A stretch of 64,000 nt of DNA from Nitrospinota bacterium. GTDB taxonomy: Bacteria; JADFOP01. Of this stretch, positions 1-64,000 are shown in pieces (the stretch's first letter is position 1; every line of letters begins with the position of its first letter). The stretch is from contig JADFOP010000007.1 of assembly GCA_022562795.1 (NCBI GenBank), positions 1 to 64,000 on the forward strand, read 5' to 3'. The notes below the pieces were generated by a model, which worked only from the letters and a program-made list of their open reading frames with translations, had not been told where the DNA came from and ran no database searches. A program made the position numbers and the translations under genes.

Positions 1-38
1 GAATGAGCCCAGAACTCATTGAATCCCGGGCTCTAAGA

Positions 39-114
39 TGGAGCGGGCAACGGGTCTCGAACCCGCGACCTCCGGCTTGGGAAGCCGACGCTCTACCAGC
101 TGAGCTATGCCCGC
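39..114 (-). tRNA. tRNA-Gly(CCC)
   Basis: Reverse complement GCGGGCATAGCTCAGCTGGTAGAGC...CTTCCCAAG...GGTTCGAGACCCGTTGCCCGCTCCA: cloverleaf, anticodon CCC, encoded CCA end. Confidence 0.97.
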
Positions 115-140
115 CCCTATTTCATCGCTCTTACAATTTT

Positions 141-170
141 AATATAGAGAAAGACGCGAAACCTTGTCAA
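141..170 (-). promoter_or_regulatory. sigma70-like promoter of tRNA-Gly
   Basis: Minus strand TTGACA-18 nt-TATATT just upstream of the tRNA 5' end. Confidence 0.6.
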
Positions 171-214
171 CCTTTTTCCCGACTACAGGCTCGCAAGAGA
201 GCTTAGGTTGAACC

Positions 215-1534
215 TTACTTTATTGGCTTTATATCTTTTCGGTAATGAATTCCTTCGTATGAAATTTTCTCCATCTCCTGGTATACCCGTTGAGAGGCAT
301 TCTCCAGGCTAGGGCCTCCGACGACCACGGAGAGCACTCGCCCCCCGTCGGTGAGGAACTGGCTCCTCTCGTCATCCCAGCACGTGCCTGAATGGAAGAC
401 GAGGGTGTCGGCCGATATACGGTCAAGCCCCTCAATGGGCTTCTTGATCGCATACCGGCGGGGGTAGCCCTGATACCACCCCTTCTTGCCTTTGGTTCGC
501 CCGCTTGTGGCGCAAACGCAGATGTAGTAATCGTCGGTCCATTCGTACTCTAGAGCCTCCATCTGCTCGTTAACCATGGCCTGCGAAATATCGACAAAAT
601 CGGTAAGAAGCCGAGGATAGATGACCTGAGCCTCTGGGTCCCCCATGCGGACGTTAATCTCCAGCACATAGGGCTGCAGGCCGTCTCCCTCTTCCACCAG
701 CATAAGGCCGATGTAGAGAATGCCCCGGTAGACGACTCCGTGCCGCTCCTTGAACCCGTGGACGAGCGGCAGGGCGATCTCCCCCATGATGGTTTCAACG
801 AGGTTTGGGTCAACCTCGTCGTTGGGCGAATAGCCCCCCATCCCTCCGGTATTGGGGCCTTCGTCGTTGTCGAAGATTGGTTTGTAATCTCTGGCCCACG
901 CCATTGGTTTGACGGCGGCCCCGTCGGTGAAACAGAAAAAGGAGAGCTCCTGGCCGTAGAGACGCTTCTCCACCACCACGCGGTCGCCTGCCTCACCGAA
1001 CTTTCGCTCGACCATGCAGGTCTCGACGGCCTGTTCCGCCTCCTCCTCGGAGGAGCAGACGATGGAGCCCTTGCCCGCCGCCAGGCCGTCGGCCTTGACA
1101 ACGACCGGGTAGCCACATTGGGCTATGTAGGCCTTGGCTTTCTCGGGCTCGGTAAAATGGCGGTACGGCGCCACGGGAATGCCCAGGCCCGACATCACGT
1201 CCTTCGCGTAGGCCTTGCTCGACTCAAGCCGCGAAGCATCCTTTGTAGGGCCGACAATGGCCATGCCGTGGGACGTAAAGAGGTCTACGATCCCCTCTGA
1301 GAGGGGCCGCTCCGGGCCCACGAAGGTAATCTCAACGGACTTCTCCTTCGCCAGGGCCAGGAGCTCCTCATTGTCACGGACAGGCACCCTCTCCAGGCGA
1401 GGCTCGCTCTCAGCCAGATGCCCGATGCCGTCGTTACCGGGGGCGATGTAGAGTTTGTCAACCTGGGGGCTCTGGAGGAACTTCCAAACGGTTACGTGCT
1501 CCCGGCCTCCGCTTCCAACCACCAAGACCCTCAT
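215..1534 (-). CDS. purD: phosphoribosylamine--glycine ligase
   Basis: VGSGGREH, VKADGLAAGKG, GPNTGGMG, EINVRMGDPE and GGRVL motifs; start set at MRVLVV after GGAGAGG RBS. Confidence 0.95.
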   Translation of the reverse strand: MRVLVVGSGGREHVTVWKFLQSPQVDKLYIAPGNDGIGHLAESEPRLERVPVRDNEELLALAKEKSVEITFVGPERPLSEGIVDLFTSHGMAIVGPTKDASRLESSKAYAKDVMSGLGIPVAPYRHFTEPEKAKAYIAQCGYPVVVKADGLAAGKGSIVCSSEEEAEQAVETCMVERKFGEAGDRVVVEKRLYGQELSFFCFTDGAAVKPMAWARDYKPIFDNDEGPNTGGMGGYSPNDEVDPNLVETIMGEIALPLVHGFKERHGVVYRGILYIGLMLVEEGDGLQPYVLEINVRMGDPEAQVIYPRLLTDFVDISQAMVNEQMEALEYEWTDDYYICVCATSGRTKGKKGWYQGYPRRYAIKKPIEGLDRISADTLVFHSGTCWDDERSQFLTDGGRVLSVVVGGPSLENASQRVYQEMEKISYEGIHYRKDIKPIK

Positions 1535-1741
1535 CGCCTCTCCTACGCCTCCCTGCGCCACACTACCCGCCTCGCCTCCCGCGGCAATTCTGACGGCGCT
1601 GGGTGAAGCATCGCCTCTCGTGGAACAGTCTGGAGCGGGCCCCAGTCCGTGAACCGGACCAAGAGAGACTTTCCTATTAGCTCTAAGCAGATATTCCTGA
1701 AGGAGTCGGGCCCAAAACCCGGTGATTCGCTAATCTAACAC

Positions 1742-2905
1742 CTAAGAAGCATTCGACGCAACCTGCCCCTCGTGGGGCTCGGGCGGCCCATCCAAGCACC
1801 GCACAATGCTAATCAGGGGGAGGGCCTGGAGCTCCATAATGGTTGGAGGATCAACAACACTGCCCTCGGTGTCTCGCAACACCTCCAGCACGGGCCGCAT
1901 CTGACTTTTCTCATTGACCTGGACTACGCGTCCCACCTCTCCCTTGCTGAGCTCCACATAGCTTCCAAGAGGATAGATTGTTATGCGGTTGAGAAATGTG
2001 CGCAGGAGATGCTCGTCGAAGGCCTCCTTCATTTCCGTGAGGATTGTCCTAACGGCTTGGTGGGGCGTTCTAGCCGGCCGATGAGGCCTGCCGTGGGTAA
2101 GAGCCTCGAAGACATCCGCTAAGCCGATAATTCTCGCAAGCTCTTCTATCTCAGGGCTTTTCAACCCCCTTGGGTATCCGCTACCGTCGGCCCGCTCGTG
2201 CTCCTGCCCTACGATGTCGGCGAGCTCCGACAAGGACCCCCCGAGCTTTGATACCCGTTCCCGCCCGACCTCCGTATGATGCTGGACCGCCTCCAGCTCC
2301 TTCGCCGTAAGAGGACGGTCATGCTCCCACGTCTCAGAGGGCACGAAGAGCATCCCGACATCGTGGAGCATGGCCGCCAGGCAGAGCCTCACGAGCTCTT
2401 CCTCGGAGGCGACTCGGTCCTGGGCAAGCATCACCCCCAATACGGCCACGTTGAGGCAGTTGTCTACAAGATCGGACGGCGTGCCGAAAGAATCATAAAG
2501 GCAAGAGACCAAAACGTTGGAGAACTGAGGTGACCGTAGGTCGTAGGAGCCAGGGGGCATTTCCAGGATGTTGGAGACGATTTGGCCCGCGAGCCGCTCC
2601 AGCTCTTCCGGCTCCACCTGTTCGTCGGCCCGGATGCTGGAGAAGACCGCACCCAAGGTGCGGCGGGCCTCCTCGTAGATTGACAAGGCATCAGGGGGAG
2701 GAAGGTCGGGCATATACTCTTCCCGAGAAAGGGCGTCGGCAAGGGGCGTTTCCGTCTCGCCCGTCTCAGGGAAGGCGGCCTTCTCGGTCGGATCAGAAAG
2801 GGCCTGGCCGCGGACCGAAGCCGCCAGGCGGGTAGAGAACCAGTAGCCCTCCTCCTGGTCTGGTTCAGAGCCGGCCTTGTGATCGTCCACCTTGTCGCTG
2901 ACCAT
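1742..2905 (-). CDS. HD-GYP domain protein (cyclic dinucleotide phosphodiesterase family)
   Basis: LHDVG, HERADGSGYP, IGLADVFEAL and YPLGSYVELS motifs. Confidence 0.85.
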   Translation of the reverse strand: MVSDKVDDHKAGSEPDQEEGYWFSTRLAASVRGQALSDPTEKAAFPETGETETPLADALSREEYMPDLPPPDALSIYEEARRTLGAVFSSIRADEQVEPEELERLAGQIVSNILEMPPGSYDLRSPQFSNVLVSCLYDSFGTPSDLVDNCLNVAVLGVMLAQDRVASEEELVRLCLAAMLHDVGMLFVPSETWEHDRPLTAKELEAVQHHTEVGRERVSKLGGSLSELADIVGQEHERADGSGYPRGLKSPEIEELARIIGLADVFEALTHGRPHRPARTPHQAVRTILTEMKEAFDEHLLRTFLNRITIYPLGSYVELSKGEVGRVVQVNEKSQMRPVLEVLRDTEGSVVDPPTIMELQALPLISIVRCLDGPPEPHEGQVASNAS

Positions 2906-2944
2906 CAGTAGCCTCCGGCCGACTACGAGCGATTGCCCCCAGCG

Positions 2945-3745
2945 CTATACCATGAGCTCGCGAATGTTCCGCACATCTTCCCTATCGATCCTTTCGCGTT
3001 TATTCCCGAATGCAATCAGCAAGCTCAGGTCGCAGACAGAATTGATGAGCCGGGGGACGCCGTTGCTTTGGCGATAGGCCTCCTCCATGCCCGAGGGGGA
3101 GAAGATCTCGCGCTCCCCGCCAGCGACTTTCATCCGGTGGAGGATGTAATTTTGCGTCTCGAGGAGGCTGAGCGGCTCGAGGTGAAACTTAATGGCGATA
3201 CGCTGGCGAAGCTGAGGAACTTTGGTGATGCTGCTCAGGAGCTCCGGCTGTCCTACGAGGATGAGGTTAAAGAGAAAGCGGTTCCGCTTCTGGTAGTTGA
3301 GGAGCATTCGAATCTCCTCATAGACGTCCGGGCGCTCCATGATGAGGTGGGCCTCATCGATGAGTATGACGATTTCCCGGCCTTCGCGAAGCTTGTTCTC
3401 GCTGCGCCTCGTCAAGGCTTGAAGCACCTCCCGCTTGCCCTGGGGGACCGGATCGCCACCAATGCCCTCGTAAATCTGTTTGAGGAAATCGAGCGCCGGA
3501 AGACAGGGGTTCGTGATGACGACCGAATCGTATTTCTCCTTCTTTAATTCTTCCAGGAGCATGAAGCACATGAGGGTCTTGCCGCAACCTACCTCTCCGG
3601 TGAGCATGGCCGATCCCTTGTTCCCCTTTACGACGTAGAGAAGCCGCATGAGAGCCTCCTGGTGTTTGGAGGTCTCCATAAAGTACTCGGTGTCGGGAAC
3701 ATTTTGAAATGGTTGGCGTTTCAGCCCCCAATACTTAAGGTACAA
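2945..3745 (-). CDS. ExeA/GspA-family AAA ATPase
   Basis: YWGLKRQPF N-terminus, Walker A GEVGCGKT, Walker B LIDEAH, LVGQPEL, GVPRLIN; TTG start after GAGGGAGAGG (upstream ORF extension judged spurious). Confidence 0.88.
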   Translation of the reverse strand: MYLKYWGLKRQPFQNVPDTEYFMETSKHQEALMRLLYVVKGNKGSAMLTGEVGCGKTLMCFMLLEELKKEKYDSVVITNPCLPALDFLKQIYEGIGGDPVPQGKREVLQALTRRSENKLREGREIVILIDEAHLIMERPDVYEEIRMLLNYQKRNRFLFNLILVGQPELLSSITKVPQLRQRIAIKFHLEPLSLLETQNYILHRMKVAGGEREIFSPSGMEEAYRQSNGVPRLINSVCDLSLLIAFGNKRERIDREDVRNIRELMV

Positions 3746-4137
3746 GGTTCCCTCTCCCTCAATGAAAAAATACAAGGACTGGATGACAAGCCCGTGGCGA
3801 CTATGGGTTGGGGAGATACCGACAACGATGGTGGCACCAATAGGGGGCTTGCGGAGTGGTTCTCGATGAAAATGCTGCCCCACAGCAGCGTCATTTTCAT
3901 ATGACAACTTGGGATGCAAAAAAAGCGGGACAAATTATCCTGTCGCTCGTCCATGTGCTGATTCAGGACAACGAGCGCTTAAGGCATGAATCCCTCCTCT
4001 CCCTCCGTACGTTGCATGGATTCTAGTGAAAACGTAAGACCCTGTCAATGACATTCTGGGGCCTGGGGGAGGCTCCCCACATCGGTAGGCAGCAGGGAGG
4101 TCCGTCTTCCATCAGGACGACCCCATCTTGTAAGGAG

Positions 4138-4166
4138 TTGGCCTCCAGGGTCAACAACCGTATAAT
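4138..4166 (+). promoter_or_regulatory. sigma70-like promoter of MmgE/PrpD gene
   Basis: TTGGCC-17 nt-TATAAT about 40 nt before the ATG. Confidence 0.55.
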
Positions 4167-4204
4167 GGTAGTCTCCAATTCTCCGGCCTTGAGAAAGGGA
4201 ACCC

Positions 4205-5605
4205 ATGAGCTTGCCTCCCCTGACAGCGACCCTCGCTGATTTCTGCGTAAGCCTCGATGCGGGCTCGCTTGACCCCTCCGTGGTCACCCAGACGGGCCGC
4301 CTCCTGCTCGACTATTTAGGGGTCGCTTCGAGAGGCGCCCTTAGCCCAAGCACGCAGGCTCTCTTCCGCGCCCTTAAAGCCTTGGGATTGGTCGAAGGCG
4401 ATGAACCTCTCGCGGCCACTTGCTGGAACGCCCAGCCCCTCGCCTCCACTCTAATTCACGGCACCTCGGCTCACAGCCTGGAGCTCGACGACCTCCACAA
4501 CGCATCTTCGCTCCATCCGGGAGTGGTCATCTTTCCGGCTGCTCTCGCCGCCGCGCAACTCACCCAGGCCACTCCATTAGCCTTCGTTGGGGCCGCCGTG
4601 GTGGGCTACGAGGTAGCGACGCGCCTTGGGGCGGCCGTAAACCCGGCCACCCACTACGCGAGAGGCTTTCACCCGACCGCCACCTGCGGGCAATTCGGGG
4701 CCGCCGCCGCGGCGGGGCGGCTCTTAGGACTCTCGTCCGAAGGGCTCGCCCACGCCTGGGGTATATGCGGCAGCCAGGCAGCCGGCTCCATGGCTTTTCT
4801 CTCCGAAGGGGCCTGGACGAAGCACCTCCATGCTGGCCTGGCAGCCGAGGGCGGACTTAAAGCGGCAATGCTGGCCCGGGAGGGATTTCGCGCGCCAACC
4901 ACCATCTTCGAGGACCCGCTGGGCTTTTTCCATGCCTACGCGGTGGAGCCTGAAGTCGCCCCCATGGTCGAGGAGCTCGGTCAGCGTTGGGCCGTTTTAG
5001 ATACGAGCCTCAAGCCCCACGCTTGCTGCCGCTACATGCAGCCAGCGATCGACGGGCTCATCGCCCTGGCGGAGGAAAACAGCCTGGCCCCCGAAGAGGT
5101 GGCCGCCGTGACGGTCCACTGCCTCCCGGCGGGTTTCATGATTATCGCCGAGCCGTCTGAGCGTAAAGCCGATCCCCGGCGGACGACCGAAGCCCAGTTC
5201 AGCATGCCCTTCGGGGCCGCAGTGGCCCTGGCCCGCCGCCGGGCCGGGCTCGATGACTTTAGCGATGAGGCTCTCGGCGACCCGACCATCCGGGCGCTAA
5301 TACCAAAGGTCCAATGTGTAAAGGATGAGGAGCTAGGACGGGCGTGGCCCGAACGGTGGCCCGCCGTCGTGGTCGTTGAGACTCAAGACGGCCGTCGCCT
5401 CACCCTAAGAGTGGACGACCCCAAAGGGGACCCGGCCAATCCTTTGACGGACGCCGAGATTGTGGGGAAATTTACTGAGCTTACGACCCCTTGCTACTCC
5501 GCCGACCATCGCGCGCAGCTAATCGAAGCCGCGCTCGGGATTGGAAACTTTGAGAGCCTGGAGCCGCTCTGGGCCCTCCTTGCCGAAGAAACTAAGACGG
5601 CCTGA
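4205..5605 (+). CDS. MmgE/PrpD family protein
   Basis: HSLELDDLH, HPG, GFHPT, KPHACC, AQFSMP and PKGDPANP motifs. Confidence 0.9.
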   Translation: MSLPPLTATLADFCVSLDAGSLDPSVVTQTGRLLLDYLGVASRGALSPSTQALFRALKALGLVEGDEPLAATCWNAQPLASTLIHGTSAHSLELDDLHNASSLHPGVVIFPAALAAAQLTQATPLAFVGAAVVGYEVATRLGAAVNPATHYARGFHPTATCGQFGAAAAAGRLLGLSSEGLAHAWGICGSQAAGSMAFLSEGAWTKHLHAGLAAEGGLKAAMLAREGFRAPTTIFEDPLGFFHAYAVEPEVAPMVEELGQRWAVLDTSLKPHACCRYMQPAIDGLIALAEENSLAPEEVAAVTVHCLPAGFMIIAEPSERKADPRRTTEAQFSMPFGAAVALARRRAGLDDFSDEALGDPTIRALIPKVQCVKDEELGRAWPERWPAVVVVETQDGRRLTLRVDDPKGDPANPLTDAEIVGKFTELTTPCYSADHRAQLIEAALGIGNFESLEPLWALLAEETKTA

Positions 5606-5686
5606 TGGAGGATCATAAAATAGTCTATCGGCGAGATGGTCCCTCGTATTTTCTGATGTAAACCAGCACAGGTTCCTTAGTATTTA

Positions 5687-5771
5687 TGACCTGACCCCCA
5701 AAAATCGGTCCAGATTTTAAGGGAGTATAAAAGTAATATCTGGGATCAAAACCGAAAGGAGACCAGGAGAT
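5687..5771 (+). mobile_element. possible orphan left end of an IS3-family element
   Basis: 5'-TGACCTGACCCCCAAAAATCGGTCCA resembles IS3-family IRs (TG end, C-run); followed by a strong RBS (GAAAGGAG) with no ORF. Confidence 0.35.
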
Positions 5772-5780
5772 TCGCTTTAC

Positions 5781-7241
5781 TTAATCATCCCCGGCCCACT
5801 CGCTGCGGTGTGCGTCGAGGTAGGCGAGGGCTTCATCCTTCGTAGCGACCTCTCCCGCCGCCCTGGCCTCCTCGATCGAAGCGAGCATACGCCCCACGAC
5901 CGGCCCCTCCGAGAGGCCGTAGTGGGCCATAAGCTCCCTGCCCGATAGCAGCGGCGGGGCTGGAGCGACCGCCTGGGCCCTGCGGAAGGCGAGAAGCGTG
6001 CGTACAACACCCTCCACGTCGGTGGCGGCCTCACCGCCCTCGCGTGTGGCTCGGGCGTCGGCCACCGCCACCAGGCAGACCGCCGGGGCGGCGTCTTCGA
6101 GGTCGCGGAAGAAGCGATAACAGGCCCTGCGGGTGACGTCGGCGGCCTTGCTCAGATTGAGAGGACGGAGGTGATGGGCCACCACCCGGCTTAGGAAGGT
6201 CTTCGCCCGCCCGCCCAGGCGAAGCCGCCTCGATATGGCTTTGACGACCTCCGCTCCGACCTCCGCGTGGCCGAAAAAGTGGACCTCGCCGGCGGGGTCC
6301 ACCGTATGGGTGGCCGGCTTGCCGACGTCGTGCCAAAGGGCCGCCCACTTGGTCAGGGCCCGACGGGTGATATTCGCCCCCATTGGCTCAGCAAGGTGGA
6401 CCTCCAGGTATTCGGATTCCTCCGGAAGCTCCTTATTCAGGCGCCCGAAAGCCTCCTCCAGATGGCGAAGGGTCGCCAGGGAGTGGGCCCACAAGGTAGA
6501 GGTGTGGTGACGGCCCTGCTCAAGCCCCACCATCGAAGGCTGCTCCGGCACGAGGACCTCCAGCAGCCCAATCTGGTGCAACTCCTCGATCCACGGCCAG
6601 ACGGTCTCGACCGCAAGAAGGGCGAAGAGCTCCTCCCGGACCCTCTCCCCGGCCACTTCGGCCAAGCGCTCGGCTCGTTCGGCGATTGCCTCCCGGGTTT
6701 TCCCCTCAATGGAGAAATCGAGCTCAGCCGCCAACCGCACGGCCCGAAGGAGCCTGAGAGGATCGTCGTCCAGCACCCCCGGCGCCGGCGCCCTGACGAG
6801 CCGGGCCCGAAGGTCATCCAGCCCACCCGTAGGGTCGAGAACCTCGAGGGGGCGGGCCGTGGGCTGAAAGAGGTCTTTGAGCGAGACGGCGAGAGCGTTA
6901 ACGGTGAAATCGCGCCGACCGAGGTCCTCGCCCACCGAAGGGGCTCTGAGGCCCGCTACATCGATCTCCCGCCGCTCCCCTCCCTCCCCCACCACAACCC
7001 TAGCGATTTGGCGGTCCTCATCGAGGGCGACGAAGCTCCCTCCCAGGGCTGCAGCCACCCTCCGCGCAAAGCCGAAGGGATCGTCGGGGACGAGGAGATC
7101 TATCTCCAGCGGTCCCGGCCGACCGCGGAGGGTATCGCGGATCGCACCGCCCACGAGCCACCCCTCCGCCCCGTCGGCGACGAGCCGGCGGGCGACCGCG
7201 ACGAGGAGCTCGTCGTCTCCCAGGCGCTCTAACTCCTTCAT
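5781..7241 (-). CDS. CCA-adding/poly(A) polymerase family nucleotidyltransferase with HD domain
   Basis: LVGGAIRD, DLGRRDFTVNA, DDPLRLLRAVR, ERVREEL, WHDVGKP, C-terminal LLSGRELM. Confidence 0.88.
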   Translation of the reverse strand: MKELERLGDDELLVAVARRLVADGAEGWLVGGAIRDTLRGRPGPLEIDLLVPDDPFGFARRVAAALGGSFVALDEDRQIARVVVGEGGERREIDVAGLRAPSVGEDLGRRDFTVNALAVSLKDLFQPTARPLEVLDPTGGLDDLRARLVRAPAPGVLDDDPLRLLRAVRLAAELDFSIEGKTREAIAERAERLAEVAGERVREELFALLAVETVWPWIEELHQIGLLEVLVPEQPSMVGLEQGRHHTSTLWAHSLATLRHLEEAFGRLNKELPEESEYLEVHLAEPMGANITRRALTKWAALWHDVGKPATHTVDPAGEVHFFGHAEVGAEVVKAISRRLRLGGRAKTFLSRVVAHHLRPLNLSKAADVTRRACYRFFRDLEDAAPAVCLVAVADARATREGGEAATDVEGVVRTLLAFRRAQAVAPAPPLLSGRELMAHYGLSEGPVVGRMLASIEEARAAGEVATKDEALAYLDAHRSEWAGDD

Positions 7242-7309
7242 GGCCTCTCCGTAAATGGCGGTCGGGGTAGTATAGCGAAAAGGGAAGGCTTATGCAGGGG
7301 GAGGCAGGC

Positions 7310-8134
7310 TCAGCGACGGTGCGTCCAGGCGGGGTCGGCGTACTTCTCTGCGGCCAGCGACTCGGCAAGGGCGCTCTCCTCCAGGCTGAGCTTCCCCTCC
7401 TTAAGAGTCACACCCAGATGGTCCTCAACGCCCTGGACGAGCGCTGAGGCCACCTTCTCCCAACCCAGCCTGCGCCCGGCCACCTCGCCGAGGCCCGCCA
7501 TCTCCCCGCGCCACCGGGCGATGAGGGCATCCTCGCGGCCTTCTTCCTTTTCCTCCGGATGCAGGCAGCGGTAGAGCAACGCGAGGTCGAGGGTCAACGG
7601 GAGGGAGCCGTGCTGGAGGAATGCGCGGCGGCTTCTGCGCTGAGCGCTGCCGAGGACCTTTCGGCCGTCCACCATCAGCTCATAGCTCGCCGGGACGGCG
7701 AAGCAGACAGGTGTCCTCGCCCGAAGGGAGCCTGGCTTCCGGGGAACGAGGGCCGCGGCGAGGCCGAGCTTCCCAAGCCCCACCGCGAACGCCTCGGTGA
7801 CGGTCCGATATACCTCCAGCAGGTCCTGCCAGCCGGGGAAGGCCCCATGGCGGGCCGCTAGGCTGTAGGTGACCTCGTCGTCGTGCAGGACCGCCTTTCC
7901 GGCCGTCGGCCTTCGGACGAGGTCGATCCCCTCCGCGGCCAGCAGATCGGGATTGACGCTCGACGCCGATGACTGACCGAAGCCCAAGGAGACGGCGGGG
8001 GGCGCCCACCTGTAGAGGCGCAAAGTCGGGGGGCCCGGGCTCGCCTCGACAGCCCGGAAGATGGCCTCATCGACGGCCATATTCCAGGCGCCCGGGGCGG
8101 GCCCGTCAATCAAAAGACGCCATTCTTCTGTCAT
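7310..8134 (-). CDS. lipoate-protein ligase family (LipM/LplA-type octanoyl/lipoyl transferase)
   Basis: NMAVDEA, LRLYRW, RRPTAGKAVLH, KVLGSAQRR, LQHGS. Confidence 0.88.
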   Translation of the reverse strand: MTEEWRLLIDGPAPGAWNMAVDEAIFRAVEASPGPPTLRLYRWAPPAVSLGFGQSSASSVNPDLLAAEGIDLVRRPTAGKAVLHDDEVTYSLAARHGAFPGWQDLLEVYRTVTEAFAVGLGKLGLAAALVPRKPGSLRARTPVCFAVPASYELMVDGRKVLGSAQRRSRRAFLQHGSLPLTLDLALLYRCLHPEEKEEGREDALIARWRGEMAGLGEVAGRRLGWEKVASALVQGVEDHLGVTLKEGKLSLEESALAESLAAEKYADPAWTHRR

Positions 8135-8234
8135 GGGAATTCAACGATTGGTGAGAGAAGGCAAAAGCCGGCAATCAATCCGGGTAGAATCGAGAGCCGC
8201 AACGGGCGCTCCTCGGCATCGAAAATAAACCCTA

Positions 8235-9413
8235 TCAGATGACCGGCCCCTCATCGGGTAGGAGTCGCGCGCCGATAAGCTTCCCGACGGCAGCCGTCAC
8301 GTCCTCAGGGGCGACCATAATGACGGCGCCGGAGCAGCCCATGCCGCTTGTCGAGTAGATGCCGGCCTTCGATAGACAGCGGACGGCGTCTTCAATCTCT
8401 AGGACGTCCACCCCTCCAATCGACTCGGAGACGGCCTTAGGCTTAGGCTGAACTACGGGTTCGCCGGCTTCCTCCGTGGATGGTCTTACGAGCTCCTCAA
8501 GGATGGACTCCAGCCCTGCCGCCTTCGCCGCCTGGAACTCCTCCAATACCCGCTCCGGCAAGCGGGCCCGGACCATCTGGGCGATAAAGGCCACCGCCCC
8601 GGCAATTACCTCAGCACCGGAAGCCCTAGAGATAATACCGATAATCCGCTCAAACCCCTCTCCTACACCCGGGCCGTAGCCGAAACCGAAGGCCTCGTAA
8701 GAGCCGCCCGTGGTGAAGGCGCTGAAGAGCTTGACCAGCAGGTTCCCCGTAAGTGTGTCGCAGACGAGTACGTCGGCCGTCCCCCAGAGGCAATCGTTTC
8801 CCCTAAGAAGGGGCCCGCCGTCGGCCCGGATACTCTCAGCCAACCGGATTGGGTACCCACCGGCGGCCAGTGAACTCACGGCACGCTCGACCTGCCGGGC
8901 CCCGTCCACCGTGCAGAGCCCCACCGACGGGTCATCCCATCCAAGAGCCCGAGCCACAGCCCGGCCCAACAAGACGTTCTTGACCATGGCCCCCACGCGG
9001 TGGGAGTCGGCAGCCCCCGTGCACGAGGCGACGAGCATCTCCTTGCCGCGACCAGGCGTCACCACGCGGCCAACCGTAGCGACACCCATTGGAAAGGGGT
9101 AATGGAGGGTCACGGCGGCGTCTAGACGCCCATCCTCCAGGGCCTCTTCCAACGCTGCGTGGCCGGCCTCCTCGCTCTCGACGGCAATCGTGGGGAGGTC
9201 CGTGCCTCCCTCGGAACCTATGACTACCACCTCGAGGGCATCGTCCCGGCTGGCGGCGAGCTCCGCTCCGCGGATGGCCTCCTCAGGCCCAAGCTCGCTC
9301 CCAATAGCGGTCAGCCCTACCCTGACGAGCGGCGTTGTAGCCACCCCCTCTACCGCATCGGCGACCTCGGCCAAAACCTCGCCGACCATCCTTCTCAGGC
9401 CATCGGGACTCAT
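8235..9413 (-). CDS. grdD: glycine/sarcosine/betaine reductase component C subunit alpha
   Basis: LHYPFPMGVATVGRVVTP, RADGG, TTGGSYEAFGFGYGPG, active-site SGMGC. Confidence 0.93.
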   Translation of the reverse strand: MSPDGLRRMVGEVLAEVADAVEGVATTPLVRVGLTAIGSELGPEEAIRGAELAASRDDALEVVVIGSEGGTDLPTIAVESEEAGHAALEEALEDGRLDAAVTLHYPFPMGVATVGRVVTPGRGKEMLVASCTGAADSHRVGAMVKNVLLGRAVARALGWDDPSVGLCTVDGARQVERAVSSLAAGGYPIRLAESIRADGGPLLRGNDCLWGTADVLVCDTLTGNLLVKLFSAFTTGGSYEAFGFGYGPGVGEGFERIIGIISRASGAEVIAGAVAFIAQMVRARLPERVLEEFQAAKAAGLESILEELVRPSTEEAGEPVVQPKPKAVSESIGGVDVLEIEDAVRCLSKAGIYSTSGMGCSGAVIMVAPEDVTAAVGKLIGARLLPDEGPVI

Positions 9414-10960
9414 AGAGCGCCCCCCTCGCCCAATCGTTCCGCCACCTCCCGGAGGGCCTCGGCCACCATTCGGCGGACCTCCTCTTTCGCAAGCCGGGGC
9501 TCTTCGGGCTCGGGGCGCCCGCCGTTCTCCTCCACGACGAACGAGAGCCCGTCGAAGAGGTTCGTCATCCGGCCGAGAAAGAGGCTCCCCTTACCGATCA
9601 CCATAACCCTTCGGAGGCGACCAGCCAGGATGTGGTCGCGGGCCGGCCCGAGATAGGGCACCCCCGAGGGGATATGGCCCTGCGTGGGGGCATAGCCGGG
9701 AAACCCATGGCGCGCGACGAAGGCGGGGAGGTCTTCCCGAGCAAGCTCGCCCCTCATGACGGCTAAGGCCCCGATTAGCCTTAGGTTGTTGTCGGTCACG
9801 TCCCCGGCCCCGGCCGGCACGGTGACCTCCGGGTTCTGGAGCTCCGGGGCGAACTTATCGACGTCGGCCACTTTAAGTCCGGCCCTACTCAGCGGCTCGG
9901 CGACAATCGCTTCGATGACCTTCTGGGGCGCGGCGGCAAGCCCGATTGTCTGGCGGCCCACCATATCGGTGCGGATCCACGGGCTCACTCCATCGTCGGC
10001 CGAAACCAGAACCGCGAAGGCGCCTAGCACATCTTCGAGCACGGGCAACCCCTTCTTGACGTGGTCCTTGCCGTTCATGCCCAGCTTGGCCACGCTCCCG
10101 CCGCCGACCACGGCCACCGAAGAGAAGACTCCGGCCTTGACGAGGCTCGCCGCCACCACAACCGAATGGACCGGGGCGGCGCAGAAATTGCGCAGGTCCG
10201 AGCCCGTGGCGTTAACGCATCCTGCGAACTCTCCTATTGCCTTGGCGAAGTTCCCCCCGCCTCGCTGGTTCATGTCGCCGCAGGCCTCCTCGGAGCACTC
10301 GATTAGGTATTCCACGCTGGCGGGCTCCACCCCGGCGTTCACAAAGAGTTGACGGAGCACCATGACCGCCGAGGCCTTCGCAACGAGGTTCTCCAAAATC
10401 ACGTGGGCGGTGAGGTTCGGGTCGAACTCGTGAGCCCTCTTGACGCAGCCCACGAGCTTTCCCCCCTGCCGGAGGGCCTCGGCCCTGCCCTCTTCCACCA
10501 GGGCGGCCACGGCCTCAGGCTCCTCACCCTCGCCGAGCCGCTCCAGATCCTCACTGCCAGCCATAGGATGGGACTTCAAAGCATCCCCGACATCGGCGGT
10601 GAAGGCCCGGGTGAGCAGAACGAGATCGAAGGTATCGACAATCTTCATCCAGGCCAAGAGCTTCGCCTCTGGCCAAATCTCCCCGTATTTGCCCGTCCGG
10701 GGGGCCTTGGAGATAGGGTTCTCAAGCCACGGCTTTTGCCCCTCGCCGAGCTCCTCTGGGGTGAGGTTCCCGATGTAGGTCTGGTTCGGCGGATAGGCGA
10801 GGACCTCTTCGTAGGTCCTAAGGGACTTTTCCAAATCCCGGAGGTAGGCGCTGTCCGGATCGAGGCGCCTCTCCACTGTCTGGGTCGATCCGTGGTCTCT
10901 GAGAACAGAGGGGGCGTGGATAAGGCTGTAAGCTGTTCCACGGAGAACGGGGAATGTCAT
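9410..10960 (-). CDS. grdC: glycine/sarcosine/betaine reductase component C subunit beta
   Basis: YPPNQTYIG, ECSEEACGDMNQRGGGNFAK, AKLGMNGKDH, APTQGHIPSG, GKGSLFLGRMTNLFDG. Confidence 0.95.
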   Translation of the reverse strand: MTFPVLRGTAYSLIHAPSVLRDHGSTQTVERRLDPDSAYLRDLEKSLRTYEEVLAYPPNQTYIGNLTPEELGEGQKPWLENPISKAPRTGKYGEIWPEAKLLAWMKIVDTFDLVLLTRAFTADVGDALKSHPMAGSEDLERLGEGEEPEAVAALVEEGRAEALRQGGKLVGCVKRAHEFDPNLTAHVILENLVAKASAVMVLRQLFVNAGVEPASVEYLIECSEEACGDMNQRGGGNFAKAIGEFAGCVNATGSDLRNFCAAPVHSVVVAASLVKAGVFSSVAVVGGGSVAKLGMNGKDHVKKGLPVLEDVLGAFAVLVSADDGVSPWIRTDMVGRQTIGLAAAPQKVIEAIVAEPLSRAGLKVADVDKFAPELQNPEVTVPAGAGDVTDNNLRLIGALAVMRGELAREDLPAFVARHGFPGYAPTQGHIPSGVPYLGPARDHILAGRLRRVMVIGKGSLFLGRMTNLFDGLSFVVEENGGRPEPEEPRLAKEEVRRMVAEALREVAERLGEGGAL

Positions 10961-11004
10961 GGAGAGCTCCTCTGTACCCTTACGGGCCCCAACCTCATCG
11001 TATC

Positions 11005-12351
11005 TCAGGCTGTCTGGCTCACCAATTCACCACCCATCTCGAAGACCGTTTGGACCTCGATGGGCGTCTCGAGCGCCCTTAGGGCCGTCTCCACGAGGCG
11101 GCGACGGAGGGCCCGCTCATCCTCCAGTGACAAGGTAGGGTCGCCCAAGGGGTGAGGGATCGCGATGGCCGGGATGATTCGGTTGGCCCCCACAGTCTTG
11201 GATATGGGAACAATGGAGACGATGTGAGCTACTGGAATCCCAATCCTTTCAATCTCTTTGACTATCGTTGCCCCGCAACGAGCGCAGGTTCCTCACGTGG
11301 AGACGAGGAGGACTGCGTCGACTTCGCCCTCCTCTAGCTCCTTGGCGATTTCCTCGCCGAAACCTTTGGCATTTTTGACCGCCGTGCCGTTGCCCACAGT
11401 GGAGTAGTAGAAAGGATGGATATCCCCGATGATGCCCTCATCCTGGAGCTGACGAATGGTATCTATCGGAAGGACTCGGTCCGGGTCTTCGTTGGCGTAC
11501 CGGTTATCGTACCCCCCGTGCACCGTCTGGTGGCTCTCGCCCGTTAGGTCGTTCACCCCATCTAGGCTGTATCGACCGAACTTCGTGGCGTTGGAAGCCT
11601 CAATACGGTCGGGGTTGCCATGAGGGACGATGCCTCCGGATGTGACCAGCGCCAGCTTGATTGTTGAAAGATCGGTGATGGCCGGTGGAGGATCAATTCG
11701 ATCGAACACAGGCATCGGGTACTCGGTGACGAACGGTTCTCCCCGCATCTTCGCCAGCAGCATATCGACCGCACGCCTCGCCCCCCGCTCGCTTCGCTGG
11801 ATGTTGACTCTCAATCCACGGGGCAGATAACCCTCTTCTTCGGGGCTTCCGAGCGACTCCCCACGGGCGAGCTTGAGCCCCAGGCGCGTCATCGTCGCCA
11901 CCGCCTCGCGCATGCCGGCGGCGGAGTCCTCCGTCGGAACGATATAAGCGCTCTTGCGGTAGAGCTCCTCCCCGGGGTTCTCCTCGTACATCCCCGTCAC
12001 CGCCGGCAGGCCCAACGATTCCACAGCCAGCTCGCAGACGGCCCCGCAGGCCACCCCATATCGGCCCGCGTTGAAGGCGGGCCCGGCGATGAGGAGGTCG
12101 GGGCGAAAGGCCTCAATCAACCCCCTCGCCTCTTCCTGGGCGGCGCAGGCATTGGCCGCAAAGTAGTCGTCGCCGCAGATAACGGTCCCGACGATCTCGG
12201 CGGCCTCTCCGAAGGCCTCCTGGAAGGCGAGGCCGGGGCCTACAAAACCATCCCTGGTAGTGAAACCGACCCCCGCCTGCTCCTCGCCGCCCAGTTGTCC
12301 GAAGAACTGATTGAGGTAGTGCACGACCCGTATTTTCGTGCTCCCGCTCAT
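11005..12351 (-). CDS. grdB: glycine-type reductase selenoprotein B (448 aa, UGA at 11293-11295 read as Sec)
   Basis: VVHYLNQFFGQLGGEE start; reading through TGA gives LVST-U-GTCARCGAT and continues in frame to GANRIIPAIAIPHPLG. Confidence 0.93.
11265..11281 (-). promoter_or_regulatory. candidate SECIS hairpin of grdB
   Basis: TCGTTGC-GGG-GCAACGA 7-bp stem starting 11 nt downstream of the UGA. Confidence 0.65.
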
Positions 12352-12372
12352 TCTACATCCTCCCCTCTGTTC

Positions 12373-12837
12373 TCAGTGCTTGGTTAAATCTCCCCGGATT
12401 CGGCTCACCGTCTCTCCGATCTCCTCTACGGGGAGCACCATCTCCATCATGGCGATCTGCTCCTCGTAGATGGAAGAATCCACGGCAGCCTTAAACTCAG
12501 GCTCCAGGACGTGATAGACGCGGAGCCCCAACTGAGCTCCAGCCAATGGACCCACATAGGTAGGGTCGCCCGCCGTCACCGTCTCGGCGTTGACGGCCAC
12601 GGCCCCACCATCCGCCCCGCCAAGGATGACGACCAGCTTGTCAGCTCCATGCTGCTCAGCGATCTCCTTGATCCGGGCCTGGTTCTCTAGGTCCATCGTC
12701 CCAGCAGCCGTTCAGACGAAACACTCGGTGGCTGAGAAAACCACCTCGGCGCCGGCGCCTTTAACACACGCCTCGATGGCGGGCGCCGGTATGCCATCTC
12801 GATCACCGATGACGATGACCTTTCTCTCGTTGAACAT
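12373..12837 (-). CDS. grdA: glycine-type reductase selenoprotein A (154 aa, UGA at 12712-12714 read as Sec)
   Basis: GDRDGIP...[17 protein letters not shown]...[25 protein letters not shown] before ATG 12837. Confidence 0.95.
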
Positions 12838-12868
12838 GGACCCTCCTTTCATCTGCAAGCTCTCTCCA

Positions 12869-14158
12869 TCACATGCCGATCGCCGAGAGCCGTTCGTATC
12901 CCAAGATGTTTGTAGCCCCCACGATGGCCTGCAGCTCCACCGTGATTGAGCCGTCATCCGCCAAGCAACCTGCATATCCGCCAGCCAAAACGTCTGCGCT
13001 CTCTATATGCCCGATTATCCGCTTCATGGGAGGCAGGGTGATCGTCGCATTTGCGTTTCCGGACGAGACCACCGCATCGGCCAGTTTGCTGGCATCGACA
13101 AGGCTCTGAGAGGCGCCGTCGCGGCCAGCGAACTCATCGGTCATCAAGACCGTCCTGATGCCCCGCTGCTCAACCTTATTGCAAATCATAATGAGGTCGG
13201 TGTCGGGGTTGCCAAAGCCCTCTTCAGAGATGATGGCGCCGTCGACGCCGAGCATCCCAACGAGCTTGGCCGCATAGTCGCTGGAGCGCTCCTTATCGGC
13301 GAGGGTGACGTTCTCGTTGGTTATGATCACGCCCACAAAGTTGAGCTCCTCGCCATGGCGCTCGTAGAGCTCCTCGATGACCGGGTTGTTCAGGTGGTGA
13401 TAGGTCGTATTCTTGTCACAGGCCGACACGCAGTTGCCGCTGACTATGGCTCCGTCCATGGCCTCCGTCGGGCTTATTATGCTCGGCAAAATGGTCTTCG
13501 CATCGACGCCGTATACGTAGGTATCGTGAAGGAGCCCCTGGCTCTGGAGCATGTAGACGAAGGCGACCTTTGGGAGCCCAGGAAAAGCCGTCAGGGCCTC
13601 AGACAAAGCAGGCGCTTCGTAGCCGGCCACCTCGTCTGGAGAAACTTCGCGCGCGGCCTCGCCCAGGTAAGCCGCCGCCCTGAGGCCCGCCAGCCGAACG
13701 GCCGTCTCTTTTTCGCTGGGCGCGATATCGTCCTTGAAATCGAACAGCAGGACGATGTTGTGGAGTTTCGAGAAAGAGGAGAGTTCCGCCCCAGGGCCCT
13801 CCATGTCGATGATGCCTTCCTGGAAGGCGATGATTTGACTTACAGTGACAACAGCGCAACCCTTTAGGGCCAGGGTCCTGCCGCTTCCTACGGTCTGAAC
13901 CCCCGAGACGAAGCCCGGGAAGACCCCTCCGGGTCCGTCCACCTTCACCCTGGGTTCGATTACATCTTTAACCGGCATGATGCGGGTGGACTCCCCCGGG
14001 TGGGCGAGCTCGACTCCGACGCCGAGGATGCGGTTGTCGTCCCCTTGAGCCTGGCGGCAGAGCTCTTCCCGGTCGATGATGAGCGTCCCGCCGATCACCT
14101 GAGTGTTGTCACCAAACTGGACATCTCGGATGTAAACCTTTCCTACCTCTAAGCGCAT
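12869..14158 (-). CDS. grdE: glycine-type reductase component B alpha/beta proprotein
   Basis: MRLE..., [38 protein letters not shown] cleavage region, [11 protein letters not shown]. Confidence 0.92.
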
Positions 14159-14547
14159 GGATTGTCTCTCCCATTTGAAGTGGAATGAGAAGGGTGGAGG
14201 CGTCGAATGCCTGTTGAAAGGAGCTCGAAATCTATTGCCTGAAGGCCTGCCGTCACCCGCTCAGGCGGGGACGGCGGGGGTCCGAAACCCCGGAGCGCCT
14301 CCAGAGCGTTCTCGAGCATCGTAATGGAGGTGGGTTCTCCGTCGCCACCAGGGCGAGCGCTGAGGACGAAGGAGCGGAAAAAGGCCTGACTCGGCCTAAG
14401 GTTTCCGAGCTTTGGGTGGAGAAGAAAGCGGTGCCCCTTATGGACGGCGTCCCTGACGACCTCCAAGACGTTCATGGGCGGTCCCTCGAGCAGGCGGGCC
14501 TCGGGGTAGTGTTGGAGGACAAGAGGGTTGTTAGTGAAGATCCGCAC
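14149..14547 (-). CDS. grdX: GrdX family protein
   Basis: IFTNNPLV...VRDAVHKGHRFLLHP.LGNLRP...IDFELL pattern; overlaps grdE start. Confidence 0.8.
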   Translation of the reverse strand: MRIFTNNPLVLQHYPEARLLEGPPMNVLEVVRDAVHKGHRFLLHPKLGNLRPSQAFFRSFVLSARPGGDGEPTSITMLENALEALRGFGPPPSPPERVTAGLQAIDFELLSTGIRRLHPSHSTSNGRDNPCA

Positions 14548-14600
14548 GGTTACCGCCGGAAAGGTTTCCAGGAAAAAGGCGCACCGGTTTGTAAGCGCGG

Positions 14601-14984
14601 TTACTCCTCTTCGATAAGGCTCTTGTACTGCTCAGCCGTCATCAGGTTTTTCAATTCGGCGTCATCGGCGATAGCAACCGCTATCATCCAGCCCCCGCCG
14701 TAGGGGTCGCTGTTAACGAGCTCCGGCCCATCCTCCAGAGCCCCATTGACTTCCAGAACCTCGCCCGAGATTGGCGCGTGTAGGTCGTTGACCGCCTTGA
14801 GCGATTCAACCACCCCAAACGAATTCCCTTCCTCGACATTATCGCCGAGCGCGGGAAGCTCAACATAGATAATCTCTCCGAGCTGGTCTTGAGCGTAGGC
14901 TGTAATCCCAACGAAACACTTTCCATTTCGATCCCGTGCCCATGTGTGTTCCTGGCTATAGAGCAGTTTTCCGGGAATTTCCAC
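14601..14984 (-). CDS. gcvH: glycine cleavage system H protein (lipoyl carrier)
   Basis: VGITAYAQDQLG, VVESLKAV with lipoyl Lys, LVNSDPYGGGW. Confidence 0.95.
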   Translation of the reverse strand: MEIPGKLLYSQEHTWARDRNGKCFVGITAYAQDQLGEIIYVELPALGDNVEEGNSFGVVESLKAVNDLHAPISGEVLEVNGALEDGPELVNSDPYGGGWMIAVAIADDAELKNLMTAEQYKSLIEEE

Positions 14985-15002
14985 TTAAGCGTAATTTTTC
15001 AC

Positions 15003-15566
15003 CTACTTTATCCAACGGAGCATAGTCTTGAAATCATCCGTGCCGACCCGCTCCAACATTTCGAAACAAACCATCTCGGTGGACTTGATTAGAGCCCCGG
15101 CTTGCCGGGCCAGAGCGATGCCGGCTTTACAGTCCTCCTCTCGCCGGGAGATTACGGCATCCTCCACCACATGGCAGACGTAACCTCGATGAATCAGATC
15201 GAGGGCCGTCTGGAGCACGCAGACATGGGCCTCCGCTCCAAGGACCACGAGGTCGGTGGCGCCGGTCTGTGAGATCGCCTCCAGCGTGGGAGCGTCTATC
15301 CCCGCCGAGAAGGTATCCTTGACCAAGGGCTCGTAGACGGGCAATGCCTCTGAGACGGTCTCCTCGGTTGGGCCGAGCCCCTGAGGGTACTGCTCGGTGA
15401 CGAGGATCGGTACGTTGAAAGTCTTGGCCAAGGCGATGAGCTTATGGACGTTGACCAGGCGCTCCTTGAGAAGCTGTTGGTCCATGGCTTTGATGAGGTT
15501 CGCCTGAAAATCGATGATAATGAAGGCGCTTCGCTCGGAAGATATGATAAAGGGGTGACGGTCCAT
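15003..15566 (-). CDS. isochorismatase-family (YcaC-like) cysteine hydrolase
   Basis: IIDFQ, TEQYPQGLGPT, K..FS, GAEAHVCVLQTALD. Confidence 0.88.
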   Translation of the reverse strand: MDRHPFIISSERSAFIIIDFQANLIKAMDQQLLKERLVNVHKLIALAKTFNVPILVTEQYPQGLGPTEETVSEALPVYEPLVKDTFSAGIDAPTLEAISQTGATDLVVLGAEAHVCVLQTALDLIHRGYVCHVVEDAVISRREEDCKAGIALARQAGALIKSTEMVCFEMLERVGTDDFKTMLRWIK

Positions 15567-15624
15567 GGACGGCGGGTCCCCCTCAGGGATTAGGGCTGGC
15601 GTCGGCGTTCCAGGCGAGGCAGGG

Positions 15625-15677
15625 ATGAGAAGCTCTTTTCTTCTCATAAATGTATCTCCTCCTCCGGGATCTGTCAA
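15625..15677 (-). promoter_or_regulatory. promoter of the hydrolase-gcvH-grd operon with overlapping inverted repeat
   Basis: TTGACA(15677-72)-17 nt-TACATT(15654-49), then ATGAGAAG-N7-CTTCTCAT (15625-15647). Confidence 0.6.
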
Positions 15678-15699
15678 CTGGTTTTTTCGTCCTCCGGCC

Positions 15700-17820
15700 C
15701 TAGGATGACCCGCTTGGGGGAGGGAGAACCACCACGTGGTCGCAGACCGACGCGACCGCCTCGTGGTGAGTGAAAAGAATGACCTGGCGCTGCTGGGCGA
15801 TGGAGGAGAGCAGCTTCATGGTAGCCCCGAGGCGCCTTTCATCAAAGGAGCCGAACGGCTCATCGAGCAGCAGCGGTGTCCGCTTATTGCCCGCCAATAG
15901 CTCCGTCAGCGTCAGGCGGGCAGCCAAGAGAAGCTGCTCGGCCGCGCCGAAACTAAGCTCCTGGGACCTCACGAAATCCTCCCGCTCGGGACCCAGCACT
16001 TCGAGGGCCGACAGGGTCGTCCCCAACCTGACCTCCGTATATCTCCCCACGCTCATTTTGGACACATAACGGCCGAGAATCTCCTGAAACCGTTTCGCGG
16101 CTGGCCCTATCGCCGCCTGGCGAGACTCCTCCAGGGCGGTTTTGGCCAACTCTCGCACCTGAAGGCTCCTTCGGTGACGATTGAACTCGCGTTCGGCCGC
16201 ATCAATGGCCTCCTCCAACTCGGCCAGGCCTTCGGACTGATCGAATGAGATCTCGAGTATCGTCATCAGGCGGTCAACCTGCTTCGTGAGCTTGTCCCGA
16301 CTGACAGCGAGTTTCTCAGATTCCATCCCAATTTCCGCAAATTTTTCCGGATCGAGGGCCGGCCCGCCGAAGCGCTCCTCACTCAATCGCTCCTCTAAAA
16401 CGGCCATCTTCCGTAGAAGCTCACTCCGCTCCGCCCCTAGGGCCTCCGCAGACCGTCCTCCGAGCAAACCTTCGCGTTCGCTGAGAAGTCTCTCCCGCTC
16501 ATCCCTGATGCGGGCCGCCTTCTCGGCCCGGCGGAGAGTCTCTTCGGGCGAGGTCACTCCCGCCCGGTGCGAGAGCTCGCCGAGCCTCTCTTCCACCTCC
16601 TCCAGCTCCGCCTCTCGCCTGGTCGCCTCAGCCCGACGGTCACCTAGCACCCGCCTTGCCACTGCTCTGCGGTACCAGAGCCAGGTGGCGACGGCCAGGG
16701 CAACGGCCCCCAGAACCGTTGCCCCTAGTTTCAGCCAAGGGCTCACCATGCTCGGAGCCAGCAGAGCAGCGATGCCTAAAACTCCCAAAAGCGCCTGGCC
16801 CCAGAGGCTCGGAACGGGCGTATCCTTGAGGGCTTTCCGGGCCTCTTTAAGCGAGGTGGTAAGGATGTCGCGACGTTCCAGCGCCCCCCGTAGCGCCGTG
16901 AGGCCTCCGGCCTCAAGAAGGGCAGCCGAGCCGAGCCCCTCGAGGGCCTTATCGGCCTCCCGGACTCCCTGGGCGTTTTTCTCAAAAGCCCAATGCCGCC
17001 TTTCGATTTCAGAATACCGCTCTTTGTGCTCATTAAGAGAGTCCTGGAGCTTCCGACGTTCGGTCTCAACGGCCAGCAGGGACTGCTTCGCATCGAGGGC
17101 GCCTGCAACCTCCAAGAGCTCCCGTTCGGCGGCCTTCAGGGCTCTTTGGTCCGAAACCCTCTGGGCGTAGATCAAAGCCACCTCTCTGTATCGCCCCTGG
17201 AGGCTTGCCAGCCGCTCCTCGGCCGCCTTAATCGGGCCGGGGGTCTTATAGGCCTTATCCTTCAGGCCTATAGTTAAGTTCTGAATATTCTTGTCGAGGA
17301 GCTCGATGGCCCGTTCTGCGCCGCCTCCTTCTCCTCCGCCGGTCATCGCATTAGCCAATGCCTCCTCCAGGGCCTTTCGACCCTTTCCTCGCTCCGGCAG
17401 GACGAGCTGGCCCTGGGCCACAGCGGCCGATGCGGCGAAGACCTCTGGGGTCTTCATGCCGAGGAGATCCTCGATTTGGCCGAGGGCCGACTTGGCATCC
17501 CGCCATACCTTTCCCGTCGGCTGCTCTTCGAGGAGGATCTCCTTGCTGTGGAAATCCTTCCAGAGCCGATAGTTGAGATCGCCTGAGCGGAAATGGAGTC
17601 GGATGGCGAAGGGCCTCTCGTCGCCCCAGGCGTAAAGCGAACGGACCTCCTCCCGCGAACTCTTTGGGTCCCAGAATAGGGCTGCCTCCAAGGATTTAAA
17701 GATGGTGGATTTGCCCGACTCGTTTGGGCCCACGACGGCGTTGAGCCCCGGCCCGAAGTTGCAGGCAAAGCGTGGGGAGAAGCGCCGCACCCTCTCCAGC
17801 TCCAGCCGCTCCAGAATCAC
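15700..17820 (-). CDS. SbcC/Rad50-like (YhaN-type) ATPase with central hydrophobic hairpin
   Basis: Walker A GPNESGKST, coiled coil, signature LSFGAAEQ, Walker B LLLDEPF, H-loop FTHH. Confidence 0.85.
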   Translation of the reverse strand: MILERLELERVRRFSPRFACNFGPGLNAVVGPNESGKSTIFKSLEAALFWDPKSSREEVRSLYAWGDERPFAIRLHFRSGDLNYRLWKDFHSKEILLEEQPTGKVWRDAKSALGQIEDLLGMKTPEVFAASAAVAQGQLVLPERGKGRKALEEALANAMTGGGEGGGAERAIELLDKNIQNLTIGLKDKAYKTPGPIKAAEERLASLQGRYREVALIYAQRVSDQRALKAAERELLEVAGALDAKQSLLAVETERRKLQDSLNEHKERYSEIERRHWAFEKNAQGVREADKALEGLGSAALLEAGGLTALRGALERRDILTTSLKEARKALKDTPVPSLWGQALLGVLGIAALLAPSMVSPWLKLGATVLGAVALAVATWLWYRRAVARRVLGDRRAEATRREAELEEVEERLGELSHRAGVTSPEETLRRAEKAARIRDERERLLSEREGLLGGRSAEALGAERSELLRKMAVLEERLSEERFGGPALDPEKFAEIGMESEKLAVSRDKLTKQVDRLMTILEISFDQSEGLAELEEAIDAAEREFNRHRRSLQVRELAKTALEESRQAAIGPAAKRFQEILGRYVSKMSVGRYTEVRLGTTLSALEVLGPEREDFVRSQELSFGAAEQLLLAARLTLTELLAGNKRTPLLLDEPFGSFDERRLGATMKLLSSIAQQRQVILFTHHEAVASVCDHVVVLPPPSGSS

Positions 17821-18968
17821 TCCAGTACCCCCTCTCGCCCATCGAGCAAGGCCAGGCCTACCTGTAACGCCTCCTCCACGACACGCCGCTCATCATCGCC
17901 TTTGGCTGAGCCGAGGCGCTTTGCCATGAACCGGACGAATCGGCCGGCCACCGTGGCCTCAGGATGGCGGTCGAGCGCCTCCGCCTCAAGGCGAGAATGC
18001 GCGCCATCCGTTATGCGCAAAAAGTAGAAATGGGGCGCAAGGACCTCCTCCATCTCTTCGAGCGTGTGGGTCGTCCAGGAGCAATCGAGGGGTTTCAGAC
18101 CAATGAGCCTGACGTCGAGCATGCTGTCCGGGTCGGCCAGGCTGCGAATGGCCGCCTCAAGAGTTGAAGCCTCGGGATGCTCCTCAATCGACAGGGTGAG
18201 GTTTTCGGTCCGACACCGGCCCACTTCTAGGGACTCGACGACAGTCTCTTGCTCATTGATGGTGACCAGGAGCACCCGACCGGCCCCGGCATCTTTGGGA
18301 TACAGCACCTCCGGGGAGCCGCAATACCAGGCGGTTACCCCGCCCCGGGAGTAGTCGGCCGGTTTATGCCAGTGGCCCAACGCCAGGTAGTTGAGGCCGC
18401 TCGAGGCAATCTCCCCCGGTGCGATTGGGAAGTCGCCCTCCCCAAGCAGGTCGCCAAGCGCCACCGAGCCGTGGGCCACGCCGACGACGAGCCCCTCTCG
18501 CCCCTTACCATTCACCCCTCTCATAGGACTCTCCGGCGAGGCGTTGGTCGTGTTGGGCCGGGCAATGAGGGTCAGCCCTAAAGCGGGAATCATCCGCTCC
18601 ACCACTTCCTCACCGATGAGGAGCTGGAGCCCCGGGACTTTCTCTTCAAAGGGCACAAGCCGCCAAATCGAGTCGGGCCCATCGTGGTCGTGAGTTCCGG
18701 GGGCCAGGGCTACGGTAATCCCCGCCTCTCCCAGACGTCTAAGCTCCGCCAGGGCTAGCTCCACGCTGCCCTTAGACGGGGCCGCCGAGTCGAAGAGGTC
18801 TCCCGCCACAAGAAAGAGATCCACCCGGCGCGACAGCGCCTCCTCCGCCATTCGCTTAAAGGTCTCCGAAACCTGGCGCCGGTGGTCTTTGCCCCTGGGC
18901 CCCAGGTAGGGGAAGGACGCCCCCAGGTGGACATCCGCCGTGTGGAGCAGGGTTATGGGTCGGCCCAT
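17817..18968 (-). CDS. SbcD/Mre11-like (YhaO-type) metallophosphoesterase nuclease
   Basis: HTADVHLG, AGDLFD, PGTHD, LALGHWH, YCGSPE. Confidence 0.9.
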   Translation of the reverse strand: MGRPITLLHTADVHLGASFPYLGPRGKDHRRQVSETFKRMAEEALSRRVDLFLVAGDLFDSAAPSKGSVELALAELRRLGEAGITVALAPGTHDHDGPDSIWRLVPFEEKVPGLQLLIGEEVVERMIPALGLTLIARPNTTNASPESPMRGVNGKGREGLVVGVAHGSVALGDLLGEGDFPIAPGEIASSGLNYLALGHWHKPADYSRGGVTAWYCGSPEVLYPKDAGAGRVLLVTINEQETVVESLEVGRCRTENLTLSIEEHPEASTLEAAIRSLADPDSMLDVRLIGLKPLDCSWTTHTLEEMEEVLAPHFYFLRITDGAHSRLEAEALDRHPEATVAGRFVRFMAKRLGSAKGDDERRVVEEALQVGLALLDGREGVLE

Positions 18969-18980
18969 CTTTCTATCCCC

Positions 18981-21935
18981 TCACGTTGAGGCCGTGGCCG
19001 TATAGGGGCAGACCTCGTTGTAGGCGCAGAAGCGGCATGCCTGGAATGTGGGTGTGGCCTCGTAACGGCGGGCCCGAATGCCCCGGGCAGCCTCGTCAAT
19101 TTGCTCCTCTACCGCGGCAAGCTCCTCGTCGGTCTTCACCGCTCGGCCCACCAGGCCGCTCTCTAAAAAGTGGAACTCCACGGCATCGGACAATCGACCG
19201 AAGGCGGAGCGATAAGCCATAGCGTAGATGGAGAGCTGGAGGCTCTTAGCCGCCTGCTTGTCTGCCTTAGTCTGCTCACGGACCTGGGAGGACTTAAAAT
19301 CAATGATGACCGCCTCTTCGGGGGTCTCGTCCACCCGATCCCAGCGGCCGACGACACGTGTGGTCCCAAGCATGAAGCTGAACTCCTTTTCAACTAAGGT
19401 CGGCCTCCTGCCCCTAGCCTCCTCGTCGGCGAAGAAGCGCTGGAGAGTCCGGCGGCCCTCGTCCAGACGGAGCTCTTCGTGCTCCAGGGTCAAGAACCCC
19501 TCGCTCGACCACGCTCCCTCGAAGGCCCTGATGAGGTCGTCCGGCTCCACAGGGCGCCCCGCCGCTTTGCGGCGGTTGTATTCGGCCACGCCAGCGTGGA
19601 TTGCCGTACCGTAGGCGACCGCATGGTGCCGCAAGATAGGCACCCGTAAGATATTGACGTACTTGTACTTAAGCGGACATGTAAGGTAATCGTCGATCTG
19701 CCTGAAGCTCAGCTTGATGACCTCATCATCGGGAATCGGGCTCAGGGCCACCGGCTCTGCCGTCTCACCGGGCGCGTGCTGTTGAATGGCCTCCAAGGGA
19801 TCAACCCGGGTGACGGCGACCGTGTCGCGCGCAAGGTCGAGGGCTTCGAGAACGAAACGGCTCACCTTCCTGCGGCGCACCCCCCCGTAGTCCTCGGCGC
19901 TGGTCAAATGTAGCTCGTCCCTGGCCCTCGTCATTCCCACGTAGAAGAGGCGGCGCTCCTCTTGAATATGAAAATCCCCCTCGGGCAGGAGGTCTTTCAC
20001 CAGGGCGTCGGGCAGCGGGATGGCCTCCGAGCGCCGGGACCATGGAAAACGCCCTTCTACGAGGCTCACCAAAAAAACGACGGGAAACTCCAAGCCCTTG
20101 GCCCGATGGACGGTCAGGACGTTGACGGCGTCGGCGTCAGAGTCGGCCTCGGCTGTTGCGGGGTCATCGCCCGCTTCCATCAGAAGGTCCAGGTGTTTGA
20201 CGAACTGGGGCACCCGGTTTTCCCTGAGAACCCCTTCGGCGCTACGTACGATGTTGAAGAAGCGAGCCAGGTTGCCGAGCTCCTCCTCGGCTGAGGCGGA
20301 GGCGCGGCGGGCCAAGCGACGTATCCAGCCGCTCTCTTGGAGAAAAGCGTAAAGGACCTCGCCCGGAGACCGCCTTAGAGCGAGCTCTACGTAGCCCGAG
20401 AGGTCTTTGAGGAGTTCCGCGATCGTGGCCCTGCTCTCATGCGAGACCTCCTCCAGATTAGGCTCCGCCTCCAGCCGCTCTAAGATGGTATGGAGAGGCC
20501 GGTTGATCCGCTTCGCATAGTTCATGCACCTGGAAAGGTCTACGGCTGAGAGGCTGTAAGCCTCGGAGCTCGCCAGATAATAGAGGGCCATGGAGTCGGT
20601 CACGTCGGCCACGGCGCGAAGGAAATTGATGGCCATCCGCACCTCCGGGCGTCCATAGAGGCCCCGGGTGCCGCTAAACCGGTGCGGGATGGCCCTTGCG
20701 TTTAAGGCTCGTATGAAGGGGTCGGCGTTGTTATTGGAGCGGACGAGGATAGCGAAGTCCCTGTAGCTAAGCTCACCCCCCTCAACAGCCTCATCAATGG
20801 TGCGGGCTACGAAGTCGCTTTCGGACGAGAGGGTGTCGAAGTTGTGGTGACGGATAGCCGCCCCACCGCCCCGGCCGGCGACGATGCGTTTGTCCACCCC
20901 CTGCCTGACCTCCAGCCGGTCGGGGTCGTTGTGGCGGATGAGACGGTAGGCCCCGTCGAGGATCGGCTCGTAGGAACGATAGTTTTCGGCGAGGACGACG
21001 GTCGTGGCCTCGGGGTAGTGGTCCATGAAGCCTAGGATGTTGCTGATGGCCGCCCCGCGAAACTTGTAGATGGACTGGTCGTCGTCGCCAACGACGGTCA
21101 CGTTGCGGTGGCCCGCCGCCAGAAGCTTCACAAGCTCGAACTGGCCGTAGTTTGTATCCTGAAACTCATCTACCAGGATGTAGCGGAAGCGCTCTTGATA
21201 GGCCTGGAGCGCCGTCGGGTGCGTCCGAAGAAGTGCCAGGGGGAGGGCCACCTGGTCGCCGAAGTCTATGCACCCGGCCTCGGCCTTGAGCTCGTAATAG
21301 GCGGCGTAGGTGCGGGAGAGCTCGTCCTCGCGCCGGGCCGACTCGGCGAGGGCCTCGTCTTCGGGATTTGCGGCGCTTTGCCCGCGAAGGCCCTCAGCGT
21401 ATTCGAGGTATTCATCGGGCGAGACGTCTTCGTCGCGGCATCGGCTGAATAAGGTCACCAGGGCCTGGAGGTAACGGGTGGGGTCCCCCAGCGGCCGAAA
21501 GTAATCCAGAGGAAGCCTAAAGAGGCGTTCTTTGAGGAAGATGACCTGCTCGGCCTGCGTCATCAGGCGGACGTCGGGGGGTAGGCCGAGCTCCAGGGCG
21601 TGTTCTCGGAGCAGCCGGTCCCCAAAGGCATGGAAGGTCGAAATCGAGACGTTGGTGAAGCCGTACGGCAGCAGAACATCGACCCGCTCCTCCATCTCGG
21701 CGGCGGCCTTCTCTGTGAAGGTAAGGGCCAAAATCTCCTCTGGCCGGGCCCGCTTGGTGGCGATGAGGTGGGCGATTCGGTGCGTGATGACGCGGGTTTT
21801 GCCCGTCCCGGCCCCGGCGATGATGAGCAGCGGGCCCTCGCCGTGCGTCACCGCTTGGAGTTGGGCGTCGTTGAGATCGGCGAGGGTGCGCTCCTCGGCG
21901 GGGCTGACAGGAGCGGTCTCTTCAGCCACGTTCAT
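18981..21935 (-). CDS. UvrD/PcrA-family helicase fused to C-terminal PD-(D/E)XK nuclease
   Basis: AGAGTGKT, DEFQD, VGDDDQSIY, TVHRAKGLEF, EERRLFYV; C-terminal TCPLKY...GRWDR...IDFK...CRFC....VC; start may be GTG 21929. Confidence 0.9.
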   Translation of the reverse strand: MNVAEETAPVSPAEERTLADLNDAQLQAVTHGEGPLLIIAGAGTGKTRVITHRIAHLIATKRARPEEILALTFTEKAAAEMEERVDVLLPYGFTNVSISTFHAFGDRLLREHALELGLPPDVRLMTQAEQVIFLKERLFRLPLDYFRPLGDPTRYLQALVTLFSRCRDEDVSPDEYLEYAEGLRGQSAANPEDEALAESARREDELSRTYAAYYELKAEAGCIDFGDQVALPLALLRTHPTALQAYQERFRYILVDEFQDTNYGQFELVKLLAAGHRNVTVVGDDDQSIYKFRGAAISNILGFMDHYPEATTVVLAENYRSYEPILDGAYRLIRHNDPDRLEVRQGVDKRIVAGRGGGAAIRHHNFDTLSSESDFVARTIDEAVEGGELSYRDFAILVRSNNNADPFIRALNARAIPHRFSGTRGLYGRPEVRMAINFLRAVADVTDSMALYYLASSEAYSLSAVDLSRCMNYAKRINRPLHTILERLEAEPNLEEVSHESRATIAELLKDLSGYVELALRRSPGEVLYAFLQESGWIRRLARRASASAEEELGNLARFFNIVRSAEGVLRENRVPQFVKHLDLLMEAGDDPATAEADSDADAVNVLTVHRAKGLEFPVVFLVSLVEGRFPWSRRSEAIPLPDALVKDLLPEGDFHIQEERRLFYVGMTRARDELHLTSAEDYGGVRRRKVSRFVLEALDLARDTVAVTRVDPLEAIQQHAPGETAEPVALSPIPDDEVIKLSFRQIDDYLTCPLKYKYVNILRVPILRHHAVAYGTAIHAGVAEYNRRKAAGRPVEPDDLIRAFEGAWSSEGFLTLEHEELRLDEGRRTLQRFFADEEARGRRPTLVEKEFSFMLGTTRVVGRWDRVDETPEEAVIIDFKSSQVREQTKADKQAAKSLQLSIYAMAYRSAFGRLSDAVEFHFLESGLVGRAVKTDEELAAVEEQIDEAARGIRARRYEATPTFQACRFCAYNEVCPYTATAST

Positions 21936-21939
21936 TTCC

Positions 21940-22521
21940 TTACCGCTTGGACACATATGGGCTCTCCGCCAGATAGCACCGCCAGGGCCTCTCCGTGGCG
22001 TGGCGGATGCCGATGCGGCCCGTCCATACGACCTCAGCCTCCGTTGGGGGGCGATCCTGGTAGATGTAAATAGGCCCCGCCGCGAGGTCGGAGCCGTTTT
22101 GAGCCTTGGTGATGCCGAATGCCTGAGTGAGGCGGGCCGGGCCGCTGGTCAGCAGACGGACGTTTTTTGCGCTGCCGCGGCGGGCCGCCATGAGCTCCAG
22201 GCCCTCCAGGGGCTCGACCGCCCGAATGAGAACCGCCGCCGGAAAACCCTCTGGCTCGGTTACGGCATTTAGAAGGTAGTGCATTCCGTAGGTGAAGTAG
22301 ACGTAGGCAAGCCCGGGCGGGCCGTACATGATTCCGTTTCTGGCCGTCCGGCCACGGGAGGCGTGGCAGGCGGGATCGTCCTCGCCTATATAGGCCTCGC
22401 ACTCAACGATGCGTCCGGACACCCTCCCCTCCTCCGTCTCATGGACGAGAACCGACCCCAAGAGCCCCTCGGCCACCTTGAGAGTCTCCCCCTGGTAAAA
22501 GGAGCTAGACAATTGCTTCAT
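21940..22521 (-). CDS. DNA-3-methyladenine glycosylase (MPG/AAG family)
   Basis: [39 protein letters not shown]. Confidence 0.92.
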
Positions 22522-22693
22522 GCGAGATAATCCAGCGACTGCCGGAGGCAATGTAAACCAGCGAGCCGCAAGCTGGCCCCCGCCTAGAGGAACATCTGCT
22601 CATCGGATAGCCTGTCGCTAACTATAAGTATTTTCAAAATCTTACCACCTATTTTTTCGTAGATTCCTTGAAGCGCTGGCGTCTCCCCCACAA

Positions 22694-23269
22694 TCAGGCC
22701 AGCGGCTCGTAAACGAACTGCCGGCCTCCTTCCTCGAGATGAGCCTCCCGGCGGGCCATAATACGCAGCTTGTAGCCGTTGAAAAGCCGAGTGGAGGCCG
22801 TAGTAAGCTCGATCCCCTCAAGGGTCGCCAGGTGGCGGGCCGTCAAAGAACCACGTTCATGGAGATTCCGGAGCGTCTCCAGCAGATAGGGCTGAAGAAC
22901 GCCTACGAGCCCCAGCTTCCCGCCGTCGAAAACCTCCACGATACATAGCCTTTTGCGCTCAAGAGCGACTTCGATGTTCTCCCGCTTGGTGAGATCCAAG
23001 CCCTGCAGGCGAAGGAACTTCTCACCGTATTCCTGGCCCTGGAGTCGAGTGATGAGCTTGGCGACGACCTCATCTGCACAGGAATAGTCAATGATACCCA
23101 CCGCTGAGAAGTCGAGGGTCACCATCGTGCGTGGCCCCAGGCTTCGCAGGCGCTCCTCAATCATCTCCCGCACCGAACGACCCGTCTGCCGGGTTACAAG
23201 ATTGTTAGAGGCGCCTTGTTCCTGGGAGAGCTTGCCCAGGTCGATGTCTACGCTAATCAGGGCCGACAA
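22694..23269 (-). CDS. hypothetical protein, STAS-like N-terminal part plus probable winged HTH
   Basis: LDFSAVGIIDYSCADEVVAKL (STAS-like) and LTARHLA...TTASTRL...Y (wHTH-like); GGAG RBS. Confidence 0.6.
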   Translation of the reverse strand: MSALISVDIDLGKLSQEQGASNNLVTRQTGRSVREMIEERLRSLGPRTMVTLDFSAVGIIDYSCADEVVAKLITRLQGQEYGEKFLRLQGLDLTKRENIEVALERKRLCIVEVFDGGKLGLVGVLQPYLLETLRNLHERGSLTARHLATLEGIELTTASTRLFNGYKLRIMARREAHLEEGGRQFVYEPLA

Positions 23270-23601
23270 TATTTAATATTCTCCATTGAGTTATATGCTA
23301 CAATGTTTTGTATTATATATGAATACCACGATTACTATAGATGGTTTCAACGTTTTCAATTGAAACCGTTTCCCATTCTAGAGGGTCCCTATTTATATGT
23401 CAAGGGAAGAAATGAAAAAAGTTCGTCTAAATTATGAAAAGCGGAAAAATCGTACCAATCACAGCTTAGTGGAGGGGATGATTATGAAAATGCGGCCTAC
23501 CGGTTGGTGTCAGACCTCGGAGGCAATGGGAGTGCGGGCCCGAGGCGGTGTGACCCAGAGCTCAGCCCTTCTCGCCCTGCCGCCGCCTCTTGTCACCTCC
23601 G

Positions 23602-24072
23602 CTAATCGACCCCAGGTCCTACACCGCTTAAGTCGAGGGCCGTCTCCTCCTTGACCGTTCCCAAGACGACATAGGTCCGGGTGCCCGTGACCCCTTCGAT
23701 GGAGCGAATATGGTTGGAGATGACCTCGCCGAGCGAGTCGGTGTCGCAAGTTCGGACTTTAAGGAGGTAAGAGTACTCCCCGGTGATGTGGTGGCATTCC
23801 AGGACCTCGGCCAGGCCCTCGATCGCCTCAATGAATCTCTGGGCGTAAGTGGGCTGGGAAATCATCACACTAATAAAGGCTGTGGTATCCCTATGGACCA
23901 ATTTGGGGTCTAGGAGCGCCACGTAGCGCTTGATGTACCCCTTCTGGGTAAGCTTTTTAATTCTTTCGGAGACGGATGGAGCGGATAGACCGACCGATTG
24001 TGCAATGTCGAGGTTCGTCCGGCGCCCATCTTGCTGGAGAATCTCGAGAATCTGGCGATCGATTCGGTCCAT
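23602..24072 (-). CDS. Lrp/AsnC family transcriptional regulator
   Basis: MDRIDRQILEILQQDGR, VGLSAPSVSERIKKL, ECHHITGEYSYLLKV. Confidence 0.93.
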   Translation of the reverse strand: MDRIDRQILEILQQDGRRTNLDIAQSVGLSAPSVSERIKKLTQKGYIKRYVALLDPKLVHRDTTAFISVMISQPTYAQRFIEAIEGLAEVLECHHITGEYSYLLKVRTCDTDSLGEVISNHIRSIEGVTGTRTYVVLGTVKEETALDLSGVGPGVD

Positions 24073-24137
24073 GAGCAAATACCCCATGGAGTAAATGTCG
24101 TACAATCAAAGATGATAGTCAGAAAATGCAATTCAAA

Positions 24138-24166
24138 TTAATAGAGCATTTGCTGAAGAATGTCAA
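24138..24166 (-). promoter_or_regulatory. sigma70-like promoter of Lrp/AsnC gene
   Basis: TTGACA-17 nt-TATTAA on minus strand. Confidence 0.55.
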
Positions 24167-24254
24167 GGGATGGAGTACGAATAAGGTAAAAATGGCGAAT
24201 AAAAAAAACCGATAGGCTCAAATTACCAAAAAATGTTAGCCCATAGAGGGGCTC

Positions 24255-25118
24255 TCACTTATCGCCTCGCCGGCGCGAACGTCGGCCCCCGGTGGGCCAC
24301 TCCCCCGTGAAGACCTCCTCTGCGGGCCCCGTCATGTAGACGTGGTCGTCCTCTGCCCACTCAAGCTCCAGGTAACCTCCAAGTAGGTTTACGTTGACGG
24401 CCCGCTCGGTCTTTCCCGTCAATGCCCCGGCCACGCAGACGGCGCTCGCCCCCGTGCCGCAGGCAAGCGTCTCACCGGCTCCCCGTTCCCATGTGCGCAT
24501 TGAGACTTCGCCCCGGGAGAGGACCTGGACGAACTCGGTATTGGTCCGCTGCGGGAAGCGACGGTGGCTCTCGATCTTCGGCCCGACTTCGGCCACCGGG
24601 AACTCATCCACCTCGTCTACGAAGATGACGCAATGTGGATTGCCCATGGAAAGCGCTGTAATTTCATACGTTACGCCATCGACGGCCAACGGCTCCCCCA
24701 CGACTCGCCCGGCCCGGCCCCGCATGGGAATCTGACGCCGATCCAGCCCCGGGCTACCCATATCGACCCTCACTTTCCGCCATTTTCCGTTTATGACGGT
24801 ATTTTCGAGGGCGTGGACGCCGGCTTTGCTCTCCACCGTAATAACTCTCTCGCGGGCCAGACCGTGCTCATAGGCGTATTTGGCGAGGCACCTGATGCCG
24901 TTTCCGCACATTTCGGCCTCCGAGCCGTCTGCGTTGAACATCCTCATCCTAAGGTCGGCCCGCTTCGAGGGCAGAATGAGAATGAGCCCGTCGCCGCCTA
25001 CCCCAAAGTGTCGATCGCTCATCCGGCGGGCCAGTCTCGCGGGATTTGCCACCCGCTCGTTGAGGCCGTCAATGAAGATGTAATCGTTCCCTAAGCCGTG
25101 CATTTTGGTGAAACGCAT
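24255..25118 (-). CDS. dapF: diaminopimelate epimerase
   Basis: FTKMHGLGND, EMCGNGIRC, MGNPH, ERGAGETLACGTG. Confidence 0.97.
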   Translation of the reverse strand: MRFTKMHGLGNDYIFIDGLNERVANPARLARRMSDRHFGVGGDGLILILPSKRADLRMRMFNADGSEAEMCGNGIRCLAKYAYEHGLARERVITVESKAGVHALENTVINGKWRKVRVDMGSPGLDRRQIPMRGRAGRVVGEPLAVDGVTYEITALSMGNPHCVIFVDEVDEFPVAEVGPKIESHRRFPQRTNTEFVQVLSRGEVSMRTWERGAGETLACGTGASAVCVAGALTGKTERAVNVNLLGGYLELEWAEDDHVYMTGPAEEVFTGEWPTGGRRSRRRGDK

Positions 25119-25132
25119 TCGTATTCTACTCC

Positions 25133-26212
25133 TTAGTCGGAACCCTCCGCTTTCGATACGGCCCCGCCGAAGATGTCGAGGTATTGCAGACCGTCAGGAT
25201 GGCCCAGGATGATGTCGACCCCGACATTCCGGAAAACGGCCGAGGCCCATTTGTACTCCTCTAGCGTTTGGGCCGTCCCGATAGCGAGGAATGGAACTGT
25301 AGCATCGGCCGCCCTTGCCGCCAGGAGGTCGTCGGGGGTATCGCCAACGTAGGCAGCCCTGACCGGCCGCCCCTCAGCGATTCGCCGGACCGCCTCCAGG
25401 AGGCTCCAGGGATGGGGCTTGCTCAACCGCTCAGGCTCGCCCCCCTTGTCGCGCTCGGCCGCCTCGGCCTGGAGCACGTCCTCGTCGTCCACAACCGTGG
25501 AGAAGTAATCAGCGATTTCGTGCCTACTAAGAGCGTGGGCGGCCTCGGCACGGGGACGTCCTGTCGCGATACCGAGAGGCACTTGTGAAGCCAGACGCTC
25601 CAGAACGGAGCGGTCGATGAGGAGCTCCTCGCGCTCGATGAGCCCCGGTTCCTTAAGGACCAGAGGCGCCTCGCCGTATGTAGTCTCAAAAAGCTCCGGG
25701 CCCAGATACATCTCTTGGAAGAGCCGCATGATGACGTTTCCCTCGGTCAGGGATCCAAATGCGACGGGAAAGAGCTCCTCGGAGAGGGCGGCGGCGGCTA
25801 GGGCAGAGGCAAGCCCACCAGCGTCCTCAGACACCTGCTCGGCCAGGCCCATGAGGTCCGCACGGCGGGCGAGCTCCTCAACGCCCACACCCTGGAGGGG
25901 CCCCCACTCGCCTAAGATCTCCAAGTACGAGGCCATCCCCCCTGAATCGGGGTGCGGGGGCAAGGGCTCAGGTAAACTCGCGGCGAACGCCGCCGTCACT
26001 GCAGCCGTACACTCCCAGTCATTGTTGAGCCCACCCGCCAACTTGAAGGCATCCACCTCCTCGGGGCTTACTAGCTCTTCCTCCATCGGCTTGAGCCGAC
26101 AGATAACCTCGAAGAAGACCTGGGGCACACGTCGGATGGCTTCCCGGTAGCTTCCCGAAACATCCACCAGAACACCGTCCATGTCGAAAATGAGGACATC
26201 TATCTTGGTCAT
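25133..26212 (-). CDS. HAD-superfamily hydrolase
   Basis: FDMDGVLVD, NNDW, ATGRP, KPHP, YVGDTPDD. Confidence 0.85.
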   Translation of the reverse strand: MTKIDVLIFDMDGVLVDVSGSYREAIRRVPQVFFEVICRLKPMEEELVSPEEVDAFKLAGGLNNDWECTAAVTAAFAASLPEPLPPHPDSGGMASYLEILGEWGPLQGVGVEELARRADLMGLAEQVSEDAGGLASALAAAALSEELFPVAFGSLTEGNVIMRLFQEMYLGPELFETTYGEAPLVLKEPGLIEREELLIDRSVLERLASQVPLGIATGRPRAEAAHALSRHEIADYFSTVVDDEDVLQAEAAERDKGGEPERLSKPHPWSLLEAVRRIAEGRPVRAAYVGDTPDDLLAARAADATVPFLAIGTAQTLEEYKWASAVFRNVGVDIILGHPDGLQYLDIFGGAVSKAEGSD

Positions 26213-26485
26213 GAGAGCGCCCCTGGCTTTAGGATCACCCGATTAAGAAACCGGGGCATTTTAGCGCGGTGGGCAACCCAACGCAACGGCTCCGAGGAGG
26301 AAAGCGAGTTTATGGCGTCAGCGCTCTGGAGGAGGGCTTGCCTGCGCCTTTAAAACTTCAAAGGTTAGATTATTGTGTTGTATATAAATTTATACATATT
26401 TAGTGATGTATATTTACAATTATCAATTGGACCTATATATTAATTCGCGATTATATACTTGACACAAGGCCCACTATGACCTATA

Positions 26486-26623
26486 TTATACTTTAGGAGG
26501 CTTATCACGATGCTTTTCATCCATAACCTCTCGGACCTTTTTAATGACCTTCTTAGGGAAAAGGCTCTCCATGAGCTCCTCCGTGGTCATTTCGTCGGCC
26601 CGCTTTTTTTTCTTCTTACTCAT
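26486..26623 (-). CDS. small basic hypothetical protein inside IS (45 aa, below ORF-track cutoff)
   Basis: Translated by hand: MSKKKKKRADEMTTEELMESLFPKKVIKKVREVMDEKHRDKPPKV*; starts 8 nt after the stop of the upstream small ORF. Confidence 0.5.
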   Translation of the reverse strand: MSKKKKKRADEMTTEELMESLFPKKVIKKVREVMDEKHRDKPPKV

Positions 26624-26631
26624 ACCGGCAG

Positions 26632-26781
26632 CTATTTCCAAAAGGCGAGATATTCAATGACCAACATTGCCCACCCGCCTACGATGAATATCAATGTGTC
26701 TTTTGTGTCCCAAGGAAATGTGGTGAAATAGACATAGAGACTAACAAGGCCCATGAATATTAGGAAAGTTAGAAAGTGCAT
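26632..26781 (-). CDS. small two-helix membrane protein inside IS (49 aa)
   Basis: MHFLTFLIFMGLVSLYVYF...LIFIVGGWAMLVIEYLAFWK; GGAG RBS; divergent from transposase. Confidence 0.45.
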   Translation of the reverse strand: MHFLTFLIFMGLVSLYVYFTTFPWDTKDTLIFIVGGWAMLVIEYLAFWK

Positions 26782-26817
26782 ATTTAGGCTCCCAATGAAG
26801 GGAAAGGAGTCCTCGCT

Positions 26818-27738
26818 ATGAGCAAAGAGGCCAAATTCAAAAAGCCCGAAATAAACCTCGTTGAACTCATCGAGCAATACCAGGATGAGGATAAGTGTCG
26901 TGCCGCCCTTGAAAGTCTACGCTGGCCCGACGGTGTTGAGTGTCCACGGTGTCACCACAAGGGAATCTCAAAAGTAAAGAAGCGCGGACAGTTCGATTGT
27001 AACTCATGCCGCTACCAATTCTCTGTAACGGCAGGCACCATCTTTCACGATAGTCACCTGCCCCTGTGGAAGTGGTTTCTCACGATCTACATGATGATTG
27101 AGTCCAAAAAGGGTGTCTCTGCCAATCAAGTCAAGCGAACCATCGGAGTCTCGTACAAGACCGCGTGGTATCTCTGCCAACGAATCCGCAATGCCATGAC
27201 TGAACCCGACCCCCCGAAGCTGAGGGGCATCGTTGAGGTAGATGAAACGTGGGTAGGCGGCAAGAGAAAGGGCGTCGGGCATGGGTATAAGGGGAACAAG
27301 ACCGTCGTTGTCGGGGTAGCTCAACGTGGCGGCAAGGTGAGGCTCCAGGTCGTCCATGCAAGGGACAGAAAGACCCTTCACAAGTTCATTAAAGAGCATA
27401 CCGCGCCCGATACCGAAGCCATCTACACCGACGACTGGCCACCCTACAGGGGAATAGCAGACCATGACACAAGGCATGAGACCGTCACTCACCGGAAAGA
27501 GGAATGGGTTAGAGATGATGTCCATACTAACTCCATCGAAAACGTTTGGAGCCTCTTGAAGCGTTCCATTATGGGTACTTACCACAAAATCAGCGCAAAA
27601 CATCTTGACGCTTACCTCGACGAGCTTGAGTGGCGGTTCAATAACCGAGACAATCCATACCTTTTCCGGGATACGCTGCGTAAACTCATTGGAGCCAACA
27701 ACCTCACCTACAAGAAATTGGTGGAACAACAAAACTAA
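26818..27738 (+). CDS. IS1595-family DDE transposase
   Basis: RWPDGVECPRC Zn ribbon, FSVTAGTIF, VEVDET, IYTDDW, HTNSIENVWS, YLDELEWRFN. Confidence 0.95.
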   Translation: MSKEAKFKKPEINLVELIEQYQDEDKCRAALESLRWPDGVECPRCHHKGISKVKKRGQFDCNSCRYQFSVTAGTIFHDSHLPLWKWFLTIYMMIESKKGVSANQVKRTIGVSYKTAWYLCQRIRNAMTEPDPPKLRGIVEVDETWVGGKRKGVGHGYKGNKTVVVGVAQRGGKVRLQVVHARDRKTLHKFIKEHTAPDTEAIYTDDWPPYRGIADHDTRHETVTHRKEEWVRDDVHTNSIENVWSLLKRSIMGTYHKISAKHLDAYLDELEWRFNNRDNPYLFRDTLRKLIGANNLTYKKLVEQQN

Positions 27739-27983
27739 TCTTCTAGCTCAATTTCAAACTCAGTTATCATTTTCTTATCTTGATGAAGATGTCCAAAGGC
27801 GTCTCCCAGGAGAGATAATCCCTCATAAACATAATCCGGATATTCTTTCTTACAAGCAGGACATTCAACTATTTTTACATATTTGTCTAGGTCATATTGT
27901 ATCCGTGTCTTACAGTACGGACAGGAAATATCTACGGTTTTAATTTCATAAAGTCCTATGCGGATTGTCTTTCTAACCATCAT
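27735..27983 (-). CDS. small Zn-ribbon-like passenger protein
   Basis: CPYC...CPAC pair; GGGGAGGA RBS. Confidence 0.6.
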   Translation of the reverse strand: MMVRKTIRIGLYEIKTVDISCPYCKTRIQYDLDKYVKIVECPACKKEYPDYVYEGLSLLGDAFGHLHQDKKMITEFEIELED

Positions 27984-28002
27984 AAATCTTCCTCCCCCAA
28001 GC

Positions 28003-28830
28003 TCATTGGCTCTGAGAACCCTCCATATCAGGAGGCAACGGATAAATAGGAATATCTTGGTCTATTCCTATATGCTCAACACGAAAACGGAGTCTATACA
28101 AATCCGAATATTGAACAATTTTATTGAGTTGGTATCTAAGCCTATAATCCTTCCTTCCCCATTCTTTAAATTGTTCTCCATCAGCAAATGGTTGGCCTGT
28201 AATCTCTACTCCCCTTCCTAACCATTGTACCATTTGTCTATAATTATCAAACAAATCTCCGAATAGGTTTTGTAATTGCTCTGAATCAAGCTTTAGCTTG
28301 CTATCTGGCCTTAAGGCACGAACCAAATTGTTGTGAGCTTTCCTAGCCTGTGGAATAAGATTCTCTTTAAGAAATACTCCAATATTGTGTTTAGCAATGT
28401 CATTATCACTATGGAGCACCATTGCGGTTTTTTCCAGATATTTATCTGTTTGCGTAAATGCTGGCCTGGCAAAATCTTTGTATATATTCCACAGTTTATC
28501 CTTGGCTGGTCTAACAAGCTCTTCTGCAATTTTTTCCCTCACGGGTTCTTCTGCCTTTTCAGCTTCTCCTAATTCTAAAAATACCTCTCCCTGTCGAATT
28601 AGCTCAGGCTTCTCAGTTTTTAAGGCCTGGAGTTCCCTTTGTTGTCCTAATACAAGTCCGATAACCGAAGCAAAAAATATTCCCAGACCAATAGCGACTT
28701 GAATCTTTAAGGGGAGACCAAGAGAGAAAACACCCCAAGCGTCCATGACTATTGACCCAACCGTCCAGATTGGGCCAATGACCAGGCCCGCCTGCAAAAG
28801 CAGTCTACGGATTGTTCTAAGCTTTCCCAC
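28003..28830 (-). CDS. hypothetical passenger protein with two N-terminal TM segments
   Basis: 275-aa ORF in AT-rich DNA; hydrophobic N-terminus then charged helical region. Confidence 0.7.
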   Translation of the reverse strand: MGKLRTIRRLLLQAGLVIGPIWTVGSIVMDAWGVFSLGLPLKIQVAIGLGIFFASVIGLVLGQQRELQALKTEKPELIRQGEVFLELGEAEKAEEPVREKIAEELVRPAKDKLWNIYKDFARPAFTQTDKYLEKTAMVLHSDNDIAKHNIGVFLKENLIPQARKAHNNLVRALRPDSKLKLDSEQLQNLFGDLFDNYRQMVQWLGRGVEITGQPFADGEQFKEWGRKDYRLRYQLNKIVQYSDLYRLRFRVEHIGIDQDIPIYPLPPDMEGSQSQ

Positions 28831-28992
28831 CCCTTAATTCTAGCATGGCTCTTACCTTGTAGCAAGGTGATAAGCGCGTATTAATTATAGAATGTATGCC
28901 TCCCAACGCCTACGTTTATATTATATGTGGGCTTTAGGGTGTTCAATCGGAAGGTCATCAATTCTGATGTTTCATGCATAGAAGGACGTGAT

Positions 28993-29265
28993 ATGCCTGC
29001 GAGACCTACAATTCCGAGGGAGAACACAAAGATAAACCTTCAGGTGCCAAAAGACCTTTTAAGGGAAATTGATGAATATGCTGCCGAGGCATCAAAAAGC
29101 CGTAGTAGCGTCATTCGAGAGGCCATGGCTAAGCTTTTGGAATTCAAAAAGCAAAGAGAGCTTGAAGAACTATTGCACGAAGGTTATGAGGCCACAGCAG
29201 AGTTGACCCTTAAAATACACAGGGAATTTAAACCCACAGAACACGAGCTTGATTGGGAATATTAA
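28993..29265 (+). CDS. ribbon-helix-helix (CopG/NdoAI-like) antitoxin
   Basis: KINLQVPKDLLREID...SRSSVIREA RHH pattern, EGYE C-terminal motif, directly upstream of toxin. Confidence 0.8.
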   Translation: MPARPTIPRENTKINLQVPKDLLREIDEYAAEASKSRSSVIREAMAKLLEFKKQRELEELLHEGYEATAELTLKIHREFKPTEHELDWEY

Positions 29266-29286
29266 ATTTAGGTTAAAATTATCAAA

Positions 29287-29643
29287 ATGGCCGGACATGA
29301 AATAAGACGTGGAGAAGTATGGTTAGTTAACCTAGAACCTGTTGTTGGCAAGGAAATCGGGAAAGTTAGGCCCTGTCTAATTATTCAGAATGATATTGGA
29401 AATGAAAGGTCTCCATTAACGATTTTTGCCCCAATCACTGGAGTCAAGCATTTAGAGAGACATTATCCCTTTCAGGTTTTTGTACCATCTGGCGAAGGTG
29501 GATTAACAAAAGACTGCATAATATTGTTAGATCAAATACGAACAAGAGATAAACCAAGGATTATCGAATATGTGGGTAAACTCTCTTCCTCTACAATGGC
29601 TCAAGTTGACCAAGCCATAAAAATTAGCCTGCAACTACAATAG
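29287..29643 (+). CDS. mazF: PemK/MazF family toxin (mRNA interferase)
   Basis: RRGEVWLVNL, GKVRPCLIIQND, GGLTKD..ILLDQIRT.DK.RI. Confidence 0.92.
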   Translation: MAGHEIRRGEVWLVNLEPVVGKEIGKVRPCLIIQNDIGNERSPLTIFAPITGVKHLERHYPFQVFVPSGEGGLTKDCIILLDQIRTRDKPRIIEYVGKLSSSTMAQVDQAIKISLQLQ

Positions 29644-29692
29644 CTTATCTAATAATTTTCATATTCAAACCAGGACAATACCCAGGCAGGTA

Positions 29693-31825
29693 TCACTTTC
29701 GGACTGGCCGGGCCAGGATGAAGTCGATCCGCCGGCGGGCTATATCGACGTCGGAGACCTCCACCCGAACCTTATCTCCCAGCCGGAAGCTCTTGCCCGT
29801 GCGGTCTCCGATGTGGGTGTGGGTCTTCTCGTCGAAGATGAAGTAGTCGCCGGGGATGTCGCTTAGGCGCACGAGCCCCTCGACAAAAAGCTCCTCCAGC
29901 TCCACGAAAAAGCCGAAGGGCACCACCCCGGAGACGTAGCCGTCGAAGCGCTCACCGATGTGTCCGAGCATATAGTGGCACTTTTTGAGGTCCACCATCT
30001 CCCGCTCGGCGGATTCGGCGATCCGCTCCCGCTCGGAGCATTTCTCTGCAATTGCCGGCAGGCGGCTTGCCCAGCCATCGGCCCGCCGGCCGCTCATTCG
30101 GCCTTTCGGTAGGGTATCCTTGAGGAGCCTATGGACGACGAGGTCGGGGTAGCGCCGGATGGGCGAGGTAAAGTGTGTGTAGCAGTCGAAAGCGAGACCG
30201 AAGTGGCCGAGATTTTTCTCAGAGTAGCGAGCCTGCATCATGCTTCGGAGCATGACAGTCGAGATGAGCCGCTCTTCGGGCCGGCCGCGGACGGCCTCTA
30301 GAAGACCCTGAAGCGTAGCCGGCTTTACGGTTGCAGTCGCCGGCAGGATATGGCCGAAGGTCAGGCATAGGTCGGCGAAACGGCTCATCTTCTCCGGGTC
30401 GGGTGGCTCGTGAACCCGGTATATCATGGGCACCTCGAGACCCGTAAGGTGCCTGGCCACCGTCTGGTTGGCCAGGAGCATGAACTCCTCAATCATCTGA
30501 TGGGCTTCCGTCCGCTCGGCCTTTAGGATGGCCTCGATCCGGCCGGCGTCATCGAGGATGATATCGGCCTCGGGCAGGTCGAAATCGATCCCTCCGGCCT
30601 CGAGGCGACGGGCCCTGAGAACCCGGGCGCACTCCGCCATAGCGAGCAGGCTCTCCATGACATGGGCGTATCGAAGCTCGAGCCGCTCCTCCTCGCCCTC
30701 CAAGAGCTTCGCCACGTCCTCGTAAACCATTCGCTCGTCGCTTTTGATGACCGATTCGGCTATCTCATAGCCCTCAAGCTCCCCAGCAGCCGAAAGCTCC
30801 ATGGTGACGGTCACGGCAAGCTTCTCTTCATCGGAGCTCAATGTGCATCGTTCGGTGGAGAGGGCGTGGGGTAGCATGGGAATCGCCCTATCGGGAAAGT
30901 AGACCGTGCAAGCCCGCTCGAGGGCCTCATCATCCATCGGACCGTCCTCGGCGACGTAGTAGGAGACGTCGGCTATGTGTACGAAGAGCCTCCAGCCGCC
31001 TCCAGGCCGGGGCTCAACAGAGATGGCGTCGTCATAGTCCCTGGCGGTAAAGGGATCGATGGTAACCGTGATAAGTCCTGTTAAATCAACGCGGCGGGCC
31101 CGCTCGTCAGACGGGATGGCGGAGGGAGTCGCATCGGCTTCAGCTTCGGCTTCGGGAGAGAATTCCTCGGCCAGCCCGTGCTTGGCCACTATGACGGCCA
31201 CCTCGACATCGGGGTCCTCGGGCCAACCCAGGACAGCCACGACACGTCCCCGGGCGTCGCGACCGGCCAGGGGGTAGCGGGTTATCTCTGCGAGCACCAC
31301 CTGGCCCGACTTTGCCCCGCCGGCCTCGGCGGGAGGGATGTAGATTTCCTGGAGGATGCGGGGCTCATCGGGCACCACCCGGGAGACGGCCCCGGCTCGA
31401 ACGTAGCGGCCCGCCACGGTCGTGTGGGCCCTCTCCAGAACGTCTATCAAGGAACCCGACCTGCGGCCGTCTGGCTTTTCGTCATCAATACTGACCTCCA
31501 CCCTATCGCCGTGCATGGCATCCCCCATGGCCCGGCGGCTTAGGTAGACATCGGGCTCCTCAGCAGCCTCGGGGACGACGAAGCCGTAGCCATCTGGGTG
31601 GCATGTAAGCCGGCCTACCGTGTGGCGTACGACATCTGGCAGGCCGTAACGGTTGCCTCTGAGGCGAACGAGGCTGCCCTTCTCGGCAAGGGATTTTATC
31701 TTCCTACGAACCGTGGGCCGGCTGCGGGCGGGCACTTTGAGCGTCTTAAGAAGCTGGCGTATCGGCAGGGACCTGCCACCCCCCGTACGGAGTGCCATGA
31801 AAATCTGTTCGTCGGTGATGGCCAT
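29693..31825 (-). CDS. rnr: ribonuclease R
   Basis: HPDGYGF, TIDPFTARDYDDA, IEEFMLLAN, HFTSPIRRYPDL, C-terminal S1 domain. Confidence 0.95.
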   Translation of the reverse strand: MAITDEQIFMALRTGGGRSLPIRQLLKTLKVPARSRPTVRRKIKSLAEKGSLVRLRGNRYGLPDVVRHTVGRLTCHPDGYGFVVPEAAEEPDVYLSRRAMGDAMHGDRVEVSIDDEKPDGRRSGSLIDVLERAHTTVAGRYVRAGAVSRVVPDEPRILQEIYIPPAEAGGAKSGQVVLAEITRYPLAGRDARGRVVAVLGWPEDPDVEVAVIVAKHGLAEEFSPEAEAEADATPSAIPSDERARRVDLTGLITVTIDPFTARDYDDAISVEPRPGGGWRLFVHIADVSYYVAEDGPMDDEALERACTVYFPDRAIPMLPHALSTERCTLSSDEEKLAVTVTMELSAAGELEGYEIAESVIKSDERMVYEDVAKLLEGEEERLELRYAHVMESLLAMAECARVLRARRLEAGGIDFDLPEADIILDDAGRIEAILKAERTEAHQMIEEFMLLANQTVARHLTGLEVPMIYRVHEPPDPEKMSRFADLCLTFGHILPATATVKPATLQGLLEAVRGRPEERLISTVMLRSMMQARYSEKNLGHFGLAFDCYTHFTSPIRRYPDLVVHRLLKDTLPKGRMSGRRADGWASRLPAIAEKCSERERIAESAEREMVDLKKCHYMLGHIGERFDGYVSGVVPFGFFVELEELFVEGLVRLSDIPGDYFIFDEKTHTHIGDRTGKSFRLGDKVRVEVSDVDIARRRIDFILARPVRK

Positions 31826-31848
31826 GATTGTAAGGCGCCTCACATAAC

Positions 31849-31875
31849 AAAAAAACCCGTCGAGGCCCGACGGGT
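31849..31875 (-). terminator. intrinsic terminator-like hairpin upstream of rnr
   Basis: Minus strand ACCCGTCG-GGCCT-CGACGGGT followed by T-run. Confidence 0.6.
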
Positions 31876-31924
31876 GTTCGGTTCTCTAAAGACCACTATA
31901 TCACCGCGGTTCCAAAAGGCAAGG

Positions 31925-32233
31925 TCACGCCGAAGATGCGGACCTCAGATGCTCAGTCAGGGGGACACCGCTGCCTGGAGGCTCCCCGACAAGGGGCTCG
32001 GTCTCAATTTCCTTGAAGTAGACATCGAGGATGGACCGCTCGGCCCTAAGTGGCGTCGAGCAGTAGCAGGTCTCGACCCAGCGCACTGCCTCCCCCTCCA
32101 CCAGCGCCTCTCCCAGCGCCCGTTGCATCTCGTCCTCGTAGACTTCGCCCGCGGCCAGCCTGCCAGTCTCCAAGGCCTCAAGGAGCGCCCCGGCCTGCTC
32201 TGCGCGTAAATTTGCCGTCACAAGATATTCCAT
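31925..32233 (-). CDS. hypothetical protein
   Basis: 102-aa ORF with RBS in operon context; WVETCYCSTPL motif. Confidence 0.7.
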   Translation of the reverse strand: MEYLVTANLRAEQAGALLEALETGRLAAGEVYEDEMQRALGEALVEGEAVRWVETCYCSTPLRAERSILDVYFKEIETEPLVGEPPGSGVPLTEHLRSASSA

Positions 32234-32244
32234 ACGAAACTCTC

Positions 32245-33045
32245 CTAGTCAGGCCTGGCGGCGTGGATGGCGACCACCTCGACCTGGCTTCTCAGGGGCT
32301 TTTCGCCCCAAACGCGAAAGAATTGCTCATCGACGAGGGGCGAGGCGGCCTCCCTCTCCGTGGCCGAGAGCCCGCCTAGGAAGCGGCCCTCAGTGGCTGA
32401 CTCCCAGTAAGCTACAAGCGACGACGGGGTGTCGAAAGCCATCTGGGCCACGATGCGTTGAGCGGACACCCCTGCAAAGCCGGCCCCCCGTGCGAGGTCA
32501 AGCCAATCTTCCAGGGACCGGCGGGACCAGGTCGCCAACCCGCTCGCCCCGTCCCGGTGGGTGGCGAAGGTCGAATGACTGAAAATCGCCTCCTCCAGGG
32601 CTTCTACGAGCGGCGGGTGACTCAAAGGAAAGGTAAACGCCAAGGGCCCACCGGGCTTGAGCGACCGGAAGACGGCGCCAAGCGCCTGAGCCGGATCGTC
32701 AATGCGGTGGAGTAACAGGTTGGAGTATACCAGGTCGACGGCCGAGTCCCCGAGGGCCTCCAGCTCCGCCGGGCCGCCTTGCTGGAATGTCACATTGCCA
32801 GCCCTGTAGAAGCGCCGGGCCAACTGAACCCTCCCCTCCGACGGCTCAAGGCCGATTACCTGACCATCGGGAACGACCAGATGGGCGGCATCGATGGCGA
32901 GCCGGCCGGTGGCGCTCCCGAACTCCAAAACCCGCATCCCCGGGCCAATGGCTAGGCTGCGGAGCAACGCCGTCCCGCAGTCATAGTCCCAATCGCCGGT
33001 GCGGTGATAGGTCTCGGCCAGCTCCAGCGCCCCCATGATCGTCAC
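32245..33045 (-). CDS. class I SAM-dependent methyltransferase
   Basis: VLEFGSATG motif I, VDLVYSN, LKPGG. Confidence 0.8.
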   Translation of the reverse strand: MTIMGALELAETYHRTGDWDYDCGTALLRSLAIGPGMRVLEFGSATGRLAIDAAHLVVPDGQVIGLEPSEGRVQLARRFYRAGNVTFQQGGPAELEALGDSAVDLVYSNLLLHRIDDPAQALGAVFRSLKPGGPLAFTFPLSHPPLVEALEEAIFSHSTFATHRDGASGLATWSRRSLEDWLDLARGAGFAGVSAQRIVAQMAFDTPSSLVAYWESATEGRFLGGLSATEREAASPLVDEQFFRVWGEKPLRSQVEVVAIHAARPD

Positions 33046-33094
33046 CCGCGAAACGATCCAAGCCTTCTAGATAACCGTTTCGATATCAATGGTT

Positions 33095-33697
33095 TTATCG
33101 CAAAGCACTCCGGCCTTCGATTGCTTTGCCCAGAGTCAATTTGTCGGCGTATTGAATGTCTCCACCCATCGGGACCCCTCTCGCAATACGGGTGATCTCG
33201 ACATCCAGGGGTCTGAGCCGACGAGCTAGGTACAATGCTGTGGCCTCCCCCTCGGTGGTTGGGCTGGTGGCCAGGATGACCTCCCGAACGTCTCCCGACC
33301 GGCACCGCTCCTCGAGCGGTCCGATCTGGAGCTCCTCCGGGCCAACGCCGTCAAGCGGAGATATGACTCCCTGGAGGACGTGATAGTGGCCGTTGAATAC
33401 CCCGGTCCGCTCTATGGCATACAGGTCGTCGGGAGCCTCGACCACACATACAACAGCGGGGTCGCGCTTGGGGTCGGAGCAGAGAGCGCAGAGCGTCTCA
33501 TCGGCCAGACCCCCGCAAATCGAACAGAAGCGGATCGCCTCTTTGATCTCGGCGATGGCCCCGGCCAGCCCTAATACATCGTCCTTGGGGGCCTTCAGGA
33601 GCCAGAAGGCGAGCCGCTCCGCCGTCCTCTCTCCGATTCCAGGGAGTTTCTTTAAGTAAGCGATAAGGTTTGAGAGGCTCTTAGGACGCCGGGTCAT
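33095..33697 (-). CDS. recR: recombination mediator RecR
   Basis: LPGIGERTAERLA, C4 Zn finger, YHVLQGVISPLDG, EGEATA. Confidence 0.97.
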   Translation of the reverse strand: MTRRPKSLSNLIAYLKKLPGIGERTAERLAFWLLKAPKDDVLGLAGAIAEIKEAIRFCSICGGLADETLCALCSDPKRDPAVVCVVEAPDDLYAIERTGVFNGHYHVLQGVISPLDGVGPEELQIGPLEERCRSGDVREVILATSPTTEGEATALYLARRLRPLDVEITRIARGVPMGGDIQYADKLTLGKAIEGRSALR

Positions 33698-33709
33698 GCT
33701 ATCCCTTCT

Positions 33710-34039
33710 TCATCGACCGAGGAGGCCCATCAGGTCAAAAGGGAGTCCAAGGCTACCCGTCAGCCTCTTCATTTCCTCGGTCTCGAGGGCCTGAGCCTTT
33801 CGAAGCGCTTCGTTTACGGCAGCGCAGATGAGGTCCTGGAGCATTTCGACGTCAGCCGAGTCCACCACCTGTGTGTCTACGTCCACCGATAGAATTTCTC
33901 GCCGCCCGTTTGCCACTACTTTGACCATCCCGCCGCCGACAGTAGCCTCCACGGTTCGGCCGGCAAGCTTTTCCTGGAGCTTGGAGAGCTCGGCCTGCAT
34001 ATTTTGGGCCGTCTTCATAAGATCGATGAGGCCTTTCAC
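33710..34039 (-). CDS. ybaB: YbaB/EbfC nucleoid-associated protein
   Basis: GGGMVKV, EMLQDLI.AAVNEA; lies between dnaX and recR. Confidence 0.95.
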   Translation of the reverse strand: MKGLIDLMKTAQNMQAELSKLQEKLAGRTVEATVGGGMVKVVANGRREILSVDVDTQVVDSADVEMLQDLICAAVNEALRKAQALETEEMKRLTGSLGLPFDLMGLLGR

Positions 34040-34073
34040 GCGATTTCTCCTTTTGATGAGGCGGGTAGAGCCC

Positions 34074-35798
34074 TCAATCCTCTGTTGCGGGGAGAATGCC
34101 TTCCTCGATAATCGTGCCGCCTAAGGTCTCCATAGCCTCCTGGACCATACCATCATGGTGGTCCTCGCCAGGGTGGCCAGGGGGGGCAGGGGAGCCCGTC
34201 CCCGGGGCCGCTTTATGGAGATCAGGGCTTGGTGGGCTCGCCTGGTCGTCAGCCCGGACGACCTGGAGCCTCAAGGAGCGACCTGCCAGGCGCCCGGCCT
34301 CCTCTTCAACGAGGCGTCGGTGCTCGTCCTCTTCGAAATAGGTTGCGCAAAAGGGCGCGACAAAGCTGACGGCGAGGTTACGCTGGTCAAGGGAGACAGG
34401 GTGGCCCTCCTTGAGGAGCTGCGCCACCCGGAAGGCCCGTTGTTCGACGGCTATGATAAGCCGCTCCCAGAGGCCCTCCAGGGTATCGGGTGGAGTCCTT
34501 ACCGAAGGGGCCGGCAATGTGGGGCTTGCATCGAGATCTGTCGGCTCGGAGACGACCTCGGGAGTCTCTACAACAGCCTCCGCCACGCTCCCTTCCATCT
34601 CGAAGAGGGTCGGCTCCCTGGGAGCCTCCGTCCCCGAAACTCCTTGCGAGCTGCGGGTCGCCTCCTCCAGAACGGCAAGTTTGGAGAGAATATCCTCCAT
34701 GGGGGTCACCGGCTCCAAGGAGGCCAGCCTGAGCAAAGCAGCTTCGAGGACCCACTGGGGCGCGTCGGCACCGCGCACGGCCAGCTCAGCCTGGTGCAGC
34801 CCCTCGAAGAGGCGATGTAGGCTCTCGGCGGAGAACTGGCGGGCCTGCGCCTGCACCTCTGCCACAACTGCTTCGGAGTATGGAACGAGGCCCGCAGGCT
34901 CCTTCACCGAACGACATACCAGGAGATGTCGGATGTATTCCAGCAGGTCTCGGCAGAAAACCCGAAGGTCTTGCCCGTGGGCGACCAGGTCCGCAACAAC
35001 TTCCAAGAGTTTGGCGGCACCACCCGTCCGGACGGCCTCCACCACACGAGCCAGCAACACCTGGTCGGCCCGGCCCAACAGGACAGCCACATCACCAGCC
35101 TCGACAGTTTTGCCAGCTAGGGCCACGAGTTGATCCAAGAGGCCAAGGGCATCCCGGATGCTTCCCTCTGCCGCCCGGGCAATGAGGGCGACCCCTTCAT
35201 CGGGGATCGTGAAGTCCTCTTTAGCACAGACTCGCTTGATGTGGGCCGCGATCTCGGTCGGGGAGAGCTGACGAAAGTCGAATCGCTGGCAACGCGAGAG
35301 AACGGTTTCGGGGATTTTGTGGGGCTCGGTCGTGGCGAAGACGAAGTGTACGTGGGAGGGCGGCTCTTCCAGTGTCTTCAGTAATGCGTTAAAGGCTTCC
35401 TTAGTAAACATATGGACTTCGTCAATAATGTATACCTTGCAGGGGCTCTTAGCAGGTATGTACTGGAGCTTCTCCTGGAGTTCACGTACATTTTCAATGC
35501 GGCGGTAAGTAGCCCCGTCGATCTCGACCACATCGGGACTCGTCCCGGCGCGAATCTCCTTACAGTTCTCGCAGGAGTCACACGGCGTAGGCGTAGGGCC
35601 CTCCCGGCAGTTGAGGGCCTTGGCGAGGATGCGGGCGGTGGTGGTCTTCCCCACACCCCGGGCCCCGCTGAAGCAGTAGGCGTGGGCGACTCGGCTATCG
35701 GTTATTGCGTTTTTCAACGTCTGCGTAACATGGTCTTGGCCAACGACGTCTTCAAATTTCTGGGGACGCCAAGTGCGGGCTAGGACCTGGTAGCTCAC
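34074..35798 (-). CDS. dnaX: DNA polymerase III subunit gamma/tau
   Basis: YQVLARTWRPQ, GARGVGKT, IIDEVHM, NALLKTLEEPP, SRCQ. Confidence 0.97.
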   Translation of the reverse strand: MSYQVLARTWRPQKFEDVVGQDHVTQTLKNAITDSRVAHAYCFSGARGVGKTTTARILAKALNCREGPTPTPCDSCENCKEIRAGTSPDVVEIDGATYRRIENVRELQEKLQYIPAKSPCKVYIIDEVHMFTKEAFNALLKTLEEPPSHVHFVFATTEPHKIPETVLSRCQRFDFRQLSPTEIAAHIKRVCAKEDFTIPDEGVALIARAAEGSIRDALGLLDQLVALAGKTVEAGDVAVLLGRADQVLLARVVEAVRTGGAAKLLEVVADLVAHGQDLRVFCRDLLEYIRHLLVCRSVKEPAGLVPYSEAVVAEVQAQARQFSAESLHRLFEGLHQAELAVRGADAPQWVLEAALLRLASLEPVTPMEDILSKLAVLEEATRSSQGVSGTEAPREPTLFEMEGSVAEAVVETPEVVSEPTDLDASPTLPAPSVRTPPDTLEGLWERLIIAVEQRAFRVAQLLKEGHPVSLDQRNLAVSFVAPFCATYFEEDEHRRLVEEEAGRLAGRSLRLQVVRADDQASPPSPDLHKAAPGTGSPAPPGHPGEDHHDGMVQEAMETLGGTIIEEGILPATED

Positions 35799-35906
35799 GG
35801 CCGGGCCTCCCGGATGGCGGGGAAATGGTTTAGTAGTCGTGAGTCTATCACTTGAATAGGGTCAGGGCCGCCATTGATTCAGACGGCGGCCCCCCAACTC
35901 AACGAT

Positions 35907-35998
35907 TGGCGGAGAGAGTGGGATTCGAACCCACGAGGGGGTTTGACCCCCCTACACGCTTTCCAGGCGTGCCCCTTCAGCCTCTCGGGCATCTCTCC
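35907..35998 (-). tRNA. tRNA-Ser(GGA)
   Basis: GGAGAGATGCCCGAG...CTGGAAA...GGTTCGAATCCC...GCCA with long variable arm. Confidence 0.96.
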
Positions 35999-36037
35999 AT
36001 GCGATCGCCATCGGCCCACCAGCGACCTAATTTCTGC

Positions 36038-36131
36038 TGGCGGAGAGTGAGGGATTCGAACCCCCGGTACCGGTCGCCCGGTACACCAGATTTCGAATCT
36101 GGCGCCTTCAACCTGACTCGGCCAACTCTCC
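36038..36131 (-). tRNA. tRNA-Ser(CGA)
   Basis: Anticodon arm CCAGA-TTCGAAA-TCTGG, long variable arm, GCCA end. Confidence 0.95.
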
Positions 36132-36144
36132 GCGGGTAATTCAA

Positions 36145-36221
36145 TGGCGCGCCCAGTAGGACTCGAACCTACGGCCTCCGGATCCGCAATCCGACGCTCT
36201 ATCCTCCTGAGCTATGGGCGC
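36145..36221 (-). tRNA. tRNA-Arg(GCG)
   Basis: GCGCCCATAGCTCAGGAGGATAGAGC, anticodon arm TCGGA-TTGCGGA-TCCGG, GCCA end. Confidence 0.93.
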
Positions 36222-36271
36222 ACCAAATGTTAAATCATTGAGCCTATCAGGAGCCGTTCTCGAATTAAGTT

Positions 36272-36362
<91 letters not shown>

Positions 36363-36385
36363 CAAACACTTTGGCGAATAGAGGG

Positions 36386-36477
36386 TGGCGGAGGGAGTAG
36401 GATTCGAACCTACGGTCCCAGTTCCCCGGGACAGCGGTTTTCAAGACCGCCGCCTTAAGCCACTCGGCCATCCCTCC
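36386..36477 (-). tRNA. tRNA-Ser(TGA)
   Basis: Anticodon arm GCGGT-CTTGAAA-ACCGC, long variable arm. Confidence 0.96.
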
Positions 36478-36657
36478 AATGATTTGCGCCTCTACATGGG
36501 TTGGCTACCCGGTCGATTTAAATCCAACGCGGACCTCGGCCTATCTCTACCATCCGTCCTGTTCAATGTCAACCCGAGGGTCCTCAAGCAAAAGGCTGGA
36601 AACGGCCTCTTCGGAGTGCTAAATTAGAGTGTATGGCAAATCAAAAAGGGGGGCTAC

Positions 36658-36861
36658 ATGCCTTACTGTCTAAATTGCGACAATTCAAATAAATTCGTAT
36701 ACGAGTGTCACACGCACGAACTGGTCACCTTCGACGACCTGGGTCGCCTCTCTACCCAAAACGTTTTGGCTAGCACGACGCTTAAGATAAAGTGCTACCT
36801 CTGCAACAGCGAAGAGGTGGATGGATCGCAGGCGTCGGAAGAAAGGGCCTGGGAGGGTTGA
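36658..36861 (+). CDS. small Zn-binding hypothetical protein
   Basis: CLNC...CYLC; G-rich RBS. Confidence 0.6.
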   Translation: MPYCLNCDNSNKFVYECHTHELVTFDDLGRLSTQNVLASTTLKIKCYLCNSEEVDGSQASEERAWEG

Positions 36862-36876
36862 TGGGACGGGCCGTCT

Positions 36877-37218
36877 CTACGACAGCTTCTTGAGCAAAGC
36901 CAAGGCCTCTTTGTTGTCGGGAAAGACCTCTCTCAGTACGCGGATGGCCTGCCGCCGCTTTCTCTGGCTTAAACCTTTCATGTGAGTTTCCAGCGTCTTG
37001 GCGGGGCGCCGAGGCGTGCGCTGAAAGAACCCATGGAGCCGCATCTTATAGCAGCCCGCCAGCTTCTCCAGCGTCTCCACGTTGACACGCCTCTTGTTGT
37101 TCTCCAGCATTGAGAGATACGAAACCCCCACCCCCGTCCTGCTGGAAACTTCACTAAGCGATAATTTGCGCTCTTTGCGAATTTCCTTCAATCGCTTACC
37201 TATGTCATATGACTTCAT
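36877..37218 (-). CDS. XRE-family HTH transcriptional regulator
   Basis: IGKRLKEIRKERKLSLSEVS...SYLSMLENNKR. Confidence 0.88.
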   Translation of the reverse strand: MKSYDIGKRLKEIRKERKLSLSEVSSRTGVGVSYLSMLENNKRRVNVETLEKLAGCYKMRLHGFFQRTPRRPAKTLETHMKGLSQRKRRQAIRVLREVFPDNKEALALLKKLS

Positions 37219-37327
37219 AAGATTATCCTCCCCCTCCGTGGAGACCACCCCTGGGGCGGCGCCTCTGATGAGCAGCCAGGGCTCGCCCTCGGCGTTTGTG
37301 CCAAATGTGTCTTTTCCCAGAGTGGAA

Positions 37328-37356
37328 AAAATACCACCTTACCTCGAAACAGTCAA
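37328..37356 (-). promoter_or_regulatory. sigma70-like promoter of XRE gene
   Basis: TTGACT-17 nt-TATTTT on minus strand. Confidence 0.5.
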
Positions 37357-37563
37357 GTCTTTTTCCTCTTGTGGAGCCGCTCACCGCCCCCAATTATGAA
37401 ACTCCCCGGCTGAATTGAGCATCCGGCGCGCTAATGGCCGTAAGTGGGGACCGGGAGGGCACCACGCGAGAGGTTCTCCCCGGGGCGGCCCAACACCCAT
37501 ATGATGGTGGATGCGGTACTTGTCACGCCTAATATGTTTCTGGCGACGAGAGGTGAATTCTGC

Positions 37564-38265
37564 TTACGGCGATTTAGGAGCCATCTGGCTCAGGGCTTTG
37601 GTGAAGGCGGGATTGACCTTGTAGCCTAGACGTTCGGCCTCCTCCACCGATTGCCAGGCGAGGGTGAAGTTCTTTACCCCAAAGTAGGCGACGGCAAGCA
37701 AGTAATGGGCCTCAGGCAAGAAAGGGGCCTCGGCGTTGCTGGCATTTAAGGCGATGGATTTCGTGAGTTCTTCTATGGCTTCGGGGTAGCGCCCCTGCTC
37801 GCGGCCATAGAGTTTGCCTAAGTACAAATGAGCCAAGGCTTGGGCGGGGTCGAGGTCGACGGTCTTCTGATAATGCTCTATCGCCTTAGGGTAATTCTTC
37901 GTTAGTTGGTAAGCTCTGGCCAAGTTGAATTGGAACGTTGCCGAGGTGGGCCGTAAAGCTACGGCCTTCTCGAAGGGGTCGATGGCGTCGCGGAATCGCC
38001 CCATCCTCATGTAGGTAACCCCCAAGTAATTGAAGGCGAAGGAGTTGTCAGGGTCGATGGTGCTGGCTTCCTTGAATGCTTGCACGGCCTCGGGCAGACG
38101 GCCCTCCTTGGAAGCCCGAAGCCCCTCTTGAAGGTATCCTTCGGCTTTGGCGGAAGCCTTTTCCTCTCCTCCTGAAGTCCCTGACCCTATGATGAGCGTA
38201 AGGAACCCCACCCCAAGACACAGGGCAACAATAAATAAGGCTCTGTGAGAGCGGTTGGGTCCCAT
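37564..38265 (-). CDS. exported/membrane-anchored TPR protein
   Basis: N-terminal hydrophobic helix, repeated TPR patterns (AFNYLG...A...A..L.P). Confidence 0.85.
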   Translation of the reverse strand: MGPNRSHRALFIVALCLGVGFLTLIIGSGTSGGEEKASAKAEGYLQEGLRASKEGRLPEAVQAFKEASTIDPDNSFAFNYLGVTYMRMGRFRDAIDPFEKAVALRPTSATFQFNLARAYQLTKNYPKAIEHYQKTVDLDPAQALAHLYLGKLYGREQGRYPEAIEELTKSIALNASNAEAPFLPEAHYLLAVAYFGVKNFTLAWQSVEEAERLGYKVNPAFTKALSQMAPKSP

Positions 38266-38276
38266 CGAGATTAACC

Positions 38277-39248
38277 TTAGGGGAGCCTATATTTCTTGTA
38301 AGCGCTTTGTTTGAAGTCCACCCCGCCGCCGCGTCGAAGAGCGTAGGACTCCAGGTCGCCGGTTGGAGCCTCAGCACACCCGGCTCCCGGCCAGAAGGAG
38401 AGCCCTGATTCGCACCGCTTTTGGTTCTCGAAGAAGATATACGGGTGCTCCTCCTGTGGTCTATAGATATACCAGACGTATCGAATCCTCAGGGGCCTGC
38501 CGCCTCGAACGGCCGACTCGCTAAGAAAAGGACCCGATAGAACACCATCCTCATCGACCCCGAACCAATTCTTCTTGACCGCGTAGTAGTCCTTGAATTG
38601 ACGTTCGAGGGTGGCTTCCCGCTCCTCCAGACGGTCGAGCGTATCCAGGAGCCGCCCCAAGATTGTGTCTACATGTCGAAGGGGCTTACTGTGCATCTCG
38701 CTGATTCTTCCCTCCAGTTGCTTCGTCTCCTGGTACACCTCCTCAACGGCAAGCACATACTGCGCGACGCGAAAGCGAGGGGCTTCGGGCCGATCCAGGA
38801 CATGGGAAAACCCGCGGAGATCGGATACCGAGCGAATCTGGATTAGAAAGTCGTCGTTGATGTCATCTGCATGAGCGTAGATTATACCGCTTACGGCCTC
38901 CCGGAGCGCATTTGCCCGCTGTTGAGCTTCTCGAATCCCCTCTAAATTTGGGCTTTTCGGAGGCGGGACGTCGTTACACTCGCATCCGCCGGCATAGTGG
39001 GGCTCGAAGCGGTATAGTTTCTTCCAGCCGGCTAGAGCATGGTGGCGGGCGGCTTGGCAATCAGCCAGGGAAAGGCCTTCGCGATCGACTCCCTGGTTTC
39101 CCAACGAAGTGCCGCCACTCGTCGTCTCTTCCCAATGCCACCAGCCCTGGCACATCTGTGTTTCCGGCGGCGGCCCTTGGGCTACAAATCCGCATCCTGC
39201 CAGTCCAAGCAGGAGGGCAAGGAGCCCAATCAGGCTTAATTGGCGCAA
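38277..39248 (-). CDS. hypothetical lipoprotein
   Basis: Signal peptide ending in LAGC lipobox; GAGGAGG RBS. Confidence 0.75.
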   Translation of the reverse strand: MRQLSLIGLLALLLGLAGCGFVAQGPPPETQMCQGWWHWEETTSGGTSLGNQGVDREGLSLADCQAARHHALAGWKKLYRFEPHYAGGCECNDVPPPKSPNLEGIREAQQRANALREAVSGIIYAHADDINDDFLIQIRSVSDLRGFSHVLDRPEAPRFRVAQYVLAVEEVYQETKQLEGRISEMHSKPLRHVDTILGRLLDTLDRLEEREATLERQFKDYYAVKKNWFGVDEDGVLSGPFLSESAVRGGRPLRIRYVWYIYRPQEEHPYIFFENQKRCESGLSFWPGAGCAEAPTGDLESYALRRGGGVDFKQSAYKKYRLP

Positions 39249-39422
39249 GGCAATTCCTCCTCAAATGATTTTTGTGATGGTAGCACAGGCCCATCTTAGG
39301 AGGCAACCGGGCGGGGTAAGATCAGCGCTCGTCGGGCCTTTACGGGCGGGCGGGAGCGGCGAAACACAACACCCCAGGCCCCACAGCCTCCATCATACCG
39401 AGTCAGCCCCCTTCCACAGGAA

Positions 39423-40640
39423 CTACGTCACCCGACTGGCCGCAAGGCTCCGACGGATGGGTTTACGCATAGCGAGGAATGCTGCTGCAGTTGCTACCAT
39501 CATCGCACCGTTCAGGATGAAGCCGACACCATGACCCCACGGCTGGCTGACGACCCCCGCCAGGTAGGCGAACAGCCCCGACGAAAACATATTGATGGTT
39601 AAGATGAAGCCAAAGTGGCCTCCCATTCGAGTATTGGGAAAGATGAGGCTCAAGAGGATGGGGTTCAGGATGAAGAAGAAGGCATCCCCCAATGTGTGGA
39701 GGAGCCTGATGGCCACCAGGCCTGCGAAGGAGCCGGCGAAGGCGGTCGCAGCCTGGAAGATGCCCGACCAAGCCAGGCCAAGGCTCAAAACGACAACCAC
39801 CCGTCGGGTACGGTCGAAGGCGTGGCCGGCCAACAGGCCGATGCCGGCGATCCAGACCCCCACACAGGCGTATACGAGGCCGACCTGGGATGAGCCTAAC
39901 CCAATCATCTCTGTCATCAGAAGCGTCAGGGAGGTCCGCTCCACACCGGCGTGGGAAGCGACCACAAAGGTGGAGGCTACGAGGAATAGTACGGCTGGGC
40001 GCTTCAGGTCGTCGCGGTAGCGGGCGATTTCGAAGCGAATCGGTCTGGTGTCGGGAAGGTAGGCTACCAACAAGCCTAGGAGGGCAAAGCCGCCCAAAGC
40101 GATTGCAAAGAGGGTCTCCATAGGAAAGCGGGTCAAAAGCAGCCCACCCAGGAGGGGACCAAAGCCGTAGCCCAGAACCGTCCCGGCGAAGATGGTTGCG
40201 ATTCTTACCCCCCGCTGCTCATCTCCCAAGAGTTTGAAATAGAGAGTGTTTAAGGGAATGTAGAAGCAGGTGAAGCCAACTCCGCCGATGATAAAGACTG
40301 CGATCAGGCCTACCGTGCCATTGAAGAGAGCCAAGCCCCCGGCAAACGCCATGTTGAGCCCGACACCAACAAACATGAGGCGCTTAGGAGAAAAGCGGTC
40401 GGAGACGATGCCGAAGGGTGCCACAAGAAGGCAGGTCGAAAGGGCGAGGATAGCCATGAAGCCTCCTATCGCGTGGCTTCCAAACCCCAACGCCCGTAGG
40501 TGCACTGGCAGGTAAGCCAGCAGCATCCAATCGGTAAGGTTAAAGAAAAAGACGCACGAGGCGAAGAGAAGACTCTTGCGGGTCGGTAATAAAGGACGGG
40601 GTTCGGTCGTCCCCCGCACCCCTGGCCCTGAGGGTCTCAC
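39423..40640 (-). CDS. MFS transporter
   Basis: About 12 hydrophobic segments, GIVSDRFSPKR motif A. Confidence 0.85.
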   Translation of the reverse strand: MRPSGPGVRGTTEPRPLLPTRKSLLFASCVFFFNLTDWMLLAYLPVHLRALGFGSHAIGGFMAILALSTCLLVAPFGIVSDRFSPKRLMFVGVGLNMAFAGGLALFNGTVGLIAVFIIGGVGFTCFYIPLNTLYFKLLGDEQRGVRIATIFAGTVLGYGFGPLLGGLLLTRFPMETLFAIALGGFALLGLLVAYLPDTRPIRFEIARYRDDLKRPAVLFLVASTFVVASHAGVERTSLTLLMTEMIGLGSSQVGLVYACVGVWIAGIGLLAGHAFDRTRRVVVVLSLGLAWSGIFQAATAFAGSFAGLVAIRLLHTLGDAFFFILNPILLSLIFPNTRMGGHFGFILTINMFSSGLFAYLAGVVSQPWGHGVGFILNGAMMVATAAAFLAMRKPIRRSLAASRVT

Positions 40641-40662
40641 CAGACAATATCCACCTTATCGA

Positions 40663-40995
40663 CTAGCCCTGTTTCTTAAACCTGGGGGGCTTGTACTCAA
40701 TAAACGGACGGTAGACGAGATAGGGAACGAGCGCGGCACCGACAACATCTTCTACGACGATCGTGGGTCGTATGTACAAGAAGCCAGGCAGGAAATGGTT
40801 GGCCGTCATGAAGCTGAAGAAGATGTCGAACGCGAAGGAGCCCATAACGCCCAGGAGCATGAATCGCAGGACGAAGGCGCTCTTCTTCAAGTTCATCGTC
40901 TCATACATCAGCCCTAAAATCCCTCCCACAACCAGGCCTATTACTACGGCCATGGTTAAGTGGAGCACGCTCATGGAAAAAAACTGAAAGAGCAT
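40663..40995 (-). CDS. small membrane protein
   Basis: Three hydrophobic segments, GGAG RBS, operon context. Confidence 0.65.
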   Translation of the reverse strand: MLFQFFSMSVLHLTMAVVIGLVVGGILGLMYETMNLKKSAFVLRFMLLGVMGSFAFDIFFSFMTANHFLPGFLYIRPTIVVEDVVGAALVPYLVYRPFIEYKPPRFKKQG

Positions 40996-41012
40996 CGAGC
41001 TAAACTCCCTGG

Positions 41013-41900
41013 CTAGGGTCGCTGTCGGAGTCTATCGGCATAACCCAAGATGGTCAAGGCGTAGAGGCGGCTGTTGTTGTAGGTCCTAAGGACCTTATAC
41101 TTCTGAGGCCGGTCAAGGCCCGGCCGCCACCCATGGCGCTGGAGGTACGCTCCTACGCTGGCGGCGGCATCAGGGAGGATATCGAGGTCTACCTGCCCGT
41201 CGCTGTTTCCATCAACGGCGTAAGTAAGAAAGCTGGAGGGGATGAATTGGGGTATGCCGAACGCCCCAGCCCACGACCCTCTCAGCTCGTGGACGTCCAA
41301 GCCCTGCCTGTCCGCCAGCTGGAGCAGGGCCTTGAGCTCACCGTATGCCCACAACGCTTTTTTACGGGCACGGCCGCGGATTTCGGCCTTGGTTGTGCCG
41401 GGATAGCGGGCCTGGAGTCGTCGGAGAGCCAATTCAATGTGATTCGGCTTCTCCGCTACGGCCAGCGAGGAGTAGACATTAAAGACCCTGTAGCGGCCCA
41501 CGTCGCGACCGAAACGGCTCTCCACAAAGAGGATGGCCACGAGAACTTCGGCGGGGACTCCGAATCGCCCTGTCACGCTCTCTAGAAGAAGACGGTGGCG
41601 ATTTAGAAAGTCCATGCCTTGACGGACGGACTTCACGGAGAGGAAATGGTTATAGTCGGCGGGCCGCTCTATGCGCTTAAGATTGGTGGCCACCGCCCCG
41701 CTAAGATAGGCCGTTCGCGGATCGGCATAGAGGCGCTCCAGGACCTCCCCGTCGAACCCATCATTGGTGAGCCTCTCCAGCAGGGGTCGGAATGCCTCAG
41801 GGACCGGCCCACCGTGGGCTCCCGCAGTATGATTTGAGCCGGGCCACAGAACAATCCCCGCTATTGCCAAGGCCGCCAGAAGGGCTCGTCCTTCGGTCAT
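41013..41900 (-). CDS. mltB: lytic murein transglycosylase B family
   Basis: AILFVESRFG, GSWAGAFGIPQFIPSS, AVDGNSDG EF-hand-like loop, YNNSRLY. Confidence 0.88.
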   Translation of the reverse strand: MTEGRALLAALAIAGIVLWPGSNHTAGAHGGPVPEAFRPLLERLTNDGFDGEVLERLYADPRTAYLSGAVATNLKRIERPADYNHFLSVKSVRQGMDFLNRHRLLLESVTGRFGVPAEVLVAILFVESRFGRDVGRYRVFNVYSSLAVAEKPNHIELALRRLQARYPGTTKAEIRGRARKKALWAYGELKALLQLADRQGLDVHELRGSWAGAFGIPQFIPSSFLTYAVDGNSDGQVDLDILPDAAASVGAYLQRHGWRPGLDRPQKYKVLRTYNNSRLYALTILGYADRLRQRP

Positions 41901-42763
41901 GACGTCAACACCGCCTCGGCCCTAAGCTCGGCCGAAGCCCGCTGGAGAAACCTCATTATCTGCCACCCCATATAAGCGACCGCAGCCGACATTAGAGCCA
42001 GAGAAACGGCGCTCAGCCGCTCAGTGTCGTAGCCCGGAAGGAGGTTGAGCACCAATAGATTGACCGAATTATTAGCGAAATGGAATACAACGGCCGGCCA
42101 CACGCTCCGGTAGCGAATAACAATGTAGCCCATTATGTAGCTCACAAGGAGGTCGAAGGGTACCCGAAGTATGCCCAAGTGAACGAAGGCGAAGAGAGCC
42201 GCCGTGATCCAAATGCCCCGCCGGGCCCCCAGGCGTCCGACAAGGGTTGACTGGACATAGCCCCGAAAGAGCAGCTCTTCGACGAGGGCTGGCGCAATGC
42301 ACACTACCCAAATCTGGCCCGCCACGGGCAGAGAAAGGATTGTTTTAGTGAAGGTCTCGTAGCCGAAATATGAGTTTAGGTCTATGTAGCGGACGATTTC
42401 CGGCACCAACCTGCTGGCCAGAGCCAGAATGAATACCTGGAAAGCCACCAGGACACAGCCCGCAGCACCGAAAAGGGGAAGGCTGCTCCAGGCGACCCTC
42501 CTAAGCTGGAGTGTGTCCCGTACATCGAGTCGGAAGAAGAGCATCACCAACCCCAAGGGGATGAGGAAAAAGATGATCTCATCCATATAAAGGTCCCATA
42601 CAAGGGGCAGACCCGCAAAGACCTTGAACCGAAGGGCCAGGTATATGGCGCCCACTATGATGATCAGGAAAAAATAGACGAGAAGGCTCTTTAAGGGTGG
42701 GGCCATCTCTCCAGGCTTAAGCGTCGCTATTCTCTCCACTCCCCTCTCCAGACATAGGCGCAC
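41897..42763 (-). CDS. CPBP/Abi family intramembrane glutamic endopeptidase
   Basis: EELLFRG, FAFVH, HFANN; start uncertain. Confidence 0.88.
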   Translation of the reverse strand: MRLCLERGVERIATLKPGEMAPPLKSLLVYFFLIIIVGAIYLALRFKVFAGLPLVWDLYMDEIIFFLIPLGLVMLFFRLDVRDTLQLRRVAWSSLPLFGAAGCVLVAFQVFILALASRLVPEIVRYIDLNSYFGYETFTKTILSLPVAGQIWVVCIAPALVEELLFRGYVQSTLVGRLGARRGIWITAALFAFVHLGILRVPFDLLVSYIMGYIVIRYRSVWPAVVFHFANNSVNLLVLNLLPGYDTERLSAVSLALMSAAVAYMGWQIMRFLQRASAELRAEAVLTS

Positions 42764-42930
42764 AACGTTTCGTTCCGCATTCTACCGACCAATGACTCGA
42801 AGGCGCAATGGGGACCCTAGTGAGCTGATTGAGGAGGGACTCACACGGGTCGTCTCAGACGTTTAAGGAAAAGTCTCTCAAACAAAAAATCCGCACCCAG
42901 ATTCTCCCAGAGCAAATAAAACCCGTCCCA

Positions 42931-44124
42931 CTATTTTATGTAAATGAGCAGGCGTTCACCCGCGTAGATTGGCTCGCCCTTGCGTATGCTGTTCCACTTG
43001 CGCAGCGCCTTGATTGTAACCCCGTAGCGTTCGGAGATAGCCCAAAGGCTGTCACCCTTCTTGACCCGATATTTGACAGCCTTGCGCCCTTTGAGGGCAG
43101 CCATGGTCTGGCGCCTGTTACGCTGGCGGATGGCTTTGAGGTTGGCTTGAAAGTCCTTCGCCGCCCCGGCGGGAACGCGGATACGATGGACCCCACGGGG
43201 CAGGCTATCGCGGCGCAACTGGGGGTTCAGTTTCTTGATGTGGCGGAAGTAGGTCCCGCCCGCCTCGGCCACATCCCTTAGGTGAAGCTTACTGCCGCGC
43301 ACCCTCAAATTAATCCAAGTGGTGGCCAAAGGCTCGTAGAGCTCGGCCGCTTCAAGTGCAAATCCATACTTCGCAGGGTTCTCAAGGATAATTTTGGCTG
43401 CGATGATTCGGAAGACATACCGTTCGGTCTCCCTGGGCAGGGCGAGCTGATAGTAGTTGACGACCCTCTGGGTGAGCATCGCCTCGCGCACCCGTTCGGC
43501 CCCGGAGTTGTACGCGGCCAGGGCCAGGGGCCAGCTCTGAAAATCCTCAAAGAGGTCCTTGAGGTACCGGAGCGCCCCATCGGTGGCCTTCTCAAAGTCG
43601 CGCCGCTCGTCCAACCAGTAGGTATGGCTCATGCCGTAACTCCGTCCCGTCGAACGGATGAACTGCCACATTCCAACAGCCCCGGCCCCACTGCGGGCCT
43701 GGGGGTTGAGGCTCGACTCAACAACCGTCATGTACTTCACATCATCCGGCAGACCTGCAAGACGAATGTGGCTCTCGATGTGGGGGAAGTAACGGTTAGC
43801 CCGCTTTAGCCAGAGAATGACAAGCGGCTCACCCGAAAGGATGGAAAGAAATTCCCGCTCTAGGCGCTCTTTTACGTCCCAAAGCTCTATGGGAACGTGC
43901 TCGCCGCAAAATACGATGGCCTTCGGGAGCTTGTATGAAGCCAGAGGGAGGCGGTGATTGGCGGCATGGAATTCACTTAGTAAATCGCTGGTGGCATCGC
44001 CCGAGGATTCTTGGGCCTGTGCCGAAACGGCCACGAGGCATATAAGGACAAGAGCAATGGAGAACAGCGCCCGAAGGATGGGGACCCCGCCTGCCGAAAC
44101 CCCCGCCATCGAACGGCTATTCAT
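42931..44124 (-). CDS. MltD-like lytic transglycosylase with LysM domain
   Basis: VESSL, GMWQF, AAYNSG, ETERYV, YRVKKGDSLW.I LysM; start uncertain. Confidence 0.9.
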   Translation of the reverse strand: MNSRSMAGVSAGGVPILRALFSIALVLICLVAVSAQAQESSGDATSDLLSEFHAANHRLPLASYKLPKAIVFCGEHVPIELWDVKERLEREFLSILSGEPLVILWLKRANRYFPHIESHIRLAGLPDDVKYMTVVESSLNPQARSGAGAVGMWQFIRSTGRSYGMSHTYWLDERRDFEKATDGALRYLKDLFEDFQSWPLALAAYNSGAERVREAMLTQRVVNYYQLALPRETERYVFRIIAAKIILENPAKYGFALEAAELYEPLATTWINLRVRGSKLHLRDVAEAGGTYFRHIKKLNPQLRRDSLPRGVHRIRVPAGAAKDFQANLKAIRQRNRRQTMAALKGRKAVKYRVKKGDSLWAISERYGVTIKALRKWNSIRKGEPIYAGERLLIYIK

Positions 44125-44415
44125 AATCGACTCATGGCACACGGAGAAAAAACCCTCCCGAGCAAAGCACTCTTGACCCCAACATTTTAAGCTAACCCAT
44201 TCGGCAGAACCTTTGCAACCATTTTCCACATTTCTTGGAAGTATTCATCGGCTGTGGTATGATTTCGCATCCCGAGCCCTCCTGGCGCTGGGGTAAAAAA
44301 CAGCTTGTCCCCCAAGGACGCCATCGGTGCCGGCCAGCTTTGAGGGCCGTCCATCCCGCGGGCTTGCTTCGTAGCCAAAAACCCCTTTCCAAGCCTGGAG
44401 ACCGCCACGAAAGAG

Positions 44416-45918
44416 ATGAGCGCCGGCAGAGAACAGTGGCGAACCCGTCGTGGTTTCCTCTTTGCTGCCATAGGCAGCGCCATCGGCCTGGGCAACATCT
44501 GGCGCTTCTCCTACATGACTTACACCAACGGCGGGGCGGCTTTTCTTATCCCATACGCACTGGCCCTCATTACGGCTGGCATCCCCATCCTCATCCTTGA
44601 GTTCGGCCTGGGCCACCGTATGGGGGTAGCCGCGCCCCTAGCCTTCCGACGCATCGATAGACGGTGGGAGCTTCTGGGCTGGTGGCCTATTATCTTTATC
44701 ATGATCGGAATCGAGCTCTACTATACAGTCATCCTCGGATGGTGCGTGAATTACCTAGCCTACGCCACCCGGCTGACCTGGGGCGCCGACGCCAACGCCT
44801 TCTTTTTCAAGGAGTTTCTGCAACTCTCCGGAGGGCCCTGGGAGGTGGGCAAGCCCGTGGGCGTGATAGTAATCGGGCTGGCCATCGTGTGGGCGGCCAA
44901 CTGGTTCATCTGCACCAAAGGCATCCAGAAGGGTGTGGAGCGCGCCTGCCTCGTATTCATGCCGCTGTTGGTCTTCCTCATCGCCATGCTCATAATCCGG
45001 GGCTTCACCCTCCCCGGCGCCAAGCAGGGGCTCACTTGGTACCTGAAGCCCGACTTCTCCAAACTCACAAACCTGGCCGTCTGGCGAAGCGCCTATAGCC
45101 AAACTTTCTTCAGCCTCTCCATCGCATTCGGCATCATGATTACCTACGCCAGTTATCTGCCGCGCAAGGCCGACATAACCGCAAGCGCCATCATCACCGG
45201 CTGCGCCGACTTCGCCTTCAGTATCTTCGCAGGCTTAGCGGTCTTTGCGACCATGGGATTCATGGCGCACACCTCCGGGTTGCCCTTCGATAAGGTCGTC
45301 ACCGAGGGAATCGGGCTCGCCTTCGTCGCCTACCCAAAGGCCATCAACGCCATGCCCTACTTGCCGGCGGCCTTCGGGATTGCCTTCTTCCTCGCCCTCA
45401 TCATCGCAGGACTCTCCTCATCGGTCTCAATAGTCGAGGCCTTCGCATCGAGCCTCATGGACGAGTACGGCATAAGCCGCGGCGTGACTATCACCCTAAG
45501 CTGCATCGCGGGCTTCATCCTAAGCCTCATCTTCACGACCCGTGGAGGCCTCTTCTGGCTCGATATCGTAGACCACTACATCCTGGAGTACGGGCTCATT
45601 GTGGTGGGCCTGCTGGAGTGTCTCGTGATCGGGTGGGTTTTCGGGGCCGGAAACATGCGGAAACATGTCAACGCCACCAGCTCCATCAAGATTGGGCGCG
45701 TTTGGGAGTTCTTCATCAAGTATTTGACGCCCGCCATCCTGGGCTTCATCCTCGTGGCTACCCTCATCGAAGAGGTTCAGGCCCCCTACGGTGGATACCC
45801 CCGGTTGGCAACTCTTCTTATAGGCGGTGGGTGGCTGGTAATGACTCTCCTGGTGGCCTGGTTCCTCACCACCCGCCGAAAACGGATCGACGTCCAGCAT
45901 CTTCCGGAAAGCCCCTGA
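44416..45918 (+). CDS. sodium-dependent transporter, SNF/NSS family
   Basis: REQW, GSAIGLGNIWRF, NGGAAFLIPY, FFSLS, YASY. Confidence 0.93.
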   Translation: MSAGREQWRTRRGFLFAAIGSAIGLGNIWRFSYMTYTNGGAAFLIPYALALITAGIPILILEFGLGHRMGVAAPLAFRRIDRRWELLGWWPIIFIMIGIELYYTVILGWCVNYLAYATRLTWGADANAFFFKEFLQLSGGPWEVGKPVGVIVIGLAIVWAANWFICTKGIQKGVERACLVFMPLLVFLIAMLIIRGFTLPGAKQGLTWYLKPDFSKLTNLAVWRSAYSQTFFSLSIAFGIMITYASYLPRKADITASAIITGCADFAFSIFAGLAVFATMGFMAHTSGLPFDKVVTEGIGLAFVAYPKAINAMPYLPAAFGIAFFLALIIAGLSSSVSIVEAFASSLMDEYGISRGVTITLSCIAGFILSLIFTTRGGLFWLDIVDHYILEYGLIVVGLLECLVIGWVFGAGNMRKHVNATSSIKIGRVWEFFIKYLTPAILGFILVATLIEEVQAPYGGYPRLATLLIGGGWLVMTLLVAWFLTTRRKRIDVQHLPESP

Positions 45919-45937
45919 GGCTGCCTTATACTGTTTC

Positions 45938-47191
45938 TCATTCCGACGGAACGTACCGGTGTAAGATTACCAGGCCCGCCCCCACCATGACGGCCAGCAC
46001 CGCAACGGCTATCCGATACCGGAGCGCCCCTGGCAAGCCGGCGGCCGCCCACACGATGCCGCCCCAGACCAGCGGCCCCACGATGGCGGCGGCTTTGCCG
46101 CTCATCGCATAGAGGCCGAAGAACTCCGCCAGCTCGTCCCCAGGGACAAGCCTTACGAGCAGGGGCCGCGCGGCCGTCCACGTCCCGCCGAGACAGATCC
46201 CGATGGCCGAGCCAAGCACCCACGCCACGAGCCCGTGGCTGGCCAGGGCGAGAACCACCAGGCAGACGAGCCACCCGACCAGCACCCCCTCGAGGGTCCG
46301 CTTCGGCCCCACCCTGTCGACCAGCCGACCCAATACCAAAGAGCCCGCGACGGCCGAGACGGTCGATAGGATGAAGAAGGGGGTGAGCTCACTGTCGGTG
46401 AAACCCCATACCCGATGGGCGTAGACGGCCATGAAGATTATCACCGTGGCGATGGCCTCCTCGTAGAGGAACTTTGCTACGAGGAAGGCCCTAAGGCCGG
46501 GGTAGAGGCGGGCGTTGGTAAGGGTCTCACGCACCTTCCCGAAGGCCTCCATCCAGGAGGGACCTCGGGCCGGGGCGGGACGGGGCTCCGATGCCTCGGT
46601 CACCCAGAGAAGACAAGGCACGGCGAAAAGAGCGAAGAGGACGGCTGTGGGCAGGAACGTCGCAGCGCGGCCGGCGCCCGTGATGAATGGGACGTTCCAG
46701 CCGAAGAGGCTGCCGGTGGCGAAGGGCAGCACGAATATCATCCCGGCTATCGCACCCAAGTAGCCAAGAGCCACTCCGTAGCCCGATATGCGCCCCACTT
46801 CGGCCGGGCCGGCCACGGCCGGCAGGAGGGCGTTGTAGAAGACGAGGCCTCCCTGGTAGGCGTAGTTGGCCGCTATGAAGGCAACGACGGCGGCTGCCGG
46901 TGAGACGCGCCCCCCCATCCCGATGAGAGCAGTGAAGGCGCAGGCGACGGCCGTAAAGACGACAAGGAAGGCTCTACGGCGCCGGCCGTGGTCAGCCAGG
47001 ACCCCAAGGAGTGGCATGGAGAGGGCCACAAGGGCCATGGAGCCGCTGTTGGCCAGACTCACCCACAGGTCAGATGCTCCCAGGTCGGCCGTCAACCAGA
47101 GGGGAAAGTAGAGGGAGACGACGTTCATCGAGAAGATTGTGTTTGCGAAATCGTAGAAGCACCAAGAAGCAACCGTGCGGCGGGAGGACAT
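45938..47191 (-). CDS. MFS transporter, UMF1-like
   Basis: WCFYDFAN, VFYNALLP, GRISGYG, EFFGLY. Confidence 0.88.
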   Translation of the reverse strand: MSSRRTVASWCFYDFANTIFSMNVVSLYFPLWLTADLGASDLWVSLANSGSMALVALSMPLLGVLADHGRRRRAFLVVFTAVACAFTALIGMGGRVSPAAAVVAFIAANYAYQGGLVFYNALLPAVAGPAEVGRISGYGVALGYLGAIAGMIFVLPFATGSLFGWNVPFITGAGRAATFLPTAVLFALFAVPCLLWVTEASEPRPAPARGPSWMEAFGKVRETLTNARLYPGLRAFLVAKFLYEEAIATVIIFMAVYAHRVWGFTDSELTPFFILSTVSAVAGSLVLGRLVDRVGPKRTLEGVLVGWLVCLVVLALASHGLVAWVLGSAIGICLGGTWTAARPLLVRLVPGDELAEFFGLYAMSGKAAAIVGPLVWGGIVWAAAGLPGALRYRIAVAVLAVMVGAGLVILHRYVPSE

Positions 47192-47316
47192 TGTGGAGGC
47201 TAGTCGACGGGACGACTCAGGATCAGGATAATCACAGAGAGGCGGACCTCATATTGCGATGAGGGGCTCTGGTAGGCCATCGCCGCCGAGCCCACATGAG
47301 GTTCTAGCTACCGGCG

Positions 47317-47880
47317 TCAGTCGGCGCCCGACCACCGCTCGAAGAGCTTGTGAGCGACCCCCAGCCGGTCGCAGATCTTGCCCACCACATGGTTTACGAG
47401 GTCGTCCAAAGATTGGGGACGGTGGTAGAAGCCGGGGCTGGCCGGGAGGACGACGGCCCCGATCCGGGCGACTTTCAAGAGGTTCTCCAGGTGTCCCACG
47501 TGGAGCGGCGACTCCCTGGGTACGACGATGAGGGGCCGGCCCTCCTTGAGCATGACGTCAGCCGCCCGGTGGATGAGGTTCGTAGTCAACCCCGCTGCCA
47601 CGGTAGCCAGGGTGGAGGCGGAGCAGGGGCATATCACCATGGCCTCGAGGCCCGCGGTGCCACTGGCCGGAGTCGCCCCTATATCCCCAGGATCGTAGCA
47701 GGTGTAGGCCCTGGGGGCGATGTCGTCTACGGTGAGGTCGAGCTCGTGACCCATGACTTTAGCCCCGGAGCCAGAGACGATGAGATGAATCTCGGAGCCG
47801 GCGGCCGCCAGGGCCTCGACGAGCTTGACGCCGTAGATAGCCCCTGATGCGCCGGTTATCGCGACAACGATTCGCTGCAC
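47317..47880 (-). CDS. ubiX: flavin prenyltransferase UbiX
   Basis: VAITGASGAIYG, ASG, PCS, RAADVMLKE, PRESP, PGFY. Confidence 0.95.
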   Translation of the reverse strand: MQRIVVAITGASGAIYGVKLVEALAAAGSEIHLIVSGSGAKVMGHELDLTVDDIAPRAYTCYDPGDIGATPASGTAGLEAMVICPCSASTLATVAAGLTTNLIHRAADVMLKEGRPLIVVPRESPLHVGHLENLLKVARIGAVVLPASPGFYHRPQSLDDLVNHVVGKICDRLGVAHKLFERWSGAD

Positions 47881-47961
47881 GGGGGATTGCTCCTCAGGGG
47901 GTCTGTGCCATATGTGGGAATCTTAGGCCCAGATCGGGGGAAAGTCAACGCGCAAAAAGGT

Positions 47962-48486
47962 TTACCCCCCCAGGGCTTTCACCAGCTCTCGGCAAAACGC
48001 CGGCAGGTCGGAGGGCATGCGGGAGGTGACCAGCGTTCCGTCCACCACCACCTCCTTATCAACCCACGTCGCCCCGGCGTTGACCATATCGTCTTTGATG
48101 GCGAAGAAGCTCGTCAGCGTCTTGCCCTGGAGAATCCCCGCGGAGACGAGCATCCAGCCGGCGTGGCAAATGGCGGCCACCACCTTGCCCTCATCGTGCA
48201 TGGCACGAACGAAGTCAACGAGCTCGGGGCTGCGTCGCATGTGGTCGGGGGCGTAACCGCCGGGGATGACGACGGCGTCGTATGTGGCGGCCTGAGCCTC
48301 CTTGGCCTCCACGGTGGCCTCCACCGGGTATCCGTACTTGCTGGTGAATTTCCCCTTCTTGGCGGCAACGATGTCAACCTGGGCCCCTTCTTCGATGAGC
48401 CGATAGTATGGGACCCATAGCTCCGTATCCTCGTAGAAGTTGTCCGCCAGAACGGCTACCCTCTTGCCCGTCAGATGATGAGACAT
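47962..48486 (-). CDS. PfpI/DJ-1 family (type 1 glutamine amidotransferase-like) protein
   Basis: YEDTEL, IPGGYAPD, AICHAG, VTSRMPSDL. Confidence 0.92.
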   Translation of the reverse strand: MSHHLTGKRVAVLADNFYEDTELWVPYYRLIEEGAQVDIVAAKKGKFTSKYGYPVEATVEAKEAQAATYDAVVIPGGYAPDHMRRSPELVDFVRAMHDEGKVVAAICHAGWMLVSAGILQGKTLTSFFAIKDDMVNAGATWVDKEVVVDGTLVTSRMPSDLPAFCRELVKALGG

Positions 48487-48587
48487 CAGCTCTATCTCCT
48501 TATTTATCAAAATGTTTACCAGGAATATCTAAAGCATTGCTTTAATCATGTTCCCTCATCCCGGAAGGGAGATACGCCTCCTTCCCC

Positions 48588-49886
48588 TCAAGGTGTGATC
48601 CGCCCCATGAGACGCGGGAATGGGATCGCCTCCCTGATGTGCCTGAGGCCGCAGAGCCACCCGACGGTGCGCTCGATCCCCAGGCCGAAGCCCCCGTGGG
48701 GCACGCTCCCGTAGCGACGAAGGTCCAAGTACCAATCGAAGGCCTCCTTCGGGAGATCGTGCGCGCCGATCTTCTCTTCGAGACGGGCGAGGTCGTCTTC
48801 GCGCTGGCCGCCTCCGATAATCTCCCCGTAGCCCTCCGGGGCCAGCATATCGCAACAGAGGGCGAGCTCGGGCCGCTCCGGGTCGTTCTTCATGTAGAAG
48901 GCCTTAACTTGGGTCGGATAGCGATGGATAAGGAGCGGCTTATCAAAGAGTTCCGAGAGGACCGTCTCCTCGTCGCCGCCGAAATCATCCCCCCACGTCA
49001 TGGCGACATCTCGGGCCTTGAGGCTTTCGACGGCCTCGTCGTAGCTTATGCGCGGGTAAGGTTTCTCGGCCGCCGGCTCGAGCGCCGCGACGTCCCTCCC
49101 CAACGTCTCAAGCTCCCGGCCGCACTCGCTTATAGCCCGGCCGACAATGGTCGCCACGTAGTCCTCGGCCAGGTCCATGACGGCATCGAGGTCGGCGTAG
49201 GCGACCTCCGGCTCGATCATCCAGAACTCCGTGAGGTGGCGTCGGGTCTTCGACTTCTCGGCGCGGAAAGTCGGCCCAAAGCAGTAGACCCGGCCGAAAG
49301 CCATCGCGGCCGCCTCCATGTAGAGCTGGCCGCTTTGAGTCAGGAAAGCCGTCTCGCCGAAGTAGTCGGTGGCGAAGAGCGTCGAGGTGCCTTCGCACGC
49401 CGCAGGGGTGAAGATGGGGGCGTCTATGAGGGTGAAGCCCCGCTCGTCGAAGTAGTCCCGGCTGGCCTTAATCACGGCGCCTCTGACCTTAAGTATGGCG
49501 TGCTGGCGGGCCGAGCGCAGCCAGAGGTGGCGGTTGTCCATGAGGAAGGCCACCCCGTGCTCCTTGGGACCGATGGGGTAGCCCGGGGCGAGCTGGACCA
49601 CATCGAGCGTCTCGACCCCCAGCTCGTAGCCGATGGGGCTTCGGGCATCGGCCCGAACGTTGCCGACCACCACGAGGCTCGACTCCTGAGTGACGGCGTC
49701 GGAGCGCTCAAAGACCTCCGGGCTCACGTCGGCCCTGGAGACCACGCACTGGATCGTCCCCGTGCCGTCCCGCACCTGGAGAAAGTGGAGCTTTCCCGAG
49801 GAGCGCTTGCTATAGAGCCAGCCTTTGAGGGTGATGGTCCGGCCCTCGTGGCGGGCTATGTCGGCTACGTAGACGTGCTCGGACAA
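48588..49886 (-). CDS. asnS: asparagine--tRNA ligase
   Basis: [52 protein letters not shown]; start TTG 49886 or GTG 49901. Confidence 0.96.
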
Positions 49887-50006
49887 CGTAGATCCCCCCA
49901 CTCAAGGCCCATGCACTTCAATTCCTTAACCGCATGGCGACGGTACCATAGCTGCCCAGGTGAGACAAGGCTTCCGGGTATCGTCGTAAAGGTGGTGTCG
50001 GGGTGA

Positions 50007-50031
50007 TCCGCCTGAGGTCCGCCTGAGGCGG
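50007..50031. repeat. tandem TCCGCCTGAGG x2 ending in near-palindrome CCGCCTGAGGCGG (REP-like)
   Basis: Direct reading of sequence. Confidence 0.45.
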
Positions 50032-50082
50032 GACTACCCGATGTGGTAACAACCTTGCCGGAAGTGGGTCGACCAAAAGAGC

Positions 50083-50111
50083 TTGCTCTGTTTCACCGAA
50101 TCTTGTATCAT
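50083..50111 (+). promoter_or_regulatory. sigma70-like promoter of pyk leader
   Basis: TTGCTC-17 nt-TATCAT. Confidence 0.5.
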
Positions 50112-50233
50112 TTTGTAGATCTCATTTTCGTTAGCAAGGTGTAGGGACAGCCTTTATGGCTGTCAGCCCGGACTACATCCTGCAGAACGCCTCGAAGGTG
50201 ACCGGGAGGGGGAAAGTCAGTGTACGGAGTTGT

Positions 50234-50273
50234 AAGCCGAGTTGCCCGTTTAAGGGGCAAGCTCGGCTTTTTT
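50234..50273 (+). terminator. intrinsic terminator upstream of pyk
   Basis: AAGCCGAGTTGCCC-loop-GGGCAA(G)CTCGGCTT followed by T-run. Confidence 0.75.
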
Positions 50274-50345
50274 CATTATGGCTGGATTTATATAAGCAAC
50301 AGACGCGCGGCTCAAAAGTTGAGGTTTTCAGAATAGAGAATAAAC

Positions 50346-51788
50346 TTGAAGCTACCCAATCATAAAACAAAGATCGTGTGCACGATCGGGCCGGCTTCCC
50401 GCTCAGAGTCTGTCCTGAAGAAACTGGTCAAGAGTGGCATGAGTGTGGCCCGGCTCAATTTTTCTCACGGCACCCTTGAGGGTCACAGGGAAAATATCCG
50501 GCGCATACGCTCTGTAGCGGCCCAGTTAGATCGAGTAGTTACGACTCTTATTGATCTCCCCGGTCCCAAAATCCGCGTTGGCAAACTGCAGAACGAACCG
50601 CTTGTGCTTAAGAGAGGTGACAACGTGACCCTCACCACTAAGGATGTTCTTGGTACGACCTCCCTTATATCTGTCAATTACGACAGGTTACCAGAGAGCG
50701 TGTCTAAGGGTAGCCTCATCTTTCTCAACGATGGTTTTGTGGAATTGAAAGTACAGGAGGTATTAAGCAATGAGGTGAGGTGTAAGGTTACGATTGGTGG
50801 GCAATTACTATCCTACAAAGGCCTGAACCTTCCGAATGTAAAATTATTGATAGATGTAGTAACAGACAAAGATCTCGATTTTGTTGATTTTGGATTGAAG
50901 GAGGGGGTGGATGCCTTTAGCGTTTCGTTTGTAGAAAAGGCAGAGGATATCGTCAAGGTCAAGGAATTTGCAAGAAAAAAGGGCAAACCTATTTACGTGG
51001 TGGCAAAGATTGAGCGGGAAGAGGCAGTCAATAACTTCGATGAAATACTGAATGTGGCGGATGCGATTATGATCGCTCGTGGAGACCTTGGGGTGCAGAT
51101 ACCTCTAGAAGAGGTGCCTGCGGTCCAGAAAAAGCTCATCCACAAGTCAAATCTCTTGGGGCGTCCGGTCATCACCGCTACGCAAATGTTGGAATCCATG
51201 ACAGAGAACGTACGCCCAACTCGGGCTGAAGTAACAGATGTGGCAAACGCAATTTTGGATGGGACCGATGCCGTGATGCTGTCTGGAGAAACTGCGATTG
51301 GCCGATATCCTGTGGAGACGGTAAGAATGATGGCCAGAATCGCGGTGTCTATTGAACGTCAGCGGCTAAGCATAAGTCCATCATCGAACGTCGAAGAGTC
51401 CTTTCTGAGTGGTGTGGGTCAGAAGACCGTGTCGATTGAGGATGTTGTATCCCTGAATGTGATCGAAGCCATGCGCGCATTAAATGCACGCTTTATTTTG
51501 ACACCTACCGATACGGGCAATACACCTCGTCGTATCTCCAGATTTAAGCCCGATTGTTGGATTCTAGCTTTTAGTAAATGTGAGAGAACACACAGATTTT
51601 TATCATTGTCTTATGGAGTTTACCCATTTTTGATAGAGAACAAGGCTGATAGTTGGCATGATCTGGTAATGAAATTAATGAAAGATGCCAGATTAGGAAA
51701 AAGAGGTGACAAGGTGATATTAACTGAGGGCTTATCTTCTGGACAGGCTGGTGGTACCGATTCGCTTAGAATAATTACGTTGGTATGA
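50346..51788 (+). CDS. pyk: pyruvate kinase
   Basis: TKIVCTIGPAS, ARLNFSHG, AKIE, IMIARGDLG, ATQMLESM, DAVMLSGETA. Confidence 0.97.
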   Translation: MKLPNHKTKIVCTIGPASRSESVLKKLVKSGMSVARLNFSHGTLEGHRENIRRIRSVAAQLDRVVTTLIDLPGPKIRVGKLQNEPLVLKRGDNVTLTTKDVLGTTSLISVNYDRLPESVSKGSLIFLNDGFVELKVQEVLSNEVRCKVTIGGQLLSYKGLNLPNVKLLIDVVTDKDLDFVDFGLKEGVDAFSVSFVEKAEDIVKVKEFARKKGKPIYVVAKIEREEAVNNFDEILNVADAIMIARGDLGVQIPLEEVPAVQKKLIHKSNLLGRPVITATQMLESMTENVRPTRAEVTDVANAILDGTDAVMLSGETAIGRYPVETVRMMARIAVSIERQRLSISPSSNVEESFLSGVGQKTVSIEDVVSLNVIEAMRALNARFILTPTDTGNTPRRISRFKPDCWILAFSKCERTHRFLSLSYGVYPFLIENKADSWHDLVMKLMKDARLGKRGDKVILTEGLSSGQAGGTDSLRIITLV

Positions 51789-52061
51789 CGACCGAGAACT
51801 ATCGTTTCTTTTTCACTTTACCGCATATCCGTAAAGGGTTCTGGTTCCCAGCTTCCCGGACATTTGATCCGAGTGAGGCCGCCTGGCACCACTGAGGAGG
51901 CGGTCGGCGGCCCAGCGTCTCTCCCTCCCCGCACCAGACCCCTCTGCCCGGCGTCCACAGGTCGTGTCGGGGTTCCGCCTTAGGCTGGAGCCGCCCTTGA
52001 CTTCCCTGCCTGCCGCCGATAGGATGGACGCCTATCTACAAGAAGACCATACCGTGAATTC

Positions 52062-52970
52062 ATGCCTACATACCGCGTTCTCCAGGCCGATGTATTTACC
52101 GACCGCCCCTTCGGGGGCAACCCCGTTGCGGTGCTGCCCGACGCCGAGGGGTTGGACGAGGCGACGATGCAGGCCATCGCCCGGGAGATGAACCTCTCGG
52201 AGACGGCCTTCGTCTTTCCGCCGACTGACGCCGAGGCCGACGTACATGTCCGCTTCTTCACCCCCAATCAAGAGATCCCCTTCGCGGGACACCCTACCCT
52301 GGGCACCCACTACCTCCTCGCGCTGGAGGGCCGCTACGAGCTCGACGAGCCCGTGACCCGCATCCACCAGGAGATCGGCCTCGGAGTGCTCCCCGTGGAC
52401 CTCCACGTGGCCGAAGGAAGGGTGACCCACGTGGTCATGACCCAGGGGCTTCCGGTCTTCGGCCCAGAAGTAAGTGACCGCCGCCTGGTCGCCAGAGCCG
52501 TCGGCATGCCGCCGGAGGCCCTCGCCCCGGGGCTTCCCGTCCAGGTCGTCTCGACGGGGCTGCCCCATCTCATCATCCCCGTAGCCAGCCTCAAGGACGT
52601 GGAGGCCGCCTGCGTGGAGCGGGCCGCGATGGACGAGCTTGCAGAAGCCGTGGGGGTGGACTGCTTCATGCCCTTCAGCCTGGAGACGGCGGACCCGGAC
52701 AAGACCGTCCACGTCCGGATGTTCGCCCCGCGCATGGGAGTTTTAGAAGACCCGGCCACGGGAAGCGGCTCGGGGGCCCTTGGGGCCTACCTCGTCCGCT
52801 ACCGTCTGGTGGAGGTGAGCCTGCCCACAACGGTCATCGTCTCGGAGCAGGGGCTCGAGGCGGGCCGTCCCTCCACGCTCCTAATTGAGGTTGACGGGTC
52901 AGACGAGATTTTAGGCGTCAGGGTGGGCGGACAGGTGGTCAAGGTGATGGAAGGGACTCTTACATTTTGA
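52062..52970 (+). CDS. PhzF family isomerase
   Basis: DVFT..PFGGNP, LSETAF, EIPFAGHPT, EDPATGS. Confidence 0.93.
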   Translation: MPTYRVLQADVFTDRPFGGNPVAVLPDAEGLDEATMQAIAREMNLSETAFVFPPTDAEADVHVRFFTPNQEIPFAGHPTLGTHYLLALEGRYELDEPVTRIHQEIGLGVLPVDLHVAEGRVTHVVMTQGLPVFGPEVSDRRLVARAVGMPPEALAPGLPVQVVSTGLPHLIIPVASLKDVEAACVERAAMDELAEAVGVDCFMPFSLETADPDKTVHVRMFAPRMGVLEDPATGSGSGALGAYLVRYRLVEVSLPTTVIVSEQGLEAGRPSTLLIEVDGSDEILGVRVGGQVVKVMEGTLTF

Positions 52971-52980
52971 GGAGAAGACC

Positions 52981-53526
52981 ATGGAGCCTATTATTTACAA
53001 ATCGGAGGTTCTCTCACCCGCGGGCGCGATACGCCTGGCATGCACCGACCGGGGGGCCTGCGCGCTGGTCCTGCCCGGGGTGGTGAATCCCAAGGAGAAG
53101 GTCGCCCGGTCGTTCGCGCTTGCTAGGCCGGGCCCGGCCGACCACCCGATCCTCCGGCCACTCATCGAGGCCTGCTCGCGCTACTTCGGCGGCGAGCCGG
53201 ATGCTCTTGAGGGCCAGCCCGTGGACTTCTCTTTCGTAACGGACTTTCAAGCCCGCGTCTTAGAGGCGGCCCGGACCATCCCTCCGGGAATGGTCCGCTC
53301 CTACGGGTGGGTCGCCCGCAAGTTGGGAAACCCTAAGTCGGCCAGGGCCGTGGGCGGGGCGCTGGCGGCGAATCCGGTTCCGCTGATCGTGCCCTGCCAC
53401 CGGGTGGTCGCGGCCAACGGCTCCCTTGGAGGTTTCACGGGAGGAATTGCGTGGAAACGCAGGCTCCTGGCGATTGAAGGAGAGATTTCCGGCCATTCTC
53501 TCAAAAAATCGCAAAAAAACCCTTGA
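52981..53526 (+). CDS. ogt: methylated-DNA--protein-cysteine methyltransferase
   Basis: ARAVG, NPVPLIVPCHRVV active site, K..LL..E. Confidence 0.93.
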   Translation: MEPIIYKSEVLSPAGAIRLACTDRGACALVLPGVVNPKEKVARSFALARPGPADHPILRPLIEACSRYFGGEPDALEGQPVDFSFVTDFQARVLEAARTIPPGMVRSYGWVARKLGNPKSARAVGGALAANPVPLIVPCHRVVAANGSLGGFTGGIAWKRRLLAIEGEISGHSLKKSQKNP

Positions 53527-53551
53527 CATTTTCCAAACATGGTTTTATATT
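53503..53551 (+). promoter_or_regulatory. strong sigma70 promoter with UP-like A-tracts
   Basis: TTGACA 53523-28, 17-nt spacer, TATATT 53546-51; predicted +1 at G53558. Confidence 0.75.
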
Positions 53552-53557
53552 GTTCTT

Positions 53558-53659
53558 GGGTCCGAAAGAGTCGAACGAACGCGCGACCTGCAAAGGGAGC
53601 GTGGCCCGGAGCAATCCGGGGCTCCTCGCAAGAGGGGTTCGGAAGGGTCTTTCGGGCCC
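53558..53659 (+). ncRNA. putative structured small RNA (four-way junction, three GCAA tetraloops)
   Basis: 12-bp terminal stem GGGTCCGAAAGA/TCTTTCGGGCCC, three GCAA-capped hairpins, dedicated promoter, no downstream + strand gene. Confidence 0.7.
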
Positions 53660-53744
53660 ACTACTTTTCCCCGATTTTCCGGGATTTTCCGAATATCCTC
53701 GCCCAACACGCCTAGAGCCACCACGACCCATCTCACTTTGGCCC

Positions 53745-54743
53745 TTAGACCGCCTCCAGGCGGCGGGCTTCAACCTGCCGCTCCAGCCATCCGAGAACCT
53801 CTCGCTCCAGCCTTAGGCCCAACATAGCATTAAGCCTGGGAATACCCCCCGGCGAGACGACGTTTACCTCGATAAGCCAGGGGCCGATGACGTCGAGGCC
53901 AATGAAGGCAAGGCCCTCCGCCGCGAGCTCGCTGGCCAACGCTTCCCATCGTCCACGAGCAGAGGTGGAGAGCTCCACTGGGGCCACCTGAGCGCCCATG
54001 GCCACGTTTGCGCGAAACTCGCCCGCCGGGGGAATCCGCCGCATGGCTCCGAGCAGGCGCCCTTCAAGACAGAGAATGCGCACATCTCCCGGCATTGGCC
54101 CGTGGACCTCCTGCTGGAGGAGCACCCCCTGCCCGGATGTCAGGCTCTCGGCCAAGGCAGGCTCAGCGGCGATGAGGCTCTCCAGGCGTGAGCGCTCGTC
54201 GGCCGGCACTCTGATGATTCCCAGACCTCCCCTCCCCTCTAGCGGCTTGACGATCAACGAGCCTGGGATCGACGAGGCCGCCTTGCCAAGCCCCTTCGCC
54301 GAGCTTACTATCGCCGATGGAGGCATCAGATGACCAAACCGCTCGACCACGTTGGCCTTCGATGCCCATCGTAGCAGGGCTCTTGGACCGTTGAGGCATG
54401 GAATCGTCCCGGCCAGGCGGGCCAGTAGCTCCGCCGCACCTCGATGAACCGGAGGGTCTTTGCGCCAAATAAGGGCGTCGAGGGTCTTTATATCTAAGGG
54501 CACGGACGGACGGCTGACCACCCGAGCCTGGAGGCGGCGCCAAAAAATCCCCAGATCGTCTGTGATGGGAAAGTCGATGTCATAGGCCAGGCCGACCAGG
54601 CCTCCTGCCTCCTCGCTGATGCTCTCGGGAGGTAGACACCATAGGCGGTGGCCCCTGAGATGGGCAGCGTGGAGAAGACAAGCGCCCGTTCTTCTATCAG
54701 CGGGAAATAGGATGGGGGAGGACATAACAACTGCGAGACGCAT
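53745..54743 (-). CDS. GshB-like ATP-grasp ligase (divergent paralog)
   Basis: WRKDPP, KPLEGRGGLG, GDVRI, FRANVAMG, GLDVIG..LIEVNVVSPGG; start set at MRLAVVM. Confidence 0.8.
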   Translation of the reverse strand: MRLAVVMSSPILFPADRRTGACLLHAAHLRGHRLWCLPPESISEEAGGLVGLAYDIDFPITDDLGIFWRRLQARVVSRPSVPLDIKTLDALIWRKDPPVHRGAAELLARLAGTIPCLNGPRALLRWASKANVVERFGHLMPPSAIVSSAKGLGKAASSIPGSLIVKPLEGRGGLGIIRVPADERSRLESLIAAEPALAESLTSGQGVLLQQEVHGPMPGDVRILCLEGRLLGAMRRIPPAGEFRANVAMGAQVAPVELSTSARGRWEALASELAAEGLAFIGLDVIGPWLIEVNVVSPGGIPRLNAMLGLRLEREVLGWLERQVEARRLEAV

Positions 54744-54917
54744 GAAAGCTCCGGCGTGATGAGCTTGAAGGCTTGGCGCAGATTGTATCAGAGGCCCCTT
54801 CTCCGCAACAAGGCGGGGATAGCCCAAGGAGGCGGGGAAATGGACACGACGGACCCCCTGCTTTATATTGGCGCTGTCGGCCCACCTCACGCATCTACGA
54901 ATAGGAGGAAACCGGGT

Positions 54918-55244
54918 ATGGCCAGACGCTCTCTCATTGCCATCATGCTCCTTGGGTTCATCGGGGCCGTTGCCGTTCCCGCAGCACAAGCCTTTGAGTG
55001 TCCCACACGCCAGAAAGAGGCCCGAAAATTTCTGTATAAAGCCCGGGCCGCATCCCGGCAAGTCACAGACCCTGCAAAGCTGGGAACGATCGAAGAGCTT
55101 CTTGAACGGGCGGAGGAAAAACTTAACCAGTCAGAGACGACCCACTACGGGGCGAAAAGCACTGCCGACCACGCAACCAGCGTTCGGCTGGCTTATGAGG
55201 CCTTAGGCGATTCTAAGGAGGCGTACTACCTGGCCACGAAGTAG
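54918..55244 (+). CDS. small secreted hypothetical protein
   Basis: AGGAGG RBS, signal peptide ending AQA, helical mature part. Confidence 0.75.
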   Translation: MARRSLIAIMLLGFIGAVAVPAAQAFECPTRQKEARKFLYKARAASRQVTDPAKLGTIEELLERAEEKLNQSETTHYGAKSTADHATSVRLAYEALGDSKEAYYLATK

Positions 55245-55264
55245 GAGAAACCCCGCGGTTAGAA

Positions 55265-58200
55265 TTAAGGAGCCTGGCGTCGAGCCGTCTCGGTGACTTC
55301 AAGAGCCTCTTGAGCCCGCCTGTTGTATGGGTCGAGGGCAAGGGAGCGCTGGTAGGCTTCGCGGGCGGCTTCTGAATCCCCAAGCGCTTTGAGGACATCG
55401 CCGATGGCGGCATGGAGCTTAGCCTTTCTCCCAGGAGTCTCAGCCAATCCGAGGGCCGCCTTGTACAGGGTCAGGGCCCGCCGCCACTGCATGTGTTCGA
55501 CATATCGGTCCGCGACGGCGGCAAGCTGCGTGGGGCTCCGCCTGTTGATCTTGGCGTCCAGGGAAACTGAGACGTCATAGAGCTCTTCGGCCACGGGATC
55601 GGACGGCATCTCCAAAGCCAGGACAGCCTCCAGGGCCGGCAAAGCTAGAGGGCCGACTCTCTTCAGGCTCCGGGCCGCTTCGGCCCGGATTGACGGGTCG
55701 GCCTCCACAAGCCGCTCCAACAGAACAGAAACCGCACGCTCCTCCCCAATCAGCCCGAGCACCCTAACGATCTCCCGCCGCGCGAAGGGGTCCGGGTCGG
55801 CCGCATGTGCTATGAGCGCTGCAATCGCTTTAGACGATGGGTATCGCTCTAAGGCAGCGGCCGAGCTGTAGCGAACCCCAGGGTCGGGGTCGTCGAGCGC
55901 TCGGATGAAGAGATCTTCCTGGGCTCTATCAGGCCTGGCAGCATACGCGCCCAGGGCCGCCGCCCTCACCTCCGCCACCTCGTCGACGACAAGCCGAGCG
56001 AGGACGCCATCGGTCGCATCACCCCCAATCCTCCCAAGAGCTTCGGCTGTCACCCGTCGGACCTCAGCATCACCGTCGGTGGCACACATAGCCACAGAAT
56101 TCCTCGCCGCGTGGTCCGCCAGGTCACCGAGACCCTGGACGGCCTCGGCTCGGATGAGGTGGTCAGGGTCTGTCAGGAGACCCTTCAACGTCGGGATGGC
56201 CCGTCGGTCGCGAAGACGTCGGAGCGTGGCGGCCGCCTCGCGTCGGACTGAGACATCCATCCCCTGGAGGGCCTCCGTCAATACCTCTACTGAGCGGGGG
56301 CCGCTCATCCGGCCAAGGGCTTGAACCGCGGCGCTCTGGACCACCGGAGCCCCATTGGCCAGCAACCTCTGTAGCGTTTGTTGGGCCTCGGAGCTTCGCG
56401 CCCGCCCAAGCGCGATCGCCAAACCCCGCTGTTCCAAGACAGACGAGCCGTTGAGGGCATTCCCAATGGCCGCCACTGCGTCCTTCGTCCCTACCTCCCC
56501 CAGGGCCTCGGCCGCCGCCTGCCTAACCCGGAGGGACTCATCCCCCAATGCCTCCCGCAAGGGGGCAACCGCGCTGGAGGCCTTCATGGCCCCTAAGGCA
56601 TGAGCCGCTTCTGCCCTAACTGCCACATCTGAATCCTTAAGGAGACGGCTCAGGGCGGCCTGGGATTCGGGTCGAGCCAGCTTGCCCAGGGCGCGGGCCG
56701 CGAACCTCCGGACCAGACGATTCTCATCCGCGAGAGCCTTCTCAAGGGCGACTGTCGCTCCCCGACCGCCGACCTGCCCGAGCACGGTCACGACGCGAGT
56801 CCTTAGAGCCGGGGCCTCGCCGTCCATGAGGGCATCCAACGCGGGGACCACCCGGTCCCTTGGCGCCAGGGCCAGGGCTGCCGCCGCCCCGGCCTGGACC
56901 GAGGGGTCCTTATCTTTGAGGGCGGCCACCAATGGTCCAACCGCTTCAGCCCCGCCGCCACGTTGAAGCCCTACCACCGCCGCCCGCCGAACTCGAGCAT
57001 CGCGGTCCCGGAGTCCTTCAAGAAGGGCTGAGTGGGCTGCAGAATTACGGACGTAGCCGAGAACCTTCAAGGCACGCTCCCGGTCAGATGTGAAGGAGGC
57101 CTCCCGGGCCTGAGCGACCAGCTCCTCGGTCAGCTCATCCACGGTGGCACCATCGACCCCCATCGCGCTCGGAAGAAGTCGCGCCGACAGCCGTAGGTAG
57201 CGGCGGGAGGCCTTTGGGAACTCCTCGGACATGGCACGACGGAGACGGGCGAGAAGAAGATCGAAGATGATCGTCGCATCCTCAACCAGTCCCACTAGAA
57301 AGCTTGCGGCATACTGCATGGCAGGGTCATCCAGGAAGGGCGCCAGCTCTGCCTCAGCCTTCCCCTCTCGCTCGGCGCCGGGGAGACGGCGGGCCACAGC
57401 CGTCGCATGAAAGTATTCGCGGAAGGACGGCAAGAGAAAGCGCACCTGGTAGCCTGAACTCCACGAAGTCGCGGACGAATCCGCCACAATGAGGTCGGTC
57501 TGCAACAAGACCTCCATGGCCTTAGAAGCTTTTGATATTACCGACACTGAGGGCTCTTTGAGCCGACCCTTCAGGGTCTGGGCGAGGGCCGCCTCAGCCT
57601 CAAAGCGTGGGAGGGTCTCACGCCTCGGACCTATGGTTTCAGCCAGCTTGCCCAGTAGGTACTCCTTGGCCTGTGGGGACAGGGCCTCACCCTCCTCGTC
57701 CTCAGTACGAGAGGAACTCAATGCCTCGAGCGTGACGGCACGGTAGAACGATCCCAGACGATGCGGCACCGTCCGGTTACGCCGATATTGTTTGAGGAAC
57801 ATGGCCATGACGAGTGGGTTGCGAAGTGCCCGGGCAACCCGTGGAGTTCTTCGAAGATCGGCCACAACGGCGTCGGGGGCTTGAGGAATAGCATCCCGGA
57901 CCACACCAGCCAGCTCAGCTTCCTGAAACTTGGCGACCCAGACTTCCGTGAGCGGACTCAGGGATGGCCGGAGAGAGCGGCGAGCGAATTCGATCCGGTA
58001 GCCGACCCACCAGCGGTTATTTCTCCAGGATACATCGGATATCAGGGAGCGCACCGCCTCAGCGGTCCTAATCGGATCGCCGCTCGCTTCCAAGCGGGTC
58101 ACGACCAGCAGGAAGCCGCCTTCGGCAGCCCGCTGACGGACAACCCTCCCGGGAATCTCAACCCCATGGGATTGAGAGGATGCACGGAGGGTGGCCACTA

Positions 58201-59221
58201 TATGGTTGGCCAGATCGTCGGCATCCCCAACAAAATCGGCCAAGTCCACCACAACCGGAATTGTTCCGAAGCGGGGGTGGGGCCTCTTTCGTAGAGCCCT
58301 CCACGCCCAGACCTCAAGGATCACCGTCTGGAGGGCGCCATCCGAGCTCAAGAGGGCGAGGCCCGGCTTGTGCGCCATAAGGTCGCGGGCCGGAGTAGGC
58401 TGGTCATTCCACCTCACCTCGTCCTGGTGCTCCTCCAAGGAGAGATCGAGCAGACTGATACCGGGCAGGTCGGTGAATAAAGCAATCCGTTCACCCAGGC
58501 GGGCCAACTCTCCTTCCTCGTAAGCGCCGAAGGAGACCTGTTCTTCCATGAGCCGGCCGAAGGCAGGCCTAAGCCAGAATGCTTCCAGGGGATTAAAGGC
58601 GTGGATGCGGCTTAGGAAGGACTCCTCCAGGACGGCGGCGGCCTGCTGGGCCGCCTCAAACTGACGGGCGTCCAGGGCATTTACCACCGCGCGGTAGCGC
58701 AGAGCGTTGGTCCCCCACCCTCCTACAAAGACGGCCGCTATAAGCACAAACACGTACTTGAGTTTGATGACGGGGAAGAGGGTGCCGAGCAGGCCTCGGA
58801 CAGCGAGGGGAATGCCGCGGGGTAGCGACTCAGCCTTGAGCTCCGCAGCCCAGAGGTGGCGAAACCAATCGAGCAAGGATTTCCAGAAGCCCAAGATGTT
58901 CGAGCCGACCACAGCAAGCAAGCCCGTCGGCTGGCTCGGCTTAAAGACCTCCTCCCGAACCTCCTCCATACGTCGAGCGAAGGCCTCCTCGCCCTCCTCA
59001 TGATAGAGGGCTTTGAGCTCTTCTAAGAAGGAGCCTAGAGCGTTTCGCTGGGCGGGGTCGTCAGCCAGGTCGCCCAGCCCCGTAGCGGCAACCTCCTCGG
59101 CCAGGAACTTCTCCCAATTGGAGTGCGCCCACTCCCCTTTGAAGGCGACGACGAAGCCGTAGGCGGCCAGGCATACCGAGGGCCTGAATTGCGGGTCTAA
59201 AAATGCGAGGGCCTCATCCAC
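55265..59221 (-). CDS. large protein: TM segment, degenerate NACHT-like region, HEAT repeats, C-terminal TPR
   Basis: Many L.D.D..VR..AA.ALG repeats; IPVVVDL, NPLVM, F..PSFREYF NACHT-like landmarks; terminal TPR. Confidence 0.8.
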   Translation of the reverse strand: MDEALAFLDPQFRPSVCLAAYGFVVAFKGEWAHSNWEKFLAEEVAATGLGDLADDPAQRNALGSFLEELKALYHEEGEEAFARRMEEVREEVFKPSQPTGLLAVVGSNILGFWKSLLDWFRHLWAAELKAESLPRGIPLAVRGLLGTLFPVIKLKYVFVLIAAVFVGGWGTNALRYRAVVNALDARQFEAAQQAAAVLEESFLSRIHAFNPLEAFWLRPAFGRLMEEQVSFGAYEEGELARLGERIALFTDLPGISLLDLSLEEHQDEVRWNDQPTPARDLMAHKPGLALLSSDGALQTVILEVWAWRALRKRPHPRFGTIPVVVDLADFVGDADDLANHIVATLRASSQSHGVEIPGRVVRQRAAEGGFLLVVTRLEASGDPIRTAEAVRSLISDVSWRNNRWWVGYRIEFARRSLRPSLSPLTEVWVAKFQEAELAGVVRDAIPQAPDAVVADLRRTPRVARALRNPLVMAMFLKQYRRNRTVPHRLGSFYRAVTLEALSSSRTEDEEGEALSPQAKEYLLGKLAETIGPRRETLPRFEAEAALAQTLKGRLKEPSVSVISKASKAMEVLLQTDLIVADSSATSWSSGYQVRFLLPSFREYFHATAVARRLPGAEREGKAEAELAPFLDDPAMQYAASFLVGLVEDATIIFDLLLARLRRAMSEEFPKASRRYLRLSARLLPSAMGVDGATVDELTEELVAQAREASFTSDRERALKVLGYVRNSAAHSALLEGLRDRDARVRRAAVVGLQRGGGAEAVGPLVAALKDKDPSVQAGAAAALALAPRDRVVPALDALMDGEAPALRTRVVTVLGQVGGRGATVALEKALADENRLVRRFAARALGKLARPESQAALSRLLKDSDVAVRAEAAHALGAMKASSAVAPLREALGDESLRVRQAAAEALGEVGTKDAVAAIGNALNGSSVLEQRGLAIALGRARSSEAQQTLQRLLANGAPVVQSAAVQALGRMSGPRSVEVLTEALQGMDVSVRREAAATLRRLRDRRAIPTLKGLLTDPDHLIRAEAVQGLGDLADHAARNSVAMCATDGDAEVRRVTAEALGRIGGDATDGVLARLVVDEVAEVRAAALGAYAARPDRAQEDLFIRALDDPDPGVRYSSAAALERYPSSKAIAALIAHAADPDPFARREIVRVLGLIGEERAVSVLLERLVEADPSIRAEAARSLKRVGPLALPALEAVLALEMPSDPVAEELYDVSVSLDAKINRRSPTQLAAVADRYVEHMQWRRALTLYKAALGLAETPGRKAKLHAAIGDVLKALGDSEAAREAYQRSLALDPYNRRAQEALEVTETARRQAP

Positions 59222-59328
59222 GGAGCGCTCCCTCGGCCATATTGGCAGATTGTGCCTTCAAGATGTAAAACTATACAGGAAACCCGTTAAAATCCAACGC
59301 AGTGGCTGGGTTCAGATAACAAGAGCGC

Positions 59329-60177
59329 TCAGGCCGGCCGTTCGAGGAGGTAGAATGAACGTCGTACATCATCGAGGATAGTTGTAAAGCACTCGGTCAC
59401 AGCATACCCGTCAATATTGACATACTTTTCTAGAAGTAGCCCCACCCCACGTCGCCAGTCGTTCAGAACTTCCGGGTATTCTCTGTAAGGTGGTAGATCG
59501 AGCGGTATCTCCATCATAAGCCGAGTATCAGCCTTATCCAAGAAGGTCTCGGCCAACCGGGGAAGGCTGCCTTCATCGACGACCCTAGTGACCCAGGTCC
59601 CCTCCGGCGGCTTCGGACGCTCTCCCGCGAGACGGGCCTCAACACGCTTGGAGGTGAGGTCCCAGGAGACGAGAAGCCGCTCATTGGTCAAGAGATGGTC
59701 CTCACGACCCTCTGCCGAATCGAAATAGTCGGCCTTGTAGGCCCGGCAGATAGCCCCTATGGCGGTGCAATGGAAGTGGGCCGTTCTGGCAAGGAGAGGA
59801 GCGAAGGTCCAGCCCATTCGGGTGAGACCCTGGGCGAGGACGTGGTCTTTCTGGGCCATCTTTAGCAGGCGTCCGAGGCCCAAATTGCGATGGCCGCGGC
59901 GCACCGCCAAGGCCACGCCGAAGAGGTAGGGCCCATCGCTGTCGGATGAGGAGACGGCCACGGCGAATGCGACGAGATTATCCCCTAAGAACCCACCAAG
60001 AACCAGGCCTCCGGTGCGGCTTATTTCGAGAAGCTCCTGTGGGTTGTAAGGTTTAGGGCGCCGCAGTATTTGGCGCTGGGTGGCCTCGACGGCCACCATT
60101 TCACTGTAACGAGTGAGGGTCTTGACCGAAGGGTCCAGGGTTCCCTCAAGATGGGAGACGGCCTCGACGCTCTCCAT
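59329..60177 (-). CDS. GNAT-family acyltransferase
   Basis: LAV...HRNLGLGRLLK acyl-CoA motif, WTF.PL, ERLLVSWDL. Confidence 0.75.
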   Translation of the reverse strand: MESVEAVSHLEGTLDPSVKTLTRYSEMVAVEATQRQILRRPKPYNPQELLEISRTGGLVLGGFLGDNLVAFAVAVSSSDSDGPYLFGVALAVRRGHRNLGLGRLLKMAQKDHVLAQGLTRMGWTFAPLLARTAHFHCTAIGAICRAYKADYFDSAEGREDHLLTNERLLVSWDLTSKRVEARLAGERPKPPEGTWVTRVVDEGSLPRLAETFLDKADTRLMMEIPLDLPPYREYPEVLNDWRRGVGLLLEKYVNIDGYAVTECFTTILDDVRRSFYLLERPA

Positions 60178-60191
60178 GATGCTCGCCTGGC

Positions 60192-61199
60192 TCAGGGGCT
60201 CGCGGCCACTTGCTTGGCCATCAACGCCCGCGCGCGAGCTTCGACGAAGTCTATGACCGCCACTTCTAGCCGCTTGCCTGAGAGGGAATTAATCCGTGGG
60301 ATTCCACCGGGGGAGATGACGTTTATCTCGATGAGCTTATCCTCGATGACATCTATCCCGACGAAGTGGAGGCCGTCGGCCTGGAGCTTCGGCTTAAGGA
60401 TGTCGATAATATCGAGGTCCACTGCCGTCACGTCACACTGCAGGAATGCGGCCCCCACGTGGATATTGGCCCGGATCTCGCCCTTCTTGGGGATTCGCCG
60501 CATGGCCCCCAGAACCTCGCCGTCGAGCAGCAAAATCCGCTTATCGCCCTGCCTGGCAGCGCTTAGAAACTCCTGGACGATGACGCTGTTTCTCTCCCGG
60601 TAGGGACGGAGATCGTCCACATAGTAATGGAGCAGGGAGTCGAGGTTTTCCTCGTCGCGGGTGGAGACTTTGATGACGCCGTGGCCTCCGTGGCCGGCGT
60701 AAGGCTTCATAACCATATCCCCCCCGAACTCCTCTATGACCCGCCTGAGCCGTTTCGGGTCTCGGGAGACGTGGGTTTCGGGGATGACGTCGGGGAAGTT
60801 GAGGTTGTAGAGCTTATTCGAGGCTTTCACAACCCCCATAGGGTCGTTAATGAGGAATACCCGGTCCCGGAGGATCTGGAGGTGACCCGCCATCTCGAGG
60901 TTGAGCGGCGGATCTTTCCGCATGAAGATGACATCGAGGTCCTCAAGGGGTAGGGAGTCAGGGGCCTGAGAGAGCCATGCCTGCTCGACCGCTTCCCAAT
61001 AAGCCTGCACCCCGAAGGCTCGGGGAACGGTTACCCGCCACATCCGGGCCATGACCCGGTTCGCCCGAACGTAGAGGTCGTGGGGCTCCAGAAAGAAAAC
61101 ACCATGGCCCCGTTCGTTGCACTCGGCCATGAGGGCCACGGTGGTCTCGAAACGGGGGTCGATCGATTCCAGGGGGTCCATGATGAAGGCAATTTCCAC
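60192..61199 (-). CDS. gshB: glutathione synthetase-like ATP-grasp ligase
   Basis: AFIMDPLESI, FMRKDPP, INDP, GDKRI, RANIHVG, GIDVI...LIEINVISPGG. Confidence 0.8.
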   Translation of the reverse strand: MEIAFIMDPLESIDPRFETTVALMAECNERGHGVFFLEPHDLYVRANRVMARMWRVTVPRAFGVQAYWEAVEQAWLSQAPDSLPLEDLDVIFMRKDPPLNLEMAGHLQILRDRVFLINDPMGVVKASNKLYNLNFPDVIPETHVSRDPKRLRRVIEEFGGDMVMKPYAGHGGHGVIKVSTRDEENLDSLLHYYVDDLRPYRERNSVIVQEFLSAARQGDKRILLLDGEVLGAMRRIPKKGEIRANIHVGAAFLQCDVTAVDLDIIDILKPKLQADGLHFVGIDVIEDKLIEINVISPGGIPRINSLSGKRLEVAVIDFVEARARALMAKQVAASP

Positions 61200-61400
61200 G
61201 AGCAGGTTACCTCTCAGGCAGTAGAGGTATAAATAGCCGCACCTCTCAACTCCTTGAAATACATGGGAATAGTATTATCGGTGCGCTCAATACCTGTTGT
61301 GGTGTTCATGTTATTGCACTAGAAAAGATAACATGTTTCAACGCTTATGGCAAATCCCGCCGGGCCTTTCAGGGCCCAACTATCTGGAATGAAAAGGCCC

Positions 61401-62198
61401 TCACCCTCCCCCGGGCTGACTCAACTCATCCAGGAAGGTCTCCCAGGCGCTAAGGTAGTCCTCGCCGCCGACGAAGTAGGTGTCGTTGTGGCGTGCGCCC
61501 TCGATGGCGTAGAAGCGCTTGGGCTCGTTCGCCGCCTCAAAAAGCTCCCGTCCCTGGGCGAATGGGACAATCTCGTCGGCCGTGCCGTGGAGGACAAGCA
61601 GTGGGACGCGGAGCGCCCCTATTTTGGCCAAGGAATCATACTTGGTCGAGAGCAGGGAGCCCACCGGCAGCCACGGAAAGATGGCCCGGGCCATGGCTCG
61701 AATGCTCGTCATAGGGCTCTCGAGGATAAGCGCCGCCGGGGCACGGCGCCTGGCAAGCTCCACAGCCACAGCGGCGCCGACTGAGCGGCCGAAGTAGACC
61801 AGCCGAGAGGAATCCAAATCAGGCCGGCTCATCAAATATGCCAAGGCTCCATCGGCGTCGGTGTAGGTCCCCTCCTCGCTCACCTCGCCCTGGCTGAGGC
61901 CGTACTCGCGATAGTCAAAGAGGAAGATGTTGACGTCGAGACGGTCGTGGAGGAGGCGGGCGTTGTGGAGTCGGTGGGAGATGTTGCCTGCGTTTCCGTG
62001 CATCCATAGAATGGTGGGGCGAGCGGCGCCGCCGCCCCCGGCCGGTATCCACCAGCCGTGGAGCTCCATCCCGTCAGAAGTGAGGAAGAAGACCTCCTCG
62101 AAGGCGAGTCCGTACTCGGCCGGGGTCGCCTCGATGTACTTATCGGGATAATAGATGAGGGTCTTTTCCAGGGGCCACACGCAACCTCCAAGAGCCAT
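61401..62198 (-). CDS. alpha/beta hydrolase (ABHD-like), probable lipoprotein
   Basis: HGNAGNI, DYREYG.S.G, GRSVG nucleophile, HGTADEIVP, HND; true start may lie upstream. Confidence 0.9.
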   Translation of the reverse strand: MALGGCVWPLEKTLIYYPDKYIEATPAEYGLAFEEVFFLTSDGMELHGWWIPAGGGGAARPTILWMHGNAGNISHRLHNARLLHDRLDVNIFLFDYREYGLSQGEVSEEGTYTDADGALAYLMSRPDLDSSRLVYFGRSVGAAVAVELARRRAPAALILESPMTSIRAMARAIFPWLPVGSLLSTKYDSLAKIGALRVPLLVLHGTADEIVPFAQGRELFEAANEPKRFYAIEGARHNDTYFVGGEDYLSAWETFLDELSQPGGG

Positions 62199-62278
62199 CG
62201 GAAGCGAAACGATGAAGACGAGGGTTGGGACGCAAAGACGAAGGAGAAGGAATTGCGATGATGGGCTCAGGGCGCGCC

Positions 62279-63190
62279 CTACCTTAACTCATCGGGAGCC
62301 TCGCCGTCAGGCTGCTCCTCTACCCCTTCGCTCTCATCCTCCTCCACACGACCCAGAACAGCCATGTAGTCCTCCATCAGGCTGACCTCCAACAGGGCCT
62401 CCCGCTGGAGGTAAATCTCGCGGAGGTTCCGGACCATCCGCATCAGCATCTCCCGGTTCGTGGAAGGGCTTAGGTAGTCCTCCCGGAAAATGAAGCCCGC
62501 CTGGCGGCACAAAGCCGCGGAGTCTTCGCGGGTCAGGAGGCGACCGTTATGGAAAGGGTCGAAATAGACCCCTCCCTCTTCTGACCCGAAGCGGCAAAGG
62601 AAGTGGCCCGGCAGCCCGATTCCCGCAAGAGGGAGCCCCAAGCGATGGCCGACGAGAAGACATAGGGCGCTCAACGTTATCGGGATTCCACGGCGACTAT
62701 CCAGTACCTTGTGAAAGAAGCCGTTGTCCGGGTCGTAGTAGTCGGCTACGTTCCCTCGGAATCCTTCATCATCGAAAAGGGTTTTAACGAAGCCCTTGAA
62801 CGCCTGCAGGGGGGGCTCGACCCGGCCTGTCCGGCTCCGGACCGCCTCAGCCAGGCGCTCCAGCTCTCTGGTGTAGGGTGCGGTCACCAGGTCGGGGTCG
62901 CGAAAGCGGGCCAGACACCAAAGGCCCGCCTCCAGGTCCACCTCATCGCCACCGGTCTCCACGAGGCGAGCGAGATCCTCCACCGGGGCCCGCCGGGGAG
63001 CTAGGAAGGCAAGCTCCTCGATGCGCCGAGCCACCTCAGGAGCAGCCCGGCCGCTCGCGCCTCGAAGCTGGTCCAGGGCGGCCTGGTCAAGGGAGGCGAG
63101 GCTCATCTCCGCCCACGCCCGGGTCGAGGAGTCGGGGTCTTCCAGAAGCTTAAGGAGAGCCGAAAGCTCGCCATCGGTCATGGTCGGCAT
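62279..63190 (-). CDS. SirB1/transglutaminase-like core protein
   Basis: FRGN..DYYDP.N, RRGIPITL, GLPGHF, DPF..G, RMVRNL. Confidence 0.88.
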   Translation of the reverse strand: MPTMTDGELSALLKLLEDPDSSTRAWAEMSLASLDQAALDQLRGASGRAAPEVARRIEELAFLAPRRAPVEDLARLVETGGDEVDLEAGLWCLARFRDPDLVTAPYTRELERLAEAVRSRTGRVEPPLQAFKGFVKTLFDDEGFRGNVADYYDPDNGFFHKVLDSRRGIPITLSALCLLVGHRLGLPLAGIGLPGHFLCRFGSEEGGVYFDPFHNGRLLTREDSAALCRQAGFIFREDYLSPSTNREMLMRMVRNLREIYLQREALLEVSLMEDYMAVLGRVEEDESEGVEEQPDGEAPDELR

Positions 63191-63192
63191 GG

Positions 63193-63999
63193 CTAGTTAT
63201 GATCCTGGAGACACTTTGCCAGGGCGCCGGGAAGTTCTTCGAGGCTCTTAGCGAAGGAATACGTTCCCTTGCCTTCCCGGGCAAGTTTATCCACTTGGGT
63301 CCATTCCCTATACATCGCAGGGACTCTAAACTCGTAGTCCATGATGTAGCGTGCCGGGTCCTCGAGTCCGATGACGTGAAGCCGACTGTAGAGACGACAT
63401 ATCTCAAGTGGGCTTCCGCCGTGGGTCCAATCGCCGTCGCTCAACAGAATTCCAAGCTTTTTCGAATAGCCCTGCATCTCCTGAACCCCAATCAAGAGAG
63501 CGTCTCGAATATTCGTGTAGCCGACAGCCGAGAGGCTCAGGACCTCCTCCGCCACCTTCAGGGGCGACATGTGGGCCCGCAAGGGTTTTAGCAAATGGGC
63601 CTTCGTGTTGAAGACCACGACCCCGAAGTGCTCACGAAAGTGGAGGGCGATGGTCGCGGCGGCCAGGGCCGCCATTGAGACCTTGATGCCCCGCATGGAA
63701 GATGAGTGGTCCAAGAAAACCATGCAGGCGGTCTCTTCGGGCTTGCGCGCCAGCACCAGGATGTTCTCCTCCAGCTCCCCCGTGGGGTTATCGATAATGC
63801 GGGCCAGCGTTCCGTCGATTTCCACCTCATCGCTCGCATTGATATCGTTGACCGCTTGGAGGGGGCCCGCCTTAAGGCCCAGGTTGGCGACCTGGCGGGC
63901 CATCTTCATGATGAGACGGCCCGCGTACTTGAGCGCGAGGTCCCTAAGCTCCTCATCGAGATCATCCTTAATGTAGCTGTAAAGGTCGAGGATGAGAGG
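63193..63999 (-). CDS. vWA domain protein (5' end beyond window)
   Basis: MIDAS DHSSSM, GYTNI, LLSDG; frame is open to the window edge. Confidence 0.85.
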   Translation of the reverse strand, partial: PLILDLYSYIKDDLDEELRDLALKYAGRLIMKMARQVANLGLKAGPLQAVNDINASDEVEIDGTLARIIDNPTGELEENILVLARKPEETACMVFLDHSSSMRGIKVSMAALAAATIALHFREHFGVVVFNTKAHLLKPLRAHMSPLKVAEEVLSLSAVGYTNIRDALLIGVQEMQGYSKKLGILLSDGDWTHGGSPLEICRLYSRLHVIGLEDPARYIMDYEFRVPAMYREWTQVDKLAREGKGTYSFAKSLEELPGALAKCLQDHN

Positions 64000-64000
64000 G

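Follow-up and report, generated by a model that had tools for sequence, protein, structure and literature searches.

A glycine reductase cluster in a putative former glycine cleavage locus of an uncultured marine-sediment bacterium

Results

Gene content of the locus

In the window, the 64,000-nucleotide stretch of DNA analysed here, a gene encoding an isochorismatase-family protein (iso) is followed by gcvH, grdX, grdE, grdA, grdB, grdC, grdD and a LipM-type ligase gene, all on the minus strand, with two predicted selenocysteine-containing products (GrdA and GrdB) and no trx genes (Table 1). Gene calls, translations and profile matches bore out the gene order and strand given in the original prediction, and the grdX/grdE overlap that it had pointed out amounts to 10 nt. 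It had also described trxA, trxB, gcvT, gcvP and lpd as missing here; genome-wide family searches placed every match to these families on other contigs. For iso, translation might also begin upstream, at a TTG at 15677; the ATG at 15647 has GGAGGAGGAG just 5' of it. The nearest solved structures to its product are MAR1/isochorismatase-family proteins. A promoter had been proposed in front of iso. A consensus match (TTGACA-17-TACATT, 15677-15649) is indeed present, but it overlaps the ribosome-binding site and start of iso, and two such matches occurred in the 9 kb scanned versus 1.6 expected by shuffling.

Table 1. Features of the locus, with positions in the window and the profile or comparison that identifies them.
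Feature	Positions	Strand	Product or description	Basis
ligase	7310..8134	-	single-domain LipM/LplA-type lipoyl or octanoyl transferase	PF21948, 118 bits
grdD	8235..9413	-	component C alpha subunit	NF040747, 494 bits vs cut-off 350
grdC	9410..10960	-	component C beta subunit	NF040746, 733 bits vs cut-off 450
grdB	11005..12351	-	selenoprotein B of glycine reductase	TIGR01917, 619 bits vs cut-off 602.2
SECIS element	11255..11292	-	directly 3' of the grdB UGA	Rfam RF01990 SECIS_4, 46.9 bits vs gathering 38
grdA	12373..12837	-	selenoprotein A	NF040748, 239 bits vs cut-off 130
grdE	12869..14158	-	proprotein of component B	61-67% identity to GrdE of 80 Bacillota-type loci
grdX	14149..14547	-	10-nt overlap with grdE	NF038093, 78.7 bits vs cut-off 40
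terminator-like hairpin	14580..14599	-	weak hairpin and T-run in the 53-nt gcvH–grdX spacer	consensus scan
gcvH	14601..14984	-	H protein	TIGR00527, 152.6 bits vs cut-off 115.85
iso	15003..15647	-	isochorismatase-family protein (cysteine hydrolase)	PF00857, 93.8 bits
sbcD-like and sbcC-like genes	15700..18968	-		Pfam Metallophos and AAA_23/SMC_N

The genome assembly, of metagenome type, is fragmented into 84 contigs and is 97% complete. Contigs from two other studies carry the same arrangement: X2 (5489 nt) covers 11031-16000 and reads sbcC-iso-gcvH-grdX-grdE-grdA-grdB, X5 (2573 nt) covers 12428-15000, from gcvH through grdA, and further contigs of the same two studies bridge the grdD–ligase junction. 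A metagenome contig of 97% nucleotide identity (L116) contains iso-gcvH-grdX-grdE-grdA, with an almost identical gcvH–grdX spacer, and 17 runs, drawn from at least 8 studies, contained half or more of the sampled words. The gene arrangement is therefore real and no product of assembly. In two studies, RNA-library contigs were found for parts of grdE, grdA, grdB, grdC and grdD, and one RNA-library contig (X18, 247 nt, 14397-14643) crosses the gcvH–grdX spacer. The position of gcvH, just 53 nt 5' of grdX on the same strand with the spacer bridged in this way, is a point against the explanation favoured in the Discussion.

The grd genes encode a glycine-type reductase

An in-frame TGA is found at codon 42 of grdA, in a C-x-x-U motif (CFVU) across which the NF040748 match runs, and another at codon 353 of grdB. 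The GrdB protein is of the glycine type, since it exceeds the TIGR01917 cut-off and stays below those for sarcosine GrdF (632 bits vs 800) and betaine GrdH (508 vs 775). In GrdE, Cys243, which we take to be the pyruvoyl-forming cleavage site, sits in an SGNC motif; the profile matches included no glycine-specific GrdE model. Component C is represented by GrdC and GrdD, both scoring over curated cut-offs. All grd frames are open except at the two TGA codons that were expected, and the dN/dS of grdE is 0.26.

Concerning selenocysteine decoding, the genome has two predicted tRNA-SeC genes. For grdA, no SECIS match reached the gathering score and the downstream fold was no better than shuffles. 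A family search of the 97%-complete assembly found no SelA, and no SelB match over the cut-off, the best long candidate being LepA. SelA and SelB were thus not found in the assembly, and the signs of an active reductase are indirect.

The cluster occupies the place of the P-protein genes

The host is an uncultured marine-sediment bacterium from a three-species phylum outside Bacillota, in keeping with the apparently non-clostridial organism of the original prediction. In G002, the sole class-level relative compared and the one representative of another genus of the phylum in the comparison, the gene order is sbcD-sbcC-gcvT-gcvH-gcvPA-gcvPB-ligase. The window has the same anchors and reads sbcD-sbcC-iso-gcvH-[grdXEABCD]-ligase, so that iso fills the slot that gcvT has in the sister lineage. 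By tblastn, SbcD (E 1.5e-19) and the C-terminus of SbcC (E 2e-7) matched at the same relative position 5' of the G002 gcvT. The window ligase shares 36% identity with the ligase that ends the G002 gcv operon, and no GrdE match was found in G002. The conserved upstream sbcD/sbcC anchor identifies the locus as the old gcv locus. Taken together, the shared anchors and ligase, and the presence of grdXEABCD where gcvPA and gcvPB stand in G002, indicate from gene order that the P-protein genes of an ancestral gcv operon gave way in situ to a grd cluster lacking trx genes. The bracketing of grd by gcvH and the ligase would then result from insertion into a gcvT-gcvH-gcvPA-gcvPB-ligase operon. A terminal ligase is an ordinary feature of gcv operons, found at 6 of the 80 closest gcvH loci, and an excerpt of PMC12674515 likewise places one at the end of the gcv operon of Thermacetogenium phaeum.

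The linkage does not recur and the usual thioredoxins are missing

The original prediction had staked itself on conservation of the gcvH/ligase linkage, and here the survey of grd neighbourhoods went against it. No gcvH, ligase or iso gene lay within 10 kb of grdE at the 80 closest grdE loci, in none of which an iso homologue was found, and in two other phyla none of the 38 grdX loci had gcvH within 1.5 kb. Conversely, gcvH–grd linkage occurred at one of the 80 closest gcvH loci, which belongs to the same lineage as the window. Among the loci surveyed, the gcvH/ligase–grd linkage therefore does not recur outside this one species-level lineage.

By contrast, the thioredoxin claims stood. Both trx genes are present in 40 of 45 fully visible comparison loci, as expected if clostridial grd clusters usually carry trxB/trxA, and 3 of these 45 have neither, so that trx-less clusters exist elsewhere too. 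The window cluster has no thioredoxin genes, and the genome encodes them at a distance: trxB on contig C59 and two canonical trxA on C81 and C26. The thioredoxins of Bacillota grd loci are atypical, with WCGPC in 0 of 70 readable motifs (69 loci), whereas those of the window genome are only of WCxxC types. Since grd-type atypical thioredoxins are absent, the physiological reductant of GrdA is not self-evident.

An orphan H protein

The window gcvH is the sole H-protein gene of the genome, a search for the extra copies envisaged in the original prediction having returned none. The ESLK lipoyl lysine, rightly reported as intact, is K63, which aligns with E. coli K64. According to a passage of PMC7733448, the aminomethyl-lipoyl arm of the E. 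coli H protein is held and released by Glu-12, Glu-14, Ser-67, Asp-68 and Tyr-70. In the window protein Glu-14 is replaced by Thr (T14), Ser-67 by Asn (N66) and Tyr-70 by His (H69), while Glu-12 and Asp-68 are retained. The altered positions (E. coli numbering) are nearly invariant in 77 other GcvH, with Glu at 14 in 75, Ser at 67 in 76 and Phe or Tyr at 70 in 74 of them. The gene is under purifying selection (dN/dS of 0.21 versus L116, calculated from just 8 synonymous changes and 6 non-synonymous ones). Either relaxed constraint or adjustment to a different partner could account for the residue changes.

Other assignments of this H protein were rejected. It scored far below cut-off with the models for an LbpA/GcvH-L type carrier ('not_gcvH' 70.9 bits vs 144; desulfo GcvH-related model 42 vs 150), and it does not form a separate specialised branch, as it passes the canonical GcvH model and is 54-57% identical to GcvH from gcvT-gcvH-gcvP operons.

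The partners of GcvH were searched for in the whole genome. No GcvP was found with PF02347 or by tblastn with two GcvPA/PB sets, and none was found in the congener G001 (85% complete). The sole GcvT-like gene, located beside nifS-iscA and 340 nt from a contig end, is a YgfZ/CAF17-like paralogue that falls under every GcvT cut-off, shares 30% identity with canonical GcvT and has a YgfZ-type domain over cut-off; a canonical GcvT was not found in the genome. The P and T proteins have thus been lost. Of the gcvT, gcvP and L-protein genes that the original prediction had wished to locate, only a single Lpd is present. FTHFS, the product of fhs, was not found in the genome either. A Pta passes TIGR00651; acetate kinase was not found.

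The ligase and lipoate attachment

No LipB/LipM/LplA-family gene other than the window ligase (274 aa, covered by PF21948) is present in the genome, whose one further BPL-family member is BirA. The Atlas cluster closest to the ligase bears the name 'Octanoyltransferase LipM' (score 0.96) and its nearest solved structure is Thermoplasma LplA; it passed no curated LipM or LplA model, and neither LplB nor a C-terminal accessory domain (PF10437) was found in the genome. In the ligase, Cys144 precedes the conserved Lys159 by 15 residues, a spacing which presumably corresponds to that of Cys150 and Lys165 in LipM. The genome contains one E1a-E1b-E2-LipA operon. A LipL-type amidotransferase is absent, the ligase and BirA being all the BPL-family genes found, so that a LipM–GcvH–E2 relay would be without its known second enzyme. 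Were E2 instead a direct substrate of the ligase, the cell could dispense with GcvH, whose gene is nevertheless intact and subject to purifying selection.

Discussion

Our best explanation, to which we give an even chance, is that grd replaced gcvPA and gcvPB, that gcvH and the ligase were kept for lipoate assembly, and that a housekeeping thioredoxin reduces GrdA. A horizontally acquired grdX-E-A-B-C-D, without the usual trxB/trxA, would have entered a sbcDC-gcvT-gcvH-gcvPA-gcvPB-lipM locus, the direction of transfer being our supposition, and displaced gcvPA and gcvPB, with the isochorismatase-family gene now at the gcvT site. The lineage would in this manner have exchanged oxidative glycine cleavage for reductive deamination, in which glycine, Pi and two electrons would give acetyl-phosphate and ammonia; the acetyl-phosphate would probably be converted to acetyl-CoA by phosphotransacetylase. 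The gcvH gene and the LipM-type ligase gene would be the survivors of the old operon, kept, we propose, because they are part of the only lipoate-attachment route of the cell, serving its single E1-E2-LipA 2-oxoacid dehydrogenase operon. The H protein would have ceased carrying aminomethyl groups and may act as a lipoyl relay, while oxidised GrdA would most probably be re-reduced by the housekeeping TrxB and TrxA encoded elsewhere. Besides the closeness of gcvH to grdX, the points that weigh against this explanation are the missing LipL, the selection on a GcvH that direct modification of E2 would make superfluous, the absence of grd-type thioredoxins, the two possible meanings of the pocket changes, and the failure to find SelA and SelB.

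Alternatively, lipoyl-GcvH reduced by the NADH-dependent Lpd might re-reduce the Se-S bond of GrdA, directly or via thioredoxin, gcvH and the ligase having been retained for that purpose. We hold this to be unlikely, although it survives better than the other alternatives. It would suit a co-oriented and intact gcvH under purifying selection, with its lipoyl lysine, 53 nt from grdX and joined to it by one RNA-library contig; the P and T partners are gone, the altered residues are exactly those for aminomethyl carriage, grd-type thioredoxins and a cluster-encoded TrxB are absent, and Lpd is present. Precedents appear in excerpts of PMC4056300 (electrons moving between glycine reductase and the lipoyl group of the H protein in E. 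acidaminophilum, through the thioredoxin system and PrpU) and PMC7132306 (orphan gcvH-lpdA pairs in Wood-Ljungdahl clusters). However, insertion into the old gcv operon fully accounts for the bracket, the linkage is confined to one species-level lineage, canonical TrxB and TrxA are available in the genome, and a terminator-like hairpin lies between gcvH and grdX. The stricter form of the proposal, a thioredoxin-independent reductase in which electrons would pass from NADH through Lpd and lipoyl-GcvH to GrdA and the pocket would be remodelled for this new partner, seems to us a shade less probable still.

That the grd cluster no longer functions as a selenoenzyme system, for instance through loss of selenocysteine decoding, and that the whole locus is drifting, is improbable. 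The failed searches for SelA, SelB and a grdA SECIS agree with such a loss, but a selAB operon could sit in the missing 3% of the genome, and the two predicted tRNA-SeC genes, the SECIS at gathering score behind the grdB UGA, the open frames passing curated cut-offs, the grdE dN/dS and the RNA-library coverage of the grd genes all argue for a working system.

Even less credit can be given to the original idea that glycine cleavage or synthesis is directly coupled to the reductase, as a disproportionation or a reductive glycine pathway. With GcvP, canonical GcvT and FTHFS not found in the 97%-complete genome, the P and T genes would have to lie in the unassembled 3%. In favour of this, the H protein continues to exceed the cut-off of the GcvH equivalog model, and with 84 contigs and a GcvT-like gene so near a contig end some genes may have escaped assembly; but the former gcvPA/PB site is fully assembled and occupied by grd, GcvP is missing from two assemblies of the genus, the GcvT-like gene is far from canonical GcvT in identity, domain and neighbourhood, and the aminomethyl-pocket residues of GcvH are altered. 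Finally, the fragmented, metagenome-type nature of the assembly would allow a chimeric or binning artefact, the probability of which is negligible given the independent contigs of two other studies, the matching L116, the 17 runs and the flanking synteny with G002 that links the contig to its phylum.

If the replacement of gcvPA and gcvPB is read correctly, oxidative glycine cleavage was exchanged in place, at one chromosomal site, for selenium-dependent reduction, and this in a marine-sediment phylum that has hardly been sampled and is distant from the Bacillota, the home ground of glycine reductase. The locus also offers a natural 'orphan' H protein, in which the aminomethyl pocket is apparently decayed or remodelled and the lipoyl lysine preserved. 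It provides a test case for the role of H proteins that have no remaining glycine cleavage system, with lipoyl relay and redox carrier as candidates, and for a lipoyl protein in place of thioredoxin as reductant of selenoprotein A. The latter, if true, would be the first natural glycine-cleavage H protein acting as the reductant of a Stickland-type selenoenzyme. For pathway prediction, the presence of gcvH, lpd and grd in a genome should not be equated with the capability for the reductive glycine pathway.

Comparison with known systems

The grd genes of the window, and their order, are those of the clostridial/Bacillota grdX-trxB-trxA-grdE-grdA-grdB-grdC-grdD operon. Also shared are both selenoproteins with in-frame UGA, the SECIS after the grdB UGA and a GrdE 61-67% identical. 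Unlike that operon, the window has no trxB/trxA, its grdX overlaps grdE, its host is outside Bacillota and its cluster is embedded in a gcv operon remnant.

With the gcvT-gcvH-gcvPA-gcvPB-(lpd)-lplA operons of G002 and, in the excerpt of PMC12674515, T. phaeum, the window shares gcvH near the front and a ligase at the end, and as in G002 the genes lie downstream of the same sbcDC genes. It differs from both in that gcvT, gcvPA and gcvPB are replaced by iso and grd and that the H protein is without Glu-14 and Ser-67.

In Eubacterium (Peptoclostridium) acidaminophilum, electrons are described as passing from glycine decarboxylase to glycine reductase via the thioredoxin system and PrpU (a passage of PMC4056300, citing Meyer et al. 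1991). As far as that passage goes, the dihydrolipoyl group of an H protein is thereby linked to GrdA reduction, as it would be if GcvH were the donor here, but the electrons come from glycine oxidation by complete P, T and H proteins and travel through thioredoxin, whereas the window has neither P and T nor a cluster thioredoxin. Acetogens, in the portion of PMC7132306 concerned, have orphan gcvH-lpdA pairs within Wood-Ljungdahl gene clusters, the rest of the glycine cleavage system being absent. Both there and in the window an H protein is found inside the cluster of another pathway with the other glycine cleavage genes missing; the pathway is a different one, and lpd is adjacent in the acetogen pairs, while in the window the neighbour is a ligase and lpd is not adjacent.

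Bacteria with LipM and LipA that do not have LipL are reported in an excerpt of PMC10332631, and the window genome, with no LipL and an enzyme whose LipM specificity is predicted, resembles them. In common with the LipM-GcvH-LipL relay of Bacillus subtilis, as outlined in the excerpted literature, it has a single-domain LipM-type enzyme, GcvH and LipA.

Gene content of the grd cluster

Nine minus-strand genes lie from 15677 down to 7310, in the order iso-gcvH-grdX-grdE-grdA-grdB-grdC-grdD-ligase, iso being an isochorismatase-family gene and the ligase a LipM/LplA-type gene. Neighbouring genes are separated by -10 to 100 nt. Order and strand, the intact lipoyl lysine of GcvH and the overlap of grdX with grdE are as the original prediction had them. 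Neither trx nor gcvT, gcvP or lpd was found on the window's contig, in line with the absence it had noted.

Features of the glycine reductase cluster and of a GcvT-family paralogue in the same genome (G000)
Feature	Location	Strand	Description
iso		minus	PF00857
gcvH		minus	TIGR00527, 152.6 bits against a cut-off of 115.85; lipoyl lysine K63 present
grdX		minus	member of the same cluster
grdE		minus	10-nt overlap with grdX
grdA		minus	TGA at codon 42, C-F-V-U motif
grdB		minus	TGA at codon 353
grdC		minus	member of the same cluster
grdD		minus	member of the same cluster
ligase	7310-8134	minus	274 aa; single-domain lipoyl ligase or transferase, PF21948
GcvT-family paralogue	G000:C58:21225-22337 (L013:1474-2586)		370 aa; YgfZ/CAF17-type domain above cut-off

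The top NCBIfam names and the isochorismatase/N-carbamoylsarcosine-amidase family of iso had raised the reading of a sarcosine reductase. This reading was rejected: GrdB in full length satisfies the glycine-reductase equivalog (619 bits against 602) and falls short of both the sarcosine and the betaine cut-offs. The closest solved relatives of iso are MAR1-type proteins. A SECIS_4 element (Rfam) lies immediately 3' of the grdB UGA. For grdA, no SECIS reached the gathering score and the downstream fold was no better than shuffles (z 0.48). No glycine riboswitch was detected at the Rfam gathering score 5' of iso/gcvH, nor 5' of gcvT in G002, a genome of another genus of the same class. The promoter first placed ahead of iso does exist as a consensus match, but it is a single match overlapping the iso ribosome-binding site, and 2 matches per 9 kb were obtained against 1.6 expected. 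The 53-nt gcvH-grdX spacer contains a weak terminator-like hairpin (14580-14599). Elsewhere in the window, G+C falls to 0.44-0.49 at 26001-30000 and 50001-52000, against about 0.58-0.68 in the remainder, and these stretches may be foreign DNA islands. A tight group of four tRNA-Ser (gga, cga, gct, tga) and one tRNA-Arg (gcg) genes lies at 35907-36477 on the minus strand.

Two tRNA-SeC (tca) genes were predicted by ARAGORN in G000, both on contig C58 (1708-1801 and 15724-15811), where their neighbours are urease, urea-transporter and transhydrogenase (PntAB) genes and neither selA nor selB. In this assembly, 97% complete, searches gave no member of the SelA family and no SelB above cut-off; a 598-aa GTPase on C71, considered as SelB, was rejected as LepA. 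An isolated 39-residue stretch (G000:C42:2197-2313) matches residues 399-437, at the C-terminal end of GrdB, with 64% identity and may be the remnant of a second selenoprotein-B-type gene. The congener G001 has extra GrdE/GrdB-like pairs of 42-55% identity (G001:C13:1390-2310 and G001:C27:35-382; L106, L111), which may be reductases for another substrate; tblastn with GrdE returned no such second copy in G000.

The arrangement in independent sequence data

Seventeen runs, drawn from eight or more studies on sediments (marine or other), contained at least half of the sampled words. A 5489-nt contig from a DNA run of another study (X2) spans 11031-16000, and a 2573-nt contig from the DNA run of a second one (X5) spans 12428-15000; contigs from both runs bridge the grdD-ligase junction. 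The order iso-gcvH-grdX-grdE-grdA is also carried, at 97% nucleotide identity, by the metagenome contig L116. Two RNA libraries (X18, X19) gave contigs of 90-99% identity on parts of grdE, grdA, grdB, grdC and grdD, and one 247-nt contig (14397-14643) runs over the gcvH-grdX spacer. These contigs are a weak hint of grd expression and of gcvH-grdX read-through, since contigs from RNA libraries can derive in part from DNA and are unable to establish one continuous transcript. The libraries left most of gcvH, iso and the body of the ligase gene uncovered, which is no evidence of silence for those parts.

Recurrence of the linkage

A survey of grd neighbourhoods, as initially proposed, was performed on the best 80 of at least 585 GrdE-encoding loci, using one-genome-per-species contigs with flanks of up to 10 kb. 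In none of the 80 did tblastn with GcvH, the ligase or iso of the window give a match in these flanks. Thioredoxin genes were tallied in the 45 loci whose visible sequence reached 3 kb or more upstream of grdE and 9 kb or more downstream of it, the other 35 being excluded. Both trxA and trxB were present in 40 of the 45, in line with the background first given for clostridial grd clusters; one locus had trxA only, one trxB only, and three (L086, L088, L090) had neither. Seen from the other side, grd genes occurred in one of the 80 closest metagenome gcvH loci, L116, while a GcvT-like gene lay just 5' of gcvH in 42 of them. A GrdX-family match was present in 8 of the 13 genomes of a small phylum and in 31 of the 401 genomes sampled from the phylum of G061; gcvH was absent within 1.5 kb on each side in all 38 loci returned from these two phyla, ten further matches having no locus. 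The phylum of G056 is represented by one genome and offered no wider survey. Among the grdE, gcvH and grdX loci searched, the bracketing of grd by gcvH and a ligase is thus confined to one species-level lineage.

Probable origin of the cluster inside a gcv operon

In G002, a gcvT-gcvH-gcvPA-gcvPB-ligase operon lies on one strand downstream of sbcD and sbcC homologues, and GrdE has no match in that genome. In the window this sbcD-sbcC anchor recurs and is followed by iso-gcvH-grdXEABCD-ligase, with 54% identity to G002 for GcvH and 36% for the ligase. The simplest history would be that, in an old gcv operon, gcvPA/PB were displaced by the grd cluster and gcvT by iso, a reconstruction drawn from one informative relative. 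The nearest relatives of GrdE are Bacillota-type proteins (61-67% identity), which fits acquisition by transfer. Ligase-terminated gcv operons are ordinary: a ligase lies downstream of gcvH in 6 of the 80 closest gcvH loci, and the metagenome operon L117 (8868-18722) reads gcvT-gcvH-gcvPA-gcvPB-(333 aa)-radical SAM (321 aa)-ligase-lpd-glyA. The 333-aa and radical SAM genes before this ligase may be LipS1/LipS2-type lipoyl synthases. The gcv operon of T. phaeum is likewise described as ending in a ligase, in sections of a published report (PMC12674515).

Substitutions in the H protein

Between the window and L116, gcvH has a dN/dS of 0.21 (8 synonymous and 6 non-synonymous changes), similar to that of grdE (0.26). 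The window protein was aligned with the GcvH of 78 of 81 loci passing a coverage filter and with E. coli GcvH, whose numbering is used here. His-13, Glu-12, Lys-64 and Asp-68 are kept. Glu-14 is replaced by Thr (Glu in 75 of 77 others), Ser-67 by Asn (Ser in 76 of 77) and Tyr-70 by His (Phe or Tyr in 74 of 77, Leu in L116); no other aligned sequence combines more than one deviation at these three positions. One E. coli study, in the sections available, reports that Glu-12 and Glu-14 lock the aminomethyl-lipoyl arm inside the cavity, and that Ser-67, Asp-68 and Tyr-70 govern its release induced by the T protein (PMC7733448). Given these roles, the changes fall on the part of GcvH serving glycine cleavage chemistry. 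They fit a real loss of the P and T proteins, but relaxed constraint or adjustment to a different partner would account for them equally well.

Lipoate attachment and the reductant of GrdA

The phylum was sampled through three species genomes: G000 (2.15 Mb, 84 contigs, incomplete at 97%; the window is its contig C68), G001 (fragmented, 85% complete) and G002. The window gcvH is the sole copy in G000, so that the search for extra copies ended with none. This genome has one E1a-E1b-E2-LipA operon and one Lpd above cut-off. In the BPL family it has two genes only, BirA and the ligase of the window, the nearest Atlas cluster of the latter carrying the name LipM; no LplB or C-terminal ligase domain was found.

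The conservative account, which we consider about evenly balanced between true and false, is that the locus records an exchange on the spot, in which glycine reductase took the place of glycine cleavage. The gcvH and LipM-type ligase genes would persist as lipoate-attachment gear for the single E2 of the cell, and GrdA would be reduced by a housekeeping thioredoxin. The account is weakest in that a LipL-type amidotransferase was not found in G000. Bacteria with LipM and LipA and without LipL are reported in one paper, which suggests for them either that LipM has a wider specificity or that some unknown transferase acts (PMC10332631). As for thioredoxin, the search beyond the window found two trxA genes and a single trxB, the latter in a housekeeping setting (acyltransferase-trxB-dciA).

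In Bacillota grd clusters, 79 TrxA-like genes were counted in 69 loci, with a readable C-x-x-C in 70 (L024-L103). These active sites are non-canonical: WCGPC occurred in none of the 70, x-CEPC in 42 and GCAPC in 8, which suggests that a specialised thioredoxin class travels with glycine reductase. G000 encodes WCGPC and WCAPC thioredoxins only, plus three WCxxC thioredoxin-like proteins. As these motifs are unlike those of grd clusters, the dedicated reductant that usually accompanies grd is absent. This leaves alive the idea that GcvH became a putative dithiol donor of GrdA, yet is not evidence for GcvH, and we regard this role as unlikely. Partial precedents are an electron flow from H protein through thioredoxin to GrdA, proposed for E. 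acidaminophilum (PMC4056300, in part), and the unexplained orphan gcvH-lpdA pairs in acetogen Wood-Ljungdahl clusters (PMC7132306, in part). The literature searched gave no usable report of dihydrolipoate as in-vitro donor for glycine reductase.

Coupling of glycine reductase to glycine cleavage or synthase, the other route originally proposed, is highly improbable: G000 has no P protein (none with PF02347, none by tblastn with GcvPA/PB from two metagenome gcv operons), no canonical T protein and no formate-THF ligase found, and G001, at 85% completeness, has no P protein match either. The single GcvT-like gene of G000, considered as the missing T protein, was rejected: it reaches none of the three GcvT cut-offs, is 30% identical to a canonical GcvT, has a YgfZ/CAF17 domain above cut-off and follows nifS and iscA; a DAO-type flavoprotein gene, truncated by the contig end, comes after it. 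We read it as a probable folate-dependent Fe-S factor, which could pass for a T protein in pathway predictions. Phosphotransacetylase is present (C22:1144-2145) and the acetate kinase family has no match in G000, so the acetyl-phosphate made by glycine reductase would be routed to acetyl-CoA rather than to ATP formation at substrate level.

Comparison with known systems

All parts of the locus belong to known families. What is new is a trx-less grd cluster nested within what remains of a gcv operon, an H protein whose aminomethyl pocket is apparently lost, and a grd host phylum far from Bacillota, as the non-clostridial host first proposed would have it. No description of this arrangement was found in the portion covered of the published literature on gcvH and glycine reductase clusters, which lay outside supplements, and for glycine reductase in Nitrospinota the arrangement is undescribed among the best 12 of 252 literature matches. 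A ligase downstream of gcvH is common to the window and to the gcv operons of G002, L117 and T. phaeum; the window has grd genes instead of gcvPA/PB.

Follow-up and report, generated by a model that had tools for sequence, protein, structure and literature searches.

The window, by which we mean the whole stretch of 64,000 nucleotides that was analysed, comes from an uncultured marine-sediment bacterium and carries, in an intergenic segment between two unrelated genes, what is very probably a real RNA gene at 53558-53660 on the + strand. An earlier note had claimed here an independent, unannotated structured non-coding RNA gene of unrecognised class on this strand, and the claim was upheld: promoter, fold and start are kept at three loci, and there is no Rfam match. 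A conserved promoter, a fold with compensatory changes and strand asymmetry, the generic marks of an independent structured non-coding RNA gene, were all observed. We lean, by a modest degree, towards a fuller reading, in which the product is an independently transcribed small structured RNA, stable, trans-acting and protein-binding, from an undescribed family confined, within the searched genomes, to one genus of a very small uncultured phylum. The features of the locus are listed below with their window coordinates.

52981-53526, + strand: ogt-like gene (O6-methylguanine-DNA methyltransferase-like), the upstream neighbour (PF01035, E = 2.3e-33)
53503-53520, + strand: two A-tracts 5' of the -35 hexamer, a possible UP-like element overlapping the 3' end of the ogt-like gene (from the sequence)
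53523-53551, + strand: sigma-70-type promoter TTGACA-17-TATATT, scoring 11/12
53558-53660, + strand: RNA core, 103 nt (RNA positions 1-103), with z = -6.76, covariance-model matches at three loci and agreement from RNAalifold
53558-53569, + strand: 5' strand of helix P1 (12 bp), pairing with 53648-53659; 100% of cells paired in three sequences
53570-53579, + strand: G13, P2a (53571-53572), a 3-nt purine loop (53573-53575), P2b (53576-53578) and junction nucleotide A22, from the fold and pair counts
53580-53603, + strand: hairpin P3, with 5 bp, a 2x2 G-A/G-A loop, 3 bp and a GCAA loop; 91% paired
53605-53620, + strand: hairpin P4, with 6 bp and a GCAA loop; 94% paired
53624-53635, + strand: hairpin P5, with 4 bp and a GCAA loop; stem changes one-sided only
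53636-53659, + strand: junction, 3' strands of P2b and P2a, a 3-nt purine loop, G90 and the 3' strand of P1, from the fold, variants and pair counts
53661-53672, + strand: U/C-rich tail directly 3' of P1, a U-rich run then CCCC, the probable termination zone
53673-53698, + strand: one copy of a tandem 10-mer repeat (63 sites genome-wide), a neighbour of the RNA outside the family
53745-55061, - strand: glutathione-synthetase-like ATP-grasp gene, downstream and convergent (PF02955, E = 3.6e-33)

The order of elements described in the earlier note, A-tracts, then TTGACA-17-TATATT, then a predicted start at the first G of a 12-bp stem, was recovered in full. The -35 hexamer (53523-53528), which contains the stop codon of the ogt-like gene, is separated by a spacer of 17 nt from the -10 hexamer (53546-53551), and G53558, the nucleotide that opens the terminal helix, follows 6 nt after the latter. 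The promoter scan gave one site in the region compared to a mean of 0.2 in shuffles. Promoters of this quality occur at 37 sites in the 2.15-Mb genome, one of which precedes a tRNA gene. At both homologous loci the hexamers were the same, with a spacer of 17 or 18 nt (11/12 at all three loci); the start was predicted 6-7 nt past the -10 hexamer at each of the three, and a GGG start was kept throughout. The A-tracts are not a conserved feature, as the window genome has two, its same-genus relative only one at the same place and the diverged third copy none.

In the fold of the segment 53558-53660, a terminal helix of 12 bp closes a four-way junction from which three hairpins extend. The minimum free energy of the + strand was -61.1 kcal/mol, compared to -39.4 +/- 3.2 kcal/mol for 200 dinucleotide shuffles, none of which was as stable. 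The 12-bp terminal stem and the three arms each capped by GCAA, both noticed earlier, are present in the window sequence. Two traits hold for this genome and not for the family: all three loops are GCAA tetraloops here, whereas only P5 has a GNRA loop at the three loci, and the tandem G.A pairs of P3 are not invariant, the internal loop being purine-purine at the three loci. The inner helix had to be redrawn. In the register TCGAAC/GTTCGG, 88% of the cells are paired in the three homologs, and the strain variant 53638 T>A breaks it further; an alternative register (14-15/88-89 and 19-21/82-84, on either side of a 3x3 purine loop) has 100% of its cells paired, and P2 probably takes a register other than the one first drawn. 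The first pair given for the third arm (U66-G79) was likewise dropped, being kept in one of three homologs.

Covariance models were searched against the window genome (G000), the single other genome of the genus in the sample (G001) and 148 further genomes, the phylum being represented by three species genomes. Three loci were found in all, the window, its syntenic ortholog in G001 and a diverged second G001 copy on contig C781, with full-length matches of 120.4, 101.9 and 59.7 bits. No homolog of the RNA was found with these models in the 148 other genomes. The homolog search with Infernal advised in the earlier note thereby returned two homologs in G001 that share promoter, start and fold; the architecture and the U/C-rich tail, as well as promoter and GGG start, are kept at 3/3 loci. 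The two homologs fold independently into the same architecture (z = -5.04 and -6.13), which RNAalifold also gave. Several further matches were rejected. A covariance-model match of 23.6 bits in G042 lies inside an ABC-transporter ATPase coding sequence and has a fold z of -1.8, and a BLAST match in G026 covers 27 nt only, over the A-tract. A pattern scan with the P1 strands, which demanded a near-identical P1 and would let distant relatives escape, hit 13 metagenome stretches and five genome_contigs stretches. The 13 and three of the five (records from Gemmatimonadales or an unclassified bacterium) proved to be a 94-nt piece of a conserved protein-coding gene with third-codon-position variation, and thus false positives; the other two of the five were the two loci of G001.

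Standard pairs were observed in 96.2% of 104 pair cells, compared to 23-58% after the partners had been shifted by 1-3 columns. Both partners had changed in four pairs among the three sequences, each pair in a different helix: C-G / U-A / U-G in P1, C-G to U-A in P2 (where P2a and P2b are 100% paired), C-G to A-U in P3 and C-G to U-A in P4. The compensatory-pair count was matched by 15/500 column shuffles, which related sequences can beat without any structure. The covariation is thin, coming from three loci in two genomes of one genus. The P3 internal loop is purine-purine at 3/3 loci, and its apical loop is GCAA, GAAA or a U-rich loop of 3-5 nt. The P4 loop reads GCAA, GCGA and GGGG, and the P5 loop, GNRA at 3/3 loci, reads GCAA, GAAA and GUAA. 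The indels of the ortholog (2 nt and 1 nt) fall in hairpin loops, outside a single reading frame. The RNA is identical between G000 and G001 in 82/100 aligned columns; identity is 74.7% and 78.3% in the flanking coding DNA and 66% in the 3' spacer, whose alignment has 61 gap columns. The RNA is conserved at least to the degree of the flanking coding DNA, and much better than the 3' spacer.

Among 24 listed runs, no RNA run carried the locus, and a metatranscriptome from the study behind one of the DNA runs gave 0 contigs, which speaks neither for nor against expression. A variant strain was present on DNA contigs from three metagenome runs of three studies. It shows eight differences within the 102 nt from P1 to P1. 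Four lie in loops or at junctions, and a 1-nt insertion adjoins one of them; the P3 apical loop carries a substitution plus a 1-nt insertion. Three are C>T changes opposite G in P1 (53649, 53658 and 53659), which are neutral only if the + strand is the RNA. The last, 53647 G>T, turns G13.G90 into a G-U pair (G13-U90), as in the C781 copy. The assignment of the RNA to the + strand made in the earlier note is thus supported by variants that leave G-U pairs, by the compensatory changes and by the weaker fold of the - strand (-45.4 kcal/mol, z = -3.11, 1/200 shuffles as stable). It is very improbable that there is no RNA gene at all and that the segment is palindromic DNA at which a protein binds or recombination takes place, or a GC-rich structure that arose by chance between the convergent genes. 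Such a view can draw on the - strand, which also beats its shuffles, and on the C781 copy, whose opposite strand reaches z = -6.52 versus -6.13, though with less energy. However, only one of the two strands accommodates the G-U pairs and the C>U changes opposite G, at three loci a conserved consensus promoter is positioned precisely for the 5' end of the helix, and compensatory changes occur in four helices.

The pyrimidine run reported 3' of the stem is present after 53660. At 3/3 loci a U-rich run and then CCCC follow within approximately 15 nt of P1, and the strain variants (changes at 53660, 53661 and 53663) render the tract more U-rich. The tail is only loosely conserved in sequence among the loci and is predicted to be unstructured (z of -0.2 to -0.5), and no conserved terminator hairpin was found downstream at the three loci. 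From the U-rich tail and the missing downstream hairpin we place the probable end of the transcript within the U-rich run. It would be unusual for a helix like P1, which closes a multi-branch structure, to act as a terminator stem. That a pyrimidine tail with CCCC is conserved beyond the U-run would be more in keeping with a base-pairing small RNA than with a simple terminator. In such an RNA the body would stabilise the molecule, while the tail (U-rich, then CCCC/CUCC) would pair with purine-rich ribosome-binding sites and repress translation. We regard this as rather unlikely, although it accounts for a tail that is more than a U-tract needs, is predicted to be unstructured, and belongs to a gene with its own promoter and no co-directional gene. 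At no locus does a terminator hairpin protect the tail, which is moreover only loosely conserved in sequence and altered by the three strain variants, and the elaborate conserved body would be superfluous for an RNA of the seed type.

The gene downstream bears on a role in cis. The ATP-grasp gene ends 85 nt 3' of the RNA and is convergent with it, as it is in G001, in agreement with the earlier statement that the RNA is no leader. A co-directional gene immediately 3', as expected of a riboswitch or 5' leader, was absent in both G000 and G001; at the C781 copy the nearest co-directional ORF begins approximately 575 nt downstream. A riboswitch-like aptamer or structured transcription block, with read-through running antisense to the ATP-grasp gene or with the structure insulating the convergent genes, is an improbable reading. 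Read-through from the promoter would enter the ATP-grasp gene, and many aptamers are built as a four-way junction closed by P1. An alternative, terminator-like hairpin at 53635-53659 shares the 3' strand of P1; by our reading of the alignment, it is lost in the homologs, since G001 has two mismatches in it and C781 keeps none of its pairs, and it was rejected. In addition, P1 plus P2a make 14-15 very stable pairs, a poor switch, and the junction nucleotides vary across loci and strains, unlike a ligand pocket. The third copy lies in a different gene context, and no Rfam riboswitch matches the locus at E<=10.

The gene order ogt-like gene, RNA, ATP-grasp gene is the same in G001 as in the window genome, and beyond these two neighbours, both present at the two syntenic loci, no gene consistently linked to the RNA was identified. 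The RNA has one copy in G000 according to both BLAST and the covariance model, and two in G001, so that the dispersed repeat or MITE considered in the earlier note was dismissed. The adjoining 10-mer is a separate element and is missing 3' of the G001 ortholog; this genome-wide repeat explains the spike in metagenome-contig depth at 53666-53693. We also give a low probability to the RNA being part of a small mobile or accessory element, with a function in replication, maintenance or defence, of which the chromosomal copy would be a domesticated or stranded remnant. The C781 contig (2,970 bp) has a stated coverage of 3032, compared to 17 for the contig of the ortholog, and a GC content of 49% versus 65%. 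Its RNA copy adjoins an XRE-type HTH gene and is flanked by the genome's dispersed 10-mer repeats, one of which also stands just 3' of the window copy. However, these repeats and an HTH homolog are shared with G000 and place C781 in the same lineage. The contig has no terminal overlap and no match in the plasmid collection, and two pattern scans of viral contigs gave 0 hits. It carries no integrase, replication or reverse-transcriptase gene; of its three scanned ORFs Pfam names the HTH only, and the adjacent ORF of 308 aa apparently encodes a protein with a 2Fe-2S ferredoxin domain. The chromosomal copy, furthermore, is syntenic in two species.

Known families were searched with the 4227 models of Rfam 15, at the locus (53400-53800, 401 nt) with E<=10 and over the whole window at the gathering threshold. 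The locus gave 0 matches even at E<=10, so that the Rfam check advised in the earlier note left the RNA without a family. The search of the whole window at the gathering threshold gave only six tRNAs and one SECIS element, all elsewhere. The statement that the RNA lacks tRNA, SRP and 6S signatures was confirmed, none of these models matching the locus at E<=10. A canonical 6S RNA is encoded elsewhere in the window genome (C43:6771-6952, 107.1 bits with RF00013).

The same searches led to a separate observation, namely that the genus appears to lack Ffh, FtsY and SRP RNA, in G000 as in G001. The models RF00169 and RF01854 found no SRP RNA in G000, and none was found in G001 either; three other genomes, one of the same class, carry SRP RNA at 74-79 bits. 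A search of nhmmer with the SRP RNAs of those three genomes gave a best E of 2. It was used instead of loose motif searches for SRP domain IV, which returned many chance matches. The Ffh domain PF02978 had 0 matches in G000, and tblastn with the Ffh of the same class gave a best E of 0.29. PF00448 scored only 33.3 and 22.3 bits in G000, the better match being, by our reading, a FliF/FlhF-like remnant ORF. A row of genes that is otherwise conserved lacks ffh at its centre. In the portions of the literature that were accessible, there was no report of SRP loss in such bacteria.

An SRP RNA relic or replacement, in a genus without canonical SRP, would be a long shot for the window RNA. G000 and G001 both lack SRP RNA and both carry the window RNA, which is approximately 100 nt long and has in P3 a GNRA-capped 3-bp stem above a purine-rich symmetric loop, an arrangement that we take to be the outline of SRP domain IV. 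However, no SRP family matches at the locus even at E<=10 in the 401-nt search, Ffh and FtsY, the only known partners, were not found either, and the P3 apical and internal loop sequences are not conserved. Five other genomes of the sample without strong SRP54-type matches also lack the window RNA. It is barely probable that the RNA is a subunit of a lineage-specific ribonucleoprotein, which arose, or was kept in unrecognisable form, in a genus that has dispensed with the canonical SRP. If this were true, the RNA would be part of a so far unknown handling of nascent membrane proteins or ribosomes. The apparent absence of the SRP pathway may prove more consequential than the RNA itself.

We propose the following model for the RNA as a small trans-acting molecule. 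The near-consensus sigma-70 promoter would start transcription at G53558, and the 5' and 3' ends of the transcript would form a rod of approximately 15 stacked pairs (P1 plus P2a). Beyond the rod would come the 3x3 purine-rich internal loop, the short P2b and the four-way junction with its three hairpins, of which P3 would carry the purine-purine internal loop, P4 and P5 being plain hairpins. Transcription would most likely stop in the U-rich run that adjoins the 3' strand of P1, and the product of approximately 103-112 nt would have both ends locked in a helix. This stable RNA would then work in trans by binding protein, as a scaffold or a decoy much like 6S, Y or SRP RNAs, and would be neither a base-pairing RNA nor a cis-regulator. 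The geometry of the helices is conserved, as are the sequence of P1 and the purine-rich internal loops, while the apical loops vary, which suggests a trans-acting RNA that binds protein. The fold contains no conserved single-stranded seed, and two of the three loci have no co-directional gene, which argues against base pairing and cis-regulation. Protein binding as the mode of action is tentative, with somewhat less than an even chance. RNAs that are structured, have a strong promoter of their own and sequester their ends usually belong to the basic machinery of the cell, as do 6S, SRP, RNase P and Y RNAs and tmRNA.

As an RNA outside all 4227 Rfam families, it would represent a new family, from a phylum that has hardly been studied. 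With its 103 nt it should be compact and stable enough to be approached directly by structural methods and pull-downs. The narrow distribution and the missing functional lead limit its value.

Among known systems, four-way-junction aptamers and ribozymes (the SAM-I riboswitch, the hairpin ribozyme and the four-way twister-sister) are similarly compact and closed by P1, and the window RNA shares with them internal loops in adjacent arms (P2 and P3) that could dock together. It differs from them in having no family match, no co-directional downstream gene at two of three loci, junction and loop nucleotides that vary, and a P1 too stable for a switch. tRNA (RF00005) also has a four-way junction closed by an end helix, with three hairpin arms. 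The closing helix of the window RNA, however, has 12-15 bp instead of 7, and its loops of 3-5 nt include no 7-nt anticodon or T loop; RF00005 has no match at the locus at E<=10, whereas the same tool finds the six tRNAs of the window at 54-68 bits. The bacterial Y RNAs (YrlA, bound by Ro60/Rsr), of approximately 100-130 nt, end in a long helix of conserved sequence with a multi-branched module opposite, and the 5' strand of P1 may resemble their conserved Ro-binding strand. In the window RNA, by contrast, P1 has no bulge and there is no Rfam match. A Y RNA reading was rejected, as the Ro60 TROVE domain (PF05731), whose gene commonly adjoins that of the Y RNA, had 0 candidates in G000 and the neighbours are ogt and the ATP-grasp gene.

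The bacterial small SRP (4.5S) RNA (RF00169), a stable RNA of the housekeeping type, is also approximately 100 nt long, with a GNRA-capped hairpin and a short stem above a purine-rich symmetric internal loop. It consists, however, of one hairpin only, whose domain IV is strongly conserved in sequence, and the window RNA does not match it at E<=10. Orphan structured RNAs such as raiA and OLE, as far as the accessible parts of their descriptions go, share a conserved structure and apparent independent transcription. They are larger, however, at approximately 200-600 nt, and are spread over hundreds to thousands of species, compared to 103 nt and one genus for the window RNA. In the literature as far as it was accessible, no RNA resembling that of the window was named. 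The 6S RNA (RF00013) is likewise small and trans-acting, has its own strong promoter, pairs its ends in a long terminal helix and works through a bound protein rather than base pairing; it is a single long interrupted hairpin of approximately 185 nt with a central bubble, whereas the window RNA is a 103-nt four-way junction.

The candidate RNA gene occupied positions 53558–53660 of the + strand (103 nt), and direct reading of the sequence between 53503 and 53670 confirmed all the elements that an earlier note had described there. The elements around its start, as read from the sequence, were the following.

Elements at the 5' side of the RNA gene
53503–53520, + strand: two A-tracts
53523–53528 and 53546–53551, + strand: promoter, TTGACA and TATATT separated by a 17-nt spacer
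53558, + strand: G, six bases past the -10 hexamer, first base of the 12-bp helix (P1) formed with 53648–53659

In a promoter scan this promoter scored 11/12 and was the sole site in the interval 53000–54200; 50 shuffles averaged 0.2 sites. The host genome held 37 promoters this close to the consensus. One of them preceded a tRNA gene, so the organism appears to use a consensus of this type, and the promoter of the RNA is among the best matches to that consensus. The upstream gene, ogt, encodes a homolog of O6-methylguanine-DNA methyltransferase, and its stop codon lay inside the -35 hexamer of the RNA. The downstream gene, encoding a glutathione-synthetase-like ATP-grasp protein, was convergent, so that the element cannot be its leader, as previously argued; some other cis-acting or antisense element at this place is quite improbable. 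Elsewhere in the window, positions 55265–59221 (- strand) encoded a protein of 1318 aa that consists almost wholly of HEAT/Armadillo-type repeats and has a TPR at its C terminus.

The + strand (102 nt from 53559) folded with a minimum free energy of -61.1 kcal/mol, compared to -39.4 ± 3.2 for shuffled sequences (z -6.76; none of 200 shuffles as stable). For the - strand the values were -45.4 kcal/mol and z -3.11, with 1 of 200 shuffles as stable. The RNA carried no coding signal. That there is no RNA at all here was considered highly unlikely, and a real RNA gene very probable.

Rfam 15, searched at gathering thresholds over the whole window, returned nothing at the RNA locus and, elsewhere, six tRNAs and one SECIS element. 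The latter (SECIS_4, bacterial, 11255–11292, - strand, 46.9 bits) implies a selenoprotein gene at that place. A permissive search of 53400–53800, with E up to 10, still gave zero families. The 6S RNA, RNase P RNA and tmRNA of the host genome (2.15 Mb, 84 contigs, 97.1% complete) are encoded elsewhere. A TROVE/Ro60 gene gave no match there, which speaks against a Y RNA. BLAST and a covariance model each found one RNA copy in this genome, and the gene is thus not a dispersed repeat.

The phylum was represented in this analysis by three species genomes. BLAST of the locus against 41 genomes matched the host, the sole genome of the same genus (G001; 77% identity over 159 nt) and G026, where a match of 27 nt over the A-tract was discarded. 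The order ogt, RNA, convergent ATP-grasp gene was the same in G001. A covariance model built from these two sequences (R1) found a third, diverged copy on the G001 contig C781, scoring 59.7 bits over the full length of the model. The rebuilt model R2, run against 151 genomes at E ≤ 0.1, matched only the two congeneric genomes and G042, the last a false positive inside an ABC ATPase coding sequence. A pattern scan with the two P1 strands retrieved 13 metagenome and five genome-contig stretches. All 13 of the former and three of the latter belonged to one protein-coding gene with third-position variation, and the remaining two were the two G001 RNA loci. These coding matches, on metagenome and Gemmatimonadales contigs (L016–L030, L032), are a conserved stretch of 94 nt that by coincidence fits both P1 strands, a caution that P1 by itself lacks specificity as a search pattern. 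Neither of two patterns retrieved a stretch from viral contigs, and contig C781 had no match among plasmids. The known family therefore comprises three loci in one genus; distant members may have escaped, since the scans demanded a nearly identical P1.

All three loci possessed TTGACA, a spacer of 17 or 18 nt and TATATT (11/12 each), a start at GGG 6–7 nt past the -10 hexamer, and, immediately past P1, a U-rich run leading into CCCC. Each locus folded alone gave the same architecture, with z values of -6.76 in the window and of -5.04 and -6.13 for the two homologs. Between the two orthologs, identity was 82 of 100 aligned columns in the RNA, 74.7% in the ogt coding sequence, 78.3% in the convergent coding sequence and 66% in the 3' spacer, where 61 columns were gaps. 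Within the RNA the orthologs differed by two indels (2 nt and 1 nt), both in hairpin loops. In the three-sequence alignment, a structure with a revised register of the inner helix P2 had 96.2% of its 104 pair cells standard, compared to 23–58% when the partners were slid by 1–3 columns. The pairing first put forward, with the inner helix TCGAAC/GTTCGG, had 92.7% of its cells paired; its inner helix reached 88%, and the revised register was preferred. RNAalifold also recovered the four-way junction. Four two-sided pair changes were seen among the three sequences, one each in P1, P2a, P3 and P4; as 15 of 500 column shuffles equalled this count, the covariation statistics are weak. The three GCAA loops described for the window were present in it and were not kept in the homologs. 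In the order window, G001, C781, the apical loops were GCAA, GAAA and a 3–5 nt U-rich loop in P3, GCAA, GCGA and GGGG in P4, and GCAA, GAAA and GUAA in P5, which alone was GNRA throughout. The internal loop of P3 opposed purine to purine at the three loci, and P1 was nearly invariant in sequence (9 of 12 pairs unchanged).

The locus also occurred in DNA assembled from sediment and marine metagenomes (20 rows from eight studies, six of the rows possibly the source sample). In the contigs of three runs, each run belonging to a different study, a variant strain was represented beside the reference form.

Changes in the variant strain from P1 to P1 (position, location, effect)
53591 C>A and 1-nt insertion after 53592: P3 loop, unpaired
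53621 G>A: junction, unpaired
53623 T>G: junction, unpaired in the revised model
53638 T>A: junction, unpaired in the revised model; disrupts one pair of the inner helix first proposed
53647 G>T: G90, G13.G90 becomes G-U, the pair also seen in the C781 copy
53649 C>T: P1, 3' strand, G-C to G-U
53658 C>T: P1, 3' strand, G-C to G-U
53659 C>T: P1, 3' strand, G-C to G-U

Every pair of the revised model survived these changes. On the opposite strand the three C>T substitutions in P1 would leave C.A mismatches, which speaks for a + strand RNA, as favored at the outset. Changes at 53660, 53661 and 53663 made the tail more U-rich.

No hairpin was found 3' of the tail at any of the three loci (tail folds z -0.2 to -0.5), and a terminator scan matched solely the 3' strand of P1 with the U-run. 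The closing helix P1 may thus itself serve as the terminator stem, which would give an RNA of about 103–112 nt, presumably stable, with both ends locked in a rod of approximately 15 pairs. The conserved CCCC past the U-run is not accounted for by such a terminator. A seed-tail small RNA is a rather doubtful reading of the gene.

Directly 3' of the tail, at 53673–53698, stood a copy of a tandem 10-mer repeat found at 63 sites in the host genome. This dispersed repeat of intergenic DNA was made of GATTTTCCGC-type units, commonly with GATTTTCCGAATA at the end, and its single 9-mer unit occurred 112 times against about 16 expected. Its T-runs are in phase at 10 bp, suggestive of bent DNA or of arrayed protein-binding sites. 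Several copies (C17, C33, C40, C43, C57) had a longer common sequence, about 40 nt, in front of them. The repeat accounts for a spike in the depth of the metagenome contigs at the locus. It was absent after the G001 ortholog and is therefore a neighbor, not a part, of the RNA. Contig C781 (2970 bp) had a GC content of 49% compared to 65%, and a coverage, given in the contig name, of 3032 compared to 17 for the contig of the ortholog; no terminal overlap was found. It carried three copies of the dispersed repeat of the lineage and an XRE-type HTH gene with a homolog in the host genome (62% identical), and therefore belongs to the lineage. A 308-aa ORF on it resembled 2Fe-2S ferredoxin-domain proteins. 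An RNA of an accessory element is a very unlikely reading of the family.

The SRP pathway was also searched for in the genus. Neither genome matched the SRP RNA models RF00169 and RF01854, and an nhmmer search with SRP RNAs from three further genomes, including one of the same class, reached no better E than 2. The Ffh M domain and FtsY were not found in either, and no true SRP54-type GTPase was found (best matches 33.3 bits in the host, 22.8 bits in G001); when the Ffh of G002, a same-class genome, served as tblastn query, the best E was 0.29. The best host match, a 205-aa ORF of contig C75 (L010:1492–2109, - strand), had the SRP54-type GTPase domain as its sole Pfam match (33.6 bits, profile positions 42–157, without the P-loop part). 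We read it as a remnant in which FliF-like and FlhF-like pieces are fused, pointing to decay of a flagellar gene cluster. G002 possesses Ffh, FtsY and FlhF, as well as an SRP RNA immediately 5' of dnaX; just upstream of that RNA, L007:1380–1450 resembled the 3' portion of a further structured RNA. Its gene row reads upstream gene, ffh, rpsP, KH, rimM, trmD. In the host the row lacked ffh and was otherwise intact, in the middle of a 38 kb contig, with about 140 bp (C22:10596–10736) between the upstream gene and rpsP. Ahead of the host dnaX (35798–34347, - strand) stood five tRNA genes and not an SRP RNA gene.

35907–36477, - strand: tRNA cluster directly upstream of dnaX, four tRNA-Ser (GGA, CGA, GCT, TGA) and one tRNA-Arg (GCG)

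This gene order supports a real loss of SRP in the host, where SecY is present. In the 41-genome sample, G010, G016, G026, G035 and G039 also lacked a PF00448 match at 1e-20, and an Ffh protein query found no match in four of these five; the closed genome G029 had one weak PF00448 match, and the M-domain model failed in 18 of 135 high-quality genomes. Either SRP loss or extreme divergence is commoner in such lineages than textbooks say, or the searches have blind spots. An SRP-related function of the RNA would fit its occurrence in a genus that seems to lack the pathway; however, the other genomes without strong SRP54-type matches all lacked the RNA, which argues against a general link with SRP loss, and such a function is scarcely credible.

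The promoter and start point are conserved, and the fold is strand-specific with compensatory changes. As a candidate new family of small RNAs, restricted to this lineage, the locus is real and well formed, in line with the structured RNA gene of no recognizable class first proposed. We tentatively propose a stable RNA that binds protein and might act as a scaffold or decoy, a possibility still short of even odds. The conserved helices, P1 sequence and purine-rich internal loops, together with the variable apical loops and junction bases, are easier to reconcile with such a protein-binding role than with base-pairing regulation, an aptamer or a ribozyme.
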